This document shows, in pieces, positions 1 through 57,937 of a stretch of 57,937 bases of DNA. Both the position numbers and the translations under genes were made by a program. The DNA lies in assembly GCA_002352935.1 (NCBI GenBank), contig DDHO01000011.1, positions 1-57,937 of the forward strand, written 5' to 3'. The notes under the pieces were generated by a model. That model searched no databases. It was not told where the DNA came from and saw nothing but the letters and a program-made list of their open reading frames with translations. The DNA is from Firmicutes bacterium UBA1874. GTDB taxonomy: Bacteria; Bacillota; UBA1874. Positions within the stretch are counted from its first letter, which is position 1, and every line of letters starts with the position of its first letter.

Positions 1-20
1 GGTTTTGTCAACAGTCTGAA

Positions 21-47
21 GCCACCGTTTTAATCGGTGGCTTTTTT
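21..47 (+). terminator. Rho-independent terminator of a + strand gene lying upstream of the window
   Basis: GCCACCG (21-27) pairs with CGGTGGC (35-41), 7-nt loop, followed by TTTTTT (42-47). Confidence 0.6.
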
Positions 48-51
48 GCGG

Positions 52-624
52 TTAGCTGAACTGCGGTTGGTAATTTTCCCCTATATTTGCTGCCGTGTAA
101 GTACCCATAATCGTGCTTGTAGTTTGATCCTTCATGGTCGGTATCTGGTAAAAACCCTTTTGATGCATGTACTGCCATACTTCGTAAGCCTGCTCCGCAG
201 AGTTGGTAGCTGCTTGTAATATCATTTTCCTTATTTGGGGCTCAGCACATTCCAAAGAAGCTCTCAACTTTAAACAGGCCGAGGCTTTATGGCACCCCAA
301 CATACCGCTGGATACGTCTCTATCATCCATATCGTCGGCTGACAAATTCGGTGACTGGCTGGAAGGGTTATTTAACCCGTAGTTCGGACTGATGTTTCGG
401 GGTTTCCTGTAAGGAGAAATATTAACATTTCCCTGCTGGTTAACTGCCTGGACCATATTATTGTACTCCTGGTTCATAAATTGGAGCTGCCGATCCAGAA
501 TGCCGAGTAGTTCTTGGTCCTTCACATAAGGGCGGTACAGTTGAAATTGATTAATTCCATCAATTGTGTCCGTAAGAACCTCATGAATTTCCATTACCTC
601 ATGAGCACCTAAATTAGCTGCCAT
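52..624 (-). CDS. Spore coat protein, CotF (Coat_F) family
   Basis: N-terminus GAHEVMEIHEVLTDTIDGINQFQLYRPYVKDQELL is typical of the Coat F domain. GGAGGA (636-631) abuts the ATG at 630, so the second ATG at 624 (6-nt spacing) is the likelier start. Confidence 0.8.
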   Translation of the reverse strand: MAANLGAHEVMEIHEVLTDTIDGINQFQLYRPYVKDQELLGILDRQLQFMNQEYNNMVQAVNQQGNVNISPYRKPRNISPNYGLNNPSSQSPNLSADDMDDRDVSSGMLGCHKASACLKLRASLECAEPQIRKMILQAATNSAEQAYEVWQYMHQKGFYQIPTMKDQTTSTIMGTYTAANIGENYQPQFS

Positions 625-803
625 AGCCATTCCTCCTTTAGTTTTATTTCTATTTTTATTTTGCTCTTTTTTTACAAATATATGTAGAAATAGTCGAAAT
701 TACAGGACGTTAAATATTGGCACCTTCAAGCGGAAAATAAAAAATATCAGACATAATTACAAAGCGAAAAAATAAAAGGAATATATAATACTTTAAGAGA
801 ATA

Positions 804-833
804 TATAATTGTAAATGCAAATGTTTGCATTTA
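804..833 (+). promoter_or_regulatory. -10 box plus palindromic Fur-family (Zur) operator in front of the zinc ABC operon
   Basis: TATAAT at 804-809. It is followed directly by TAAATGCAAA-TG-TTTGCATTTA (812-833), a 10-2-10 perfect inverted repeat. A Fur-family regulator gene closes the same operon. Confidence 0.55.
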
Positions 834-860
834 TCTCAAGACAAACGGGGAGGAAAATTA

Positions 861-1724
861 GTGAAAAAACTTGTTATTTATTTAATATTGATGTTTTGCA
901 TCATTTTAGTAATAACAGGTTGCGTCAAGGAGCCCGTTGACAAAAACGTTAAACCGAACGTTTATGACGATAGGGTAACCGTCGCAGTAAGTATCCTGCC
1001 GCAAGCCTACTTCGTAGAAAGTATAGGGGGGGATAAGGTACAGGTTAGCGTGATGATTCCACCCGGTGCTAACCCCGCAACTTACGAACCAACTCCGAGC
1101 CAGTTGAAAAGTCTCAGTGACGCCGATCTATATATTAAAATTGGACATGTTCCCTTTGAAAAAACATGGATGCAAAGACTTATTTCCGCGAATAAGAATA
1201 TGAAAATCATTGATTCTTCCGAAGACATAAATATTATAGAAAATGACCCTCATATCTGGCTGTCCCCGGTCCTGGTTAAAAAACAGGCAAATTCCATATT
1301 TAAGGGACTTGTCGAAATAGACCCGGAAAATAGGGATTATTATGCTCAAAACCTGGCTGCTTTCCTTAAAGAGCTTGATGACCTGGATGCTGAAATAAGA
1401 AATAATCTGTCAGGAGTTGAGAATAAAAAGTTTATGGTCTTTCATCCTTCCTGGGGATATTTTGCACGCGAGTATGGGCTGGAGCAAATTTCCATTGAGG
1501 TTGAAGGAAAAGAACCCAGCGCAGAAGACCTCGTAAAACTGGTGGAAAAAGCAAGGTCAAACAACATTAAGGTTATCTTTGCCTCACCTCAGTTCAGCAG
1601 CAAAAGTGCTCAGGTAATAGCAAAGGAACTAAATGGTAGAGTAATTTTCGTAGACTCTCTTTCCAGGGATTATAAAAACAACCTACGTGTCATATCCGAA
1701 ACCTTCGCTCAGGTTTTAAAATAA
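861..1724 (+). CDS. znuA: Metal (zinc) ABC transporter substrate-binding lipoprotein, ZnuA/TroA family
   Basis: Signal peptide with lipobox (LVITGC). Family motifs DPHIWLSP and FHPSWGYFAREYGL. GTG at 861 lies 7 nt after GGGGAGG, whereas the ORF-track ATG at 825 sits inside the operator. Confidence 0.85.
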   Translation: MKKLVIYLILMFCIILVITGCVKEPVDKNVKPNVYDDRVTVAVSILPQAYFVESIGGDKVQVSVMIPPGANPATYEPTPSQLKSLSDADLYIKIGHVPFEKTWMQRLISANKNMKIIDSSEDINIIENDPHIWLSPVLVKKQANSIFKGLVEIDPENRDYYAQNLAAFLKELDDLDAEIRNNLSGVENKKFMVFHPSWGYFAREYGLEQISIEVEGKEPSAEDLVKLVEKARSNNIKVIFASPQFSSKSAQVIAKELNGRVIFVDSLSRDYKNNLRVISETFAQVLK

Positions 1725-1792
1725 ACAATACTTTATCAATTAAAAATCAATTTAGCTTACAGGATTAACTTTTAAACAAGGCGGTTATTCTT

Positions 1793-2557
1793 ATGGAAGA
1801 TATTTTAAGATTTAAAGACGTTTGGGTTCAGATTAATAACCTTACAATCCTTGAAAACATCAACCTTAGCGTTCAAAAATCAGACTTTTTAGGAATTATC
1901 GGCCCCAACGGCGGGGGGAAAACAATTCTTCTCAAAGTTGCACTGGGGTTTATTAAACCGACAAGGGGAGAAGTGTTCTTTAAGGGACAAAGTCCGGAAA
2001 AAAATCGAAAATACATGGGATACGTCCCTCAATACCCAAATTTTGACCGCGATTTTCCAATAAGTGTTTGGGAAGTAGTATTAACAGGCCGCCTAGGAAA
2101 AACGGGCTTAATAAAACCCATTAAAAAACGCGACAAAGAAATTGTATCCGAGATGTTGGAAAAAGTTGATATGTTAAATTTAAAGGACAGGCAAGTAGGA
2201 AAGCTTTCAGGGGGACAGTTTCAAAGAGTTTTAATTGCCAGAGCCCTGGCAGCAGAACCGGAAATACTTCTTTTGGATGAACCTACAACCGGCATTGACA
2301 GCCGTGTCGAAAAAAATCTTTATGAACTACTTAAAAAACTTAACGAGAAAATACCGATAATTATGGTTTCTCATGATATAGGAGTAATATCTTCTTACGT
2401 AAATAAAATAGCCTGTTTAAACAGGCTTCTCCATTATCACAGCACTAAAGAAATAACTAAAGACATGCTGGAAGCAACTTATAAGTGCCCGGTAGAACTA
2501 ATTGCCCACGGTTTGCCTCATAGAGTACTGAACAAGCACACGGAGGAAAGCAGGTGA
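1793..2557 (+). CDS. znuC: Metal ABC transporter ATP-binding protein
   Basis: Walker A GPNGGGKT, ABC signature LSGGQFQR, Walker B LLLDEP. Confidence 0.88.
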   Translation: MEDILRFKDVWVQINNLTILENINLSVQKSDFLGIIGPNGGGKTILLKVALGFIKPTRGEVFFKGQSPEKNRKYMGYVPQYPNFDRDFPISVWEVVLTGRLGKTGLIKPIKKRDKEIVSEMLEKVDMLNLKDRQVGKLSGGQFQRVLIARALAAEPEILLLDEPTTGIDSRVEKNLYELLKKLNEKIPIIMVSHDIGVISSYVNKIACLNRLLHYHSTKEITKDMLEATYKCPVELIAHGLPHRVLNKHTEESR

Positions 2558-2563
2558 CAGGCC

Positions 2564-3382
2564 ATGTTGGAAGCACTACAATATGAATTCATAAGAAATG
2601 CACTTCTAACCGGACTGCTGGCCAGCATCGCCTGCGGTATTGTGGGTTCCTTTGTAGTGGTTAAAAGAATCGTGTTTATAAGCGGGGGTATATCACATAG
2701 TGCTTACGGCGGCATAGGACTTGGTTATTTTTTAGGAATGAACCCTATATTGGGAGCAATATTATTTAGCCTTGCAGGCGCACTCACTATCGGGGCAGTA
2801 AGCAAAAAAGCAGGACAGAGAGAAGATTCCTTAATTGGGGTAATGTGGGCAATTGGAATGGCACTGGGAGTAGTATTCATCGGCCTTACCCCGGGTTACG
2901 TTGCCGATCTTTTCAGTTATCTTTTTGGCAGCATTCTTGCAGTACCCAATACGGATATTTACATCATGCTCGTTCTGGATGTGATCATCGTTATCTTAGT
3001 GCTTTTGCTTTTCAAAGGGTTATTAGCTCTTTGCTTTGATGAAGAGTTCGCAGCCCTGGTCTGCCCTTCCAAAATACTGTACCTCGTACTTTTGTGTTTA
3101 ATTGCACTTACGGTAGTGACATTGATCAGAGTAGTAGGAGTAATTTTAGTAATTGCTATGCTAACAATCCCAGCCAGCATTAGCATACAGTTTACAAGCA
3201 GTTTAAAGAAAATGATGCTCATGTCCGTATTGCTGGGTATCTTTTTTTCTACTCTAGGGCTGTGGATTTCCTATACTTTTGACATTGCATCCGGAGCTAC
3301 CATCATTCTGGTTTCCGGAATTAGTTATATCCTTTCTCTCTGTTTTAAGCCCCTAAACAAATTTCGGCACGGGCAAAATTAG
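2564..3382 (+). CDS. znuB: Metal ABC transporter permease (ABC-3 family)
   Basis: Polytopic membrane protein with the ZnuB/TroCD-like sequence pattern. Third gene of the operon. Confidence 0.85.
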   Translation: MLEALQYEFIRNALLTGLLASIACGIVGSFVVVKRIVFISGGISHSAYGGIGLGYFLGMNPILGAILFSLAGALTIGAVSKKAGQREDSLIGVMWAIGMALGVVFIGLTPGYVADLFSYLFGSILAVPNTDIYIMLVLDVIIVILVLLLFKGLLALCFDEEFAALVCPSKILYLVLLCLIALTVVTLIRVVGVILVIAMLTIPASISIQFTSSLKKMMLMSVLLGIFFSTLGLWISYTFDIASGATIILVSGISYILSLCFKPLNKFRHGQN

Positions 3383-3450
3383 GTTTTTACAGTTAAGAAG
3401 AAGGAACTTTAAAACATCAGTAAAATATATGTATTTGAAGGGGAGTTTTT

Positions 3451-3882
3451 ATGCCTAAAAAAACAACTGACCTTGAGAAACATTTGTCAAAACAAGGTTA
3501 TAAATTGACCGAAACACGAAAGAGTATCTTAGCAGCATTAAATAAATTTAATACGCGCTGGGTAACGGCTCAGCAGTTATTTGAAATTGTCGCCCCGAAA
3601 TGCAAAAAAATTAACATTTCCACCGTTTACCGCAATTTAGAGTTGTTAACAGGCAAAGGTATTCTTTGTAAAATCAAAAAAAGTAAAGGCACCAGCTTTT
3701 ATATCCTAAATAGAGAAAACACCCACCATCACCATTTAATATGCAAGTCATGCGGAAAAACATGCAAGATTAGTTTTTGCCCTCTTAGGGCAATGGACCA
3801 AGACGAATTTCAGGACTTTAACGTTGAAGAACATAGGTTTGAAATTTTCGGTTACTGTAAAAATTGTCACGAAAAAAAGTAA
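3451..3882 (+). CDS. zur: Fur family transcriptional regulator, probably Zur
   Basis: Winged-helix N-terminus (ISTVYRNLELL), HHHHLICKSCG and CKNCH metal sites. Last gene of the znu operon. Confidence 0.78.
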   Translation: MPKKTTDLEKHLSKQGYKLTETRKSILAALNKFNTRWVTAQQLFEIVAPKCKKINISTVYRNLELLTGKGILCKIKKSKGTSFYILNRENTHHHHLICKSCGKTCKISFCPLRAMDQDEFQDFNVEEHRFEIFGYCKNCHEKK

Positions 3883-4054
3883 GCCCAGCAGGAAGGAATC
3901 TTTACCCTTAAAGGAGGCCAATATTAAAAAGTTTTTAAAGCTTTACTCTGGCAATATATGCCAGCCTATGCAATCCTGTAAAACCTTTTTTAATCCCAAC
4001 TGCATTACAAATTGCCATTACTGCATTACAGGCTGCCTTAAAAAGGCGGTCTTT

Positions 4055-4420
4055 TTATTTCCCTTCAGGCCAGATGGCCAGGACGTTGCATCGATGCCTC
4101 CTGCTCTTTGGAGCAACTCCCCGCATTCCCTCGCAGGCTTTAACAAAATTCTGCACGTCTTCTCCCGTAAAAGACGGAATCCTTTCCTTCACCATGGTAT
4201 ATCTTTCAATATTATTGGGGACAGTTCGCCATACATCACTGGCTACTTTGAAGCCTTCGGGCAGCCTGTTGGAAAAAACCATGTCCAGGCACACGATTCC
4301 TTTCTGGCGTTTAATAGCAGCAGGACGATAATTCCCCAGCAAAAAAGTAATCCTGTCCTTGCCCAGCCGAACCCCACAGCAGAACAGCAGCGTTTCTTTC
4401 AACCAAAAACAAAAACGCAA
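4055..4420 (-). CDS. Hypothetical protein / possible gene relic
   Basis: The only protein-like frame in 3.9-4.5 kb, with no recognisable family. Its annotated start lies inside the terminator of the upstream gene, so expression is doubtful. Confidence 0.2.
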   Translation of the reverse strand: MRFCFWLKETLLFCCGVRLGKDRITFLLGNYRPAAIKRQKGIVCLDMVFSNRLPEGFKVASDVWRTVPNNIERYTMVKERIPSFTGEDVQNFVKACEGMRGVAPKSRRHRCNVLAIWPEGK

Positions 4421-4449
4421 AAGAGCACTGACTTACGCGGTGCTCTTTT
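4405..4449 (-). terminator. Rho-independent (bidirectional-looking) terminator after the 336-aa gene
   Basis: AAAAGAGCAC (4419-4428) pairs with GTGCTCTTTT (4440-4449), 11-nt loop. On the minus strand it is followed by GCGTTTTTGTTTTTGG. Confidence 0.6.
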
Positions 4450-4509
4450 GTTTTGGCCTGGCAGAAAAACCCTAAGATTTAGGCTTTGGATTTTAATCAG
4501 CGCTAACTC

Positions 4510-5520
4510 TTACTGGTTAATGTAATCTTTCACTGATATAATTTCGGGCATCTCTTCATCCGGTTCGTCCAGATCATTTTCCCAGCAGACAATAAAGTCG
4601 CAACCGTCTTTAGGGTGCCCGTGGTGGATGAAATCGCTGGCCATTACCTCGAATTCAATAGTCTTAATTTCCCTGTTTTTGTTTATCACCACGCAGTCAG
4701 GAAACGCTGTTTGTAATTTCAGCACATAAGGGAAGCCCAGGTCGCGGTGAAGTACAGAGAACAGGTATACTACCTCCTGCTCACATTTGGGCTGAAATAA
4801 AGCCCCCAGGGAGTGGAGCGGCTCCATTTTTGTCCTTCTTGTTAAGGCAGGCAATCTCTGCGGAGGGTAAGTTTCATAAAGAAACCTCGTCAGTAATAAC
4901 GTGTCATATATGCTGGTTTCTGCTTCCTGGTACTGAAATGCAGCAAACAGCACATCGTTAAGCAGTTCACACTTCTGTCCCGTGGAAAGCGTGTTATAGC
5001 TTTTCCCGTACTTGTTAAGTGCTCCTTGGGCATAATCTGCCTGCAGGCAATTGGCGAAATGCTCGAGGTGGTCAGTCTTGAAAACGGGGAGCATCTTTTC
5101 CGGGTTATAGCAGAAAATTATTTTCTTTGCTACCAGCTTATCTCCACCAAAGCCACGGATGCTCTCCCACGGAGCGTTTATTTTTTCCGCAATGTTTAAA
5201 GCAGGGTCGACAGCTGTTTTAAGCAGCTGCTTGAATTTATCGGAGTTCTCCCTGGCGGATTCGGCATAAAGCGAACTCCCCACAGAAATGCGGCCCAGGT
5301 TTTTCAGCTTAAATTCGATCCAGGCTATGAAATAATCCTGGACCCCAGGGTTATAAATTCTTTCGGGTGTGAGCTCGTCAATTTTTTCCGGGTGCTCCCG
5401 AAAAGGATACCGTTTCAAAAATTCATTATAAAGTCCTATAGCGCCTTCAAGATAATCTTTATGTTCCTTTTCAAACTCCTTTAACTTCTCATTCAGGCTA
5501 TATTCTGAGTAGGCGGCCAT
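4510..5520 (-). CDS. Uncharacterised 336-aa protein with a C-terminal PD-(D/E)xK-like (restriction-endonuclease-like) domain
   Basis: Strong SD (GGAAGGAG, 8 nt before the ATG). The C-terminal segment EQEVVYLFSVLHRDLGF..FPDCVV..IEFEV..HHGH..CDFIVCWEND resembles an E..D..ExE/K nuclease core. The N-terminal 230 aa are unassigned. Confidence 0.7.
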   Translation of the reverse strand: MAAYSEYSLNEKLKEFEKEHKDYLEGAIGLYNEFLKRYPFREHPEKIDELTPERIYNPGVQDYFIAWIEFKLKNLGRISVGSSLYAESARENSDKFKQLLKTAVDPALNIAEKINAPWESIRGFGGDKLVAKKIIFCYNPEKMLPVFKTDHLEHFANCLQADYAQGALNKYGKSYNTLSTGQKCELLNDVLFAAFQYQEAETSIYDTLLLTRFLYETYPPQRLPALTRRTKMEPLHSLGALFQPKCEQEVVYLFSVLHRDLGFPYVLKLQTAFPDCVVINKNREIKTIEFEVMASDFIHHGHPKDGCDFIVCWENDLDEPDEEMPEIISVKDYINQ

Positions 5521-5541
5521 GGGCGGTACTCCTTCCTTTTT

Positions 5542-5739
5542 TTATTGCCCTTTTTCCCTTTTATCTTCCGGCCTATGCTCCAGCAAGTCCCCCGGCTGGC
5601 AGTTCAAGGCGGAGCATAATTTATCCAGGACTTCAAAGGTTACGCCCTTAGCCCTCTCGTGGTAAAGGGACAGGACGGTGTTCTTAGCGATTTCGGCCTC
5701 CTCGGCCAGCTGGCTCATCTTTATCCTGCGCTCGCCCAA
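5542..5739 (-). CDS. XRE (Cro/CI) family helix-turn-helix regulator, 5' end apparently frameshifted
   Basis: MSQLAEEAEIAKNTVLSLYHERAKGVTFEVLDKLCSALNCQPGDLLE is a canonical HTH_XRE. The SD-preceded ATG at 5767 is 1 nt out of frame (see findings). Confidence 0.7.
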   Translation of the reverse strand: MGERRIKMSQLAEEAEIAKNTVLSLYHERAKGVTFEVLDKLCSALNCQPGDLLEHRPEDKREKGQ

Positions 5740-5858
5740 GATGCGGTTTAGGTGTTTTTATTGCCATATTATGTCTCCTCCAACGTTTAAAAATATTAAA
5801 GACTCCTCTCACCCATTTTAACAACTTTGAGACTATAGCGTAACATGCTAATCTTTTA

Positions 5859-5893
5859 ACGTCCGATAGTTATATGTTATCACTGACAACATA
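5859..5893. promoter_or_regulatory. Composite inverted repeat, candidate operator of the XRE cassette
   Basis: GTTAT-at-GTTAT-cactgacaac-ATAAC-cag-ATAAC, located 90-125 bp upstream of the XRE start. Confidence 0.35.
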
Positions 5894-6127
5894 ACCAGAT
5901 AACATTAAAATAATATCAGGATACCTATATAACAGCTTAATATGCCGAACCTATAAGGAAGCCGTGCAATGGACGGAAAGAGTACAGTTAAGACTGTTTA
6001 CCGTAAACTTTTAGAAGCTGCCAAAGAAGCAGGGATACTGGTCGAGGACGGCGCAGGAAAGCATTTAACAGGGGAGCAGTCGCATAATAGGATAACTAAA
6101 TAACTATATAACTATCGTCAAGGTTTC

Positions 6128-6319
6128 TTAATGAGTCCACTCTATTATTAGTATCTCAGGGTTAACCTGCTTTTTAATTGCATTTTTAATGTTTTCAAAA
6201 TTGGGGCAAGGATACCCAATCGGGTTAAAATCCGTATTTCCCGGACACATATCTTCTGTCTGTTGACAACGTATTATTCCTACCTTCATAATCGAAAAAT
6301 ATCCAACTTCCATACTCAT
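6128..6319 (-). CDS. CGGC-domain-like protein, shortened (central CGGC segment missing); possible relic
   Basis: MKVGIIRCQQTEDMCPG matches the N-terminus of CGGC-domain proteins and PCPNFENIKNAIKK..TH matches their C-terminus. Only 63 aa remain of the usual roughly 120 aa. Confidence 0.4.
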   Translation of the reverse strand: MSMEVGYFSIMKVGIIRCQQTEDMCPGNTDFNPIGYPCPNFENIKNAIKKQVNPEILIIEWTH

Positions 6320-6659
6320 ATTTGTAGCTCTCTTCAGGTATTATTGCTCACTGTTCCGAAATTAGGAAAAATATAATTTAGCTGTCCTCAAGCCAGAAAA
6401 ATGGGAGAGGAGAAAAGAATTTTTCCCATGCGAGGACTATAACGAAAAGGGCAAAAGTTCCCCCGATTTCCGAAAGCAAGCCGGGAAGAGGGTATCAGGC
6501 TGGGCTGAAAATATAAAATCCCGGCCCACGTTACATTTTTGTTTGGAGGTTTACCACACGGCAAAGTTGTAAATTACTCGCTGTCATGTTACAAAAAATT
6601 TGAAGTTAAGTTTGGGCAGTAAACAGCCTGCTCGTTTTAATGAGTGCTGCTTAAGGAGG

Positions 6660-7358
6660 TTAATGAGACAACTTTTTCCCAGAGATTGCTACAAAACCCC
6701 CTTCACCGTAACCACCCTTTACCGGTTCAACGGTAGTTATTTCCCCTAATGATTTAAATAGTGTTTGATAGAGCTGGATGCTTGTAAAGTCTAGCTTGTT
6801 TAACCATTTCAGTATGTCCTCAACCGCATAAAAAGTAACGTATTTATAAAATTCGCTTTTTTCCGATTTTGCCGCAAGACTTTTTCCCAGCTTGCTGTTT
6901 TTATCGATCAAGCCGATTATTAAAATTCCACCAGGGCGAAGAACCCTTCTTGCTTCTTGTAGGGCTTTAAAAGGGTCCTGAAGAAAGCAAATCGTTGTAA
7001 CTATGGCTGCGTAGTCAAAAGTGTTCTCTGGAAAAGGCAGTTCTTCTGCCACAGCCTTATATACTGTAATTCCTCTTTTTTCTGCAAGTTCCGCCATGGA
7101 TCCGGCGGGCTCAACACCTTCCTTAATGCCAAAAGGTTTCGCAAACCTCCCCGTCCCCACCCCTATTTCCAACCCCCTTCCTTTTGGAGGGACGAACCTA
7201 CTAAGAGCCGCTATCTCGGATTGATATATTAAAGGGTAATTATCAAACCATTCGTCGTATTTTTGAGCATTGCCTTCAAATACCAGTATGGTTTTCATTT
7301 TTTTTCCTTCTTTACTGATTGATTTAAGCCTTTCCGGTACAAAGCTCAAATTACTCAT
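6660..7358 (-). CDS. Class I SAM-dependent methyltransferase
   Basis: Motif I GLEIGVGTGRF and post-I/II pattern (LRPGGILIIG). An alternative start, MKTILVF at 7298, has a GAAGGA SD. Confidence 0.8.
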   Translation of the reverse strand: MSNLSFVPERLKSISKEGKKMKTILVFEGNAQKYDEWFDNYPLIYQSEIAALSRFVPPKGRGLEIGVGTGRFAKPFGIKEGVEPAGSMAELAEKRGITVYKAVAEELPFPENTFDYAAIVTTICFLQDPFKALQEARRVLRPGGILIIGLIDKNSKLGKSLAAKSEKSEFYKYVTFYAVEDILKWLNKLDFTSIQLYQTLFKSLGEITTVEPVKGGYGEGGFVAISGKKLSH

Positions 7359-7360
7359 TT

Positions 7361-7669
7361 TTAAATCAGTTCCCCAAACTGTTTAATCCACCAATCACAG
7401 TAAGACCTATCTACATTAAACGATTGATCGGGAGATATGTTAAGATCGTTTTCACATAAAACATAACAGTGATTATTTTTCGGGTTAGTCAGGACTTCGT
7501 ATGCTTCTGAAATTAACTTGAACATGTAGATTTTGCTTTCATCATTGCCATTCAAGTCAGGGTGGTAGTTTTTGGCTAAACGATAATAAGCAAGCCGGAT
7601 TTCTTTTTCTTCCGCATTTTCAGTTACGCCAAGAATTTCACTTGCCTTCTTTTTAATTTGAATTATCAT
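7361..7669 (-). CDS. J-domain (DnaJ-like) protein
   Basis: ILGV..EEKEIRLAYYRLAKNYHPDLNG carries the HPD motif. No DnaJ zinc-finger or C-terminal domains. Confidence 0.75.
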   Translation of the reverse strand: MIIQIKKKASEILGVTENAEEKEIRLAYYRLAKNYHPDLNGNDESKIYMFKLISEAYEVLTNPKNNHCYVLCENDLNISPDQSFNVDRSYCDWWIKQFGELI

Positions 7670-7870
7670 TTTAAATCACCACACCAGATTGCTGTAATGA
7701 TAAAAATTACCATCTTTTCTTGTTCCGGGTTCCATTTAAGTGGATATCCACCTTTAACTTACTAACAATGGCAGAGAGTAATATGAAAGTAACACATTCT
7801 AAAATTTTTTAATCCCTGCTGCTATGTACTTGAATTTGGGCTTTTTGGGATTTATTTCTGCATGCTTCTT

Positions 7871-8095
7871 TCACAATGGATGAAAAGGGTTTCTTCCGCC
7901 TTGTGTCATAGTACTGGTATGAGTATGTGGGAGTCCCTGCCTGTTATAAGTATAAATGGGGTAATCTGAATCAAGTTTTTCTACAGGTAACCTGTAATCA
8001 GCTGGCATGAACTGGGAAAACTGCTCAATGGAAAATTCTATTCCCGGATGTACTTCGTCTGGATATGGCCATTTTAAAATTCCTTCTTTTCTTCG
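7871..8095 (-). pseudogene. Relic of a molybdopterin oxidoreductase / formate dehydrogenase alpha subunit gene
   Basis: Start-less frame EGILKWPYPDEVHPG..PADYRLPVEKLDSDYPIYTYNRQGLPHTHTSTMTQGG. It matches the FdhA region GIQWPCP..HPG..PPxExPDeEYPlxLtTGRxxxHxHTGTMTRR. No start codon, and stops flank it. Confidence 0.5.
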
Positions 8096-8142
8096 TTAAC
8101 CAGGTTTTCTTCAATGAAGTATATTTTTTCTTGGTCAGCTTG

Positions 8143-9186
8143 TTATGATAAAACTTCTATCATTCCCACTTCCTTGGCTGTAATATAACCGATATTCGCT
8201 GCTGCCAGGCACCCTTTTTTAAGCAAGGATTCCCGCAAGCGTTCCTCCCTGTCCTGGGGAACTGCTATTAACAGTCCACCTGACGTTTGTGGATCGCATA
8301 AAAGCATTCTGTCTTCCCGGCTGCTGATATCATTCCAGTTCACTTTTTCCCTCAGAAAACCGTAATTCCGGTAGGCCCCAGGCGGCACAATACCTGCTTC
8401 AGCCAACTCTCTTGTTCCATTTATCACAGGGATTTTAGATAAAAAAAGACTGGCTGAAACCTTGCTGGCAATCAGCATCTCTAATAGATGCCCTAAAAGA
8501 CTGAAACCTGTTACATCGGTACAGGCATTAACACCAATTACCGTCATTGCTTCAGATGCTTTTTTGTTCAGATGACCCATTATATTGTATACTTCCTTCT
8601 CTAGTGGGTCATTAATTAATTCCTGACCAAGGGCAGTGGTAATGATACCGGTGCCCAGCGGTTTAGTCAAAATTAAAGCATCCCCGGGTTTTGCCCCCCT
8701 TTTGGTAATTAATTTTGCAGGATCTACTATTCCTGTTACAGCCAAACCATATTTAGGTGCATTATCTTCCATGGAATGTCCCCCGGCAATACTAGCCCCT
8801 GCTTCCAAAGTTTTGTCTTTGCCTCCTTCTAGAATGACTTCCAGAATGTTAAGGGGCAGACTTTTTACAGGAAATCCCACAATATTGAGTGCAAAAACGG
8901 GCTTTGCTCCCATGGCATAAATATCGCTAATAGCATTTGAAGCTGCTACGGCACCAAAAGCATAGGGATCATTTAGAATGGGAGTAATTAAGTCTACAGT
9001 TTGCACAATGGCCAGAGAAGAACTGATTTGATAGATAGCAGCATCTTCTTTTATGCCACTAACGATCCTTTTATCTGTAACGGGAGGGAAATTATTTAAC
9101 AGCTGCTCAAGATCCGCCGGACCTATTTTGGAAGCTCAGCCGGCTCCAGGTGAAAAAGCAGTAAGCTTAATAAAGGGTTTTTCCAA
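8143..9186 (-). CDS. selD: Selenide, water dikinase SelD, a selenoprotein with an in-frame UGA at codon 17
   Basis: The ORF track gives only 8143-9006. The same frame continues upstream through TGA (9138-9136) to TTG 9186, which lies 7 nt after GAGGTG. The N-terminus reads MEKPFIKLTAFSPGAG-U-ASKIGPADLEQLL, the SelD glycine-rich loop with Sec where E. coli has Cys17. Total length 347 aa. Confidence 0.85.
9105..9138 (-). promoter_or_regulatory. UGA-Sec codon with putative bacterial SECIS hairpin
   Basis: UGA is followed by GCUU(9135-9132)/GAGC(9108-9105) and GGUCC(9123-9119)-GGC-GGAUC(9115-9111) stems. The apical stem starts 12 nt after the UGA. Confidence 0.45.
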
Positions 9187-9402
9187 GCTGCTACACCTCG
9201 AATTTGTTTTATGTTATTTCACGGCTTGATTGATGTTTTTGGCTATGCCGGAAATCCCTGACCGTTAAAAATTAAATTTATCCAGGAACCACCTTCTACT
9301 TTAACAATTACTTTAGCTTATGTTATCATAGGTTTAATAATAATAGAAATGCATCTTTATTATAATATCTATGCAATAATGTTATATATTGGAGAGAAGA
9401 AA

Positions 9403-10191
9403 ATGCTGGCTCGTTTAAAGTACTTTTACCAGGTAGCAAGCAGCGGGAGTTTTTCCCGGGCGGCCGAAGAACTCTTTATCAGTCAACCAGCTCTATCCCG
9501 TCAGATCGCTGCTCTGGAAGAGGATGTAGGACTGCCGCTTTTCAGCCGGCAGGGAAGAAAGCCGGTGCTAACCGATGCGGGAAGGCGACTTTTTAACTAT
9601 GCGGAGAAAATAATGGAGCTGAACAGGGAAGCAAAAAAAGAGATTTCCGAGCTTAAAAATCTTACTTCCGGTGAGGTAATCATAGGAGCCAGCACTACTA
9701 TTGCCAATTACCTGCTCCCGCCGGTACTGGCAGATTATCACCACCGCCATCCCGAAATAAAGATTTTTTTAAATGTCGGCAACAGCGAAGATATTGAACA
9801 GGATGTGTTAAATAACCGGGTAGACCTGGGATTTATAGGCAGCAGCGTGCAGAGTCCCAGGCTTTTTCAGGAACAATTTGCTGAAGACGAGCTGTTCCTG
9901 GTAGTCTCCCAAAACCATCACTTTGCCAAAATAAACAGGGACGTTTTTCCCTCACACCTGGCTGAGGAAACGTTTTTATATCGAGAAGCAGGCTCGGATA
10001 CCCGGCGTCTCTTTAATATTTTTTTAAAGGAGATGGAGGTAAAACCCAGTTCTGTCGTGACCTTGGGTCATACCGAAGCCATAAAAAGCGGAATTATTAA
10101 CAACTTGGGCATCTCTTTTCTTTCAAAACATACTTGGCAAAACGAATTGAAGCTGGGGCTGCTGGTACCCCTGGAAAAATATATAAAATGA
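9403..10191 (+). CDS. LysR family transcriptional regulator, 3' end displaced by a frameshift
   Basis: HTH FSRAAEELFISQPALSRQIAALE. ATG 9403 follows GGAGAG. The expected C-terminal motif (KRPLKLVYLKNARLSPAV) is in another frame at 10188-10352. Confidence 0.75.
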   Translation: MLARLKYFYQVASSGSFSRAAEELFISQPALSRQIAALEEDVGLPLFSRQGRKPVLTDAGRRLFNYAEKIMELNREAKKEISELKNLTSGEVIIGASTTIANYLLPPVLADYHHRHPEIKIFLNVGNSEDIEQDVLNNRVDLGFIGSSVQSPRLFQEQFAEDELFLVVSQNHHFAKINRDVFPSHLAEETFLYREAGSDTRRLFNIFLKEMEVKPSSVVTLGHTEAIKSGIINNLGISFLSKHTWQNELKLGLLVPLEKYIK

Positions 10192-10461
10192 AAAGGCCCT
10201 TGAAGCTAGTTTATCTGAAAAATGCTCGGCTTTCACCGGCGGTTTTAATGCCTTATATCTGCACTGAAAAAGTACTATTATCAATAGGTGGTAAAAACCG
10301 GATTATCCCGATACACCCAAAGATTTTTCCCTTTATCAAAAAATTGGCATGATAAAAACGGTTGTCTGCCGGGAGGAACGGCAGGAAAATGTCCGCAAAA
10401 TATTACCGGGAGAAAAAATACTACCCCACACTTAAGCAGCTAAAAAATAAAAAAATTAACA

Positions 10462-10623
10462 TCCCATTCTGGCAGGCATACTTTCGCCAGTTTAATGGCT
10501 AGAGCCAAAGTGGACCCATTAAATATAGAAGGAATAATTGGAAACAGTGATTACGCTTTTACAGCTAATACGTATACACATCCAGAGTTAGAGGAATTAA
10601 AAAAGGCAATCAGTAAAATTTAA
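10462..10623 (+). pseudogene. C-terminal relic of a tyrosine recombinase (phage-type integrase)
   Basis: Frame SHSGRHTFASLMARAKVDPLNIEGIIGNSDYAFTANTYTH. It carries the R-H-T-F-A box, the (L)GH-like box and the catalytic Tyr context. An upstream stop falls at 10441 and no N-terminal domain remains. Confidence 0.55.
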
Positions 10624-10704
10624 CCCTTAATTTATGTTAGTTGTTTGTTAGTTACCGCCCAAATTTTGCACGATTTTATACGAATTCCGGTTAAAAGTAA
10701 AAGA

Positions 10705-10731
10705 CCCCTGCAAACCTTGCGGTTGCAGGGG
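10705..10731. terminator. Bidirectional hairpin terminator between the integrase relic and tRNA-Pro
   Basis: CCCCTGCAA (10705-10713) pairs with TTGCAGGGG (10723-10731). T-rich runs follow on both strands. Confidence 0.6.
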
Positions 10732-10746
10732 TTTCTTGGTTTTCTG

Positions 10747-10823
<77 letters not shown>

Positions 10824-10845
10824 ACACCCATTGATAGCAGGTGAA

Positions 10846-10874
10846 ATTATAGTACATCTTGCTTAAAAAGTCAA
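10846..10874 (-). promoter_or_regulatory. Sigma-A type promoter of tRNA-Pro
   Basis: TTGACT (10874-10869), 17-nt spacer, TATAAT (10851-10846). It lies about 22 nt upstream of the mature tRNA 5' end. Confidence 0.6.
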
Positions 10875-11009
10875 GGTGGGGCTTATATTTCTAATAGATC
10901 AAGCCCTTAACTATTTTTTGTTGAATTTTTCAGCAGGTAAAAAAGCGGTACAGCATTATTATATCAAACCCGCCATCGGTCCATTATTCGATAAACAGGC
11001 TTAAGACTT

Positions 11010-12260
11010 TTAAGAAACTTCCTGCCGGTTTTCTTGATCAAGCCAGAAGCTACTGTGTAGAGCCCTCATGGCTTTTTCCGCCGCGTCTTTTTTAACAATT
11101 ACTGAAATTTTAATTTCCGAAGTAGAAATCATATGGATATTTATCTCTGCTTCAGCTAAGGCAGCAAACATGCGGCCTGCCACACCGGGATTAGTGATCA
11201 TGCCTGCCCCGACAATGCTTACTTTAGCAACATCAGAATCATAAGCTATCCCTTTTGCCCCTATATCGCTTTTTACTTTTTCTACAACTTCCACGGCCTT
11301 ATAAAGGTCATCCTGTGAAACGGTAAAGGAAATGTCGTTGTACTCCTCCCTCATAGTACTCTGCACTATCATATCCACATTAATGTTGGCCTCCGCCAGC
11401 GCGACAAAAAGTTTTTGGGCAATTCCAGGCTTATCCGGAACATCAAAAACCGCAATTCTTGCTACGTTTTTATCAGCAGCTACGCCACTGATGATCATTT
11501 CTCTTTCCAAATTTTCCCGATGCAACTCTTCTTCCCCCCCCACAACAGTTCCGTCCTCGCGGCTAAAACTCGATCTAACATGTAAAATAACATTGTTAAT
11601 CTTAGCACATTCTACCGCCCTAGGATGCAGCACTGCCGCTCCCAGGCTGGCCAGTTCCAGCATTTCATCATACGATATTCTCTTTAATTTTCTAGCCCTG
11701 GGCACTACCCGGGGATCTGCAGTGTAAATACCATCAACGTCTGTAAAAATTTCGCATACATCCGCCTTCAAGGCAGACGCTACAGCTACTGCAGTTGTAT
11801 CGGAACCCCCTCTTCCAAGCGTAGTAATTTCGTTTTCCTTAGTAGCTCCCTGGAAACCGGCAACGATAACAACTTTTCCTGCTTCCAGCTCTCTGTCCAA
11901 ACGTTTTTCGTCCACCTTCAGGATTTTAGCTTTCGTATGGACTTCGTCGGTTCTAATCCCGACCTGGGCTCCTGTAAGAGAAATTACGGGCTCCCCAAGG
12001 CTTTCTATAGCCATAGCCAGCAAAGCCATAGATTCCTGTTCACCGGTAGCAAGAAGCATATCCATCTCACGTTCGGGAGGGTTATCCGTAATTTCTTTGG
12101 CAAGAGCAATAAGTTTATCTGTATTATTGCCCCTGGCAGATACAACCACAACCACCTTGTTTCCTTTCTTTTTACATTCTACAATTCGTTTGGCCACATT
12201 TTTAATACACCCTGTATCTGCAACAGAAGTTCCTCCATATTTTTGCACAACAATACCCAT
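11010..12260 (-). CDS. lysC: Aspartate kinase (with two ACT domains)
   Basis: MGIVVQKYGGTSV..., an amino-acid kinase fold followed by a C-terminal ACT pair. Confidence 0.92.
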   Translation of the reverse strand: MGIVVQKYGGTSVADTGCIKNVAKRIVECKKKGNKVVVVVSARGNNTDKLIALAKEITDNPPEREMDMLLATGEQESMALLAMAIESLGEPVISLTGAQVGIRTDEVHTKAKILKVDEKRLDRELEAGKVVIVAGFQGATKENEITTLGRGGSDTTAVAVASALKADVCEIFTDVDGIYTADPRVVPRARKLKRISYDEMLELASLGAAVLHPRAVECAKINNVILHVRSSFSREDGTVVGGEEELHRENLEREMIISGVAADKNVARIAVFDVPDKPGIAQKLFVALAEANINVDMIVQSTMREEYNDISFTVSQDDLYKAVEVVEKVKSDIGAKGIAYDSDVAKVSIVGAGMITNPGVAGRMFAALAEAEINIHMISTSEIKISVIVKKDAAEKAMRALHSSFWLDQENRQEVS

Positions 12261-12291
12261 CTTAAAAAATTCGCCTCCAACATTATCTAAG

Positions 12292-13338
12292 CTATAAAAC
12301 TAATTCCAGCACCGCTTTTTTATCAGCGGGAACAGAAACGGGTCTGGATATCTCACTTATTGCTGTATCCGGGTCTTTAAGGCCGTGCCCGGTTAACACA
12401 CATACGATAATACTACCGCTGCTGAAGTATCCTCTTTGGGAGTATTTAATTACACCCGCAAGGGAAGCTGCTGAAGCCGGTTCTACAAATACTCCTTCTT
12501 TATTTGCCAGTAAACCGTAGGCATCCAGTATCTCACGGTCGCTAACACTGTCTATAAAGCCCCGCGATTCTTCAGCTGCGTTAACCGCGCCCTTCCAGCT
12601 TGCAGGATTTCCAATTCTAATTGCCGTAGCTATGGTTTCGGGGTTTTCTACAACCTTCCCCAGCACTATGGGAGCAGCTCCCTCGGATTGAAAACCTATC
12701 ATTTTGGGGCAAAACTTAATTTTCCCCGCCTCATGATACCTCTTAAAACCTTTCCAATAAGCGGTAATATTACCCGCATTTCCAACAGGAATAGCCAGGT
12801 AATCAGGACTTCTACCCAGGGATTCGCAAATTTCATAAGCACCAGTAGTCTGCCCTTCAATCCGAAAAGGGTTTAATGAATTAACAAGAGTAATGGGGTA
12901 TTCTTCACTAATCTCCCTTACTATTCGCAAGGCATCGTCAAAATTACCTTTCAAGGCAATTACTCGTGCTCCATATATAAGTGCCTGTGCCAATTTACCC
13001 AGAGCTATTTTCCCTTCCGGAATGAGAACAGAGCATTTTAGCTGGCACATCGCAGCGTAGGCTGCGGCAGAAGCTGAAGTGTTACCGGTGGAAGCACAAA
13101 TTACAGCTCGAGACCCTTCTTCCAGGGCTTTTGCTACGGCCATAACCATGCCTCGGTCTTTAAAAGAACCAGTGGGGTTAAGGCCCTCATACTTAAGATA
13201 TACCCTTGCTCCGACTATTTGCGAAAGGTGCTCGGCTTTTATAAGGGGCGTATTTCCTTCCTGGAGAGTAATTAGCGGGGTTTTAGGTGTTACCGGGAGA
13301 AAGTCCTTGTATTTGACGAGCAAGCCTTCCCTCTGCAT
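12292..13338 (-). CDS. thrC: Threonine synthase
   Basis: PLP motif GSFKDRG and [10 protein letters not shown]. The ATG at 13338 is coupled to the hom stop (TGAGATG). The ORF-track GTG at 13350 abuts the SD. Confidence 0.9.
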
Positions 13339-13339
13339 C

Positions 13340-14638
13340 TCAATCTTCACTCCCCTCTACACGCAGCACACTACTAACCTCGGCTACTATTGAAAGGTCC
13401 TTAATGATCTTCAGTGAATCTCTTAAATTCTGTTCTTCAACTTCGTGAGTAATCAATACTATCTCCGCCATGTCACCACACGTCTTCTTCTGAAGTACTG
13501 TGGCAATGCTTACGTTCTGGTTGCCGAATACCCCCGCAATTGTAGCTAACACTCCGGGTTGGTCTTTAACCGCAAGCCTTAAGTAAAATTTAACCTTAAC
13601 CTCGCCTATCGGTTTGAGCCGTTTGTGTTCATAGCAGGTGCAGCCCACTCGCCCGGTGCAATTATGGATTAAATTACGCGCAGCTGCAATTATATCGCCC
13701 AGTACAGCGCTAGCTGTAGGTAGCTCTCCCGCTCCCTGCCCGTAAAACATGGTTTTTCCTACGCCATCCCCCTGAACAAAAATAGCATTATATACATCTT
13801 TTACAGCAGCCAGGGGGTGTTTCCGGCGAATAAAAACAGGGTGTACTCTTACTTCAATTTCCCCATTTTGTTCCTGTGCAATTCCAAGCAGTTTAATTGT
13901 GTATCCCAGCTCACGTGCATATACAATATCTTCGGTTGCTATACCAGAAATACCCTCCGCGTAAACATCCGGAAAAGTCACCCGAGTATTGAAGGCAATG
14001 GAAGCCAGTATCGAAATTTTTCGGGCAGCATCCAGCCCTTCAACATCCGAAGTAGGGTCAGCTTCAGCATATCCAAGAGACTGGGCTTCTGTCAGCGCTT
14101 CCGCAAAGGTGGTTCCGCGTTCTTCCATGGCTGTTAATATATAATTGGTAGTTCCGTTAATTATGCCCATAACCTTTTGAATACGATTACCGGCCAAACA
14201 TTCCTTTAAAGGTCGTATGATGGGGATTCCCCCCGCGACGCTAGCTTCAAAAAGAAGGTCCAGGCTTTTTCTTTCCGCTATCTCAAATAGTTCGGCACCG
14301 TGTAAGGCCATGATGTCCTTATTTGCAGTTATTACCGCCTTTCCTCTATCCAAAGCCTCAGCTATAAACTCCTTTGCCGGAGAGAGCCCTCCCATAACTT
14401 CTACTACTATATCTATATCAGGACTATTTAAAATTTCACCCGCGTCTGTTGTATATTTTTCCGCCCCTAACTTTACTTGTCTCGTTTTAAGAAGATCGCG
14501 GACCAGTACTTTTTCTATTTCCAGCGGCATTCCTACTTTTTTAATTATATCCTGTTTGTTTTTATTAAAAAGCTTAACTACCCCGGTACCTACAGTACCC
14601 AAGCCCAGCAGGCCGATTTTTATAACTTTTTGAGCCAT
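13340..14638 (-). CDS. hom: Homoserine dehydrogenase (C-terminal ACT domain)
   Basis: [13 protein letters not shown] Rossmann motif and full-length hom-like sequence. ATG 14638 is preceded by GGAGGG. Confidence 0.92.
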
Positions 14639-15812
14639 TAATATCCCTCCGGAATTTTTCTCCGACATCTTTATCTTCTTTCTCTATTTCAGACAAAAAT
14701 CCTTTAATAATACGAGTGAGCATATCAAACTCAATCAAAAAAGCATCGTGGCCATAAGGAGAGTTTAACTCCCTGTAACTGGCATCCTTTCCCAAACGGC
14801 GAAGAATCTTTACAACCTCTTTTTGCATATAAGGGGGGTAAAGAAAATCGGTCCTGATGCCTATGAGTAATATCTTACACATAATCCTCTCCAGAACCTC
14901 TACCAGGGAATCTCCCCGGTAGCGGGACAGGTCATAAAGGTCCATAGCTTTAGTAAGGTAGAGGTAAGAGTTAGCATCAAAACGACGTACGAGCTTTTTC
15001 CCTTGATAATGTAAGTAGTTTTCTACTTCAAATCTGGAATCAAAGACGTAATAATCTTTTTTTAAAAGGCTGCCAAACGTCCGGCCGAATTTTATATTCC
15101 ATGCTTCATCACTTTTATACGTGATGGTCCCGATCATACGAGCAAGGGCAAGCCCTTTTTGGGGCCCCGGAGTACCGTAATAATTTCCTTCTTTCCAGTC
15201 CGGATCCTGAATAATTGCTTGTCTTTGAACTTCGTTATAAGCTATACCCTGCGCAGAAAGCTGAACAGGAGAAGCAATGGGAATAACCGAGCGGACCATT
15301 TCAGGGTACATAACAGCCCATTCGAACGACTGCATACCTCCCATAGACCCGCCCAACGCCGTTACGACACTTTTTACTCCCAAGTGATCAAGCAGTTTTT
15401 TTTGCACATTCACCATATCTCTGATTGTAACTATAGGAAAATCCATCCCGTAAGGCTTACCCGTCGCCGGATTCATGGAAGCAGGGCCCGTTGTCCCGGA
15501 ACATCCACCCAGAACATTACTGCATATAATAAAATATTTATCCGTGTCCAAAGCTCTGCCCCTGCCAACCATCGGGTCCCACCACCCAGGCTTGCGATCT
15601 TCGGGAGAATTTTTCCCGGCAGCGTGCGCGTCTCCTGTTAATGCGTGCAGGACCAGTATGGCATTATCGCCTTTTTCATTTAACTCCCCATAAGTTTCAT
15701 AAGCCACGGTTATAGGTCCTATACGGGAGCCGCTTTCCAGGACCAGCTCATCGGGAGGATGAGCAAATGTAACTTTCTTTGTATCTACTAACCCAACTCC
15801 ACTACTATTCAC
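14574..15812 (-). CDS. metX: Homoserine O-acetyltransferase
   Basis: Alpha/beta hydrolase with GGSMGG nucleophile elbow and AYETYGELN. GTG 15812 lies 6 nt after AGGAGGG (the ORF-track ATG at 15830 is upstream of that SD). The 3' end overlaps hom by 65 nt. Confidence 0.88.
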   Translation of the reverse strand: MNSSGVGLVDTKKVTFAHPPDELVLESGSRIGPITVAYETYGELNEKGDNAILVLHALTGDAHAAGKNSPEDRKPGWWDPMVGRGRALDTDKYFIICSNVLGGCSGTTGPASMNPATGKPYGMDFPIVTIRDMVNVQKKLLDHLGVKSVVTALGGSMGGMQSFEWAVMYPEMVRSVIPIASPVQLSAQGIAYNEVQRQAIIQDPDWKEGNYYGTPGPQKGLALARMIGTITYKSDEAWNIKFGRTFGSLLKKDYYVFDSRFEVENYLHYQGKKLVRRFDANSYLYLTKAMDLYDLSRYRGDSLVEVLERIMCKILLIGIRTDFLYPPYMQKEVVKILRRLGKDASYRELNSPYGHDAFLIEFDMLTRIIKGFLSEIEKEDKDVGEKFRRDINGSKSYKNRPAGLGYCRYRGS

Positions 15813-15846
15813 ACCTATCCCTCCTGGCATCCATTCAGACCCGCGT

Positions 15847-17136
<1,290 letters not shown>

Positions 17137-17180
17137 TTAATTATTTCAGCTTTTTTGCCAAAAAGCAGTCTCTCCAAACA

Positions 17181-17325
17181 TAAAAATACCTCTTCCCGGA
17201 GAAGAGGTAATAAATCCATCTTTAGCCTTATCTCCCAGGATAAACCTGCAGGATTTAGCACCTTCCCCTTCAGGGAGGTTGCCGGGTTTCACAGGGCCAG
17301 TCCCTCCACCTCTCTTGATAAGAGC
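17181..17325 (-). promoter_or_regulatory. SAM-I (S-box) riboswitch with terminator expression platform
   Basis: The minus strand reads CTTATCAAGAGAGGTGGAGGGACTGGCCCTGTGAAACCCGGCAACC...GGTGCTAAATCCTGCAG...GGAGATAAG. It is followed by CCTCTTC-tccgg-GAAGAGG and a U-run (17207-17181). Confidence 0.92.
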
Positions 17326-17433
17326 ACTTACAGATATTCAGCTTTTGCTGGGCCATAAACTAACAATAATATACAAAGTAAAGCGGGGTTTGTCAACCCC
17401 AAATACATTTTAGTTTTAAACTAACTCAATACT

Positions 17434-18912
17434 TTATATAATTATGCAAATTAACCCGCCGCTTCCCTCATTAACTATTCTTTCCAAGGTTTCTCTAAGT
17501 TTAATTTGGGTGTTTTCCGGCATACGGTATAACTTGCCCTGGATGCCCTCTCTGACTAGATCGTGCAGGGATTTTCCGAATATATTTGTCTCCCAAATTT
17601 TTCGCGGATTCTCTTCAAACTCCTCCATTATATATTGCACAAGTTCCTCGCACTGTTTTTCGGTACCAATTAAAGGTGTGATTTCAGTAGTTATATCAGC
17701 CCTGATAAGATGATAAGAGGGTGCCGTGGCTCGTAGTTTTACACCGGAACGCCCACCTTGTTTAATAAGTTCAGGCTCTGCAAGTTCCATTTCTTCCAGG
17801 GTGGGAGTAACCACGCCGTAACCTGTATTGCGAACCTCCTGTAAGCCATAAGAAACCTTATCATATTCCTTTTTAACCTCGCTGAGTTCACGCATCAGGC
17901 GCAAGAGATCGTGGTCCCCCTCAATTTCATAGCCCGTTTCCTCCTGTAGAACCCGGTAAAACAGTTCTTCTTTAGCCCAAACATCTATGGAAGCAGTTCC
18001 TGTGCCCAGATTCATATTGCTTAGGGCCACTTTTTCCACAAAGTCTTTGGAACTAAGTTCCTCAATAACTTCATCAGTATCCCGCAGGCGCGTAACCTTG
18101 TTTACGGCTTCCCTGATTGCCTCTTCAAAATTTATGCGCAGCCAATGGTTTTGATCAAGTTCTTCAATCCACTTGGGCAGGGAAATATTAACTTCTGTAA
18201 CCGGGAACTCGTACAGCGCTTCTTCCATAATCGTCAGAATTTCTTCCTCGCCCATCCTTTCGCAGTCCACAGGTATTACAGGTGCTTTATAGTCGCTTTC
18301 CAGACCACGCGCCATCTCTACCGTAGCTTCGTGATAGGGGTGCGCTGAATTTAAAATAATGACAAAAGGTTTGTTCAATTCCCTAAGTTCCCATATTACC
18401 CGTTCTTCCGCATCCCTGTAATTTTCCCGGGGAATGTCAGTTATACTGCCATCCGTAATGATAACCAGCCCAATAGTAGAATGATCTCTTATTACTCTAC
18501 GCGTTCCTTCTTCCGCAGCCTCTTGAAAAGGTATCGCCTCTTCAAACCAGGGGGTTCTCACCATCCGGGGCCCCTCCTCATCTTCGTAACCCTGCGCCCC
18601 TTCCACAGTATAACCCACACAATCCACCAGCCGCACTCTCATTTCCACCTCATCCAGAACATCTATTTCCACAGCCTCATCAGGAATAAACTTTGGCTCC
18701 ACAGTCATAATCGTTCTCCCCGCACCGCTCTGTGGAATTTCATCTTTGGCACGGTCACGGTCTTTAGGATTCTTTATATTAGGAAGGACCATTATTTCCA
18801 TAAAACGTTTAATAAAAGTCGATTTACCAGAGCGAACAGGTCCAACCACTCCTAGATATACATCGCCTCCGGTGCGCTGAGCAACATCCCTATATACTTC
18901 TTGGTTACTCAC
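17434..18912 (-). CDS. spoIVA: Stage IV sporulation protein A (spore coat morphogenetic ATPase)
   Basis: RTGGDVYLGVVGPVRSGKSTFIKRFME Walker A and full-length SpoIVA similarity. GTG start follows GGAGGGAG. Confidence 0.95.
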   Translation of the reverse strand: MSNQEVYRDVAQRTGGDVYLGVVGPVRSGKSTFIKRFMEIMVLPNIKNPKDRDRAKDEIPQSGAGRTIMTVEPKFIPDEAVEIDVLDEVEMRVRLVDCVGYTVEGAQGYEDEEGPRMVRTPWFEEAIPFQEAAEEGTRRVIRDHSTIGLVIITDGSITDIPRENYRDAEERVIWELRELNKPFVIILNSAHPYHEATVEMARGLESDYKAPVIPVDCERMGEEEILTIMEEALYEFPVTEVNISLPKWIEELDQNHWLRINFEEAIREAVNKVTRLRDTDEVIEELSSKDFVEKVALSNMNLGTGTASIDVWAKEELFYRVLQEETGYEIEGDHDLLRLMRELSEVKKEYDKVSYGLQEVRNTGYGVVTPTLEEMELAEPELIKQGGRSGVKLRATAPSYHLIRADITTEITPLIGTEKQCEELVQYIMEEFEENPRKIWETNIFGKSLHDLVREGIQGKLYRMPENTQIKLRETLERIVNEGSGGLICIII

Positions 18913-19090
18913 TTTTCTCTCCCTCCTTTTTATTAACTTTCAAAACACTTTTAAATGAAAACTATCCTTAGTCATCCCTCCTTAAAGCAGGTGACAGAAT
19001 CAAAAGGCTTCTTAGGAGCTTTAATTTCTAATATTGGTATGTATTAACATTATATATATATGAGTAGTCCAAAAGATTATTACAAAGATA

Positions 19091-19116
19091 CAAAAAAAGT
19101 ACGGCTCAACCGCACT
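19091..19116 (-). terminator. Terminator after gpsA
   Basis: On the minus strand AGTGCGG-ttgag-CCGTACT (19116-19098) is followed by TTTTTTT. Confidence 0.5.
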
Positions 19117-19199
19117 TTTTTTTTAAAAACTAATATTTTTATTTTTTAAAAGCATCTCGGAAACTAAAGACCTAACGGAAAGATGTTGCTAAAAATCAT

Positions 19200-20237
19200 T
19201 TACTTCCAATTTTCCCAATTTAATACTACTTCTTCCACTTCGTGGGTACGGCTACGCTGCATAAGATTGGACACACCTTGCTGCGGTGTTTCGTTTTCAA
19301 AAAGGACACGGTATACCTGCTGGCATATAGGCATCTCTATCCCCTTTTCGGAAGCCAGCCTCCATACCGCTTTTGTAGTACGCACACCTTCCACTACCAT
19401 TCCCATGCCAGCCAGCACCTCTTCCAGGCATTTCCCTTTTCCCAGTTCTTTACCCGCCCTCCAGTTCCGGCTGTACACGCTGGTACAGGTAACTATTAAA
19501 TCGCCTATTCCCGAAAGACCTGCAAAAGTGAGAGGGTTTGCTCCCATTTTAACACCCAGGCGGGTAATTTCAGCAATACCTCGCGTCATAAGAGCAGCTT
19601 TGGCATTATCCCCTAAGCCCAAGCCATCCGCGATCCCCGTCGCCAGGGCAATAACGTTCTTTAAAGCACCTCCAAGCTCTACTCCCGTAACATCAGGATT
19701 TGTATAGACCCGAAAAAAAGGTGTAATAAATACGTCCTGCACATATTCCGCAAGAGAACGTTCGGCAGAAGCGACTACTACCGTAGTCGGAAGTTTGCGG
19801 CTTACTTCCTCAGCATGACTGGGTCCCGACAGGACCGCAATACGGTTTTTTAAAGCTTTTGGTAATTCTTCAGATAGGACACGGGAAATAGTGTAAAGGC
19901 TATCCATTTCCAGGCCCTTTGCCGTATTTACAATGATCGCCTTCCCGCCTAGAAAAGGCCCAGACATTCTAATTACTTCTCTAACAGCATGAGAAGGAAC
20001 GCTAAGAATCACCATTTCCGCATTTGATAAAGCTTCTTTTAGGCTATCCGTAACTTCTATTTCCCGTGGAATTTTTACACCAGGGAGATAGCGGCTATTT
20101 TCTCGCGTTTCCATTATCGCCTGCGCGCTATGTCTCTTTCGGGCCCATAGAAAAACTTGAAAACTTTTATCGCCCAGCAAAACAGCAAGAGAAGTACCCC
20201 AGCTCCCGGCACCCAGCACTGCAATTTTCTTTGGCAT
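19200..20237 (-). CDS. gpsA: NAD(P)H-dependent glycerol-3-phosphate dehydrogenase
   Basis: KIAVLGAGSWGT Rossmann motif and full-length GpsA similarity. Confidence 0.93.
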   Translation of the reverse strand: MPKKIAVLGAGSWGTSLAVLLGDKSFQVFLWARKRHSAQAIMETRENSRYLPGVKIPREIEVTDSLKEALSNAEMVILSVPSHAVREVIRMSGPFLGGKAIIVNTAKGLEMDSLYTISRVLSEELPKALKNRIAVLSGPSHAEEVSRKLPTTVVVASAERSLAEYVQDVFITPFFRVYTNPDVTGVELGGALKNVIALATGIADGLGLGDNAKAALMTRGIAEITRLGVKMGANPLTFAGLSGIGDLIVTCTSVYSRNWRAGKELGKGKCLEEVLAGMGMVVEGVRTTKAVWRLASEKGIEMPICQQVYRVLFENETPQQGVSNLMQRSRTHEVEEVVLNWENWK

Positions 20238-20252
20238 TATTTCACCCCTTTG

Positions 20253-20846
20253 TCAGCCTGCTTTTTCTCCCCACTTATATTCCGTTCCATCGAGGAGTCT
20301 TTTCAAATTGGGACAGTGCCGGTAGATAATAAGCACGGCTACCACAACGCCGAATATAATATACGACCAGTGCTTATCAAAGGCCCATAAAAGTATGGGT
20401 ACTGAACCCGCCCCCAGGATGGAACCTAAAGAAACATAACGGGTTATGAAAACAGTTATTCCCCAGATGGAAAGTGCCAAAACCATCACCGGAGGAGCAA
20501 GAGCAATAAGAACTCCAGCCGCTGTAGCCACTCCACGGCCTCCATTAAATTTTAAAAATATTGACCAATTATGTCCCGCCATTGCTGCAAGTCCTGATAT
20601 CAGCCCCACAACAGGACCGCCAAAATATTTTCCTAATAACACGGCCAGAATCCCTTTTGCCACATCTCCCGCTAAGACGATTATCCCGGCTTTTCCCATT
20701 ACACGGAATGCATTAGTGGTGCCTATATTGCCGCTTCCATGCTTTCTTATATCAATACCTTTAGTTTTTCCAACTATAAAGCCAACAGGTACCGAGCCCA
20801 GCAAATAACTTATAAGTACAATAACAAGAATAAGCATTTTATCCAC
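20253..20846 (-). CDS. plsY: Glycerol-3-phosphate acyltransferase PlsY
   Basis: GSGNIGTTNAFR motif and five-TM topology. Confidence 0.92.
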   Translation of the reverse strand: MDKMLILVIVLISYLLGSVPVGFIVGKTKGIDIRKHGSGNIGTTNAFRVMGKAGIIVLAGDVAKGILAVLLGKYFGGPVVGLISGLAAMAGHNWSIFLKFNGGRGVATAAGVLIALAPPVMVLALSIWGITVFITRYVSLGSILGAGSVPILLWAFDKHWSYIIFGVVVAVLIIYRHCPNLKRLLDGTEYKWGEKAG

Positions 20847-20879
20847 CTAGTTAATTCCCCCTTGTAACCGAACAACATA

Positions 20880-22280
20880 TCATGTCCTTCTATCTTTCCT
20901 GCGCACGCTTAACCATATAGGAGTGCCTTCAAAGCCAAAAGATTGCCGGATATGATTCTCTAAATACCTGCGGTAAGAAAAATGTAGCAGCCGTGAGTCA
21001 TTTACAAATAACACAAAAGTAGGCGGTTGGATTTTAACCTGGGTAGCATAGTAAATTTTCATCCTCCGGCCTTTATATGCAGGCGGAGGGCTGATCCCTA
21101 CCGCTTCGTTTATAACATCGTTGAGAACCGAAGTGCTAACCTTTTTTTTGGCTTCCCCCACAACCTTGTCGACCTGTTTCATAACTTGGGGGACTCTTTT
21201 CCCGGTAAGAGCAGAAATAAAAATGACGGGTACATAATAAGCAAATGGAAATGCCTGTTTAATCTCCTGTCTATAAGTCTCCATCGTAATGGATTCCTTT
21301 TCTACCAGGTCCCATTTGTTAACAACGAGAATAGCAGCTTTCCCGTTTTCCAATGCATAACCCAAAATGCGTTTGTCCTGTTTACTGATCTTATTCGTCG
21401 CATCTATGACCACAAGAACTACATCCGAACGGTCAATTGCTCTGAGCGCTCTAATAACGCTGTACCGTTCAACCGGTTCTGCTATACGGGATTTCCGACG
21501 GATCCCCGCTGTATCAATAATTACATAAGACCTGTCTTGGAAACGGAAAAAACTGTCCACCGCATCCCTGGTAGTGCCAGGTAGATCACTTACTATTTGT
21601 TTTTTCTGTCCCAATAAGCAGTTTACCAGAGACGATTTTCCTACATTAGGCCGGCCAACCACCGCGAGCTTTACTACTTCTTCACCGTAATCTTTATCCT
21701 CCACAAGAGGCAAAACCTCCACAAGACGATCCAAAAGCTCGCCGGTGTTAGTTCCGTGCAGTGCAGAAACCGCAATAGGTTCGCCTAAACCTAGAGCACT
21801 AAACTGGTACACAGGAGAAAGGTTTTTAAAATCATCTACTTTATTGGCTACTACTAGCAGAGGCTTTTTTGTCCGTCGCAAAATATCAGCCACTGCTAGG
21901 TCATCAGGGAGAATACCTTCCTGAGCATCAACTACAAATAATATTGCATCAGCTTCCTTTAAAGCAGTTCTTGCTTGCTGCTGGACCTCTTCGACTACTG
22001 AGCCTTTTTCAGCATCAGAGACCATTCCACCCGTATCAACAAGGGTAAATGTCCTCCCCGACCATTCCGCTTCGCAATAAAGAGAGTCCCGCGTAACCCC
22101 AGGAGTGTCTTCCACTATGGCAAACCGGTAGCCCGCTAGACGATTAAAGAGGGTTGATTTACCCACATTTGGCCGCCCGACGACGGCCACAATCAGCTTA
22201 GGCAAGTTATAAAACCTTCCTTTCTTCTCATTCGTGTACTTAGTTTTAGTGTGATTAATTAAAATATTCTTCTCGTCCAT
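20880..22280 (-). CDS. der: Ribosome biogenesis GTPase Der (EngA)
   Basis: Two GTPase domains (GRPNVGKS twice) plus a KH-like C-terminus. An alternative TTG start at 22205 follows AAGGAAGG and would remove a 25-aa N-terminal extension. Confidence 0.92.
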   Translation of the reverse strand: MDEKNILINHTKTKYTNEKKGRFYNLPKLIVAVVGRPNVGKSTLFNRLAGYRFAIVEDTPGVTRDSLYCEAEWSGRTFTLVDTGGMVSDAEKGSVVEEVQQQARTALKEADAILFVVDAQEGILPDDLAVADILRRTKKPLLVVANKVDDFKNLSPVYQFSALGLGEPIAVSALHGTNTGELLDRLVEVLPLVEDKDYGEEVVKLAVVGRPNVGKSSLVNCLLGQKKQIVSDLPGTTRDAVDSFFRFQDRSYVIIDTAGIRRKSRIAEPVERYSVIRALRAIDRSDVVLVVIDATNKISKQDKRILGYALENGKAAILVVNKWDLVEKESITMETYRQEIKQAFPFAYYVPVIFISALTGKRVPQVMKQVDKVVGEAKKKVSTSVLNDVINEAVGISPPPAYKGRRMKIYYATQVKIQPPTFVLFVNDSRLLHFSYRRYLENHIRQSFGFEGTPIWLSVRRKDRRT

Positions 22281-23609
22281 TCAAGCTGTCAAACTTCGGA
22301 CTAGTCCTCGAGCTTCCGGTGGCACAGGTTTTATCGACACACAAAGTTTGTCGGAAACTTCTTGCAACGACAGACCATCAAGGAAAAGGCCCTCCTGATT
22401 AAGCGCTGAGCCCGGAAGAAGCAGCTCCCCGTACGCTTCGTTTTTCAGGTAAGCAGGCAGTTGCTTTATAAGATCAGAAGCGGTAAGCAGGCCCGCAACA
22501 GTTACCGAAGGACCGAAAAAATTGTTTTGGAGAGGTAAAACCCGGGCATTAAACCCTCCTATCTTACGCTTAATTACAGACAGCACCTCCTCCAAAAAAG
22601 GAGCTGCCAGAGTTCCAGTAATTATACCTACTTTTTTTCCGTTATTTACTCTTGAACTCCGTTTAATAATATCGGCTAGCTCTTTACGGAAAAAGCTGAT
22701 CATTCCAATTCCATTTTCTAACTGAGGAAAACCTTCGTATGTTTCCGGGGATGGGATTTCATAACCAGCAAGCAAATAAAACTCATCAGCAGCAAATACA
22801 AAGCGAGAGCCTGCCTGCTTATAGTAAAATTCCTGGTAATCTTTTATTAAGTCCAGGACCTTTTGGGCCGTTGCCCTTTTGTATCCCTCTAATTTAAAGA
22901 GGCCTTCGCGGTAAGAAGTCAGGCCAACAGGTACTACTGCCAGAGTTTGAACGGCCGGCCAAAGCGAAAAAACATCATTAATGGTACGTTCCAACTCCCT
23001 ACCGTCATTAATGCCGGGGCAAAGAACCGCCTGTAAATGCAGCTCTATTCCTGCTTCAGACAGACGTTTTAAAATATTCAAAATATTTTTGGCCGAGGCA
23101 TTACCCAAAAGTTTAGAACGAAGGCGATCATTAGTAGTATGTACCGACACATAAAGGGGGCTTAGGTGCCAGCGGGTAATACGCTTAATGTCTTCCTTTC
23201 TCAGGTTGGTAAGAGTAATATAGTTTCCAAAAAGAAAAGAAAGCCGGTAATCGTCGTCCTTGACGTAGAGACTTTTTCTTAATCCTTCAGGCATCTGATC
23301 TACAAAGCAAAAAAGGCATTTATTGCAGCACCTGCGTATCTTCCCAAAAACAGCATCTTCAAAAGATATTCCCAAATCCTCTTCATATTCCTTTTCTATT
23401 TCGACCTGCCAGCGTTCCCCGCAGGGTTTTAATATTTCCAGGTTTACGTATTCATCCGCACATAAAAACTGATAATCAATTAAATCAGACGGTATTTTTC
23501 CGTTGATGCTCAAAACAATGTCACCCGCTTTTATTCCCAACTCCTCTGCTATGCTTCCTGGAAGGACACCGGATATCAGGGCTTCGGACTTTTTCGGCAA
23601 TCCTTTCAC
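22281..23609 (-). CDS. DUF512 domain protein (PDZ plus radical-SAM-like region)
   Basis: PDZ-like N-terminus (GSIAEELGIKAGDIVLSING), CCNKCLFCF cysteine cluster, and the conserved position upstream of der. Confidence 0.75.
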   Translation of the reverse strand: MKGLPKKSEALISGVLPGSIAEELGIKAGDIVLSINGKIPSDLIDYQFLCADEYVNLEILKPCGERWQVEIEKEYEEDLGISFEDAVFGKIRRCCNKCLFCFVDQMPEGLRKSLYVKDDDYRLSFLFGNYITLTNLRKEDIKRITRWHLSPLYVSVHTTNDRLRSKLLGNASAKNILNILKRLSEAGIELHLQAVLCPGINDGRELERTINDVFSLWPAVQTLAVVPVGLTSYREGLFKLEGYKRATAQKVLDLIKDYQEFYYKQAGSRFVFAADEFYLLAGYEIPSPETYEGFPQLENGIGMISFFRKELADIIKRSSRVNNGKKVGIITGTLAAPFLEEVLSVIKRKIGGFNARVLPLQNNFFGPSVTVAGLLTASDLIKQLPAYLKNEAYGELLLPGSALNQEGLFLDGLSLQEVSDKLCVSIKPVPPEARGLVRSLTA

Positions 23610-23647
23610 CTCTTAAATAATTATTATCCATTATCCCTGATCGGAAG

Positions 23648-24121
23648 TCAAGCTTTTGCAAATGGTCTACCACTATCAGCCCTGCGGGCCTTTCTGCCCT
23701 GGCTGATAAGTTTAAAATAAGCATTTTTTAAAAGGATTAAAATTAATTTTCTGCTGAGGCTTTTCATTCCCGGCAACGTACGGAAAATATGTAATTGGTT
23801 GATTAAAGGCGAAACATACTTTTCACAATCAATTAATATCATTTCTTCGCGTGGTATACCAAAAAGATCGGAAAAACCTCGAATAATTTTAAAGCATATC
23901 TTCTTTTTGTTCATCACCGGTAAAGTATATACGCCATTTCCTTCTTCATCTTTTCCCAAGAATAGCGGTCTGCCGCTGATTTGAGAAGGAGGGAGGTCAA
24001 AAAAAGGAAGAGAAAGAACATTTCTCTTCGAATATTCTTCTCCTTTAAGAATGCCCAAATGGGCTGATGCCGCGATAACAGAAGCATGAACACCGCTGCC
24101 GCAACAATAAAAAAAATTCAT
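23648..24121 (-). CDS. DUF3189 family protein
   Basis: N-terminal FYCCGSGVHASVIAASAHLG, a paralogue of the next gene. Confidence 0.6.
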   Translation of the reverse strand: MNFFYCCGSGVHASVIAASAHLGILKGEEYSKRNVLSLPFFDLPPSQISGRPLFLGKDEEGNGVYTLPVMNKKKICFKIIRGFSDLFGIPREEMILIDCEKYVSPLINQLHIFRTLPGMKSLSRKLILILLKNAYFKLISQGRKARRADSGRPFAKA

Positions 24122-24630
24122 GCTCGGGCATCCCCCGGAGAAAAAAAGGATAGTTCGCCAGCAGCGTCTTTGTCCTGAATATCTTCTTTTACACTATTCA
24201 CCAGATTGACAAATTTAAAATAAGAGTGCTGTACTCCCAATAATACAAGCGGACGCCCTATCCATATTACCTTTAAAGCTCTTGAAAGAAATCCACCGAG
24301 CTTCATGGGAAAATTAACAGCAGGCAGTGTGTTCACTAACAGGAATTCTGAAGAAGGAATTTGGAGTATTTCTGCAAGCCCTGTAAGCATAGGTTCAAAT
24401 ATATCTCCCAGGCTCTGGCGACCTATTGTGTAGATCTCGTTTCCGAATTTATCCTTTCCCATAAATTGAAACTGACCGTGTTGAAACGACTGTTGGGTAT
24501 CAAAATACGCCAGATCCAGAATTTCCCTTGCGCTCGGTACTCTGTTTGAAGGCAAAAGTTCTAAATGAATGCCGGCAGCAAGCACGGAAGAATGTGAACC
24601 GCCAAAGCAGTGATAAATTATTTTCACCAA
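24118..24630 (-). CDS. DUF3189 family protein
   Basis: N-terminal IYHCFGGSHSSVLAAGIHL. Overlaps the downstream paralogue by 4 nt. Confidence 0.6.
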   Translation of the reverse strand: MVKIIYHCFGGSHSSVLAAGIHLELLPSNRVPSAREILDLAYFDTQQSFQHGQFQFMGKDKFGNEIYTIGRQSLGDIFEPMLTGLAEILQIPSSEFLLVNTLPAVNFPMKLGGFLSRALKVIWIGRPLVLLGVQHSYFKFVNLVNSVKEDIQDKDAAGELSFFSPGDARA

Positions 24631-24681
24631 ATACTTCCTCCTCTTTGGTAAAGACGGTTTTCTCTTTAAATGTCTGTTTCA

Positions 24682-24882
24682 CTAATGTTTCATCAATATA
24701 TAAACCCCGTTTTCAAGGTCATGTGCCATAGCTTTTAAAGTACGGCTTAAATTCAAGGCTATTTTTTCTTGTTCTTCTTCGTTTTCAGCGATAAAAATCG
24801 GGGCTCCACCGGGTTTAACTTTATTCCTTGCCCCAGCTAGTACTACTATGGCCAGGATCTTACCCTTTTGCTCTATATCCAT
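24682..24882 (-). CDS. Small protein, capping complex subunit for YIEGIA
   Basis: 66-aa ORF immediately downstream of the YIEGIA gene, and the sequence type matches that family from memory. Confidence 0.5.
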   Translation of the reverse strand: MDIEQKGKILAIVVLAGARNKVKPGGAPIFIAENEEEQEKIALNLSRTLKAMAHDLENGVYILMKH

Positions 24883-24892
24883 CCTTATTCTC

Positions 24893-25783
24893 CTAGTCAG
24901 CAGCTGATCTACCCACAGCAGTCTTTAATGGAAACCGCTTGGCGCTTTCCAATACAGGAACTTTTCGGATAGCCTCTAAAAAACACTCTTCATCTTTTTC
25001 GTTGGGAACAATAAAGACTGCAATTTCACCGGTATCAATATTTTTTCGTGCAAGGGGAGACCATTCCAGTTCCCCTTCCTCTCTTTTTGTTCCGATGAGA
25101 ATTGCTACCGTATTTAAAATTGCCTGGCGCTGGCCAATATCGTGAATAATAGCCCTGACATTATCATTTTTAGGCTTCAGAACAGCTCCCAGGCCATCCT
25201 GCAATATCTTTTTGCGGGCCTCTTTAAGTCCCACATTCATAATTACTATATCTCCTATTTTAAGCAGGGCCCCTTCAAAATGCGGCTTAACAGGAACCAC
25301 ATCCACCAGTTCACCCAGCGTTTCACCACGCATAAAATAGATGCTCAATAAAATTCCCATTAAGCCGCCGAGCAGGCCGTAAAACCAGTTCCCGAACAAG
25401 GTAAGGGAACTGACAACAAGAGCTGCACCCATAACAAGATAATTTCTCGCTTCAAAAACCCGGGCTATTCCTTCAACAAAATCCAAACCGCGGGGCACCA
25501 GTTCAATTTTTTCCAGCTGGGCCAGACTGTTGCGTTCCATATTTCTTACTTCCCGAAACTGCTGTGCAGCCAGTGCAAGGAAAGTTACTGCGGTAAACTC
25601 TTTTTCTAACAAAGCAGGAACTGCTACCGAACCCAAAGCAGCAGCAATAAAACCTAAAAAAAGGTGGGTTATATACCCGTGAGGATAACCGGGATAATGC
25701 CGGTAATCGTTTCTTAAAATAACAATTCTAGCAACTAATCCAGCAGCAATACCCATAACAATAGCGGTGCCGTATTCTGCCAC
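24893..25783 (-). CDS. YIEGIA family membrane protein
   Basis: Multi-TM protein with the signature variant DFVEGIA. Conserved sporeformer neighbourhood next to spoIIP. Confidence 0.7.
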   Translation of the reverse strand: MAEYGTAIVMGIAAGLVARIVILRNDYRHYPGYPHGYITHLFLGFIAAALGSVAVPALLEKEFTAVTFLALAAQQFREVRNMERNSLAQLEKIELVPRGLDFVEGIARVFEARNYLVMGAALVVSSLTLFGNWFYGLLGGLMGILLSIYFMRGETLGELVDVVPVKPHFEGALLKIGDIVIMNVGLKEARKKILQDGLGAVLKPKNDNVRAIIHDIGQRQAILNTVAILIGTKREEGELEWSPLARKNIDTGEIAVFIVPNEKDEECFLEAIRKVPVLESAKRFPLKTAVGRSAAD

Positions 25784-25833
25784 TTCTCCCCCTCCCGGCT
25801 AATTATTTCATTTTCTTTGTAATTAACTTAACA

Positions 25834-27015
25834 TTACTCTTTTTTCCGCATTCGGTTTCTCATATCCGCCCACTCCCAGGAGCCAAATTGTTTTAATTTT
25901 TCGACCGCTCCACGGAGGCTGCCCGTACTTAATACCAGAAAAGCCATTCCGCCTACGACAAGGGCAATGATTACCCAAAATATCCCTTTCCAATCTCCCG
26001 GCGTACTCCCGGGGCTGGTGCCCGGCGTAACTCCTAACACCGCAGGGACTGTGTCTGCAAACATTCTGGCCCCGTTTTGGACACGTTCTAAGCTGTTCGT
26101 ATAAGTTCCCATTTCCAAAATAAGATTCCTGGGAGCAATGTCCTGGTTATAATTGCCCCTTGCCAGAAAAATGCTGTGAATAAGCCCCGGACGTTTTTCG
26201 TCCAGGTATGCCTTTATCTGCTTGGCAAAATCCAGGTTGGCCTGCATATTGGCATTTTGTCTTCCTACCACCAGTCGTATTTGAGCGACTTTTTCTCCCG
26301 AAACCTCTTCTAGATAAAACTCCGGATCAGGAATCCCGTCCCGATGAATGTCAAATATAGCGACGGGTTTTTCGTCCAGGTGTTTGACAACCGTACGCCT
26401 GGAACGCTTGTAAGCATTATTGTCTTTTGGTTCGTGGGGCGTCTTATCCTGAATAACGTTAACCCCTTTCTCTTTCATGGTGTTGGCTACTACTTCTCCG
26501 ACTTTAAAGACGTCGCCCGAAGCAGGCTTGCTTTCAGTGCCGCTGGTAGGAAGATACGACTCGTCGCTGTGCGTATGGTAAATTAAGACGGCATTATTGT
26601 TGGCCTCAGCTCCCTGAAAGGGAACGTTTTCAGACCCGGTATACATTCCTCGTACCCCGATTCCGGTAAAATAATTTTTAAGAGAAATTTTATTACCATT
26701 CCACTTCAATTCTTCTTTTCCGCTCAATTTTGCATAGGCTTCGTCTCCATTAACCCGTGTAACTTTGTACCGCAGGTTATCCCGGGTAATAAACTCGTCC
26801 CCTACAAATACGAAACGAGAAGTTTTGTCGATAATATTACCGTCTTCATCACGAATCGTATAATACTGTCCATCAGGACGTTCCCCTTCCAAAAAGTTTA
26901 ATTCCGAGTCTGAAACTGCGTGGATCTGCATATTACTCACAGAAAAAGATGCTGCTAGTATCAAAAATATTGATATAATCGAAGCAATTAATGTTTTTCT
27001 ATTTTTATTTTTCAT
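25834..27015 (-). CDS. spoIIP: Stage II sporulation protein P
   Basis: N-terminal TM, then LIYHTHSDESY and DIHRDG amidase-like motifs. Confidence 0.9.
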   Translation of the reverse strand: MKNKNRKTLIASIISIFLILAASFSVSNMQIHAVSDSELNFLEGERPDGQYYTIRDEDGNIIDKTSRFVFVGDEFITRDNLRYKVTRVNGDEAYAKLSGKEELKWNGNKISLKNYFTGIGVRGMYTGSENVPFQGAEANNNAVLIYHTHSDESYLPTSGTESKPASGDVFKVGEVVANTMKEKGVNVIQDKTPHEPKDNNAYKRSRRTVVKHLDEKPVAIFDIHRDGIPDPEFYLEEVSGEKVAQIRLVVGRQNANMQANLDFAKQIKAYLDEKRPGLIHSIFLARGNYNQDIAPRNLILEMGTYTNSLERVQNGARMFADTVPAVLGVTPGTSPGSTPGDWKGIFWVIIALVVGGMAFLVLSTGSLRGAVEKLKQFGSWEWADMRNRMRKKE

Positions 27016-27742
27016 GATCGTTTCCCCCGTTGCTTTCGGGCTTTTTAATTTTTGGTTCCGATTCGATATTTCTCAAATGTTTCAGAAGCGGTTCGGGATG
27101 CCCTTCAACTTTAGGACCACCCTGCAGACGTTCTCTTCCCTCACCTATAACTTCAGCAAGGAACACCGCAATCACCCCCGAGAGAATAATGGCATCAAAT
27201 GCTCCTGCTCCTCCGAAAGAGACAACTCCGGGAGTATCTGTTATAATAAGCCAGGCTAAGTCATAAAAATCAAGTAAAAGGACGCCTACAACTGCTCCAA
27301 TAAACGCTGCTCGACGGGATCGACCCAGCAAATACGCAACTATTCCGGCAGCCAGAGGATAAACAAACATGGGATCAATAACGTCCCGCCCGGTTTGCCA
27401 GAGATCCCCCCGCAGCCAGTAACTATTAATTAATATTGCTGTACCTGCTGTAACAACTGCAGCCAGCAGGGCTCGGACTTGTTCCCAGCGGGTTCCCGCC
27501 CGGACCAAAAGATACGCTGACAGGATAACCGGGATCACTGCACCCCCGACATTAATAGAAAAATCTATTCCTGCTACACTAAAAGGAAGATTGACGAAAC
27601 TTCCGATTATAATTGCTGCTATAATCCCCAGCGCTGCCCTGTCGCTTAACTGCATGCGGTCTAGAGCACGCTGAGCAACACCGAAATATATAAGCACTGA
27701 CAAAACCAGTAGTACGATCATACCTGCGGGAAACCCAAGCAT
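27005..27742 (-). CDS. DUF1614 domain membrane protein
   Basis: Polytopic membrane protein with an INVGGAVIPV-type segment. Confidence 0.55.
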   Translation of the reverse strand: MLGFPAGMIVLLVLSVLIYFGVAQRALDRMQLSDRAALGIIAAIIIGSFVNLPFSVAGIDFSINVGGAVIPVILSAYLLVRAGTRWEQVRALLAAVVTAGTAILINSYWLRGDLWQTGRDVIDPMFVYPLAAGIVAYLLGRSRRAAFIGAVVGVLLLDFYDLAWLIITDTPGVVSFGGAGAFDAIILSGVIAVFLAEVIGEGRERLQGGPKVEGHPEPLLKHLRNIESEPKIKKPESNGGNDHEK

Positions 27743-27805
27743 GATCTCCGCCCCTTCACGGTATTTTGTTCCTATCTTTCCCCAGATAACAAACTCGTAT
27801 ACAAA

Positions 27806-27842
27806 GAAAAAACGGCTCCTTTTTAAAAAGAGCCGTTTTTAA
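27806..27842 (-). terminator. Terminator after fni
   Basis: AAACGGCTC pairs with GAGCCGTTT (27810-27838) with flanking A/T runs. Symmetric on both strands. Confidence 0.7.
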
Positions 27843-27855
27843 TCTTCAAACCCAA

Positions 27856-28956
27856 TTATCGTTGAGCAAAAAAGTATGTGTTTATTCCTCTTTGTTGAGC
27901 CCACTCTCTAGTTTTTCCGGTAATAACAGCAGGTTTTTTTCTCAGTTCCTCTGGAATCCGGGCCCCCTGTAAAAACATCATTCTTTTCAATTCCAGATTC
28001 CATTCTTCTATTCTTTGAATAAGAGCACTTTCGGAATCCTGGTGTAGTATTTTTAAGAATATCCCCGCTGCTCCGGCCATTTCAGCACCTAAAACCAGCA
28101 CCTTACACCAATCGAGCGGGCTGCTTATCCCGCCGCTCGCTATTATATGTACGGGCAGCCCGGTACTCATCACTTCCAACAGGCTGACAGGAGTGGGGAT
28201 ACCCAAGAATCTCAGGGAACTTTTACATCTCAGCCTGCTTTCTTCAATGGCTACAAAATTCGTGCCCCCGCTCCCCCCGATATCCAAATATTCAATTCCT
28301 TCTCTTAAAAGAAGACTTGCCGCCTCTTTGGATAAACCAAACCCAACTTCCTTTACAATAACCGGTAAATTTAAAAAATTGCGCAATTTACAAATATTCT
28401 CAAGAAGCCCCCTGAACCTGCGGTCTCCTTCCTGCATAACTATTTCCTGTGCTGCATTTAAGTGAAGCTGCAGCCCATCGGCTTCCAGCATTTCCACGGC
28501 AGCCCGGGCAAAATCCGGAGAAGCAGAAGCGCTTACATTGGCCAAAACAACACCGCAGGGATTTTCCCTGCGTACAACTCTGAAGCTTTCAATTAAACTT
28601 TCCTCTTCCAAAGCAGCTGTTTGGGAGCCAACAGCCACCGCTACGCCCGTTTCCCGGGCAACGCGGCCCATACTTCTGTTTATTTCGAGCCCCTGCCGGG
28701 TTCCTCCCGTGATAGAATTTATTAAAAGAGGCATACGCAAATTCTTGCCCAGCCAGCAAAACGATGTATCGACTTCTTCCATATCCAGCTCCGGCAGAGC
28801 TTGAGAAATTAAATAAATATCCTGAAGCCAGTTTTCCTTTAGATCGCTATCCTGTTGTAAAGCATATCTAATGTGTTCCGCCTTTCTTTCTTGTCGGAGA
28901 GAAAGCGCACTGCTAGTCTTTATTTTCTTGGACTTTATTCTCCTCAAAAAGTTCAC
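27856..28956 (-). CDS. fni: Type 2 isopentenyl-diphosphate delta-isomerase (FMN-dependent)
   Basis: RKAEHIRYAL N-terminal motif and TIM-barrel FMN enzyme pattern (GGSGGTNF). The exact start is uncertain. The GTG at 28956 overlaps the upstream gene by 44 nt. Confidence 0.88.
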   Translation of the reverse strand: MNFLRRIKSKKIKTSSALSLRQERKAEHIRYALQQDSDLKENWLQDIYLISQALPELDMEEVDTSFCWLGKNLRMPLLINSITGGTRQGLEINRSMGRVARETGVAVAVGSQTAALEEESLIESFRVVRRENPCGVVLANVSASASPDFARAAVEMLEADGLQLHLNAAQEIVMQEGDRRFRGLLENICKLRNFLNLPVIVKEVGFGLSKEAASLLLREGIEYLDIGGSGGTNFVAIEESRLRCKSSLRFLGIPTPVSLLEVMSTGLPVHIIASGGISSPLDWCKVLVLGAEMAGAAGIFLKILHQDSESALIQRIEEWNLELKRMMFLQGARIPEELRKKPAVITGKTREWAQQRGINTYFFAQR

Positions 28957-31129
28957 TAAATAAATCCCCTAACTTTACCCCTGTTTCCGCAGCTTTATTA
29001 TCTTCTGGCTGCGTTTCTTTTTCTTTATCTTTTTCATCCTGTTCACCGGTATTTTTTCCTCTTGCTTCGCGCAGGCTTAAACTCATACGCTGAGCTTTAT
29101 CATCCACACTTAGAATCTTCACTGGAATTACCTCACCTACGGAAACAACATCTTCCGGCTTTGCTACATGGTAGTCAGCTAACTGGGAAATGTGAACGAG
29201 CCCTTCTATTCCCGGTTCAACTTCTACAAACGCACCGAAAGGAGCGATGCGCAGAACCTTGCCTTCTACAATTTCTCCTACCTTATACTTTTCTGAAGCA
29301 GTTTCCCAAGGGTTGGGCTGGAGTTGCTTCAAACCAAGCGAAACCTTTCCTTCTTCTTTATTAACACCAAGAACCTTCACATCAATTCCCTGGCCAACCT
29401 TGAGAACAGACCGAGGATGATCAACGCGGCCCCAGGATATTTCGGAGACATGAAGCAGGCCGTCTACTCCCCCGATATCTACAAAAGCCCCAAAATCTGT
29501 AATGCGCCTTACAACACCGTTTACTACTTGTCCTTCTTCTAAATTATCCCAGGTTTCTCTCTTTTTATTTTCATACTCTTCGTCGAGTATTGCTTTCCGT
29601 GATAACACTACTTTATTCTTATTGCGGTCAAGTTCAATAACCTTTAACCGCAAATTTTTACCTACATAAGCTTCTAAATCTTCTACATAGCCTCTTTCTA
29701 CCAAGGAAGCAGGCACGAAACCGTTAACGCCCACATCTACCAGCAATCCTCCTTTAACTACTTCGACTACTTCCGCACTTATTTCCTCCTGTTTCTCAAA
29801 CGCATTCTCAAGCCGTTCCCAAGCCTGCTTGCGTTCAGCACGCCGTTTAGAAAGGATGGGGTTCCCATCTTCATTTTCGGGTCTGATAACAAACACTTCT
29901 ATTTCGTCTCCGATTTCCACCACTTCCCTGGGATTTTCAACTCGCCTTCGGGACAGCTCTGGCAGGGGAATTATACCTTCAGATTTGCCCCCTACATCTA
30001 CCAATACTTCATCCTGCCGTATCTCTACCACTTTCCCCTTAATAATCTCACCTTTACGGAGATTTACGATATTTTCGGTAAGTTGAACTTCAACATTCTC
30101 CCTTTCCTGCTCAATATTTTCATCTTCCGATTCTTGATTCAGTTCCTTTGGTTCTGTGCAGGTTTCTTTATCAGAAACCCCAGTAAGTTGTGCGTCCTGC
30201 TCCTGAGCAGTTCCTTCCGGTTCTTTTAATGGCGAACTATCCTCTTGCAGGGGTTTTTCCTCTTCTGAATCTGAATCAGGAATCTTTTTGTCATTCCACT
30301 CTTCCATTGTCCTAACTACCTCCTCAATAATCCAATCTGGGGTTGAAGCACCAGCAGTTACTCCCACCCTGTTTATATTATCAAACCACCGGAGACACAG
30401 CTCATCTGCCTGCTCGATATGGTAGGTTAAGGTTCCTGTTTGGCGGCACAATTGTGCCAATTTCTGCGTATTGGAACTGTTATAACCTCCAATAACAATC
30501 ATAACATCTACTTTTTTCGCCAGAGCAACTGCTGCCTGCTGGCGAAGGCGGGTTGCCGGGCAAATTGTATTGTGTGTCACCAGCTTATTGGTCTTAGTTT
30601 TTAAAACTTCTTCCACGCTGCGTAATTTTTCCTCCGGCAAGGTTGTTTGAGATAGTAAAACCATGGACTCCTCATGAACAGCAAGCCGTTCGGCTTCCGA
30701 AGCCCCGCCTATAACGAGCGCGGAACCCTCCGTCCAGGACACAACCCCTTTTATCTCGGGATGGTCGCGGTCCCCGACAATTACGACCCTGTATCCGTTT
30801 TGGTAATAACCTCGGGCCAGTTCCTGTAGGCGCTTAACGCGTTGACACGTTGCATCTATAAAATCTAACCCTTTTTCTTCAATTTTTCTAAAGGTCTCAA
30901 GGCCCTCTCCGTGGCTCCTAATTATTATAATGCCTTTATTTATTCCTTCAAGGCTTTTAATCTTATTGAGTCCTTTTCCTGCTAGCCATTCAACTACCTG
31001 AGGATTGTGAACCAAAGGTCCGAGAGAATATAACCCTTTATCTTCCTGTTCCAGTGCTTTCAGGGCCTTATTCACAGCTCTTCTAACGCCTTTACAAAAT
31101 CCACTATTTTTGGCAGTAATAATTTCCAA
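28913..31129 (-). CDS. ispH: Bifunctional 4-hydroxy-3-methylbut-2-enyl diphosphate reductase (IspH) / ribosomal protein S1 fusion
   Basis: The N-terminal 280 aa are IspH (SGFCKGV, THNTICPAT). An acidic linker of about 80 aa follows, then four S1 OB-fold repeats (GxVxxIxxFGAFV). TTG start. Confidence 0.9.
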   Translation of the reverse strand: MEIITAKNSGFCKGVRRAVNKALKALEQEDKGLYSLGPLVHNPQVVEWLAGKGLNKIKSLEGINKGIIIIRSHGEGLETFRKIEEKGLDFIDATCQRVKRLQELARGYYQNGYRVVIVGDRDHPEIKGVVSWTEGSALVIGGASEAERLAVHEESMVLLSQTTLPEEKLRSVEEVLKTKTNKLVTHNTICPATRLRQQAAVALAKKVDVMIVIGGYNSSNTQKLAQLCRQTGTLTYHIEQADELCLRWFDNINRVGVTAGASTPDWIIEEVVRTMEEWNDKKIPDSDSEEEKPLQEDSSPLKEPEGTAQEQDAQLTGVSDKETCTEPKELNQESEDENIEQERENVEVQLTENIVNLRKGEIIKGKVVEIRQDEVLVDVGGKSEGIIPLPELSRRRVENPREVVEIGDEIEVFVIRPENEDGNPILSKRRAERKQAWERLENAFEKQEEISAEVVEVVKGGLLVDVGVNGFVPASLVERGYVEDLEAYVGKNLRLKVIELDRNKNKVVLSRKAILDEEYENKKRETWDNLEEGQVVNGVVRRITDFGAFVDIGGVDGLLHVSEISWGRVDHPRSVLKVGQGIDVKVLGVNKEEGKVSLGLKQLQPNPWETASEKYKVGEIVEGKVLRIAPFGAFVEVEPGIEGLVHISQLADYHVAKPEDVVSVGEVIPVKILSVDDKAQRMSLSLREARGKNTGEQDEKDKEKETQPEDNKAAETGVKLGDLFSELFEENKVQENKD

Positions 31130-31402
31130 ACTTTTCTTCTCCCGCGATAAACTTCATAATCAATAAATAAAACAAGAAAACACCTGCTTTTTTAATTCTA
31201 TATTTTCCTGTGTTTATCCTGCTTGATAAAAATACAGGAAAGTTCCAGTTTCAACATTTTCGTTTAGTTTATGGCTTTAAGGTCCACATTATTAATCTTT
31301 TGAGAATCTTTCGTTATAAATAGCTAAATTCCTGCAAATTCGGACAAACGGATTCAGCGGAAAGATATCAAAGAGAAATTATACTGCTTAAAAATTACAT
31401 TT

Positions 31403-31996
31403 CTACTGCTGTTCTAAAAGGCCTTTTACAGTTTCCCAGGCAAGACGTTTATATTCTTTCAGCTCTTCTCCTTTTAAGCGGCCTGAAGGCATCTTAAAGG
31501 GCTTACCAATACGAACAGAAAAAGTATGGAACCGTCCTTTAGAAAAGATGTGCTTAGTATCTCTAACCGCTACTGGCAGAACCGGAGCGTTGCTCAGGGA
31601 AGCTAACAGAAATGCCCCATCTTGAAAGGGCTGCAATCCACCATGCTTGCTGCGCGTGCCTTCCGGGTAGATGCCCAGTACCTGACCCATTTTTAAAAGT
31701 TTCAATGCCTTGCGAAAAGCAGCCTGGTCGGATATATTCCTGTTGACAGGAAAAGCACCCCAGGCTCTGATAACTTGCGCTAACAATGGAATGCGAAAGA
31801 GTTCCTCTTTAGCCATAAAAAAAACCGTCCGGTCAAGTGCCGCTCCCAGTACAATTGGGTCCCAGTAGCTCACATGGTTACAAATTACCACAACAGGCCC
31901 CTTCCGCGGGAGGTTCTCCCTGCCTTCTACTTTCCAGTGGCAGATATGTTGAAAAAACAGCCGAAATAAAAAACGTGATACTTTATAAAACATCAA
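31403..31996 (-). CDS. plsC: 1-acyl-sn-glycerol-3-phosphate acyltransferase
   Basis: NHVSYWD (HX4D) and PEGTRS motifs. Confidence 0.9.
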   Translation of the reverse strand: MMFYKVSRFLFRLFFQHICHWKVEGRENLPRKGPVVVICNHVSYWDPIVLGAALDRTVFFMAKEELFRIPLLAQVIRAWGAFPVNRNISDQAAFRKALKLLKMGQVLGIYPEGTRSKHGGLQPFQDGAFLLASLSNAPVLPVAVRDTKHIFSKGRFHTFSVRIGKPFKMPSGRLKGEELKEYKRLAWETVKGLLEQQ

Positions 31997-32670
31997 CCTT
32001 CTCCTTTACACTGCTCGATGATTTTCTGCACTACCTGAGCAGGTGTAAGAGCATCAGTATTAATTACATAGGCATCCGGGTGCCGTACAAGTGGTGCAAG
32101 TTTCCTTTCCCTATCCAGCCGGTCCCTTATCTCCAATTCTTTTTTTACTTGCTCAAATTCTACTTCATAACCGTTTTTCATAAGTTCCTGATACCTGCGT
32201 CTTGCCCTTTCCAGGGGAGAAGCCGTGATAAAAAACTTGTACTTCGCCTGCGGAAGCACATAACTGCCAATATCCCTCCCATCCATAACCACACCTCCGT
32301 CAGCTGACATGCTTCTCTGCAGTTCGGCCATTCTCATCCTTACACCCGGTACTCCCGCTACGGTAGAAACGTATCTCGAAACCAGCGGTTTCCTTATCTG
32401 CTTGGTTACGTCCCTGCCATCACAAAAAACCCGGGGCAGAGAATCCGGGCTTTTGTTTTTAAGTACAATATTAGTTTCCCGTGCAAGATTAGAAAGCCCC
32501 ACTTCGTCCTCTAACGGAACCCCGAGCTCAAGCGCTTTAAAAGTCAGCGCGCGGTACATCGCTCCCGTATCTATATATAAATAACCGAGTTTTTTTGCCA
32601 GCATACGGGCTACCGTACTTTTACCAGCTCCTGCAGGCCCGTCAATTGCAATATTTTCACCACTGTTCAT
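31993..32670 (-). CDS. cmk: Cytidylate kinase
   Basis: IAIDGPAGAGKST P-loop and full-length Cmk similarity. Confidence 0.93.
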   Translation of the reverse strand: MNSGENIAIDGPAGAGKSTVARMLAKKLGYLYIDTGAMYRALTFKALELGVPLEDEVGLSNLARETNIVLKNKSPDSLPRVFCDGRDVTKQIRKPLVSRYVSTVAGVPGVRMRMAELQRSMSADGGVVMDGRDIGSYVLPQAKYKFFITASPLERARRRYQELMKNGYEVEFEQVKKELEIRDRLDRERKLAPLVRHPDAYVINTDALTPAQVVQKIIEQCKGEG

Positions 32671-32749
32671 ACCCTTCCCTCCCGGGACATTCTACCATAA
32701 AATCCCGGACAAGCCAACGACCCCACAATTCGCAATAAGTTGCGAACAA

Positions 32750-34036
32750 CTAATCTTCCAACAGTGACTTCAGATGCTCAAAAAAGCCGGGATATGAAAT
32801 ACCTGCGCTTTCTGCTTCCCGAACTACCGTTTCTCCCTCAGCCACAAGGCCGGCAACAGCCAGCGACATAGCTAACCGGTGATCGCCATGTGCATTTACC
32901 TCAGCTGCACGCAATCTTACAGGGCCTTTTATGATCATACCGTCAGGAAGTTCTTTTACTTGTGCTCCCATGCATTTTAATTCCTTAACGGTCAGGGATA
33001 TGCGGTCGCTTTCCTTAACGCGAAGTTCCTGTGCATCTTTGATTAAGGTTTCTCCATGTGCCTGAGTAGCAGCTACGGCCAAAACAGGAATTTCATCTAT
33101 TAGTCTGGGGATAATACCTCCCTTTATACAAGTCCCCTTTAATTTTGAAGCACGCACTAAAAGATCGGCAACTGGTTCCCCGGCTATCATTTTTTGGTTT
33201 ATGATCCTAACGTCGGCTTCCATTTTTCTCATTATTTCTATAATCCCGGTCCGGGTAGGGTTTATACCCACGTTTTTGATGAGGATCTCAGCACCAGGTA
33301 CGATACAAGCAGCTACAAGAAAAAAAGCAGCGGCCGAAATGTCGCCGGGAATAAAAAGCTTTTGACCTTTAAGACGGTTATTACCTGAAACAACAACCTC
33401 CAGCCCTTTTTTCTTAATTTTCCCCCCGAAGGAACGAAGCATACGTTCAGTATGATCGCGTGAAAGAAATGGTTCAGTTATGCTTGTAACCCCGTCCGTA
33501 AAAAGCGCTGCCAGAATAATTGCAGATTTAACCTGAGCACTCGCAACCGGCAGGGTATAGTTTAAAGCTTTCAAAGGTCTACCCACAACTGTAAGGGGAG
33601 CGAACCTGCCACCCTGTCTGCCGAAAATAAATGCTCCCATTTTCCTTAAAGGTTCAACCACCCTGGCCATGGGTCTTTTTCTCAGAGACGCATCACCGGT
33701 TAGAGTAAAATATCCTTCCTGACCCGCCAGGGCTCCCAATAATATGCGCATTGTAGTCCCGGAATTTCCTGCCTGAAGTACATCCTGAGGTTCCTGTAAA
33801 CCTCTCAGTCCCAGGCCATAAATTTTCAAGTCGCTATTAGAGTTTTCGACCTTTGCTCCCAGCGCTTCCAAGCATCTTAACGTGCTCAGACAGTCTTCGC
33901 CCGGAGAAAAGCCGCCGATCTCCGTGATCCCCTCTGCCAATGTGCCCAAAATGGCTGCGCGGTGAGATATAGATTTATCTCCTGGAACGCATATTTCTCC
34001 CCGCATTTTTACCGGCCCGGTAATATGAAAATCCAA
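32750..34036 (-). CDS. aroA: 3-phosphoshikimate 1-carboxyvinyltransferase (EPSP synthase)
   Basis: PGDKSISHR and LGNSGTTMR-like (AGNSGTTMR) motifs, 428 aa. Confidence 0.94.
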   Translation of the reverse strand: MDFHITGPVKMRGEICVPGDKSISHRAAILGTLAEGITEIGGFSPGEDCLSTLRCLEALGAKVENSNSDLKIYGLGLRGLQEPQDVLQAGNSGTTMRILLGALAGQEGYFTLTGDASLRKRPMARVVEPLRKMGAFIFGRQGGRFAPLTVVGRPLKALNYTLPVASAQVKSAIILAALFTDGVTSITEPFLSRDHTERMLRSFGGKIKKKGLEVVVSGNNRLKGQKLFIPGDISAAAFFLVAACIVPGAEILIKNVGINPTRTGIIEIMRKMEADVRIINQKMIAGEPVADLLVRASKLKGTCIKGGIIPRLIDEIPVLAVAATQAHGETLIKDAQELRVKESDRISLTVKELKCMGAQVKELPDGMIIKGPVRLRAAEVNAHGDHRLAMSLAVAGLVAEGETVVREAESAGISYPGFFEHLKSLLED

Positions 34037-34048
34037 TTCGCTACCTCC

Positions 34049-35155
34049 CTAACGCCTGTACACTTCTATTCCCTTTTCTGAAAGTACTTGCTCGGCCTTT
34101 GCCCGTTCTTCGGCAGTGGCAAATGCAATTCTTATTGAGCCTTTTTCTCCTTCTCTTACTCGAAGTATTTCTATGTCCGAAATATTTGAGCCACTACGGC
34201 CCAACGCGGAAGCTACTTCTCCTATTATGCCCGGCCGATCCGGAACTGCAATTAACAGTTCATACAAGGGAGGAAGTATACCTTTCTGTTCCCTGGGAAT
34301 TTGTTCCCTGCAGGTCTGTGCTTTCCTCAACCACTCCAGAAGCTGATCCCGTTTGTTTCCTTCTAACAATGCGCACAATGCGTCCATTTGTTTTTGAAAA
34401 CGAAGAATGGCTTCTTTCAACCTCTTTTTATTAGCCAGGCATATATCCACCCAAAGTTCAGGATTAGATCCCGCAACACGTGTAGTATCACGGAAACCGC
34501 CTGCGCTTAAAGTTAAAGTATGGCTTTCTTCCTTATTTAGCTCTGCAGCTGCGTTTACCAGGGCGGCAGCAAGCACATGCGGAAGGTGGCTTACCGTTGC
34601 AACTATGCGATCGTGAGTAGCGGGATCCATCAATACGGGCCTCGCGCCGAGGATTTCTACCATAGAAATTATCTTTTTGATCGCCTCATCCGGAGTTTTA
34701 TGGGTGGGGGTGAGAGCATAAACAGCGTTTTCAAACAGGTAGCTATCCGCTGCCTGGAATCCCGATCGTTCAGAACCGCTCATCGGGTGCCCTCCTAAAA
34801 ATTTCAAGCCTGCCGGGAGGAGACGTTCCATTGCACTCACAATAGTTTCTTTTGTGCTCCCCACATCTGTGATAACGCACCCTTCTTGGATGTGCGGTAA
34901 GATCGTTTTTACCAGACCTGTAATAACGCTTACGGGCACCGCCATAACGACTATTTCTGCACCTGCCACCCCTTTTTCTATATCCTTTCCCGCCATATGA
35001 ACTGCACCCGCTGACAGCGCCATCTTTATCGTTTCTGCATCTTTATCTACTCCATATACACAGTTAACTTTTTTGCTGCCCTTAAGTCTCCAGGCTAAAG
35101 AACCTCCAATAAGGCCGAGACCGATTACAGTCACTTTTTGAAATTCAAAGGACAT
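34049..35155 (-). CDS. tyrA: Prephenate dehydrogenase with C-terminal ACT domain
   Basis: VTVIGLGLIGGS Rossmann motif and GGHPMSGSE catalytic motif. Confidence 0.9.
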   Translation of the reverse strand: MSFEFQKVTVIGLGLIGGSLAWRLKGSKKVNCVYGVDKDAETIKMALSAGAVHMAGKDIEKGVAGAEIVVMAVPVSVITGLVKTILPHIQEGCVITDVGSTKETIVSAMERLLPAGLKFLGGHPMSGSERSGFQAADSYLFENAVYALTPTHKTPDEAIKKIISMVEILGARPVLMDPATHDRIVATVSHLPHVLAAALVNAAAELNKEESHTLTLSAGGFRDTTRVAGSNPELWVDICLANKKRLKEAILRFQKQMDALCALLEGNKRDQLLEWLRKAQTCREQIPREQKGILPPLYELLIAVPDRPGIIGEVASALGRSGSNISDIEILRVREGEKGSIRIAFATAEERAKAEQVLSEKGIEVYRR

Positions 35156-36000
35156 TTGCTCTCCACCTCAATATGTTGCGGGTATGATCCCAGTATCTGT
35201 ACCTCAGCCATAGTTCTTACGCGAGAAATAACCTCTAAAAGTGCTTTTTCCGAGCAGTGCCCTTCGCAATCCAGGAAAAATACATATTCCCCCAAATTAT
35301 ACTTGGTCGGCCGTGACTCTATTCTCGTCAGGTTTATCTCCGCGCGTGCAAATTCTTTTAAGATATTGTACAGTACTCCCGGCCTGTTCTCGGGCGGGCT
35401 CACCACTAAAGACGTTTTATCGCAGCCGGTTCTCATTGTTGAGCCCCTCCCGACAATAATAAAACGGGTTTTATTTCCTTCATAATCCTGAATGCTGGCT
35501 GCCAGGATCTGTAGTCCGTACCGTCTTGCAGCGAGAGGAGAACTTATAGCAGCAGAGTTTTCTTTTTCCCCTTGTGAGGCAACCCTTCCAGCTGCTTCCG
35601 CGGTGCTCACAGTTTCTATTATCCGGGCATGAGACAGCCGTTTATTAAGAAAACCCTGGCACTGCGCTAGAGCCTGGGGATGAGAATAAACAACTTCAAT
35701 ATTTTCTAATGAAGAGTTCTTACCGGCAAGGCAGTGTTCAACAAGAACAATAATTTCACCTTTAATAGATAACTCTTTTAGTTCTCTTAAACGATCAAGA
35801 GTGAGGTTGACTGCTCCCTCTATGGAATTTTCCACAGGAACAACGCCCGCGTCAACGTCTCCTCCTCTTACTGCTAAAAGCACCTCGGGGATGCTTTTAA
35901 AAGGTACTAGCTCCAAGGTGTCTTTTTGTTGCTGGGACCAGTTGTAAGCAGCCTGGTGAGAAAAAGTTCCCGGTGGTCCTAAATAACCCAATCTTTTCAA
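35131..36000 (-). CDS. pheA: Prephenate dehydratase
   Basis: YLGPPGTFSH N-terminus and TRF..ESRP ACT-domain motifs (TRIESRP). Confidence 0.92.
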   Translation of the reverse strand: MKRLGYLGPPGTFSHQAAYNWSQQQKDTLELVPFKSIPEVLLAVRGGDVDAGVVPVENSIEGAVNLTLDRLRELKELSIKGEIIVLVEHCLAGKNSSLENIEVVYSHPQALAQCQGFLNKRLSHARIIETVSTAEAAGRVASQGEKENSAAISSPLAARRYGLQILAASIQDYEGNKTRFIIVGRGSTMRTGCDKTSLVVSPPENRPGVLYNILKEFARAEINLTRIESRPTKYNLGEYVFFLDCEGHCSEKALLEVISRVRTMAEVQILGSYPQHIEVESKCPLNFKK

Positions 36001-36007
36001 AATTCCA

Positions 36008-37033
36008 TCACGCCAGTTTTCTCCCCTCTATGTGGGCTATTTTTTTTATTTGCTCCATCACGCCCGCAAAATCGTCCGGCGTCAACGACTGAGAACCGTC
36101 GGAGACCGCTTCCGAAGGGTTAGGATGAACTTCAACCATAAGGCCGTCCGCTCCTGCTGCAACCGCAGCCTTGCTCATCGGCGCAACCAGCTGCCGCTGC
36201 CCGGTACCATGGCTGGGATCAACTATTATGGGTAGATGAGAGAGGTGTTTTATTATTGGCACCGTACTGAGATCAAGCGTATTGCGCGTATAAGTTTCAA
36301 AGGTGCGAATTCCCCTCTCGCAGAAGATCACGTTATAATTTCCGCCGGCCATAATATATTCCGCAGCCAAAATCCACTCTTCTATGGTGGAGGACAGGCC
36401 GCGTTTTAAAAGCACCGGCTTATTGATTGCCCCCAGTTCCTTCAAAAGATAAAAATTCTGCATATTCCTTGCACCCACTTGCAGAAGATCAGCATATTCC
36501 GCAACTAAGTGCACAGTATTTTGGTCCATTACCTCAGTAACTACGGGCAGGCCGGTAAGTTCCCGTGCTTTGGCCAGAATTTTTAATCCTTTTTCCTGTA
36601 ATCCCTGGAAAGAGTAAGGAGAAGTGCGCGGTTTAAAAGCTCCGCCTCTCAGCATAGTGGCTCCTGCTTTCTTCACGGCTTCCGCCGCCTGAAGGAGGCT
36701 TTCCTCACTTTCAACGGCACACGGACCTGCAATTACCTCCAGTTCTTCTCCTCCTATCTTACGGTTTCCCACATTAATAACAGAATCTTCCGGGTGAAAT
36801 TCCCTCCCCGCAAGTTTGTAAGGCTGCAAAATGGGTACTACTTTTTCGACTCCCGGCATAACTTCGATGGCCATTTCACGCAATTTTGTTTTTGTATCCT
36901 CCCCAATTACTCCGATAATTGTACGGGCAACACCGCTCGAAAGATGTATTTTAAAGCCTTCTCGAGAAAGGCGTTCCTTTACAGCTTCTATGTTCTCTTC
37001 TGAAACATTTCTTTCCATGATTATAATCACCAT
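36008..37033 (-). CDS. aroF: 3-deoxy-7-phosphoheptulonate (DAHP) synthase, class I-beta with N-terminal ferredoxin-like regulatory domain
   Basis: KDO8PS/DAHPS-I-beta core (GPCAVES, DPSH) preceded by a regulatory domain of about 70 aa. Confidence 0.9.
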
Positions 37034-37162
37034 AAGCTCCCCTTTCTTCGATAATAATCGGTAAATTTAGAACCATTGCCTTTAAATTATATATAAAGAT
37101 TCCACCATAAAGCCTCACACGCCTTTCTTTGATGACAAAAAACGGTAAACCTTTTGGAAAAT

Positions 37163-37190
37163 AAAAAAGATCACCCCGGTTTAAGTGATC
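37163..37190 (-). terminator. Intrinsic terminator in the trpA-aroF spacer
   Basis: GATCAC (37190-37185), 10-nt loop, GTGATC (37174-37169), then TTTTTT (37168-37163). Confidence 0.65.
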
Positions 37191-37358
37191 GCAGCCATTT
37201 CAACCACCTCGCTACCGTTCTGCCGGAAATGCTTTTAAACCTTAACCTGTTTCTTGCCGTGCTTCCAGAATCTTCTACCCGGATATTATAAAATAGTGAA
37301 ATCAAGATCACAGTGGATCATAGCACAGCATCCGATCACTGGCAAGATTTTTTTATCT

Positions 37359-38186
37359 TTAAGCGCTGCAGGCCTCGTTAACAGCCTTTTTGAGACCTCC
37401 TATAAAACGGGATACCTCCCGTAGCAAGTCTTGAGAGCCGCTGTAAGAAGCAACTAAATTTACTACTGCACTCCCCACTATAACGCCATCACACCAAGAA
37501 GCAGCTTCACGGGCCTGTTCATTTGTGGAAATACCAAATCCCAGTGCCACAGGATAGCTGCTTTGCTTTTTGACGCGCGTTAGGTACTGGGGGATACCGG
37601 GTGCTATATTCTTCCGAGCTCCAGTTACCCCTGTTAAAGATACACAGTAGATAAAACCTCGTGCCGAGGCCAGAATGCTTCCCAGCCTTTTCTGGGGAGT
37701 AGTAGGAGCTACCAGCGGTATCATGCTTATATTCTTTTTGTGTATAGTACTGCGCAGTTCTTCGCTTTCCTCTAAAGGAAGGTCGGGGACAATAAGGCCG
37801 TCAACTCCACATGAAGAAGCCTGCACAGCAAAACTGTCAAAACCAAAACGAAGCAGCGGGTTGTAATAGCTCATAAGAATAATAGGGACCTCCGTTCTGG
37901 CCCGTACTTCTGATACCATTTCTAATATTTTGGGAAGGTTAGTACCCGCTTTCAAAGCGCGAGTAGAAGCTGCCTGAATGGCAGGCCCATCCGCAATAGG
38001 ATCTGAAAACGGAACTCCGAGTTCTACCACATCAGCACCTTCTGCAGCGGCAGTCAGAACTAATTTTTTTGTGGTTTCCAAATCTGGGTCTCCTGCGCAA
38101 AAATAGATAATAAGAGTTTTTTCTCTTCTTTTTGAATTCTCTTTAAATACCCCGGCAACCCGGTCTAAGTGTTCTGCCGGAATCAT
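37359..38186 (-). CDS. trpA: Tryptophan synthase alpha chain
   Basis: Full-length TrpA similarity (ELGVPFSDPIADGP). ATG 38186 lies 8 nt after GGAAAGGAG. Confidence 0.93.
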   Translation of the reverse strand: MIPAEHLDRVAGVFKENSKRREKTLIIYFCAGDPDLETTKKLVLTAAAEGADVVELGVPFSDPIADGPAIQAASTRALKAGTNLPKILEMVSEVRARTEVPIILMSYYNPLLRFGFDSFAVQASSCGVDGLIVPDLPLEESEELRSTIHKKNISMIPLVAPTTPQKRLGSILASARGFIYCVSLTGVTGARKNIAPGIPQYLTRVKKQSSYPVALGFGISTNEQAREAASWCDGVIVGSAVVNLVASYSGSQDLLREVSRFIGGLKKAVNEACSA

Positions 38187-38249
38187 AATCACTGCTCCTT
38201 TCCAAAAGCACAACTTATTTTTTAACTGGAAAAAATTACTGTATAAGCA

Positions 38250-39443
38250 TTAAATATGTGCGCCGCTGCCAAGCACTCCGGCAACAGTCTGTACGTCCTT
38301 ATCGCCCCTTCCTGACAAGTTTACGATTATGATTTCTTCTTTACTCATATTTCCTGCTTCCCGTTTAATATAAGCAAGCGCATGAGCGCTTTCCAAGGCA
38401 GGGATTATCCCTTCCGTACGGGCTAAAAGCTGAAACGCATCAAGAGCTTCCCGGTCAGTAACCGATACGTATTCAGCTCTCTTTGAATCTTTTAGATAAC
38501 TGTGTTCCGGGCCCACCCCGGGGTAATCTAAACCCGCGGAAATCGAATGAACAGGACTAACCTGTCCGAATTCATCCTGCAGGAGGTAGCTGTAAGAACC
38601 GTGAAGTACTCCGGGAATTCCCTTGGTGAGGGACGCCGCATGCTCTCCGGTATCTAGTCCCCTTCCTGCAGCCTCCACACCTATAAGCCTTACGTCATCA
38701 TCTAGGAACGGGTAGAAAATGCCCATAGCATTACTTCCCCCTCCTACGCAGGCAACAATGCAGTCCGGAAGCCTGCCTTCCTTTTCAATAATCTGTTCCC
38801 GTGTTTCCCTGCCGATTACCGTTTGAAAATCCCTGACCATGACAGGGTAGGGGTGCGGTCCCACTACCGAACCGATAACATAATAAGTGTCGTTCACATT
38901 TGTTACCCAGTCCCTTATGGCCTCGCTGGTAGCATCCTTGAGAGTTCGGGAACCGGTAGAGACCGGAACAACTTCAGCACCCAAAAGACGCATGCGAAAC
39001 ACATTTAACTCCTGCCTCCGCATATCTTCTTCGCCCATAAAAATCTCACACTTTAAGCCCAGCAGGGCAGCAGCAGTCGCTGTAGCCACACCGTGTTGAC
39101 CGGCTCCCGTTTCAGCAATGATACGTTTTTTCCCCATCCTCCGAGCCAGCAAAACCTGGGCCAGAGCGTTATTAATCTTGTGTGCACCCGTGTGATTGAG
39201 GTCTTCTCTTTTTAAATATATTTTCGCCCCTCCCAGTTTCCGAGTTAACTGATCAGCATAATAGAGCGGTGTCGGCCTACCCACGTATTCCCGAAGATAA
39301 AACGATAAAGTATTTAAAAATTCCGGATCGCTGCGGGCTTTAAAATAGGCTTTTTCAAGTTCAAGAACGGCAGGCATCAATGTTTCGGCTAAAAAACGAC
39401 CTCCATAATCTTTAAAGTGACCTTCGCTATCAGGTAATACCAT
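38250..39443 (-). CDS. trpB: Tryptophan synthase beta chain (TrpB1 type)
   Basis: [14 protein letters not shown]-lysine motif, 397 aa. Confidence 0.95.
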
Positions 39444-40065
39444 TTTCAGCCCTCCTAATATTTATAATAAACTCCTTAATCAAAAAAGAATTTTTGACAC
39501 CGTTTTTTTCAACTCCACTGCTGACATCTACCGCATAGGGGTACACAGCAACCACGGCATCATATATATTTTGGGGAGTTAGACCGCCCGCAAGTACAAT
39601 TTTAAACCCCGCTCCAACCGCCCGCCGGGCCAGATCCCAATTGAAAGTCCTCCCCGTTCCACCGATCTGGCCTGGCAAATAAGTATCCAGTAAAAATCCT
39701 CCCGCAACCCCCCTGTACGCTTCCATTTCCCGCAGTACTTTTTTATTACGCACGCGAAAAGCTTTGATTACTACCCAGCCTATTTGCCGGCAGTACGAAA
39801 CCCCTTCCTCTCCATGCAGCTGGATAGTATCCAAGCCGCAATATTCAGCCGTTTCGCGTAAAATATTTAAGCTTTCGTCCACAAAAACTCCAACTTTATT
39901 TACGAAGGGTGGAAGCTGTTCGGTAATCTCCCTTGCTTTTTCAGGTGTAATGTAACGTCGGCTGGGGCCGTAAAAAACAAAGCCCAGGGCATCTGCGCCA
40001 GCATTTATGGCTTCCAATGCTTCTATCCGGTCTTTAATACCGCATATTTTAACCCTCACGGCCAT
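39430..40065 (-). CDS. trpF: Phosphoribosylanthranilate isomerase
   Basis: VKICGI N-terminus and TIM-barrel TrpF pattern. Confidence 0.92.
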
Positions 40066-40855
40066 TCAGCCTCGCTCCTTTCTCAACTTGAAGTTCTCTT
40101 ATCTTTCTGCCGGGATTCGGGCTGGTAACCAGTCCCTCTCCTACAAGAATTGCATCTACTCCCAGTGCAGCAACCCTGCAGGCATCTTCTCGTGTTTTAA
40201 AACCGCTTTCGCTTACTACAGCACAACCCCGTGGTAGGTACCTGATTAACTGAACAGTAATTTCCAAATTAACTTTAAAATCACGGAGGTTGCGATTATT
40301 AATCCCTATAATGGAAGCTCCAGCTCCTATGGCATCTTCAATTTCGGAAGCAGTATGCGCCTCTACCAGGCAGTCCATATGTAATTTTTCTGCAAGTTCG
40401 AGAAATTCATATAGCTTTTCGGGTGTTAAGGCACCCGCAATAAGCAGAACAGCATCGGCTCCCGCGCACCTCGCCTCGTAAATTTGATAAGGATCAAGAA
40501 TAAAATCTTTGCAAAGCAGGGGTAAATTAGTAATTTTCCGTGCTTCCGACAGGTTGCTCAAACTCCCTCCGAAGTAACGCTCATCGGTAATCACCGATAT
40601 AGCTGAAGCACCCGCCTGCTCGTATAAAGCCGCAAGCCGGTGGACATTAAAATCGCGGCAGAGAGTACCGCGCGAAGGCGAAGCTTTTTTTAACTCTGCG
40701 ATAATTTTCAGATTCTTGCTCTTTCTAATTAGGGCCGCTTTGAAGCCCCTCGTCGGGGGTTGTGTATAAGCCATTTCCCGTATTTCTCCCAGGGGGACAA
40801 CCTTTTTTTTCTCAGCAATTTCTTTTAGTTTGTTATCTAGTATGGGCTTTAACAC
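40049..40855 (-). CDS. trpC: Indole-3-glycerol phosphate synthase
   Basis: IAELKKASPS and GINNRNL motifs. Confidence 0.93.
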   Translation of the reverse strand: MLKPILDNKLKEIAEKKKVVPLGEIREMAYTQPPTRGFKAALIRKSKNLKIIAELKKASPSRGTLCRDFNVHRLAALYEQAGASAISVITDERYFGGSLSNLSEARKITNLPLLCKDFILDPYQIYEARCAGADAVLLIAGALTPEKLYEFLELAEKLHMDCLVEAHTASEIEDAIGAGASIIGINNRNLRDFKVNLEITVQLIRYLPRGCAVVSESGFKTREDACRVAALGVDAILVGEGLVTSPNPGRKIRELQVEKGARLNGREG

Positions 40856-41877
40856 TAGGCAGCACTGCTCCTGCTAAATTCAGCCAGTTCCTGGAGTTTT
40901 TTATAAGCAGCTCCGGAATCAATGCTCTCGAAAGATAATTCAATCCCTTCCCGCGGAGAAGAAACACGGCCTGCAGCCATCAGTGCAAAAGCGGAGTTTA
41001 AAAGCACTATATCACGACAGGGCCCCTTTTCCCCCAGTAAAACTGCCCGGGTTAATCGTGCATTTTCTTTGGCTGTACCGCCTCTTATACTCTCCAAAGG
41101 AGCCCTCTGAAGGCCAACCTGCTCCGGAGCAATAGAAAAAGTCCGAATACGGTTATTCCTCAGTTCCGTTACTTTGGTTTCCCCTGTGATAGTTATCTCG
41201 TCCAAACCATCGCAACCGTGCACAACATAAGCACAACTGCTCCCAAGCCGTTGAAGAACGGCAGCCATTACTTCGGTAAGAGAGGCATCGTAAACTCCTA
41301 AAACCTGCGCTCGCGCTCCAGCAGGATTGGTAAGAGGACCGAGAATATTAAATACAGTACGTATCCCGATTTCCCTCCGCGGTCCTGCTGCATATTTCAT
41401 GGCTTCATGAAACCGGGGGGCAAACATGAAAGCTATACCCGTTTCATTAAGGCACTTTTCAACCGCAGTTGGAGAAAGCTCAACTTCCACCCCGAGTTCT
41501 TCCAGGACATCAGCACTGCCGCACCTGCTGGAAACCGACCGGTTTCCATGCTTGGCCACCGGAACGCCCGCTCCCGCAACCACAAAGGCCGCTGTGGTCG
41601 ATATATTAAAGCTGTTGCTGCCATCACCACCCGTCCCGCATGTATCGACAAGGTTTTCAAGGCAGGCATTAATGCAGAAAGCTTTAGACCGCATGGCCCG
41701 CACGAAACCGGTTATTTCCGGGACTGTCTCTCCTTTTAGGCGCATAGCAGTCAAAAAAGCGCCTATCTGTGCAGCTGTAGCCCTGCCTTCCATAACTTCG
41801 TTAAGCACAACCTCGGCTTCACTTTCGGTAAGATGGGTACCCTTTACAATGATGCCCAGCGCATATTTTATATCCAA
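40855..41877 (-). CDS. trpD: Anthranilate phosphoribosyltransferase
   Basis: DTCGTGGDG and KHGNRS motifs. Confidence 0.94.
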   Translation of the reverse strand: MDIKYALGIIVKGTHLTESEAEVVLNEVMEGRATAAQIGAFLTAMRLKGETVPEITGFVRAMRSKAFCINACLENLVDTCGTGGDGSNSFNISTTAAFVVAGAGVPVAKHGNRSVSSRCGSADVLEELGVEVELSPTAVEKCLNETGIAFMFAPRFHEAMKYAAGPRREIGIRTVFNILGPLTNPAGARAQVLGVYDASLTEVMAAVLQRLGSSCAYVVHGCDGLDEITITGETKVTELRNNRIRTFSIAPEQVGLQRAPLESIRGGTAKENARLTRAVLLGEKGPCRDIVLLNSAFALMAAGRVSSPREGIELSFESIDSGAAYKKLQELAEFSRSSAA

Positions 41878-41912
41878 TGAAGATTTCCCCTTTCTTTCAA
41901 GGTTATAATTAC

Positions 41913-42536
41913 TTATTTTTGGTCAACAACATCCCTTACAATAGTAACCGCCGAAAAGTCAGAAGGTATTCCATATGCAACCATAAAATTTTTGAGGAGC
42001 TTTTCTCCTTCCGAACACAGGATCGATTCCGGATGAAACTGAACCCCTTCTACAGAAAAATCCCGATGGCGTATGCCCATTATTTCTCCTTCCTCCGTTT
42101 CTGCTGAAATTTCCAGACAGGAAGGAAGCGTCTGACGCTCCAGAATTAAAGAATGATAGCGAGTTGCGGGAAAAGGATTGGGAAGATTTTTATAAATCGT
42201 CCTCCCATCGTGGTATATCAAAGAAGTTTTACCGTGAACTATGCGGTCCGCCCTGATTACTCGCCCCCCGAAATGCTGTCCCAGACACTGGTGGCCAAGG
42301 CAAACGCCAAAAATGGGGATTTTTCCGCAAAAATATTCTATGACTTCAAGAGACACACCAGCATCATAGGGAGTCCCCGGCCCGGGAGATATCAATATCC
42401 CGTCGGGCTGGAGTTCGGCTATCTGAGTTACAGATACTGCATTATTTCGGTATACCAGGGTGTGGTATCCCAGCTTGCCCAAGTGTTGAACAAGGTTGTA
42501 AGTAAAGGAGTCAAAGTTGTCAATCATTAGAAGCAT
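41913..42536 (-). CDS. trpG: Anthranilate synthase component II (glutamine amidotransferase)
   Basis: IDNFDSFTYNL and GVCLGHQ catalytic Cys. ATG 42536 lies 6 nt after GGGGAG. Confidence 0.93.
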   Translation of the reverse strand: MLLMIDNFDSFTYNLVQHLGKLGYHTLVYRNNAVSVTQIAELQPDGILISPGPGTPYDAGVSLEVIEYFCGKIPIFGVCLGHQCLGQHFGGRVIRADRIVHGKTSLIYHDGRTIYKNLPNPFPATRYHSLILERQTLPSCLEISAETEEGEIMGIRHRDFSVEGVQFHPESILCSEGEKLLKNFMVAYGIPSDFSAVTIVRDVVDQK

Positions 42537-44034
42537 AGTATTCTCCCCTCTCACTCATCTCCAGTGCCGCGATGAGCGCGCTTGCTTTATTCCAGGTTTC
42601 CTCGTATTCCTTTTCTGGAACAGAATCGGCAACTATCCCCGCTCCTGCCTGGATATAAGCCCTGCCGCCGGTTATAACCAGCGTACGAATAGCAATGCAG
42701 GTATCCATATTTCCGTTAAGGCTAAGGTAGCCAACAGCTCCCGCGTAGGGGCCCCTGCGATTAGGTTCCAATTCTTCAATTATTTCCATGGCCCTAACCT
42801 TGGGAGCTCCAGAAACGGTCCCCGCGGGAAAACAAGCAGCCAGTACGTCCAAGGCGCTTTTATTTTCAAGCAGCCTGCCCTGTATGGATGAAACAAGATG
42901 CATAACATGTGAATAATTCTCTACTTCCATAAACTGCTCGACTTTCACAGAACCGTATTGGCATATTCTTCCTAGATCGTTACGTCCCAAATCAACCAGC
43001 ATAATATGCTCTGCCCGTTCCTTGGGATCCCCTTTTAAATCTCCTGCAAGCGCACGGTCTTCCTGAAGGTTATTTCCCCTCTGACGGGTACCGGCAATAG
43101 GACGATAAAATATATTATCGTCATCAACTCTGACCAGCATCTCCGGGGATGACCCCACAAGCTGCACTTCGGGAAAATTTAAATAAAACATATAAGGAGA
43201 AGGGTTAAGGACTCTTAGGCTCCGGTATAACTGAAAAGGATCCCCTTCATACGCTCTGTGCCAGCGTTGGGATAAAACTACCTGAAATATATCCCCTGAC
43301 CTGATATATTCTTTGGCACGCTTAACTTTTTCTGTAAAATCCTCTTTAGTAATATTGTTCCTATACAACTCCCTAAGAGAAACATGCTTCGTAATTTTAA
43401 ACCTGGGTGAAATTTCAAACGTTACCTTGCGCTCTTTGTCGCCCAGCAGCTTTTTAATTTCTTTTATTTTTTCGCGTGCTTTGCTATAAGATAAAGCCGG
43501 TTTTTCTTTATCTATCTCCATCAACACAACGATCCTGAGCGTACGCTGTACATGATCATAAATAAGTACAATTTCAGTTAAAACAAGATAGCATTCAGGC
43601 AGGTGAAGGTCGTCAAGGGTATAATCGGGTATTTTTTCTATACATCGTACGATATCGTAGCTCCAGTAACCCACAAAACCCCCAAAAAAACGCGGCAAAT
43701 TTTCCTGTTCTTCTACGCGGTACATTTTTAAAAAGTCCTCTAAAAGCTTTAAAGGATTGCCTGCCATTCTATCGGTCCGCCCTTTTTTTTCAATTTCAAT
43801 CTTGTTCCCCCATGAACGCAGGATAAATATAGGATTGAGACCGATAAAGGAATATCTGGCTACCTTTTCCCCTCCGGTAACGCTTTCCAGCAGGTAAGAA
43901 TGACCGAGCGGGCGAAGTTTTTGGTAAAGTGAAACAGGAGTTTCACAGTCCACAACTATTTCTTCCCACACCGGTACTATCCGACTGTCCAGATCCCTGG
44001 TTCTTTTTAAAAACTCCTTGAAACCCGGTTCCAT
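42520..44034 (-). CDS. trpE: Anthranilate synthase component I
   Basis: Chorismate-binding domain (GAVGYL, GAGIV), 504 aa. SD is GGAGGTGGAG. Confidence 0.95.
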   Translation of the reverse strand: MEPGFKEFLKRTRDLDSRIVPVWEEIVVDCETPVSLYQKLRPLGHSYLLESVTGGEKVARYSFIGLNPIFILRSWGNKIEIEKKGRTDRMAGNPLKLLEDFLKMYRVEEQENLPRFFGGFVGYWSYDIVRCIEKIPDYTLDDLHLPECYLVLTEIVLIYDHVQRTLRIVVLMEIDKEKPALSYSKAREKIKEIKKLLGDKERKVTFEISPRFKITKHVSLRELYRNNITKEDFTEKVKRAKEYIRSGDIFQVVLSQRWHRAYEGDPFQLYRSLRVLNPSPYMFYLNFPEVQLVGSSPEMLVRVDDDNIFYRPIAGTRQRGNNLQEDRALAGDLKGDPKERAEHIMLVDLGRNDLGRICQYGSVKVEQFMEVENYSHVMHLVSSIQGRLLENKSALDVLAACFPAGTVSGAPKVRAMEIIEELEPNRRGPYAGAVGYLSLNGNMDTCIAIRTLVITGGRAYIQAGAGIVADSVPEKEYEETWNKASALIAALEMSERGEYYASND

Positions 44035-44064
44035 ACTCCACCTCCACTGCTTATTTTAGACACT

Positions 44065-44092
44065 AAAAAACCGGCGCCAAGGGACACCGGTT
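44065..44092 (-). terminator. Leader terminator (attenuator) upstream of trpE
   Basis: AACCGGTG (44092-44085), 8-nt loop, CGCCGGTT (44076-44069) running into a U-tract of six. Confidence 0.7.
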
Positions 44093-44117
44093 CTGTGGTC
44101 AATTACAAGATCCGCAT

Positions 44118-44165
44118 CTCTCCTTAGCTCAACTCTTCTCCGCTCAACTCTTCTCTGCTCATCTA
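44118..44165 (-). promoter_or_regulatory. Array of 10 NAG triplets at exact 5-nt spacing (TRAP-type RNA-binding site)
   Basis: TAG-at-GAG-ca-GAG-aa-GAG-tt-GAG-cg-GAG-aa-GAG-tt-GAG-ct-AAG-ga-GAG on the minus strand. Confidence 0.75.
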
Positions 44166-44241
44166 AATATTAAGTTTTATGTGCATCGGCACTGTTAGTT
44201 TAGCAAACACGCCTCAACTAAAACCACTAAACTATATCTAG

Positions 44242-44270
44242 AGACTAACATCTTTATTTTAAAATGTCAA
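44242..44270 (-). promoter_or_regulatory. Putative sigma-A promoter of the trp leader
   Basis: TTGACA (44270-44265), 17-nt spacer ending in TGt, then TAGTCT (44247-44242). Confidence 0.45.
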
Positions 44271-44290
44271 CACTACTTTTTTAAAATTTT

Positions 44291-44659
44291 TTAAATTAAC
44301 TCTGGCCGCAGCTGTGCCGCTTCACGAAGGTACACGTGTTTAATTTTTCTGGACTCCACTTCAGTATTGACGTGCAATAAAACCCTGATTATGCGGGGCA
44401 GGCTGCCGGGCACATCAATTTCCTGGGCGCAAAGAAGGGGAACGTATTTCCACCCCAACTCACGTGCAGCGCGGGCCGGAAAGGTAGACCTCAGATCCGG
44501 AGTAACCGTAAAAAAGGCGCTGGCAATATCGTCGATGTTGAGACTGTTTTGCTCTACAATTGCCTGTAGCATTTCCCGCGTAGCACGCATTATCTCTTCC
44601 GGTTCATCAGAAACTACCGATATCGCACCTCTAATGCCTCTTACACAAGTTTCTGCCAC
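44291..44659 (-). CDS. aroH: Chorismate mutase, AroH class
   Basis: VRGIRGAISV...FPARAARELGW...VPGSLPRIIRVLLHVNT is typical of AroH. GTG 44659 lies 8 nt after AGGAG and 4 nt after the upstream stop, which removes the 18-codon overlap in the ORF track. Confidence 0.88.
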   Translation of the reverse strand: MAETCVRGIRGAISVVSDEPEEIMRATREMLQAIVEQNSLNIDDIASAFFTVTPDLRSTFPARAARELGWKYVPLLCAQEIDVPGSLPRIIRVLLHVNTEVESRKIKHVYLREAAQLRPELI

Positions 44660-44663
44660 GTTA

Positions 44664-45092
44664 TCAACTCCTGCCCGGAGCAACCCTGTGTCCCAGACCA
44701 ACGCCGACTTCATTTAAATGCAATAAGCCGATACCAAAGAACACAGCAACGCTAACATGCTCTTTGTATCGAGCTATGCCAATCTTTCCTCCTACATTAA
44801 GGCCGACGGCTTTAACCATGAGCTGGGACAACGCCTCTCGTGCCGCTCCGGCAACTGCACCTTCATCAGCATGTATACCCTCTATCACGCCCTCACGTTT
44901 TGCAGCAACTACCGTTCTCTCTACAATGTTCTTTACGGAACCTATAAATTCCCCTCCGTAATCTACAGCGGCCGTTTTTATGCTCTGGTTGAGAAATCTC
45001 TCCTTGAGCTCACTTTCCTCTTTCCTGTTTCTAGATATTGCCATCTGTATAGCCGCTCTGGCTATGTTCCTGCTACCGTACATATCTTCCAC
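44664..45092 (-). CDS. HutP family protein (RNA-binding antiterminator family), ligand and target unknown
   Basis: 142 aa. REGVIEGIHADEGAVAGAAREALSQLM...GLNVGGKIGIARYKEHVSVAVFFGIGLLHLNEVGVGLGHR is colinear with B. subtilis HutP and matches the clostridial HutP-family sequence type. GTG start lies 10 nt after GGGGAGG. Confidence 0.75.
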   Translation of the reverse strand: MEDMYGSRNIARAAIQMAISRNRKEESELKERFLNQSIKTAAVDYGGEFIGSVKNIVERTVVAAKREGVIEGIHADEGAVAGAAREALSQLMVKAVGLNVGGKIGIARYKEHVSVAVFFGIGLLHLNEVGVGLGHRVAPGRS

Positions 45093-45154
45093 TTGGGATT
45101 ATCCTCCCCGCTTCTCTATAAAATACCTCAGCGCAATTATAAATAAATATCAAG

Positions 45155-46147
45155 TCATTTTTTTAGCCAAGGCATCATTTTACGAAGGTCTCCCCCCACT
45201 TTTTCTATAAGGTGGTCCCTGTCCCGTTCATTCAGAGCATTAAACTGCGGGCGGTTGGCCTGGTTCTCTAAAATCCATTCCTTGGCAAAGCTCCCGTTCT
45301 GGACTTCTTCCAGTATACAACTCATCTCTTCACGAACATAATCATCTATGATGCGGGGACCACGGGTAAGATCGCCGTACTGGGCAGTATCGCTCACAGA
45401 GTAACGCATACCGGCAAGGCCGCCCTCGTAGATAAGATCGACTATTAGCTTAAGTTCGTGCAGGCATTCAAAGTAGGCAATCTCGGGCTGGTAACCCGCT
45501 TCTACCAGGGTCTCAAAACCAGCTTTAATTAAAGCCGTAACCCCCCCGCATAGAACAGCCTGCTCGCCAAATAAATCGGTTTCAGTTTCTTCCTTGAAAG
45601 TCGTCTCGATTACTCCGGCACGGGTGCAGCCGATACCCTTTGCATAAGCCAAGGCAAGAGTTTGTGCTTGCCCGGTATAATTGTGTTCTACTGCCAAAAG
45701 ACCAGGTACTCCAACGCCCTGCTGGTACATTCGGCGGACCAGATGGCCGGGACTTTTAGGGGCTACCATGAAAACATCCACATGCTCCGGCGGCACTATT
45801 TGCCCGTAATGGATATTAAAGCCATGAGAAAAAACGAGGGCATCCCCTTTTTTCAAGTTATCTTTAATTTTTTCCTCGTAAACTTTTTTCTGTACCTCAT
45901 CGGGTAAAAGAACCTGTATTATTTGGGCTGCTTCAGCCGCCTCTTCAACTTCCATTACCTTGAGACCGTCTCTTTCAGCTTTTTCCCATGAACTGCTGCC
46001 GGAACGCAAACCTACAACAACATCCAGACCGCTGTCATTTAAATTTTGGGCCTGGGCATGTCCCTGGCTACCGTAGCCCAGGACTGCAATCTTTTTACTT
46101 TTCAATACTTCCAGATCTGCATCGGCGTCGTAGTAAATTTTAGCCAT
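45155..46147 (-). CDS. ilvC: Ketol-acid reductoisomerase
   Basis: [12 protein letters not shown]...[13 protein letters not shown] and full-length class I KARI similarity. Confidence 0.95.
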
Positions 46148-46282
46148 ATTATCTCCCCTATCAAAAATTATTTTATTTAGAACTGTTCAATTTTTTATAC
46201 GGGGTATAAATATTATGAAAGAAACATAACCGCTCTACCGTATTCTCCTCTATAACTTAAAATTCCTTCCACAATAGCAAGA

Positions 46283-46822
46283 TTAATATTCTATCCCTCT
46301 CCTGCTGCCGATCCCTTTCCGGTAGGGATGTTTAATTTCCTTCATTTCCGTCACAAGATCCGCAATTTCTATAAGCTCTGAAGGACAGTTTCTTCCAGTC
46401 AAAATTAATTCTACATGTTTCGGTTTTTTGCGCACGAGATCGACAACCTCTTCGGTAGTAATTAAATTATAATAAAGGGCATTGCATATTTCGTCTAAAA
46501 TTAAAAGGTCCGCATCCCCGTCGGCTAGAACCCTTGCTGCTTCTTCCATCGCTTTTCGGGCCAGCTCCAGATCTTCAGGCGTAACTGCGCCTTTGTTAAT
46601 AAAGCCTTTCCTGCCAAAAGATTTAATTATTACTTCCGGGTACAGCTTACGGAAGGCCTTTACTTCCCCGCAATTTACAGCCGTTTTCAGAAACTGGATG
46701 ATATAAACCCGAAAACCTTGCCCAAAGGCCCGCAGCGCAAGTCCAAAAGAAGCGGTACTTTTACCTTTTCCTTCTCCTGTGTAAACCTGCACCAGGCCTT
46801 TTTCCAATTGCCTCCGTAGCAT
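46283..46822 (-). CDS. cobO: Cob(I)yrinic acid a,c-diamide adenosyltransferase (CobA/CobO/BtuR type)
   Basis: VYTGEGKGKSTASFG P-loop, LDEI, and ITGR-like TGRNCP motifs. Confidence 0.85.
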   Translation of the reverse strand: MLRRQLEKGLVQVYTGEGKGKSTASFGLALRAFGQGFRVYIIQFLKTAVNCGEVKAFRKLYPEVIIKSFGRKGFINKGAVTPEDLELARKAMEEAARVLADGDADLLILDEICNALYYNLITTEEVVDLVRKKPKHVELILTGRNCPSELIEIADLVTEMKEIKHPYRKGIGSRRGIEY

Positions 46823-46902
46823 TACTTCACAATCCCCTTATTAGCAGCATCTTTTGTTAAGAGGCTACCGAATGTATAATAAATATTCATTTAAAGCTTC
46901 AC

Positions 46903-47634
46903 TTAGGTTCCATACATGCCAACCATAGACTTTAACTGTTCAACCTCGCCGGGAGAAAGCGAGCGGTACTGACCCTTCTCAAGTCCGTCCAACGTAAGAA
47001 AACCGAGAGCAACCCTTTTTAAATGTATTACGGGGTGACCGATTGCAGCACACATACGCTTTATCTGCCTCTTGCGGCCTTCATGCAGCGTAATTAACAG
47101 CACCGCGCTATCCTCCCCGGTACGGCTTTTAATTTCTGCTCCGGCTGGGCTTGTCCAGCCGTCCTCCAAAAGAATTCCTTCACGTAATTTCTTAAGGTCA
47201 TCTTCACAGGGAATTCCCTTGACAGTTACCTGGTAAACCTTATCAACTCCGCTGCGAGGATGCATAAGTCCATTAGCCAATTGGCCATCGTTTGTAAGCA
47301 GCAGCAATCCTTCGGTATCCAGGTCAAGCCGTCCCACCGGGTATATTCTCTCTTTAACACCCGCCAACAGCTCCATAACGGTCCGCCTGCCACGCTGGTC
47401 CCTGACAGTCGTCAAATAGCCTGCCGGTTTATAAAGTATATAATATACCTTCCGTCGTTTACTTGGCAACTTCCTGCCGTCAAATTCCACTACATCTTTT
47501 TCGGGATCTAAACAAAATCCCATTTCTTGAATGACCCGTCCGTTAACCCTCACTCTTCCCTGTCGGATTAGCTCCTCACATTTTCGGCGTGATGCAATCC
47601 CCGCATCAGCCAGCACTTTTTGTAGTCTTTCCAA
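46903..47634 (-). CDS. rluB: Pseudouridine synthase, RsuA/RluB family (S4 domain)
   Basis: RLQKVLADAGIASRR S4 domain and GRLDLDTEGLLLLTNDG catalytic Asp motif. TTG start lies 8 nt after GAGGTG. Confidence 0.88.
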   Translation of the reverse strand: MERLQKVLADAGIASRRKCEELIRQGRVRVNGRVIQEMGFCLDPEKDVVEFDGRKLPSKRRKVYYILYKPAGYLTTVRDQRGRRTVMELLAGVKERIYPVGRLDLDTEGLLLLTNDGQLANGLMHPRSGVDKVYQVTVKGIPCEDDLKKLREGILLEDGWTSPAGAEIKSRTGEDSAVLLITLHEGRKRQIKRMCAAIGHPVIHLKRVALGFLTLDGLEKGQYRSLSPGEVEQLKSMVGMYGT

Positions 47635-47801
47635 GGAGGCAGCACCTCTGTATGTCAGACGTTTAAATTACAAAGAAAAAGAAAAATAATTTAAATTAAA
47701 TAATACTAGAAGGCAGAAAACTATGCAAACCCACAACAAAGTCTTTTTCCTCTTAGTTAATAACTGTGCAACAATGACCTGCTTCCAAATCCAAACCCTC
47801 T

Positions 47802-48332
47802 TTAGCTAAAAAGAAGGTTCACGATAAATATGGAAGCCAGCAGGCCGCTTATGTCAGCCATTAGTCCCAGCGCTAGAGCGTAACGGTACCTGTGTATGCC
47901 TACGGAGCCAAAGTAAACTGTAAGTACGTAAAACGTGGTATCGGTACTACCCTGCATTGTTGAAGCCAGCATACCAATAAATGAATCTGGCCCGTGCGTT
48001 CCTATCAATTCAGCAGCTATTCCCAGAGCTCCACCCCCGGAAAGGGGCCGCATTATCGCCAGCGGCAGGATTTCTACCGGGGCCCGAATCATCCCCATTA
48101 GAGGGTCGAACAACTTTACCAAGAGCTCCATTGCCCCGGAAGCACGAAACACACTGACCGCAACAAGCATCCCTACCAGAAAAGGTATAATTTTTATAGC
48201 AGTGGAAAAACCCTCACTAGCCCCGCTTACAAAAGTTTCATATACCTTTATCCCGCGAAGAAATGCCAGTAAAGGTATAAAAAATAACAGACTCGGAATA
48301 GCCCATTGAGAAATAATAGTTATTAACCACAA
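47802..48332 (-). CDS. spmB: Spore maturation protein B
   Basis: Nucleoside-recognition-type membrane protein, second gene of the spmAB pair. Confidence 0.82.
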   Translation of the reverse strand: MWLITIISQWAIPSLLFFIPLLAFLRGIKVYETFVSGASEGFSTAIKIIPFLVGMLVAVSVFRASGAMELLVKLFDPLMGMIRAPVEILPLAIMRPLSGGGALGIAAELIGTHGPDSFIGMLASTMQGSTDTTFYVLTVYFGSVGIHRYRYALALGLMADISGLLASIFIVNLLFS

Positions 48333-48350
48333 TTGCTTCCAACCTGCCTT

Positions 48351-48932
48351 TTAACCCCTGTAAATCTTACGAAAATAACGGTCTGCTAAAATGGCCACCA
48401 GTGTGCTGCAGGTAGTTGCAAATATTGTGGGCCCGACAACTCCCGTTGGGTCAGCTGAATCAGCAGCAGCCCGGATGCCAATAATGGTAGCAGGGATCAG
48501 TGTTATACACGCAGTATTTAACCCTAAAAAGGTGCACATATCACTGGTCGCTTCCTCTGGATGGGGGTTTAACTTTTGCAGTTCCTGCATAGCCTTTAAG
48601 CCTAAAGGTGTAGCCGCGTTGCCTAAACCGAGTATGTTTGCACTCAAATTCATGATAATCGCACCCATGGCAGGATGGCCCTTAGGTATTCCGGGAAATA
48701 AATAACTCATTGCCGGACGTAAAAGACGGGCCAGCATCCTGACCATACCTGCTTCCTCCGCCATTTTTAGCAGCCCCAGCCACAAAGCCATTAGTCCGAT
48801 TAACTCTATAGAAATCGCAACCGAGTTTTGAGCAGCTTCCAGGGCTGCCGAAGTAACTACTTCAATTTTACCGTTAAAAGCAGCAACAACAATCCCTGAT
48901 AAGAGTAAAAATAGCCAGATAATATTAACCAT
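48351..48932 (-). CDS. spmA: Spore maturation protein A
   Basis: MVNIIWLFLLLSGIVVAAFNG..., typical SpmA. Confidence 0.85.
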   Translation of the reverse strand: MVNIIWLFLLLSGIVVAAFNGKIEVVTSAALEAAQNSVAISIELIGLMALWLGLLKMAEEAGMVRMLARLLRPAMSYLFPGIPKGHPAMGAIIMNLSANILGLGNAATPLGLKAMQELQKLNPHPEEATSDMCTFLGLNTACITLIPATIIGIRAAADSADPTGVVGPTIFATTCSTLVAILADRYFRKIYRG

Positions 48933-49023
48933 TCTCCCTGCCGCCTTTCCCCTAGTAATTTTATGTAATAGAGGTATTTTTTAGAACAGCAGCATTTCGG
49001 TTAATAATTTTAAAAATAATAAT

Positions 49024-49041
49024 CCCCGTTTTTGCACGGGG
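49024..49041 (-). terminator. Terminator after ytfJ
   Basis: CCCCG (49024-28) pairs with CGGGG (49037-41). On the minus strand it is followed by ATTATTATTTTT. Confidence 0.5.
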
Positions 49042-49079
49042 AGTTGCATTTAACATTATTAGGGTGCTTAATTTTTTCT

Positions 49080-49610
49080 TTATTGGCATTTATCGTTTTC
49101 TTGATGCTTATAGTTCAATTTCTGTTCATCTTCATTGCCTTTTTTTCCTCTGCGGGATTTGTCCTGATACTCTTGTAATATGGACTGTATTTGAGAAAGC
49201 ACCTGGGGAGTTAAATTAAGCAGACGGTCCAAGTTGGTATTCGATTCCGCCGGAAGGAGGCGTACAAAGTCCTTCCCCACTATAAGAAAGCCTACCGGTC
49301 GTACGCAAACACCGGCACCGCTTCCCCCGCCAAACGGCAGGACACCGTTTTTTTTCCCGGGACAAATTTTCCCTTCCTCCTTACCATCGCCGCTCTCAAA
49401 AGTATATTCCCCTCCCCCTGCGGCAAAACCGCAGGTAACACGAGATACGGGAATAATAACGATGCCCTCAGAAGTTTCTACCGGGTCACCTATGACAGTG
49501 TTGACGTCAACCATCTCTTTTATACTGTCCATTGCCGTTTTCATCAGGGATTCAATGGGATGCGAAAATTGTTGTTTGTTCATGTCCTGTTCCTGCTCAT
49601 TTTGGGTCAA
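49080..49610 (-). CDS. ytfJ: Sporulation protein YtfJ (GerW family)
   Basis: VIGDPVETSEGIVIIPVSRVTCGFAAGGGEY and PFGGGSGAGVCVRPVGFLIV. Confidence 0.88.
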   Translation of the reverse strand: MTQNEQEQDMNKQQFSHPIESLMKTAMDSIKEMVDVNTVIGDPVETSEGIVIIPVSRVTCGFAAGGGEYTFESGDGKEEGKICPGKKNGVLPFGGGSGAGVCVRPVGFLIVGKDFVRLLPAESNTNLDRLLNLTPQVLSQIQSILQEYQDKSRRGKKGNEDEQKLNYKHQENDKCQ

Positions 49611-49716
49611 ATATCAACTACCTCCTTCAGATTATTTCTACAACAAGTTCCGTTTCTGATTTTTTTGGAACTTTATCTTACTTAATATGTTCTACTTAAA
49701 ATTTAATATGCAGAAG

Positions 49717-50400
49717 CTATTTTATTTTTTCCCAAGTCCGAATAATAAGATAAATGTTTTTGGTTAAAGTCAGGAAAAGAACGACCGGCCGCACGCTGAA
49801 CAGGCACTGAAAATCGGTATTGCTTTTTTTCTCCAAAAAATTAGGTTTAATACTAAATTCGGGTCTCTGAAAATCAATTTGAAAATTATTTGTCAGTACA
49901 TTAAAAATTTGTGACTTAACCGACCATAAAAACCCGTAGGCAGCAGCCGTGACAGCAGGGTCCTCAAGGCCCAATTCCGTTGCCCATTTCAACCTTTGGA
50001 AACGTATTGTTTTACAAAACCTTCTATTAATTTTTACTATACGGCTTAAAAGCTGCACAGCTTTTATCAGCTGCCTAAGGTTTATTCTAAAGGGCAATTT
50101 TTTCCCGCCATCATCAGAATCTGCTTTATAAACGGAGATTTTACTTTTTAGAATTAAACAAAATTTTAATATATTGAAAGGGGATAATCTCACCTGAATG
50201 CTACTTGCCCCCGCCAGTACCAGCGCTTTAATTTTTAATTCACTTTTACCTTCTTTCCTAAGGTAACAAACATCAAATTTTACCGGAAGCCATAGTAAAA
50301 TAGCAAACAAACAGAAAAGAGCTGCTGCTAAAGTTAAAAAAATCAATGAATAATGACCTCCACGACAAATACAAAATATTATTTTAATTTTACCCGTCAA
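49717..50400 (-). CDS. DUF2953 (YtfI-like) sporulation-associated membrane protein
   Basis: N-terminal TM, and its position directly upstream of ytfJ mirrors the Bacillus ytfI-ytfJ pair. Confidence 0.45.
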   Translation of the reverse strand: MTGKIKIIFCICRGGHYSLIFLTLAAALFCLFAILLWLPVKFDVCYLRKEGKSELKIKALVLAGASSIQVRLSPFNILKFCLILKSKISVYKADSDDGGKKLPFRINLRQLIKAVQLLSRIVKINRRFCKTIRFQRLKWATELGLEDPAVTAAAYGFLWSVKSQIFNVLTNNFQIDFQRPEFSIKPNFLEKKSNTDFQCLFSVRPVVLFLTLTKNIYLIIRTWEKIK

Positions 50401-50420
50401 AAGCCCGAGTTATAAGAAAA

Positions 50421-50456
50421 ATAACCTAAATAGACCGCATTTTGGATTTAGGTTAT
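50421..50456 (-). terminator. Terminator after scpB
   Basis: ATAACCTAAAT (50421-31) pairs with ATTTAGGTTAT (50446-56), an 11-bp stem. The minus strand continues TTTTCTT. Confidence 0.6.
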
Positions 50457-50478
50457 TTGTTAACATCCAGCAGGCTTT

Positions 50479-51012
50479 TTAACTATTTTTTATTTTTTCT
50501 AGTTCGGGAAGTTCCTCTATACTCCTCAATCCAAATAACATGAGGAATTTTAAAGTTGTACCATAAAGAATGGGACGCCCAGGGCCCTCTCTTCTTCCTA
50601 CCTCCTTCACCAGCCCCTTTTCTACAAGTGTATAAAGAACGCTGTCTATTTTGACACCCCTAATAAATTCTATTTCGGCTCTAGAAATAGGCTGTTTGTA
50701 AGCTATTATGCCCAGAGTCTCCAATGCAGCATGAGACAAAGTTTCCTTTCGCGGCTTATTGAGTTTTTCAATATAAGCCGAATATTCCGACTTTGTACAC
50801 AACAAATATTTTCCATTATGTTCCATAACTTGCAGGCCCCGCCCTTCTCTATTATTTAATTCCTTTAATTCTTGTATCAGGGCCATCACATCACTCGTTT
50901 TCAAACCTAAAATTTCGGCAATCAATTTCGAGGAAAGTGGTTCGCTGCTCATAAAAAGCAGACACTCTAAAGCAGCTCTTTTATTTTTGTCGGGCTTCGA
51001 AATTCCGGTCAC
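50479..51012 (-). CDS. scpB: Segregation and condensation protein B
   Basis: Tandem winged-helix ScpB pattern (LEALLFMSSEPLS, ISRAEIEFIRGV). Confidence 0.92.
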   Translation of the reverse strand: MTGISKPDKNKRAALECLLFMSSEPLSSKLIAEILGLKTSDVMALIQELKELNNREGRGLQVMEHNGKYLLCTKSEYSAYIEKLNKPRKETLSHAALETLGIIAYKQPISRAEIEFIRGVKIDSVLYTLVEKGLVKEVGRREGPGRPILYGTTLKFLMLFGLRSIEELPELEKIKNS

Positions 51013-51015
51013 TTT

Positions 51016-51765
51016 TTATTCCTCCGGATGCTGAATTTCAACTTTAATTTCTTTAAACAGCTCACTTTGTTCAATAGAAACTAGCTTTAAACGGGCTAAT
51101 TCCAGAAGAGCAATAAAGGTAACTATCAATTCCGTTCGGGTAAAATTAGAAGAAAGAAAGTTATGAAAAGTTTCTGCAGAATTTTTTTCTTTTAAAATTT
51201 TAAAAATGTGCTCTATTTTTTCTTCGATGGTTATCTTTTTTTCTTGAATTTTTTCTAACTTTTTAACTGTTTCCGGTGACCTACGCTTCCAGATTTCGTA
51301 TGTCTTATTTACTAGATCACTTAACGAAATGTCTTTTAAAGACGCGGCCCCGGGGCTTTTGCTGATATGTTTTGGCCCGAAACCACTTTCCCGGGTATAT
51401 ACCCTCTTGCCCTCTTCTTGAATTTTTTTAAATACCAGTGCTATTTCATGGTAGATTTTATATTCACTCAACCTTTCAGCCAGTTCACGGCGCGGATCTT
51501 CGAACGGCAGATCTTCATTGCTAGGCTCACAGGGTTCGCTCGGTAGGAGCATTTTGGATTTCACAAGCAACAACGTAGCTGCCAAAACAATAAATTCGCT
51601 TGCTGTTTCCAGTTCAGATTCTTTAATGTTCCTTAGGTAATCTATGTACTGCTCGGTAATTTTTGATATAGGAATATCATAAATGCTCACTTCTTCTTTA
51701 TCAATTAATTTAAGCAAAAGGTCCAGGGGACCTTCAAAAACTTCTAATTTAACCTGATATACCAT
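51016..51765 (-). CDS. scpA: Segregation and condensation protein A
   Basis: VKLEVFEGPLDLLLKLI N-terminus, kleisin family. Confidence 0.92.
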   Translation of the reverse strand: MVYQVKLEVFEGPLDLLLKLIDKEEVSIYDIPISKITEQYIDYLRNIKESELETASEFIVLAATLLLVKSKMLLPSEPCEPSNEDLPFEDPRRELAERLSEYKIYHEIALVFKKIQEEGKRVYTRESGFGPKHISKSPGAASLKDISLSDLVNKTYEIWKRRSPETVKKLEKIQEKKITIEEKIEHIFKILKEKNSAETFHNFLSSNFTRTELIVTFIALLELARLKLVSIEQSELFKEIKVEIQHPEE

Positions 51766-51782
51766 TTATTGCGGCAACAGCC

Positions 51783-52772
51783 TCAACCGATGCCCATCGC
51801 CTCCCTTACTTTTTCCATCGTTTCTCTCACAACTTTCCGGGCTCGTATCTCCCCTTCCTTTAGCACATCATTTAAATAATTTTCGTTAGCTTCCAGCTCT
51901 TTTCTCCTGCTGCGGATGGGTTCCAGAACCTTGTCCATTCTGCCGGCAAGGTCTTTTTTGCAGGCTACGCAACCGATTTTTCCTTTTTCACAAATTTCTT
52001 TTATTTCGTCTATCCTCTCGGTATTAAAAATTTTTTGGTAGGCAAAAACTGTACAAACCTCGGGGTGGCCGGGATCTGTACGGTGGATGCGGGCCGGATC
52101 CGTAACCATTGAACGTACCTTCTCCCACAGGGCTTCGGAATCGCTGTCTATAGCAATGTCATTCCCGTAGCTTTTACTCATTTTCCGCCCATCTATACCA
52201 GGTAAAAGAGCAATCCGGGAAAGCATGGCCTTGGGTTCGGGAAAGATCCGGGTATTATAAATGTAATGAAACCGTCGAACAATTTCCCTGCAAAACTCGA
52301 GGTGCGGCAGCTGGTCTTCGCCTACGGGCACGGTATCAGCGCAATAAATAATAATATCTGCTGCCTGCAGCAGGGGATAACCTAAAAAGCCGTATGTGGA
52401 GACATCTTTACCGGCTTCCTGGAGCTGATATAACTGTTCTTTATATGTCGGAACGCGCTCGAGCCAGGACAAAGGAGTAATCATAGATAGTAGCAGATGC
52501 AGTTCCGCATGTTCCTTAATATGCGATTGAATAAATATTGTGCTCTTCTGAGGATCTATTCCTATGCTCAGCCAGCTAAGAAGCATTTCTCTTATATTTT
52601 CCTTAATTTTTTCCGTATTGTCATAAGACGTGGTTAAAGCATGCCAGTCCACAATGGTAAAAAAACATTCATATTCTTCTTGGAGTTTAACCCAATTTTC
52701 CAAAACGCTATGATGGCCTATATGCAGCTTCCCGGTAGGCCGCATTCCACTCAAAATCCTTCCTTTAAACAT
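51783..52772 (-). CDS. trpS: Tryptophan--tRNA ligase
   Basis: SGMRPTGKLHIGH (HIGH) and KMSKS motifs. Confidence 0.95.
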   Translation of the reverse strand: MFKGRILSGMRPTGKLHIGHHSVLENWVKLQEEYECFFTIVDWHALTTSYDNTEKIKENIREMLLSWLSIGIDPQKSTIFIQSHIKEHAELHLLLSMITPLSWLERVPTYKEQLYQLQEAGKDVSTYGFLGYPLLQAADIIIYCADTVPVGEDQLPHLEFCREIVRRFHYIYNTRIFPEPKAMLSRIALLPGIDGRKMSKSYGNDIAIDSDSEALWEKVRSMVTDPARIHRTDPGHPEVCTVFAYQKIFNTERIDEIKEICEKGKIGCVACKKDLAGRMDKVLEPIRSRRKELEANENYLNDVLKEGEIRARKVVRETMEKVREAMGIG

Positions 52773-52839
52773 TTCTTTCTCTCCTTTTTAGTTTTGATAG
52801 CTGATGGATACAAAGATAATCAGAAAGATAATTAGACTA

Positions 52840-53469
52840 TTAAATGTAACCTATACCTCCCATTTTAAACATAAAATCTACTACAGCCTGCACCAGGGGA
52901 AACAGTATCCTTCCTATAACACCTGTGACCAGTAAAATAATCAGGAAAAAAGGTCCGTAAGCTTCCAACTTATACACAAAAGAAGCCCCCTGACGCGGGA
53001 GAAGCCCGGCCAGTACTTTAGAGCCGTCCAGGGGGGGAACGGGTATAAGGTTGAAAATAGCAAGCATCGCGTTAAACCACACCAAGTACTTAAAAAATAA
53101 TAGTAAATAAACAGAATGTAAAGCAGGAGCCTGTACTATATGATAACCAAAAGCAGCCAGGTAGGAAAGCAGTAAATTCATTGCAGGCCCGGCCAACCCT
53201 ACGTACATCATACCCTTAACCTTGTCTACATGAAAGTAATAAGGGTTAACTTGAACAGGCTTAGCCCAGCCGAACCCAACGAGAAACAGCATTAACGTTC
53301 CCAGAACGTCCAGATGGATAATGGGATTTAAAGATAGGCGTCCTTGCTGCTCCGGCGTAGGGTCACCCAATAATGCAGCTACCTTTCCGTGGGCATATTC
53401 ATGAAAAGTAATCGCAATTAGTATAGCAGGCGCCCCCGCAATTAATGCCTCAATACTTTGGAAGAACAC
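52840..53469 (-). CDS. Site-2 protease (peptidase M50) family protein
   Basis: HEYAHG zinc motif in TM1, multiple TMs, and the PVPPLDGS (LDG) motif. Confidence 0.85.
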   Translation of the reverse strand: MFFQSIEALIAGAPAILIAITFHEYAHGKVAALLGDPTPEQQGRLSLNPIIHLDVLGTLMLFLVGFGWAKPVQVNPYYFHVDKVKGMMYVGLAGPAMNLLLSYLAAFGYHIVQAPALHSVYLLLFFKYLVWFNAMLAIFNLIPVPPLDGSKVLAGLLPRQGASFVYKLEAYGPFFLIILLVTGVIGRILFPLVQAVVDFMFKMGGIGYI

Positions 53470-53475
53470 TGATAT

Positions 53476-54741
53476 TCAACTCCCTTTGTGCGCCAGCAAC
53501 CCACGAATACAGTCCAGGGCCTCCCGGCGATTTTTTAGCTTGCCGTCAAGATAAGCGTATTCGAGTTTCTTTAAGATAGTACTGTATTCCGGACCAGGTT
53601 GGATACCCAGCTCTTTTAAATCTTCACCACTGACCTCAACATTTAGTTCTTCCCTTTTCTTAAGATATTTCACCATATCCCTAATAATAGCCAGGCAGGC
53701 TCCTTGGGCCGAAATAGCTAATATGCTTTCGGGGGGCAAACCACTTAATGTTTTGTGCAACTCCCCGGGAGTCCTCGGTAAAGATGAAACCCTTTTTAAT
53801 ATTTCCTTTCCCCGAGCTGCCTGACTTACCGCTTCTATTTCGTGTTTTTTTAAATTAAATCGCCTTACCCTGTCAGCCGCAAGGTCAGGGGCCAGGAAGT
53901 GGTAAATAACCGCGAGATGGAACAGCGGCAGCGAAATTTTGGCTAAACAGCCGAATTCCTTCCGATAGATATCCAAAGCAGCAGGAACGCGGCCGATAAC
54001 GTTCCACCATTCTTCATCGATATTTATGTGAAAAATGGCTTCCAGCAGGCCCAGTTCGCAAAATTTCCGAAGAACGGTATCTATGGATTCTAAAGCCAAC
54101 AATTGATGCAGTTCCGCCCACAACCTCGACCCAGACACTCTTGACAGAGCTTCCCGGACCTGGAGTTGCCCGGCCAGGGAGTAAGTTTTCGGTTCCATAA
54201 CCATTCCCAGGCTGTTTTCAAAACGAACAGCCCTTAAAATACGGGTAGGGTCATCTAAAAAACTTGAATCGTGCAAGACGCGCAGGACACCCTTTTTTAA
54301 ATCGGAGCAGCCGCCAAAAAAATCCACAAGCGTGCCAAAACGTTCCGGATTCAGCTCAACAGCAAGAGTATTAATAGTAAAATCACGCCTGTAAAGATCT
54401 TCACGTAAATTGGAAGCTTTTACCTCGGGCAAAGCAGCAGGACTTGAGTAAAACTCCTTCCTAGCAGTTGCAACATCTATTCTCGCTCCTTCTGGGAGAA
54501 ATACCACAGCAGTTAAAAACTTCCTGTTAATCTTAACTGTTCCACTGTAACCAGCAGCAAGATGATGAGCAAACCTGAAACCATCACCTACCACCACAAG
54601 GTCCAGATCTTGGTTAGGTTTACAGAGGAGAAGATCCCGTAACATCCCTCCCACGAGATATACCTTACAGCCCAGGTTTTTGGCAATAATACCAGCTTCG
54701 CGTAAAATTCTTAATATACCCGGTGAAAGCCTTTCAACCAC
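53476..54741 (-). CDS. CCA-adding enzyme / poly(A) polymerase family nucleotidyltransferase
   Basis: YLVGGMLRDLLL..DLDLVV nucleotidyltransferase head domain and RRDFTINTLA motif. Confidence 0.82.
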   Translation of the reverse strand: MVERLSPGILRILREAGIIAKNLGCKVYLVGGMLRDLLLCKPNQDLDLVVVGDGFRFAHHLAAGYSGTVKINRKFLTAVVFLPEGARIDVATARKEFYSSPAALPEVKASNLREDLYRRDFTINTLAVELNPERFGTLVDFFGGCSDLKKGVLRVLHDSSFLDDPTRILRAVRFENSLGMVMEPKTYSLAGQLQVREALSRVSGSRLWAELHQLLALESIDTVLRKFCELGLLEAIFHINIDEEWWNVIGRVPAALDIYRKEFGCLAKISLPLFHLAVIYHFLAPDLAADRVRRFNLKKHEIEAVSQAARGKEILKRVSSLPRTPGELHKTLSGLPPESILAISAQGACLAIIRDMVKYLKKREELNVEVSGEDLKELGIQPGPEYSTILKKLEYAYLDGKLKNRREALDCIRGLLAHKGS

Positions 54742-54889
54742 TATCCCCGCTGCATTCCCAGTAATAACACTACCTCCTTTTGGAAAATAAATCTTAATAT
54801 GAGCATACTGTTATTTCCGAAATATTTTGCTAAAAATTATAACACGAGTACAGTTGTCCGTTCAATAAATCGAGCAGACGAGCTGTTTT

Positions 54890-54917
54890 AAAAAAAAGGA
54901 CGCCATTTACAGGCGCC
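54890..54917 (-). terminator. Possible terminator after lysA
   Basis: Short GC stem (GCGCC/GGCGT). On the minus strand it is followed by eight T. Confidence 0.4.
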
Positions 54918-54964
54918 AGAAAACCAGGGCGGGACTAAACCCTCTTACTGAACAGTTATTAGTT

Positions 54965-56308
54965 TTAACAGCGAGAAACGGCAGCCATATCAACCCTTTG
55001 AAGTCTTTTGGGAAGAAGGTCATTACGGACTATATCTTCCAGGGTCTCCCTCTTCACAATAAGGTCAGCGTTTCCTCCACATACAAGCACGGCAGCAGGC
55101 CGCGGAATACGATTATAATTGTTCGACATAGAGTATCCGTAAGCACCAGTACAAAAAACCGCCAGTATATCACCGTGTGCAGCTTCCGGTAATTTAATGT
55201 CCCAAATGAGCATATCCCCGGACTCGCAGCATTTGCCAGTAACGGAATAAACCTTACTATCTTTTTCTGCGACCTTATTGGCAATTACAGCCTCATACCT
55301 TGCCTGGTAAAGAGCAGGGCGAATGTTGTCGGTCATTCCTCCATCAACCGCCAGATATCTGCGAACGCCGGGAATTTCCTTGACGTGACCAATTTTATAA
55401 AGCGTGGTCCCCGCCGGTCCGACTACAGAACGCCCGGGTTCAATAATTATTTTGGGTATTGGAAAGTTTAATTTTCGACTTTCATCCTTTATTGCAAAAC
55501 TTATTGCCTCGGCAAAATCTTGTGTTTCTGCGGGGGTATCACCTGAAGCGTAATAAATTCCAAACCCCCCACCAAGGTTAAGTTCTCGAAGTTCCTTACC
55601 TGTTTCTCTCCTTAAATCGTCCATAAAACGCAGCATTATCCGTGCTGCGCTGGCAAATGGTTCAGGTTCAAAAATTTGAGATCCTATATGGCAGTGAAGT
55701 CCTTCGAGGTTAACATTTTTAAGCTTCAGGGCTTCCCTTACTGCTTTTATGGCCTGCCCGTTAGGCAGAGTAAAACCAAATTTTGAATCAATTTGTCCCG
55801 TCCGAATATATTCATGCGTATGCGCTTCGATGCCCGGAGTAATACGCAAGAGAATAGAAACATTTTTTTGGAGCCTGGAACACATCGTCTCTAAAAGCTG
55901 AAGCTCGTAAAAATTATCCACAACAATACGGCCCACGCCCTCTTCCAGGGCTAACTGTATTTCTTCTTCCGATTTATTGTTCCCGTGCAGATAAATTTTT
56001 TTAGAAGGAAAACCGGCTTTAAGGGCAGTATAAAGCTCCCCCCCAGACACAACATCCAAACCCATCTGCTCTTCATTCATAATTGCCGCGATTGCTACGG
56101 TAAGCATTGCTTTTCCCGCATAAAGCACTTCAACTCTTTCAAAATGCTCTTTAAAAAAATGCTGATACTTACGGCATGTTTCCCTTAAATAAGCTTCGTC
56201 AATTACATAAAGGGGGGTCCCAAATTCTTCAGCTAACTTTACAGTATCGCATCCACCTATTTCCAAGTGTCCCAGTTCGTTTATTTTCATAGTCCCGTTT
56301 AATTTCAA
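54965..56308 (-). CDS. lysA: Diaminopimelate decarboxylase
   Basis: FGTPLYVIDE, AGKA PLP-lysine region and CESGD motif. TTG 56308 lies 6 nt after GGAGAGG (alternative ATG at 56290). Confidence 0.92.
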   Translation of the reverse strand: MKLNGTMKINELGHLEIGGCDTVKLAEEFGTPLYVIDEAYLRETCRKYQHFFKEHFERVEVLYAGKAMLTVAIAAIMNEEQMGLDVVSGGELYTALKAGFPSKKIYLHGNNKSEEEIQLALEEGVGRIVVDNFYELQLLETMCSRLQKNVSILLRITPGIEAHTHEYIRTGQIDSKFGFTLPNGQAIKAVREALKLKNVNLEGLHCHIGSQIFEPEPFASAARIMLRFMDDLRRETGKELRELNLGGGFGIYYASGDTPAETQDFAEAISFAIKDESRKLNFPIPKIIIEPGRSVVGPAGTTLYKIGHVKEIPGVRRYLAVDGGMTDNIRPALYQARYEAVIANKVAEKDSKVYSVTGKCCESGDMLIWDIKLPEAAHGDILAVFCTGAYGYSMSNNYNRIPRPAAVLVCGGNADLIVKRETLEDIVRNDLLPKRLQRVDMAAVSRC

Positions 56309-56361
56309 AGTTTACCTCTCCTTCTTGAAATAAAGGTAACTTATTATTAGAAAAATTAGCC

Positions 56362-56386
56362 GGGCGGCCTTACCTTTCGGCCGCCC
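56362..56386 (-). terminator. Terminator after the TrpB2 gene
   Basis: GGGCGGCC pairs with GGCCGCCC, an 8-bp GC stem (56362-69 / 56379-86). The minus strand continues GGCTAATTTTT. Confidence 0.6.
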
Positions 56387-56461
56387 CTATTTATTTGTTT
56401 TAAATTATATTTCCCACGGGCTAATACGAAGAAAAGGTCCCGCTTAACTTAATCCCTCAAA

Positions 56462-57823
56462 CTAGAGCTCTGGCAGGGTGGACCAGCTCTTCTCCAGCAA
56501 TTCATCCGAAAGGGGGGCATCTTTAAGCTGCCCGCTTAAATAATTATCATAAGCAGAAAGGTCAAAATGCCCGTGCCCGCTGAGATTAAAGAGTATGGTC
56601 TTGCTTTCGCCGCTTTCCTTGCAGGCCAATGCCTCTTCAACGGCACCATGAATAGCATGAGCACTTTCTGGAGCCGGAAGTATTGCCTCTGTCCGGGCAA
56701 ACAAAACGGCGGAAGAGAAGACGTCTCTTTGATTGTAAGCCCTAGCAGTTATATACCCGTCATGATAAAGCTGGCTGAGGAGTGGCGACTCGCCGTGATA
56801 TCTCAAGCCGCCTGCATGAATGCCAGGAGGTACAAAGTCATGGCCCAACGTATACATTTTAAGCATGGGAGTAAGTTTAGCGGTATCCCCAAAATCGTAG
56901 GCAAATTTTCCGCGTGTCAGAGTCGGACAGGCAGTAGGTTCAATCGCACGCAATTCTATCTTTTTCCCGTTTAAAATATCAGTAAAAAAAGGAAAGGCAA
57001 TTCCGCTGAAATTGCTCCCCCCGCCGCAGCACCCGATAACTACATCAGGAAAAGCATCAGCTTTTTCCATCTGTTTTTTAGCCTCCAGGCCTATGACGGT
57101 CTGGTGTAGCATAACATGATTGAGAACGCTACCCAGAGAGTAATGAGTATCACTACGGGAAGCTGCAATTTCTACGGCTTCGCTGATCGCAATACCAAGT
57201 GTTCCCGGAGAAGAAGGATCTTTTTCTAATATTTCGCGTCCGGATTTAGTCTGACTGCTGGGACTGGGAATAACATTCGCACCATAAGTTTCCATAAAAA
57301 TCCGGCGGTAAGGTTTTTGATCATAGCTTACTCGTACCATATACACTTCGCATTCCAGGTCAAAAAAGCTACAGGCTATGCTGAGCGCAGTACCCCACTG
57401 GCCGGCACCCGTTTCAGTAGTCAAACGTTTTGTACCGGAAATCTTATTATAGTAAGCCTGGGGTAAGGAAGTATTTAATTTATGACTGCCGGCAGGGCTT
57501 GTCCCTTCATACTTGTAGTAAATTTTGGCTGGAGTATCCAGTTCTTTCTCCAAATTGTAAGCACGGTACATGGGAGACGGGCGCCAAAGACGGTAGAGTT
57601 CTCTTACTTTCTCAGGAATTTCAATCCAGCGGTCAGTACTTACCTCTTGAATTATCAGGTCCATAGGGAAAAGGGGTGCAAGGTCCTCAGGCCCTGCAGG
57701 TTTTTTGGTAGCCGGATTTAAAGGGGGGCTTAATGGGTTAGGTAAGTCCGCCTGAATATTATACCAGCTTGTTGGAATATCTTTTTCTTCTAATAAAATT
57801 TTATAATCTTCACTCAACCTCAT
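56462..57823 (-). CDS. TrpB-like PLP-dependent enzyme (tryptophan synthase beta, TrpB2 type)
   Basis: N-terminal [13 protein letters not shown] extension, SHKLN lysine motif, roughly 450 aa as in TrpB2. The ATG at 57823 follows GAGGAGAGGAGAG. The ORF-track TTG at 57838 lies inside that SD. Confidence 0.88.
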
Positions 57824-57841
57824 CTCTCCTCTCCTCAACTA
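57808..57841 (-). promoter_or_regulatory. Phased NAG triplet array covering the SD and start codon of the TrpB2 gene
   Basis: TAG-tt-GAG-ga-GAG-ga-GAG-at-GAG-gtt-GAG-tg-AAG on the minus strand. The AUG is formed by the 'at' spacer plus the G of the fifth triplet. Confidence 0.6.
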
Positions 57842-57871
57842 AGAAGATGTGAACTATAAAAACTAATAATT

Positions 57872-57901
57872 ATTCTACTAGAATTGTCTTTTTTTGTCCA
57901 A
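57872..57901 (-). promoter_or_regulatory. Possible promoter of the TrpB2 gene
   Basis: TTGGAC (57901-57896), 18-nt spacer, TAGAAT (57877-57872). Confidence 0.35.
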
Positions 57902-57937
57902 TTGAAAATCAACCGGCATAGTGTCAATATACTGTAG

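Follow-up and report, generated by a model that had tools for sequence, protein, structure and literature searches.

The stretch of DNA analysed here (the window) comprises 57,937 nt of a single contig of Firmicutes bacterium UBA1874, an uncultured anaerobic Firmicute related to Desulfotomaculia, Moorellia and Thermincolia, whose DNA has a GC content of 43.8%. On the minus strand, the stop of aroH (44291) and the ATG of trpE (44034) enclose a gap of 256 nt. The gene 5′ of this leader encodes a CM_1/AroH chorismate mutase of the monofunctional AroH type and is itself preceded by a gene whose product matches the Pfam family HutP. TrpE, TrpG and TrpD are encoded 3′ of the leader and trpA is the last gene of the cluster; trpC, trpF and trpB were placed between them provisionally, from the order of the open reading frames. 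The original prediction, made from the letters alone, had located the leader between aroH and trpE, and its neighbours were recovered by Pfam matches. Probably, trpEGDCFBA is an operon under the control of this leader. The coordinates of all features are collected in Table 1.

Table 1 Coordinates of the leader elements, the neighbouring genes and the related repeat sites in the window.
Feature	Position	Strand	Basis or remark
HutP-like gene	45092-44664	minus	Pfam HutP, 163 bits
−35 hexamer TTGACA	44270-44265	minus	read from sequence
Extended −10-like TGtTAGTCT = TGTTAGTCT	44250-44242	minus	17 nt after −35
5′ stem-loop of UAG/GAG triplets	44234-44196	minus	RNAfold, −8.8 kcal/mol
Ten NAG triplets with 2-nt spacers, putative TRAP-binding site	44165-44118	minus	sequence and shuffles
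15-nt tandem duplication, 2.3 copies of GAGAAGAGTTGAGCG	44161-44127	minus	Tandem Repeats Finder
Candidate antiterminator	44125-44079	minus	RNAfold of nascent transcript
Intrinsic terminator, stem AACCGGUG(UC)/(GG)CGCCGGUU then U6	44094-44065	minus	RNAfold, −16.7 kcal/mol
Shine-Dalgarno GGAGGTGGAG and trpE ATG (44034-44032)	44045-44032	minus	sequence
trpE (ORF)	44034-42520	minus	Pfam Chorismate_bind and Anth_synt_I_N
Degenerate GGYAG copy in the trpA-aroF gap	37280-37275, 37224-37204; terminator 37190-37163		
Seven in-phase triplets (UAG, five GAG, AAG)	57841-57808	minus	triplet scan

The leader begins with a promoter-like element that was not called by a simple consensus scan, because its −10 is weak: TAGTCT agrees with TATAAT in only three of six positions. 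TTGACA is present at the equivalent position ahead of the triplets in most orthologous leaders. Judged from this element, transcription would start near 44236, about 7 nt past TGnTAGTCT. It is followed by a 5′ hairpin of 8 bp and modest energy, in which TAGTTTAG (44234-44227) pairs with CTAAACTA (44203-44196). Extra UAG/GAG triplets have their first bases at 44240, 44220 and 44215; altogether, six such triplets lie in or around the hairpin at an irregular spacing of 5-9 nt, and UAG is unusually enriched in the 5′ part of the leader (44247-44215). A gap of 70 nt then separates the hairpin from the main triplet array. This gap is missing from most orthologues and the hairpin structure is not kept in most of them either; many begin their triplets right at the 5′ end. 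The TTGACA-17-TGtTAGTCT element, the 8-bp hairpin, which also folds in RNAfold, and the three extra triplets had been described in the original prediction, and their coordinates were all reproduced.

The same is true for every coordinate of the array, which had been described as ten triplets in perfect 5-nt register. The order is UAG, seven GAG, AAG and GAG, with first bases every 5 nt from 44165 down to 44120, so that nine triplets are of the G/UAG type and one is AAG. AAG is a suboptimal triplet for TRAP. Seven of the ten triplets are held by one tandem duplication (period 15, 95% match, three triplets per unit) and the perfect register is, therefore, partly the result of a single event. The whole 58-kb window was shuffled 200 times with its dinucleotides preserved, and each shuffle was scanned for in-phase runs with 2-3-nt spacers. 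The longest run per shuffle had 4-7 triplets; seven were reached in 2 and ten in none of the 200. The real window contains two runs of at least six triplets, one of ten and one of seven, and each is directly 5′ of a gene of tryptophan synthesis. A chance origin of the array is thus excluded. The purine-rich repeat arisen by chance, which had been named as the alternative that would reduce the original prediction, is contradicted by these shuffles as well as by the conservation of the phase in orthologous leaders described below.

Downstream of the array lies an intrinsic terminator, which a simple consensus scan did not flag. In its core, AACCGGTG (44092-44085) pairs with CGCCGGTT (44076-44069) and runs into T6. 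The hairpin at 44092-44069 and the U-tract had been seen before and were found again; the Shine-Dalgarno sequence, on the other hand, begins 20 nt past the U tract and not about 30 nt, as had been estimated. An antiterminator had not been identified by eye, but folding of the nascent transcript finds a candidate in which 44125-44105, that is AAG, the last GAG and the bases after them, pairs with 44096-44079, that is the 5′ arm and the loop of the terminator. This is the minimum-energy fold predicted for the nascent transcript as long as the terminator 3′ arm is still to be synthesised. As an isolated hairpin it has −13.6 kcal/mol compared to −16.7 kcal/mol of the terminator; since the predicted antiterminator is broken by several 1-nt bulges and weaker than the terminator, read-through would rest on the kinetics of folding. 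When the triplets are forced to be single-stranded, a fold that had been proposed together with the original prediction, the terminator becomes the dominant structure.

For comparison, 80 loci were gathered by a match to the HutP-family protein, as contigs from one genome per species, giving 1.09 Mb together with the window. Their titles name Desulfofundulus, Neomoorella, Thermincola, Pelotomaculum, Syntrophomonadaceae and many MAGs of Bacillota or Clostridia. Throughout this 1.09 Mb, runs of at least six (G/U/A)AG triplets with 2-3-nt spacers are found almost only immediately 5′ of trpE. All 15 trpE genes of these loci have a triplet-rich leader, including three (L012, L021 and L075) whose irregularly spaced triplets were picked out only by eye. 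The orthologous leaders mostly have 6-12 chained triplets with spacers of 2-3 nt. A counterpart of the terminator, CCGGYRCUCAUUUGAGYRCCGG followed by a run of U, is present in 16 orthologous leaders and stands about 20-45 nt past the triplets. The design is shared by about 16 independent orthologous leaders without the 15-nt duplication. An alignment of orthologous spacers had been suggested as a check on the triplet phase, which is indeed conserved in the leaders of the orthologous trpE genes.

The pairing that would compete with the terminator is also recovered in the relatives. In nascent folds of 17 leaders, sequence further upstream always occupies the terminator 5′ arm, and in 14 of the 17 the last triplets pair with this arm over 5-12 bp. 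The leader in the window deviates from the consensus on both sides of this pairing, with UCCCUU instead of CUCAUUU in the terminator loop and AAGGAG instead of GAGAUGAG at the end of the triplets. When the arms of the 17 leaders were swapped in silico, none formed a more stable duplex with the triplet end of the window than the arm of the window itself (−12.2 kcal/mol versus a mean of −8.6 kcal/mol). Overall, this test discriminates only mildly, since one consensus is common to most of the leaders, and L047 and L055 entered it with mislocated arms. The data support the view that antiterminator and terminator co-vary. That the apex of the terminator is conserved in sequence would be explained by the complementarity of CUCAU to AUGAG of the terminal GAGAUGAG repeats.

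Two other ways to control trpE were considered. tRNA-Trp T-box leaders, as found in clostridial and other Gram-positive trp operons, are similar to the leader in the window in that trpE is controlled by a terminator and an antiterminator, but the window leader has neither a T-box match in Rfam nor a specifier-loop architecture. Neither the T-box nor any other Rfam family matched in the whole window at the gathering threshold, and neither RF00230 nor any other family matched 43950-44350 at E ≤ 10. The lack of a T-box, noted by eye in the original prediction, is thus confirmed. The leader contains only two short open reading frames, MSREELSGEELS-stop and MRIL-stop, and neither has a Trp codon, which speaks against ribosome-mediated attenuation by a leader peptide.

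The protein expected to read such an array is TRAP (MtrB). A search of the 57.9-kb window and the 80 loci by tblastn and in six frames with two TRAP HMMs did not reveal a TRAP gene; the best score of the HMM built for the clade was 5 bits in the window, compared to 149 bits for the positive control. This agrees with the original prediction, in which no mtrB-like open reading frame had been seen in the window. TRAP relatives were retrieved with a profile of divergent TRAPs (PF02081), and canonical TRAP is found within the same clade: MtrB was retrieved from Carboxydothermus, Desulfitibacter, Thermosyntropha, Caldicellulosiruptor, Heliorestis and Thermincola ferriacetica as well as from Syntrophomonadaceae, Thermoanaerobacteraceae and a Peptococcaceae isolate. 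The TRAPs of the clade keep E35, K36, D38, K55, R57, F31, T29, H33, Q46, T48, T51 and S52 (P0122 numbering), which we take from the literature on B. subtilis TRAP to be contacts to RNA or tryptophan. Four genomic neighbourhoods of mtrB were inspected; in each, dnaE lies just upstream of the gene and pfkA downstream, sometimes with accDA or a DUF2007 gene in between. dnaE, pfkA and the other neighbours of mtrB are not present in the window and, thus, the missing mtrB is uninformative there. Thermincola ferriacetica has TRAP, and the order hutP-like, aroH, leader and trpE is seen in L070, a MAG assigned to this species. This is the only species in which TRAP and the triplet leader were seen together, the other TRAP contigs examined being from assemblies different from those of the 80 loci. 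From its relatives, the UBA1874 MAG would be expected to encode TRAP elsewhere in its genome.

A leader of the TRAP type is expected to have at least nine (G/U)AG triplets with 2-3-nt spacers, and the window leader has nine plus one AAG, all with 2-nt spacers. It is located directly 5′ of a gene of tryptophan synthesis in the aroH-trpE spacer, it has an intrinsic terminator 3′ of the triplets (hairpin 44094-44067 and U6) and, in silico only, an antiterminator that shares bases both with the last triplets and with the terminator 5′ arm. Probably, the leader attenuates transcription ahead of trpE under the control of TRAP, in the manner of B. subtilis. The original prediction had arrived at a TRAP-style attenuator, and this reading is now supported by the conserved phase and terminator, the antiterminator, the lack of a T-box and the presence of TRAP in the clade. 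The trp leader of B. subtilis has 11 (G/U)AG repeats, and its antiterminator cannot form once protein occupies the 3′ triplets (PMC3064811). By analogy, binding of TRAP to the leader RNA would place termination under the control of tryptophan. When tryptophan is scarce, the nascent RNA would pair 44125-44105 with 44096-44079; the antiterminator would hide the 5′ arm of the terminator and the RNA polymerase would read into trpE. When tryptophan is plentiful, tryptophan-loaded TRAP would wrap the triplets 44165-44118 around the rim of its ring. The 3′ triplets held by TRAP could then no longer pair, the terminator at 44094-44065 would form and transcription would stop before trpE.

The similarity to the trpEDCFBA operon and TRAP of B. 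subtilis extends to the position between aroH and trpE in an aromatic supraoperon, to the number of triplets (about 10-11 of the (G/U)AG type with 2-3-nt spacers), to a 5′ stem-loop (predicted here, and not kept in most orthologous leaders), to an antiterminator that overlaps the last triplets and the terminator 5′ arm, and to a terminator before trpE. The order of 5′ stem-loop, repeats and terminator had been compared with the B. subtilis trp leader before, and all three elements were reproduced here. There are differences as well. All spacers are exactly 2 nt long, partly as a consequence of the 15-nt duplication, and one triplet is AAG. The mtrB gene of B. subtilis lies in the mtrAB (folE-mtrB) operon, whereas mtrB of the clade is found in the context dnaE-mtrB-pfkA and not on the UBA1874 contig, and the host is no Bacillus. 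In a literature search, TRAP leaders in Clostridia-type taxa were not found described.

The second run in the window, of seven triplets, spans the Shine-Dalgarno sequence and the AUG (57823-57821) of a gene, trpB2 (56462-57823), that encodes a TrpB-like PLP enzyme (NF009057, 745 bits). It is probably a second TRAP-type site, one that represses translation, and the same TRAP would block translation of trpB2 via 57841-57808. In B. subtilis, trpG, trpP and ycbK likewise have TRAP triplet sites over the Shine-Dalgarno sequence that act on translation; the second target in the window differs from these in being trpB2. The case is weaker than that of the trpE leader because most of 80 metagenomic orthologues of trpB2 (62-69% identity) are without the run; similar runs were found only in the 3-4 closest.

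The gene upstream of aroH deserves attention as well. The only links of its product to HutP are the Pfam match and a comparison of folds: an AlphaFold model (pLDDT 87) superimposes on 1VEA, 1WPV and 4OK9 with TM scores of 0.70-0.74 at about 20% identity. The solved HutP structures in the PDB were not reached by sequence, since both phmmer and a family profile failed and hhalign gave only a weak match. No match to NCBIfam NF002838 was obtained, the neighbour is aroH instead of hutH, and an identity as the HutP equivalog is thus ruled out; hut genes are not present at the locus in the window. The protein is about 70% identical across these lineages. In about 70 of the 80 loci its gene has aroH as the next gene, with or without trpE, and the pair is followed by trpE in only about 15 of the 80. 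In L005, L040, L077 and L064, other genes separate trpE from aroH by 1.5-5.5 kb, and trpE always has its own triplet leader there. The period-5 repeats thus track trpE and not the HutP-like gene.

The HutP-like gene is instead accompanied by a second element, made of tandem GG(U/C)AG pentamers with 3-nt spacers and, thus, a period of 8, often in two clusters. Downstream of the repeats stands a terminator whose stem is formed by CACUCC...GGAGUG. GGYAG-N3-GGYAG has 43 matches on the sense strand of the genes and 7 on the opposite strand, with about 6 per strand expected by chance. The 260 nt upstream of the starts of hutP-like, aroH or aroF genes, together 4.4% of the sequence, contain 33 of the 43 sense motifs. 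The motif is present at 16 of 24 aroF starts and it overlaps the Shine-Dalgarno sequence of aroH or aroF in several loci; this co-occurrence has no negative control, since all 80 loci were chosen for carrying the HutP-like protein. In nascent folds, a G-rich tract after the GGYAG repeats pairs with the 5′ arm of the terminator, which amounts to the same attenuator logic as that of TRAP. The element did not match an Rfam family and was not found described in the literature search, which also returned nothing that links HutP homologues to trp or aro genes. As a conjecture, and not as a proof, we infer from this arrangement that the GGYAG element may be the real target of the HutP-like protein. 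A protein of the HutP family would then have taken on feedback attenuation of the common pathway to the aromatic amino acids, combining a HutP-like fold, TRAP-like logic and an aromatic ligand; in a radical variant, the HutP-like protein would also read the 5′ region of the trp leader, where UAG is frequent. The window could accordingly hold two protein-dependent repeat attenuators, TRAP acting on trpE and a HutP-fold protein acting with GGYAG on aroF, but this we regard as possible rather than probable.

A HutP-like protein so close to an NAG array raises the question whether TRAP is needed at all. In a lineage without mtrB, the protein encoded at 45092-44664 could bind the array as a TRAP analogue and cause either termination or antitermination, with tryptophan or a different aromatic compound as the signal. 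Its gene is on the same strand two genes upstream, it has the HutP fold with the TM scores given above, the window is without a TRAP gene, the 5′ part of the leader (44247-44215) is rich in UAG, and HutP recognises A and G of XAG triplets (PMC2425495). The hut leader of B. subtilis is similar in that XAG repeats are combined with a terminator. The geometry, however, is different: the RNA target of HutP consists of two sites, each with three XAG triplets at a 7-nt period (4-nt spacers), joined by a linker of 12-17 nt (PMC2425495). In a HutP leader the two sites flank the terminator stem, whereas here ten contiguous triplets 5 nt apart are all upstream of the terminator; moreover, HutP prevents termination of a catabolic operon and the operon here is biosynthetic. 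The hutP-like-aroH pair occurs independently of trpE, which the period-5 repeats follow; GGYAG-N3-GGYAG before hutP-like, aroH and aroF fits HutP-type binding better; and a species with the same locus layout encodes TRAP. Binding of the HutP-like protein to the trp leader, an idea raised with the original prediction, is therefore not favoured and we consider it unlikely.

The two proteins might also share the leader, with TRAP on the GAG array and a second factor, HutP-like or other, on the 5′ hairpin region (44247-44196). The six irregular UAG/GAG triplets around the hairpin and the 70-nt gap that most orthologues do not have would fit such a dual input. Against this, the hairpin is not kept in the relatives, its region is without the GGYAG period-8 motif, and a second factor is not needed, since the 5′ stem-loop of the B. 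subtilis trp leader itself contributes to TRAP binding. Dual input is quite improbable on these grounds. Most improbable is that the array has no function, being a mere tandem duplication of purine-rich sequence, and that the operon is controlled by a T-box, a leader peptide or the promoter. The origin of seven of ten triplets in one 15-nt duplication and the failure of the consensus scans to call either promoter or terminator would be in line with it. It is already contradicted by the conservation of the design in about 16 independent orthologous leaders, and the shuffles, which never reached ten triplets, the lack of a match to the T-box or another Rfam family and the lack of Trp codons in the leader open reading frames likewise speak against it. 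Attenuation by TRAP remains the preferred reading of the leader.

With TRAP control of trpE in UBA1874, the textbook mechanism of TRAP attenuation would reach beyond Bacillus into an anaerobic, uncultured Firmicute, which is no surprise to the specialist but of use for annotation and the reconstruction of regulons. The whole design, that is the array, the antiterminator and a terminator conserved in sequence, is common to Desulfofundulus, Neomoorella, Thermincola, Pelotomaculum and Syntrophomonadaceae. The more interesting by-product of the analysis is the HutP-fold gene and the GGYAG leaders that co-occur with it. If confirmed, this would assign a function to the large and uncharacterised non-hut branch of the HutP family, and TRAP and HutP would be joined by a third system in which a protein attenuates transcription by reading triplet repeats in RNA.

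The aromatic supraoperon-like cluster of the window carries, upstream of aroF (a DAHP synthase with an FXD domain), a leader built from tandem GG(U/C)AG pentamers with spacers of 3 nt and a period of 8, often arranged in two clusters. The repeats are followed by a terminator, a CACUCC..GGAGUG stem with a U run, and according to nascent folds its 5' arm can pair with a G-rich tract immediately 3' of the repeats. Copies are present in the related loci listed in the table and in further loci. In 1.03 Mb, the strict motif GGYAG-N3-GGYAG was found 43 times in sense vs 7 times in antisense orientation relative to the genes, and 33 of the 43 sense matches are upstream of hutP-like, aroH or aroF. The leader matched no Rfam family and is, as far as our literature search went, undescribed.

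Seven in-phase NAG triplets cover the start region of trpB2, a gene for a TrpB-like PLP enzyme at the end of the contig. The run is kept only in the 3-4 closest metagenomic orthologues and is probably a translational site for TRAP, the ring-shaped tryptophan sensor. In anaerobic Firmicutes the TRAP gene, mtrB, has the conserved context dnaE-mtrB-(DUF2007)-(accDA)-pfkA-pyk, also seen in contigs L169-L173 of relatives, whereas in B. subtilis it is part of the mtrAB (folE-mtrB) operon. The window also contains a SAM-I riboswitch and a tRNA gene; no T-box was found at its trpS.

Features in the window and in relatives (L003-L047, related loci fetched via the HutP-family protein; L082-L165, contigs examined for the mtrB neighbourhood)
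Feature	Location	Position	Strand	Remark
tRNA gene	window	10750-10823	minus	
SAM-I riboswitch	window	17225-17324	minus	89.8 bits
Aromatic cluster	window	32750-46147	minus	ilvC, hutP-like, aroH, trpEGDCFBA, aroF, pheA, tyrA, aroA
GGYAG leader	window	37163-37290	minus	trpA-aroF gap
HutP-fold protein gene	window	44664-45092	minus	Pfam HutP
trpS	window	51783-52772		
7 NAG triplets	window	57808-57841	minus	over SD and AUG of trpB2
GGYAG leader	L003	11750-11965		
GGYAG leader	L007	5700-5812		
GGYAG leader	L008	2140-2255		
GGYAG leader	L034	1369-1445		
GGYAG leader	L047	15678-15758		
(CAGGAGT)n	L041	about 6650-6690 and 7361-7420		
(CAGGAGT)n	L006	about 8890-8930		
TAGCTTG/TAGCTGG-type repeats	L036	5780-5900	both	dense array
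mtrB	L082/L083	6001-6228		
mtrB	L084	6001-6231		
mtrB	L165	1501-1737		

Other short tandem repeats occur in relatives: two loci have heptamers on either side of hutP-like and aroH, and a third has a dense array.

The predicted HutP-fold protein of the window resembles 1VEA (TM 0.7) and does not match the equivalog NF002838; no hut genes are near its gene. Its sequence identity between these lineages of anaerobic Firmicutes is about 70%, and aroH lies directly 3' of its gene in about 70 of 80 genomes. This protein is a candidate for the factor that binds the GGYAG leader.

Follow-up and report, generated by a model that had tools for sequence, protein, structure and literature searches.

The antiterminator HutP recognizes two clusters of three NAG triplets, one on each face of its D3-symmetric hexamer (PMC2425495, PMC12591593). 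Canonical representatives of this family are encoded at the head of hutHUIG(M) operons. A second system, TRAP (MtrB), acts on trp genes, and we recognized its targets as sets of 9–11 (G/U)AG triplets that are separated by spacers of 2–3 nt, that reside in a trp leader, and that are followed by a terminator. A full-text literature search, which reached only a minority of subscription journals, returned no paper that links HutP with chorismate mutase, DAHP synthase or aromatic regulation, and no discussion of a HutP-like family beyond the Bacillus orthologues. Here we describe a HutP-like protein, HutPL, encoded among genes for aromatic amino acid biosynthesis in a 57,937-nt stretch of DNA from Firmicutes bacterium UBA1874 (hereafter ‘the window’), together with a repeat element that is found in the leaders of these genes and their relatives.

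HutPL and its gene neighbourhood

The HutPL coding sequence occupies positions 44664–45092 on the minus strand, and its 142-aa product had been described in the original prediction as colinear with HutP. The Pfam HutP model (PF09021) agrees, matching HutPL from end to end (profile positions 1–128 of 128) with 162.7 bits and E = 6.4e-48 at a cut-off of 25 bits; B. subtilis HutP scores 111 bits on the same model. The open reading frame (ORF) starts with GTG, 9 nt downstream of a GGAGG sequence, and TAAC separates its TGA stop codon from the GTG start codon of aroH, which confirms the 4-nt gap reported earlier for this junction. The aroH gene (44291–44659, minus strand) encodes a type I chorismate mutase (CM_1/AroH; PF07736 and TIGR01796, 146 bits).

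On its 5ʹ side HutPL adjoins ilvC. A consensus scan of the gap between these two genes (45093–45154) revealed no clear sigma-70 promoter, and therefore HutPL may share a transcript with ilvC in its host. The region 3ʹ of aroH consists, in order, of a promoter and leader, trpEGDCFBA, the gene for an FXD-type DAHP synthase (DAHPS), pheA, tyrA, aroA, cmk, plsC and ispH/rpsA. The annotated ORFs of the 58-kb window include no hut enzymes (Lyase_aromatic and urocanase families), as had been predicted. Elsewhere in the window, a SAM riboswitch (RF00162, 89.8 bits; 17225–17324, minus strand) resides upstream of a PLP enzyme of Cys/Met metabolism (15847–17130), and a tRNA is located at 10750–10823 on the minus strand.

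A single-chain AlphaFold2 model of HutPL (pLDDT 84.8, pTM 0.83) exhibits the topology a-a-b-a-a-b-b-b, the same order of elements as in HutP. The best 11 matches to this model in a Foldseek search of the PDB are all HutP (TM 0.64–0.75, probability 1.00, 17–22% identity), and the model can be superposed on the HutP crystal structures as expected for a member of this fold family. Profile-profile comparison of the HutPL subfamily with 20 canonical HutPs by hhalign gave E = 3.6e-5. HutP was missed among the PDB sequences at E ≤ 10 both by phmmer and by a profile of 20 subfamily members (hmmsearch), and it is only Pfam, hhalign and fold comparison that connect HutPL with canonical HutP. HutPL is a real, uncharacterized relative of this histidine-sensing RNA-binding protein, and the kinship is genuine but remote.

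We take the metal ligands of HutP to be H73, H77 and H138, and its contacts with L-histidine to be R88, R98 and E81. All six residues are invariant in 20 of 20 canonical HutPs. The original prediction had paired the SHALYH segment of HutP with EGAVAG in HutPL, and this pairing is reproduced both by MAFFT and by profile-profile hhalign; an earlier hhalign comparison of a profile with a single sequence had placed the SHALYH segment in another register with low confidence. In the hhalign and MAFFT alignments, H73, H77 and R98 are replaced by G78, G82 and L98, respectively, and R88 falls inside a 5-residue deletion. H138 corresponds to L126, with H125 adjacent, and the sole pocket residue that is kept is E81, which is equivalent to E86 of HutPL. 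Judged from these alignments, the residues that form the L-His/Mg2+ pocket of HutP are not conserved in HutPL. Alignment and structure comparison together return what the prediction had suggested, namely a HutP fold whose pocket residues have been replaced.

The subfamily has its own set of invariant residues: D44, G46-G47, E58-R59, K65-R66-E67-G68, H74, E77-G78, G82, R85-E86, G101-K103, R108, H112, H125 and H135-R136. At 90% identity it comprises 4917 clusters, compared with 768 for canonical HutP, and these collapse to 249 clusters at 50% identity. The HutPL subfamily is thus large yet tightly conserved, and identity between classes ranges from 65 to 78%.

Gene neighbourhoods were examined with one genome per species, which gave 386 relatives; the best 80 of the 386 loci were kept, all of which were selected because they contain HutPL. 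In 70 of the 80 loci, drawn from Peptococcia, Moorellia, Syntrophomonadia and Clostridia, aroH resides directly downstream of HutPL, where canonical HutP genes would have hut genes. The gap between the two genes has a median of about 22 nt and spans –10 to about 30 nt in most loci, with several pairs overlapping. Beyond aroH, the trp operon follows in about 16 loci and DAHPS-tyrA-aroA in about 25, and neither is found in the remainder. Three loci (L005, L011, L012) lack aroH, and there a leader and DAHPS come immediately after HutPL. HutPL is firmly tied to aromatic biosynthesis by its linkage to aroH, and the original view of an uncharacterized HutP-family paralogue associated with aromatic genes therefore holds.

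The surroundings of this gene pair are also conserved, as a block that includes scpAB, ytfJ, spmAB and rluB on the one hand and cmk-plsC-ispH/rpsA on the other. Because HutPL resides in this housekeeping block, and because some Clostridia have cmk after HutPL and no aroH, its adjacency to aroH may partly be inherited synteny. More distant HutPL relatives (41–50% identity) do not adjoin aroH, and most of their contigs are too short to be informative.

Several variations on this arrangement were encountered. In most of the 80 loci, a protein of about 155 aa is encoded directly upstream of HutPL on the same strand (for example, L003 9384–9851, L004 9467–9958 and L016 9493–9966). It is poorly conserved, has an N-terminal hydrophobic helix and matches no Pfam family; in the window it is missing, and cobO and ilvC take its place. 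Two loci (L064 10413–11432 and L075 1904–2923) carry a single ORF of 339 aa that joins CM_1 to cytidylate kinase, which may reflect a genuine gene fusion or the loss of a stop codon. Between aroH and the DAHPS leader, L022 (about 10880–11060), L034 and L055 contain a small ORF whose product resembles a 2x[4Fe-4S] ferredoxin (MPPKVDLDKCTGCETCV...).

NAG arrays of the trp genes

The original prediction described NAG arrays with the 2-nt spacers typical of TRAP sites, notably in the trpE leader, and such arrays are present both there and at trpB2. The trpE leader array (44118–44165, minus strand) consists of ten NAG triplets (one UAG, eight GAG and one AAG), all with 2-nt spacers. It is followed by the trp leader terminator (44067–44094, minus strand), for which a minimum free energy (MFE) fold gives a 12-bp stem and a U-run. 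A further five NAG triplets with 2-nt spacers (57819–57841, minus strand) extend over the Shine–Dalgarno (SD) sequence and start codon of trpB2 in the manner of a TRAP-type translational site. The window therefore holds both arrangements of a TRAP/MtrB regulon, leader triplets before a terminator and triplets over an SD sequence.

Comparable arrays occur in the related loci, where they track trpE in 14 cases. Most loci that hold trpE carry an array of 7–12 triplets with a period of 5 nt, positioned 73–135 nt 5ʹ of this gene, and the arrays stay with trpE even where it lies 1.5–5.5 kb from aroH (L006, L042, L066, L079). Six-triplet arrays over the trpD start (L006 14493–14520 and L072 13444–13471) resemble the TRAP translational control sites of Bacillus. 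Most HutPL/aroH loci have no 2-nt-spacer array nearby. These arrays are the signature of TRAP, and they track the trp genes and not HutPL. One eight-triplet array with a period of 5 nt (L028 1454–1498, from a Clostridiaceae metagenome-assembled genome) lies 5ʹ of a small membrane protein that precedes HutPL; it is not beside trpE and may be a chance match.

A gene for TRAP itself was sought in the same sequences. Searches with tblastn and two TRAP queries found no mtrB (PF02081) in the window or in any of the 80 loci, the best match (E = 0.03) being inside a metallo-beta-lactamase ORF. In L006 and L042, the ORFs that separate aroH from the trp array encode unrelated proteins, none of them TRAP, and a scan of viral contigs likewise found no TRAP. 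Among TRAP homologues, the best 120 matches listed are all from Bacillaceae, with no clostridial seed, and we found no account of the distribution of TRAP in the literature searched.

The GGYAG repeat element

A different conserved leader is present in the intergenic regions between aroH and DAHPS. It consists of a –10 box, a cluster of repeat units, a linker, a second cluster and an intrinsic terminator. The unit is 8 nt in length (N-A-Y-G-G-Y-A-G). The second cluster, or site II, contains three NAG triplets with a period of 8 nt followed by a G-run, with the consensus G-NAG-NAC-GG-TAG-NAC-GG-NAG-GGGGG, in which little or no variation is seen at the spacer A, the GG and the AG. The first cluster, or site I, has one to three units located 30–55 nt 5ʹ of site II, and the intrinsic terminator lies 25–35 nt 3ʹ of site II. 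Extra units 5ʹ of site II were found in 25 of 30 leaders at distances of 10–87 nt (median about 38 nt), with a mean of 1.27 upstream units per leader compared with 0.28 in shuffled sequences.

In the window, the element precedes a predicted regulated operon on the minus strand (32750–37033) that encodes, according to Pfam, the FXD-type DAHP synthase (36008–37033), pheA, tyrA and aroA. The DAHPS leader begins with a promoter-like site, TTGCCA-17-TATGAT with a TG (37317–37345), recognized by its match to the consensus. A candidate site I (gGGUAGaagauucuGGAAGcacGGCAAG; 37253–37280) was read from the sequence, and a candidate site II (ccGGCAGaacGGUAGcgaGGUGG; 37204–37226) is supported both by our sequence-only model of the element (R1) and by an exact match to GGNAGNAYGGNAG at 37212–37224. 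The third NAG of this site II is degenerate, and the R1 match (37201–37224, minus strand), the only one in the window, is a weak one (12.8 bits, E = 0.19). An intrinsic terminator (GAUCACUU-AAACCG-GGGUGAUC and a U-run; 37163–37190) was located by terminator scan and MFE folding. The leader as a whole folds no better than shuffled sequences (z = +0.77), which fits a single strand that is bound by protein better than it fits a riboswitch.

R1 was run at E ≤ 1 on both strands of 1.30 Mb of sequence, comprising the window and the 80 loci, and yielded 52 matches, 51 of them in the loci. Every one of the 52 is on the HutPL strand. Among the 51 locus matches, 32 precede FXD-type DAHPS. Another eight, each equipped with a separate promoter and terminator, lie 50–200 nt upstream of HutPL, and six fall at the junction between HutPL and aroH. 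The HutPL-proximal matches lay outside the training set of the model. The junction matches overlap purine-rich SD sequences, are in part trivial for this reason, and are convincing only where at least two tandem units occur (L006, L038, L040, L058, L076). The other five matches are unclassified; among these, those in L042 and L079 precede a DAHPS-like start that is cut by the end of the locus, that in L055 precedes the DAHPS of this locus, and that in L037 shows the same leader-plus-terminator layout at the end of its locus. The element thus occupies three kinds of position, preceding the regulator gene itself, the second gene or the main biosynthetic operon. About 34 of the 80 loci yielded no element within ±10 kb.

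A scan of metagenomes for the exact pattern returned mostly noise, with 109 of 120 matches in unrelated contexts or in 8-nt tandem repeats. Those exact matches that are linked to aro genes are all just 5ʹ of DAHPS, HutPL or pheA, or just 3ʹ of HutPL at the expected place of aroH. These data show directly that the element exists, that it is specific in strand and position, and that terminators accompany it. Directly after aroH, three genomes (L004, L021, L035) encode a shorter DAHP synthase paralogue that lacks the FXD domain, and hence they have two DAHPS genes; in each, the full GGYAG leader is found only before the FXD-type gene.

Known types of leader RNA were considered as explanations for the element. 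A T-box or riboswitch was rejected since the leaders match no Rfam family at the gathering score or at E ≤ 1 and the window leader shows no unusual folding. RNAalifold gave no consensus on the leader alignment, in which the terminators are misaligned, accounting for this outcome. CsrA was also rejected as the reader of the element, given that GGA is not conserved in the units and the first base of the spacer varies.

A proposed attenuator of the aromatic pathway

The layout of three plus three NAG triplets, together with the co-localization of the element with the HutPL operon at three positions, leads us to propose that HutPL binds the element. With moderate confidence, we favour a model in which HutPL is an aromatic-pathway RNA-binding attenuator that would act through the GGYAG element and not through the trp leader arrays. 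The broader idea of a HutP paralogue as a sensor for the aromatic pathway is thereby strengthened, with a candidate RNA target now in hand.

According to this model, HutPL is a ligand-gated and probably hexameric protein that would regulate the common and Phe/Tyr branches of aromatic amino acid biosynthesis by recognizing a bipartite element of 8-nt units, as distinct from a TRAP-type trp leader array. Each trimeric face of a HutP-type hexamer would contact one NAG cluster, as it does on hut mRNA. Once bound at site II, the protein would sequester the G-run and thereby keep it from pairing with the terminator 5ʹ arm, such that ligand-bound HutPL would favour termination and thus produce feedback repression. 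The genes involved serve the common pathway and the Phe/Tyr branch, and the L-His pocket appears to have been replaced; the ligand is therefore likely to be an aromatic amino acid, possibly Phe or Tyr, or a pathway intermediate. In other genomes, the element could also mediate autoregulation where it precedes the HutPL-aroH operon, and it could control translation where it extends over the aroH ribosome-binding site.

The sign of regulation in this model depends on the pairing between the G-rich end of site II and the terminator 5ʹ arm (CACUCC), because protein binding to this end would favour termination. When folded without the terminator 3ʹ arm, 17 of 23 leaders form this pairing, and shuffles that preserve composition do so in 14 of 23 cases, so the antiterminator, and hence the sign, is not established. 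A reading with the opposite sign, wherein HutPL uses the same GGYAG sites as an antiterminator to activate the aro genes, for instance when it senses a precursor or starvation signal, gains from the fact that this pairing is no better than composition predicts, and from the precedent of canonical HutP as an antiterminator. We nevertheless consider such activation improbable. The NAG clusters of hut mRNA are within and flanking the terminator, whereas both clusters are upstream of it here; moreover, leaders of biosynthetic operons usually employ feedback repression, as with TRAP and PyrR, and sites over the aroH SD sequence (L038, L040, L076) would block translation rather than activate it. A more serious competitor, albeit an unlikely one, holds that HutPL does not read the element at all, but is instead a partner for a small molecule or a protein such as trimeric AroH, with the GGYAG leader being read by another factor or acting by itself. 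Translational coupling or inherited synteny could keep HutPL beside aroH, given the tight or overlapping junction and the conserved housekeeping block, and identity of 65–78% across classes is likewise compatible with a conserved protein partner. Three-fold symmetry is shared by AroH trimers and HutP-type hexamers. However, TRAP and HutP are similarly well conserved, the 3+3 layout of NAG triplets is specific to the binding mode of HutP, and the presence of the element upstream of HutPL itself in eight loci is what would be expected for an autoregulated RNA-binding protein. That the leaders have no stable conserved fold, as judged by the shuffles and by RNAalifold, argues in addition against a riboswitch.

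The mechanism envisaged in the original prediction, in which HutPL replaces TRAP by reading the 2-nt-spacer arrays that precede trpE and cover the trpB2 ribosome-binding site while sensing tryptophan or another aromatic amino acid, now seems very improbable to us. Its appeal is evident: NAG triplets are recognized by HutP and TRAP alike, natural HutP sites have been described with spacers of 2–4 nt, HutPL is encoded 0.5 kb 5ʹ of the array, and mtrB was not found in the window or the 80 related loci. Yet 7–12 contiguous triplets with a period of 5 nt match the geometry of an 11/12-mer ring and not that of a 3+3 hexamer, and the arrays lack the A-Y-G-G context that is conserved in the element co-localized with HutPL. 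B. subtilis has 2-nt-spacer arrays but is not known to have a HutPL paralogue, and some Clostridia carry annotated TRAP orthologues. The co-occurrence that the original prediction proposed to look for was found only in part, in that HutPL accompanies aroH in 70 of 80 loci, whereas NAG arrays are absent from most such loci and follow trpE to places 1.5–5.5 kb from aroH. Two distinct repeat elements at different operons of the same genomes imply two readers, and the tempting conclusion that a HutP paralogue has taken over from TRAP would be corrected accordingly.

The attenuator model can be extended to the family as a whole. We suggest, tentatively and with somewhat less confidence than for the window itself, that most Pfam HutP members may be not regulators of histidine utilization but a distinct class of ligand-gated, RNA-binding attenuators of aromatic biosynthesis in spore-forming anaerobes that read GGYAG elements in the 3+3 arrangement, with TRAP controlling trp, and HutPL controlling DAHPS, chorismate mutase and the Phe/Tyr genes, in the same genomes. 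If this is true, about 4900 protein clusters that are annotated as ‘hut operon positive regulator’ and that reside in loci without hut genes would gain both a function and an RNA target. The model would also explain how entry into the shikimate pathway is controlled in Peptococcia, Moorellia and Syntrophomonadia, where no riboswitch or T-box was detected in the leaders, and would add a third amino-acid-responsive NAG-repeat system to HutP and TRAP.

Among characterized systems, HutP of Bacillus subtilis (PDB 1VEA, 1WPV, 1WMQ, 3BOY) is the closest parallel. The two proteins belong to the same Pfam family and have the same fold, and each is encoded first in the block of pathway genes under its control, which for HutPL is a proposed control. 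The target of HutP and the candidate element of HutPL both consist of two clusters of about three NAG triplets, a linker and an adjoining intrinsic terminator. The two differ in genetic context (hut versus aroH/DAHPS) and in the repeat, which for HutP is a NAG triplet with 2–4 free nt and for HutPL is a candidate 8-nt unit with a conserved A-Y-G-G spacer; canonical HutP sites have neither 5-nt spacers nor a conserved GG. Furthermore, the candidate HutPL sites are upstream of the terminator and not within it, which makes attenuation likelier than antitermination.

TRAP resembles the proposed system in its mode of action, being an amino-acid-activated oligomer that binds a NAG-repeat leader, blocks an antiterminator and covers ribosome-binding sites. 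Unlike HutPL, it has an unrelated fold (PF02081), forms rings of 11 or 12 subunits and reads 9–11 triplets with a period of 5 nt at trp genes, whereas the element linked to HutPL presents 3+3 NAG triplets with a period of 8 nt and would control DAHPS, pheA, tyrA, aroA and aroH. The pyr attenuation protein PyrR of Bacillus provides a third comparison, since it is likewise a regulator encoded by the first gene of its operon. PyrR sites are located ahead of the regulator gene, in the gaps between early genes and ahead of the main biosynthetic genes, which are the same three positions at which the HutPL element is found, although PyrR has an unrelated PRTase fold and recognizes a structured hairpin in place of single-stranded repeats.

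Follow-up and report, generated by a model that had tools for sequence, protein, structure and literature searches.

The gene for TrpB2, a TrpB-like PLP enzyme of Firmicutes bacterium UBA1874, starts inside an array of (G/U/A)AG triplets that is very probably a functional operator for TRAP, the textbook RNA-binding regulator, a ring protein activated by tryptophan, acting on the initiation of TrpB2 translation. The gene lies near one end of the window, by which we mean the whole stretch of DNA that was analysed (57,937 nucleotides, contig DDHO01000011.1). In a scan of the whole genome only the array of the trpE leader, which is in the same window, is longer than the one at the TrpB2 start. At the TrpB2 genes of other members of the phylum, arrays of this kind go together with a TRAP gene and keep a fixed register relative to the start codon.

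A triplet array over the TrpB2 start

The array consists of seven contiguous triplets (five GAG, one UAG and one AAG) separated by spacers of 2, 2, 2, 2, 3 and 2 nt (Table 1). With respect to the A of the AUG codon, the first bases of the triplets are at -18 (UAG), at -13, -8, -3, +2 and +8 (GAG) and at +13 (AAG), and both the Shine-Dalgarno (SD) sequence and the AUG of TrpB2 are contained within positions 57841-57808. The tandem (G/U/A)AG triplets with 2-3-nt spacers that characterize TRAP sites are therefore present at the TrpB2 start, in a number that is below the 9-11 of B. subtilis but within the range of 4-9 seen in TRAP-encoding relatives. The preliminary description of this DNA had reported a run of triplets at these positions burying the SD and the AUG, and the sequence is exactly as it described; the run does pass through the AUG, but it extends to the first base of codon 6 and not merely 'into codon 5', a trivial slip. 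Two more UAG triplets that it had placed upstream (57865 and 57856) are indeed there, but neither is a member of the contiguous site, the first being out of phase and the second separated from it by two empty positions. The UAG at 57856-57854 is a possible eighth TRAP contact, and NAG triplets are weakly enriched in relatives as far upstream as this position (offset -33).

Table 1. Features of the TrpB2 locus and of the trp region, in window coordinates
Feature	Position	Strand	Details
NAG triplet array, putative TRAP operator	57841-57808	-	UAG-uu-GAG-ga-GAG-ga-GAG-au-GAG-guu-GAG-ug-AAG, sequence read
Single triplets of the array	UAG 57841-39; GAG 36-34, 31-29, 26-24, 21-19, 15-13; AAG 10-08	-	
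Shine-Dalgarno sequence GAGGAG	57836-57831	-	Triplets 2 and 3 plus the spacer between them; 7 nt upstream of AUG
TrpB2 start codon AUG	57823-57821	-	AU serves as spacer and G opens the fifth triplet (GAG-AU-GAG)
Upstream UAG, offset -33	57856-57854	-	15 nt (3 x 5) 5' of UAG 57841; same 5-nt phase, two non-NAG positions between
Upstream UAG	57865-63	-	Off phase by 1 nt; coincides with or precedes the predicted transcription start
TrpB2 (TrpB-like PLP enzyme) CDS	56462-57823	-	453 aa plus stop; NCBIfam NF009057 745.5 bits, TIGR01415 654.9 bits
Promoter-like site TGGACA-17-TAGAAT	57900-57872	-	10/12 matches; consensus match only
Terminator-like hairpin 3' of TrpB2	56387-56351	-	GC-rich; GGGCGGCC, 9-nt loop, GGCCGCCC, T-run 6 nt later; read by eye
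trpE-leader array	44165-44118	-	10 triplets, all 2-nt spacers
Intrinsic terminator after trpE-leader array	44091-44065	-	
Canonical TrpB1, inside the trp operon	38250-39443	-	TIGR00263, 648 bits
HutP-like gene	44664-45092	-	Beside the trp operon

TrpB2 does not belong to the trpEGDCFBA operon, which is complete and occupies positions 44034-37359, and its match to NF009057 identifies the gene behind the array as one of tryptophan metabolism. To our knowledge TrpB2 is absent from B. subtilis, and its role beside the canonical synthase is debated, the candidates being indole salvage and a stand-alone synthase. The ATG at 57823 was taken as the start codon because alignments with homologues begin at residues 2-8 of the protein that it opens, and an in-frame TTG at 57838 was rejected on the same grounds. 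Given the promoter-like site upstream and the hairpin and T-run after the stop codon, TrpB2 looks monocistronic, with a predicted 5' UTR of about 40 nt that would start near position 57865; the contig stops 36 nt 5' of the -35 hexamer. A simple terminator scan did not call the 3' hairpin, as its T-run begins 6 nt past the stem. The minimum free-energy fold of the 5' UTR pairs UCUUCUU (57847-57841, minus strand) with GAGGAGA of the SD region, at -15.2 kcal/mol, a stability that does not differ significantly from that of shuffled sequences (z = -1.36, with 19 of 200 as stable).

Chains of GAG, UAG or AAG triplets with 2-3-nt spacers were sought on both strands of the complete assembly (103 contigs, 1.58 Mb). 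Chains of at least six triplets occur seven times in the genome; the trpE leader (ten triplets) comes first and the TrpB2 start (seven triplets, five of them GAG) second. The other five are located inside long open frames, mostly have 3-nt spacers, i.e. a period-6 codon pattern, and hold no more than two GAG, except for a second seven-triplet chain with four. Lesser arrays, of at least five triplets, are all GAG-poor, irregularly spaced or within coding frames. Genomes simulated with a third-order Markov model had 0.7 chains of at least six triplets each, and in ten simulations no chain reached seven. The array at the TrpB2 start is far from chance.

A strong SD could nevertheless generate such a pattern by itself: the array would then be a by-product of a purine-rich SD and of chance GAGs in the first codons, with no regulatory role. 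A purine-rich SD is enough to account for three of the seven triplets (GAG-ga-GAG-ga-GAG), which lie within GAGGAGAGGAGAG, a double SD-like sequence. We therefore compared the TrpB2 start with 2050 sites with an SD motif 4-10 nt before a start codon that opens at least 100 codons. The best chain at any of these sites other than TrpB2 has four triplets, compared with seven at TrpB2 (window -30 to +21), and the next best has five (at three sites) when a wider window and one skipped position are allowed. Moreover, the triplet register continues on either side of the SD. The earlier claim that an SD alone does not readily explain the array is thus upheld, and the genome-wide scan proposed beforehand, in which frequent arrays at strong SDs were to count against regulation, found that they are not common there. 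Together with the comparison of genomes presented below, this makes a mere by-product of the SD very unlikely. The same scan also covers the trpE/trpG junction (42590-42560, minus strand), where four GAG with irregular spacing (2, 1 and 4 nt) are found just upstream of the trpG start. This cluster was rejected as a TRAP site, since it does not exceed the background, four triplets being present at ten other start sites as well.

TRAP and the trpE leader in the same genome

As judged from its sequence, the genome encodes a canonical and intact TRAP (MtrB). The protein of 76 aa, encoded on contig C92, matches PF02081 (TrpBP) with 140 bits and the NCBIfam MtrB equivalog NF009724 with 142.8 bits (cut-off 117), and compares with the solved TRAPs 1c9s, 1wap and 9bds with E values of 1e-29 to 1e-57. 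It shares the block FHHSEKLDKGEVM.AQFTEHTSA.KIRGKA unchanged with these solved TRAPs, and we take this block to contain the Trp-binding loops and the RNA contacts Lys37, Lys56 and Arg58 (B. subtilis numbering). With a core identical to that of the solved proteins, the Trp- and RNA-binding regions appear to be intact. The TRAP gene is not adjacent to any trp gene; on contig C92 (about 7995-11192) it is preceded by two ORFs, one resembling the C-terminal part of DnaE and one resembling coaD, and followed by one resembling pfkA, these neighbours having been named by eye.

The ten-triplet array upstream of trpE is followed by an intrinsic terminator, and this leader is a classical TRAP attenuator, the other TRAP target in the window. 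The preliminary description had counted two Trp-pathway targets here, and the count agrees with the sequence analysis, in which the trpE leader and the TrpB2 start, with ten and seven triplets, carry the top two arrays of the genome. It had also proposed that the factor acting on the trpE leader controls TrpB2 translation. This reading is favoured by the presence of a TRAP gene, by the TRAP attenuator at trpE and by the distribution of arrays and T-boxes in the phylum, to which we now turn.

TrpB2 start regions across the phylum

The source genome is the only one of its family in the sample, and the sampled relatives all belong to the 'same phylum' only. Of 301 genomes sampled evenly from the phylum, 144 have TRAP and 112 have TrpB2. 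We compared 106 TrpB2 start regions, scored blind to TRAP status; six short loci for which there was no tblastn anchor were left out of the statistics. A chain of at least four triplets is found between -60 and +30 of the TrpB2 start in 50 of 68 TRAP-encoding genomes, compared with one of 38 genomes without TRAP (Fisher 1.4e-13, kinship ignored). With one vote per family, the figures are 24/36 and 1/26, respectively (Fisher 2.5e-7), and when one skipped position is allowed they are 60/68 and 2/38 (Fisher 4e-18, kinship ignored). The array is thus conserved at orthologues and co-occurs with TRAP, in statistics that ignore phylogeny, and the TRAP-negative genomes of the comparison tend towards more divergent TrpB2. 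The one TRAP-negative genome with a perfect array at TrpB2 (G126, eight triplets) is an assembly of 450 contigs with 93% completeness, and both of its family mates have TRAP; its TRAP gene is probably missing from the assembly. Conversely, eight of the 68 TRAP-encoding genomes have fewer than four triplets even with one gap, and three of these eight use a T-box. TrpB2 matches with one or two in-frame stops per gene were observed in each of the three genomes sampled from one genus, and also in two other genomes; they could be pseudogenes, cases of recoding or sequencing errors.

The position of the triplets relative to the start codon was counted at 62 TRAP-positive loci, excluding our own genome and the T-box loci. 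A NAG starts at -3 in 81% of the TRAP-positive TrpB2 loci versus 13% of the TRAP-negative ones, and at +2 in 84% versus 18%; the values are 50% versus 11% at -8 and 50% versus 21% at -13. In TRAP-positive loci the start codon sets the register of the TrpB2 array, and the site described here conforms to this consensus. The junction NAG|AUG-AG is found in 48 of 68 TRAP-positive loci and in one of 38 TRAP-negative loci, and the second codon of TrpB2 is AGN in 53/68 and 7/38, respectively. The enrichment of both in TRAP-encoding genomes suggests that the operator constrains the first codons of the gene. These results also bear on the possibility of an SD by-product, because arrays at TrpB2 are almost confined to TRAP-encoding genomes although the genes of the other genomes have SDs too, and because the preference for AGN at the second codon follows the same division.

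The comparison further allows TRAP to be weighed against another reader of the array, either the HutP-like protein or CsrA. The HutP-like gene heads the aromatic/trp block, and HutP of B. subtilis binds NAG-type triplets; for CsrA, GGA motifs are present in the array. In HutP sites, however, UAG triplets come in two groups of three and are spaced by 4 nt, whereas at TrpB2 most triplets are GAG and the spacing is 2-3 nt, as for TRAP. A HutP-like gene is present in 185 of the 301 genomes (55-74% identity), independently of TRAP, and the TrpB2 array is found in one of 18 genomes that have it without TRAP, in four of eight with TRAP alone and in 45 of 59 with both, so that it goes with TRAP and not with the HutP-like gene. 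A HutP-type binding site at the TrpB2 start was consequently rejected on spacing, triplets and co-occurrence. As for CsrA, what the relatives conserve is the 5-nt period of GAG and not GGA. We regard a reader other than TRAP as highly improbable.

In the genomes without TRAP, a different element is found in front of the gene. A T-box core motif is located upstream of TrpB2 in 26 of 38 TRAP-negative genomes, compared with five of 68 TRAP-encoding genomes; Rfam identified the full T-box (RF00230, 93-112 bits) at six TRAP-negative TrpB2 loci, and the specifier is GAA-UGG-A (tryptophan) in all three alignments that were read. At the TrpB2 gene studied here no T-box (RF00230) was found, as the Rfam scan of the window gave only a SAM riboswitch and a tRNA; the riboswitch (RF00162, 89.8 bits; 17324-17225, minus strand) is upstream of an ORF at 15847-17130. 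With arrays where there is TRAP and Trp T-boxes where there is none, TrpB2 would be under tryptophan control by one device or the other. The sequences thus indicate that TrpB2 is Trp-regulated across the phylum, through TRAP-type arrays or tRNA-Trp T-boxes, in what appears to be a TRAP/T-box swap on one gene. T-box control has been reported for 'trpB-like' genes in Dehalococcoides (PMC2494555). One TRAP-encoding genome of our sample (G179) has two TrpB2 copies, each with a T-box motif and a run of 4-5 AAG/GAG triplets on the SD, and these copies could be under dual control.

Proposed control of TrpB2 and known systems

In the mechanism that we propose, Trp-loaded TRAP would wrap the presumably single-stranded 5' end of the TrpB2 mRNA round its rim when tryptophan is plentiful. 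It would touch at most seven consecutive (G/U/A)AG triplets, over a stretch that begins 18 nt before the AUG and reaches 15 nt into the coding sequence. Since the SD and the AUG are within the stretch that would be bound, the 30S subunit could not bind and would be kept off, and no TrpB2 would be made. When tryptophan is scarce, TRAP would be released and the strong SD would drive the translation of TrpB2. We infer the binding of TRAP at this site, its dependence on tryptophan and the competition with the ribosome from the sequence and its comparison across genomes. As the seven contiguous triplets are fewer than the 9-11 of B. subtilis, affinity and depth of repression may be modest.

TRAP could also bind to the array with another main effect: it might alter the stability of the mRNA or, early in the gene, cause premature termination or drive RNA polymerase forward. 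There is a precedent in the trp leader, where TRAP on more than six repeats is able to push the polymerase ahead and promote termination (PMC3064811). At TrpB2, however, the array goes straight into the coding sequence, with no terminator, antiterminator or U-run after it; a trp-leader-type attenuator was therefore rejected here and transcription attenuation is unlikely. The start-anchored register of the relatives likewise indicates that selection has acted on the initiation region. We consider a main effect other than occlusion of the initiation region to be highly improbable.

The members of the TRAP regulon known to us are in essence those of B. subtilis, namely the trp operon, trpG, trpP, ycbK and rtpA-linked control. 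TrpB2 would add a target gene to a known mechanism of TRAP control, and the phylum-wide link with TRAP or a T-box, which recurs in dozens of families, concerns a poorly understood paralogue. This regulatory link is independent genomic evidence that TrpB2 is made in response to tryptophan shortage. In the literature that we searched, which did not cover the key comparative reviews, we found no TRAP site at TrpB2; one may be described in the reviews of Gutierrez-Preciado, Merino and Yanofsky. A more general proposal, for which we see the chances as evenly balanced, is that TRAP control of TrpB2 is a widespread and probably ancient arm of the regulon (at least 24 GTDB families), with a T-box swapped in wherever TRAP is absent, and that an operator on the start codon (GAG-AU-GAG) forces the AGN second codon. 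If this is true, TrpB2 would be a genuine Trp-starvation enzyme, for example an indole scavenger, and operators of seven and ten triplets could release TrpB2 and the trp operon at different Trp levels, in a hierarchical derepression. Because the core of this TRAP is identical to that of well-studied proteins, B. subtilis strains and purified TRAP should be directly usable as a portable test system.

In B. subtilis, NAG repeats overlapping the ribosome-binding sites of trpG, trpP and ycbK enable TRAP to keep ribosomes from binding there (PMC4347634, PMC1635260, PMC10327191), and TRAP sites have 9-11 triplets (PMC4347634). The putative TrpB2 operator is similar to those of trpG (pabA), trpP (yhaG) and ycbK in that (G/U/A)AG triplets with 2-3-nt spacers cover the SD and the start codon of a tryptophan-related gene, which has its own transcript (predicted here) in a TRAP-encoding genome, and in the proposed competition with the 30S subunit. 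It differs from them in its target, TrpB2, and in having seven contiguous triplets instead of 9-11. The host also differs: it is a deep-branching member of a Bacillota-related phylum and does not belong to the Bacillales, and no anti-TRAP gene (PF15777) was found in its genome. With the attenuator of the trpEDCFBA leader, both in B. subtilis and at 44165-44065 of the window, the TrpB2 site has the triplet code and, if TRAP binds as proposed, the protein in common. Yet the 10-11 triplets of the leader prevent the antiterminator and allow the terminator, whereas the TrpB2 site lies on the initiation region and has neither element; the trpE leader and the TrpB2 site would together belong to one TRAP regulon of this genome. 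With the Trp T-box leaders of TrpB2 and trpB-like genes, finally, the site shares the regulated gene and the presumed logic, namely that TrpB2 is made when tryptophan is short. A T-box responds to uncharged tRNA-Trp and controls transcription via a structured leader of about 250 nt, whereas the TrpB2 site, which has no T-box, would sense free tryptophan through a protein.
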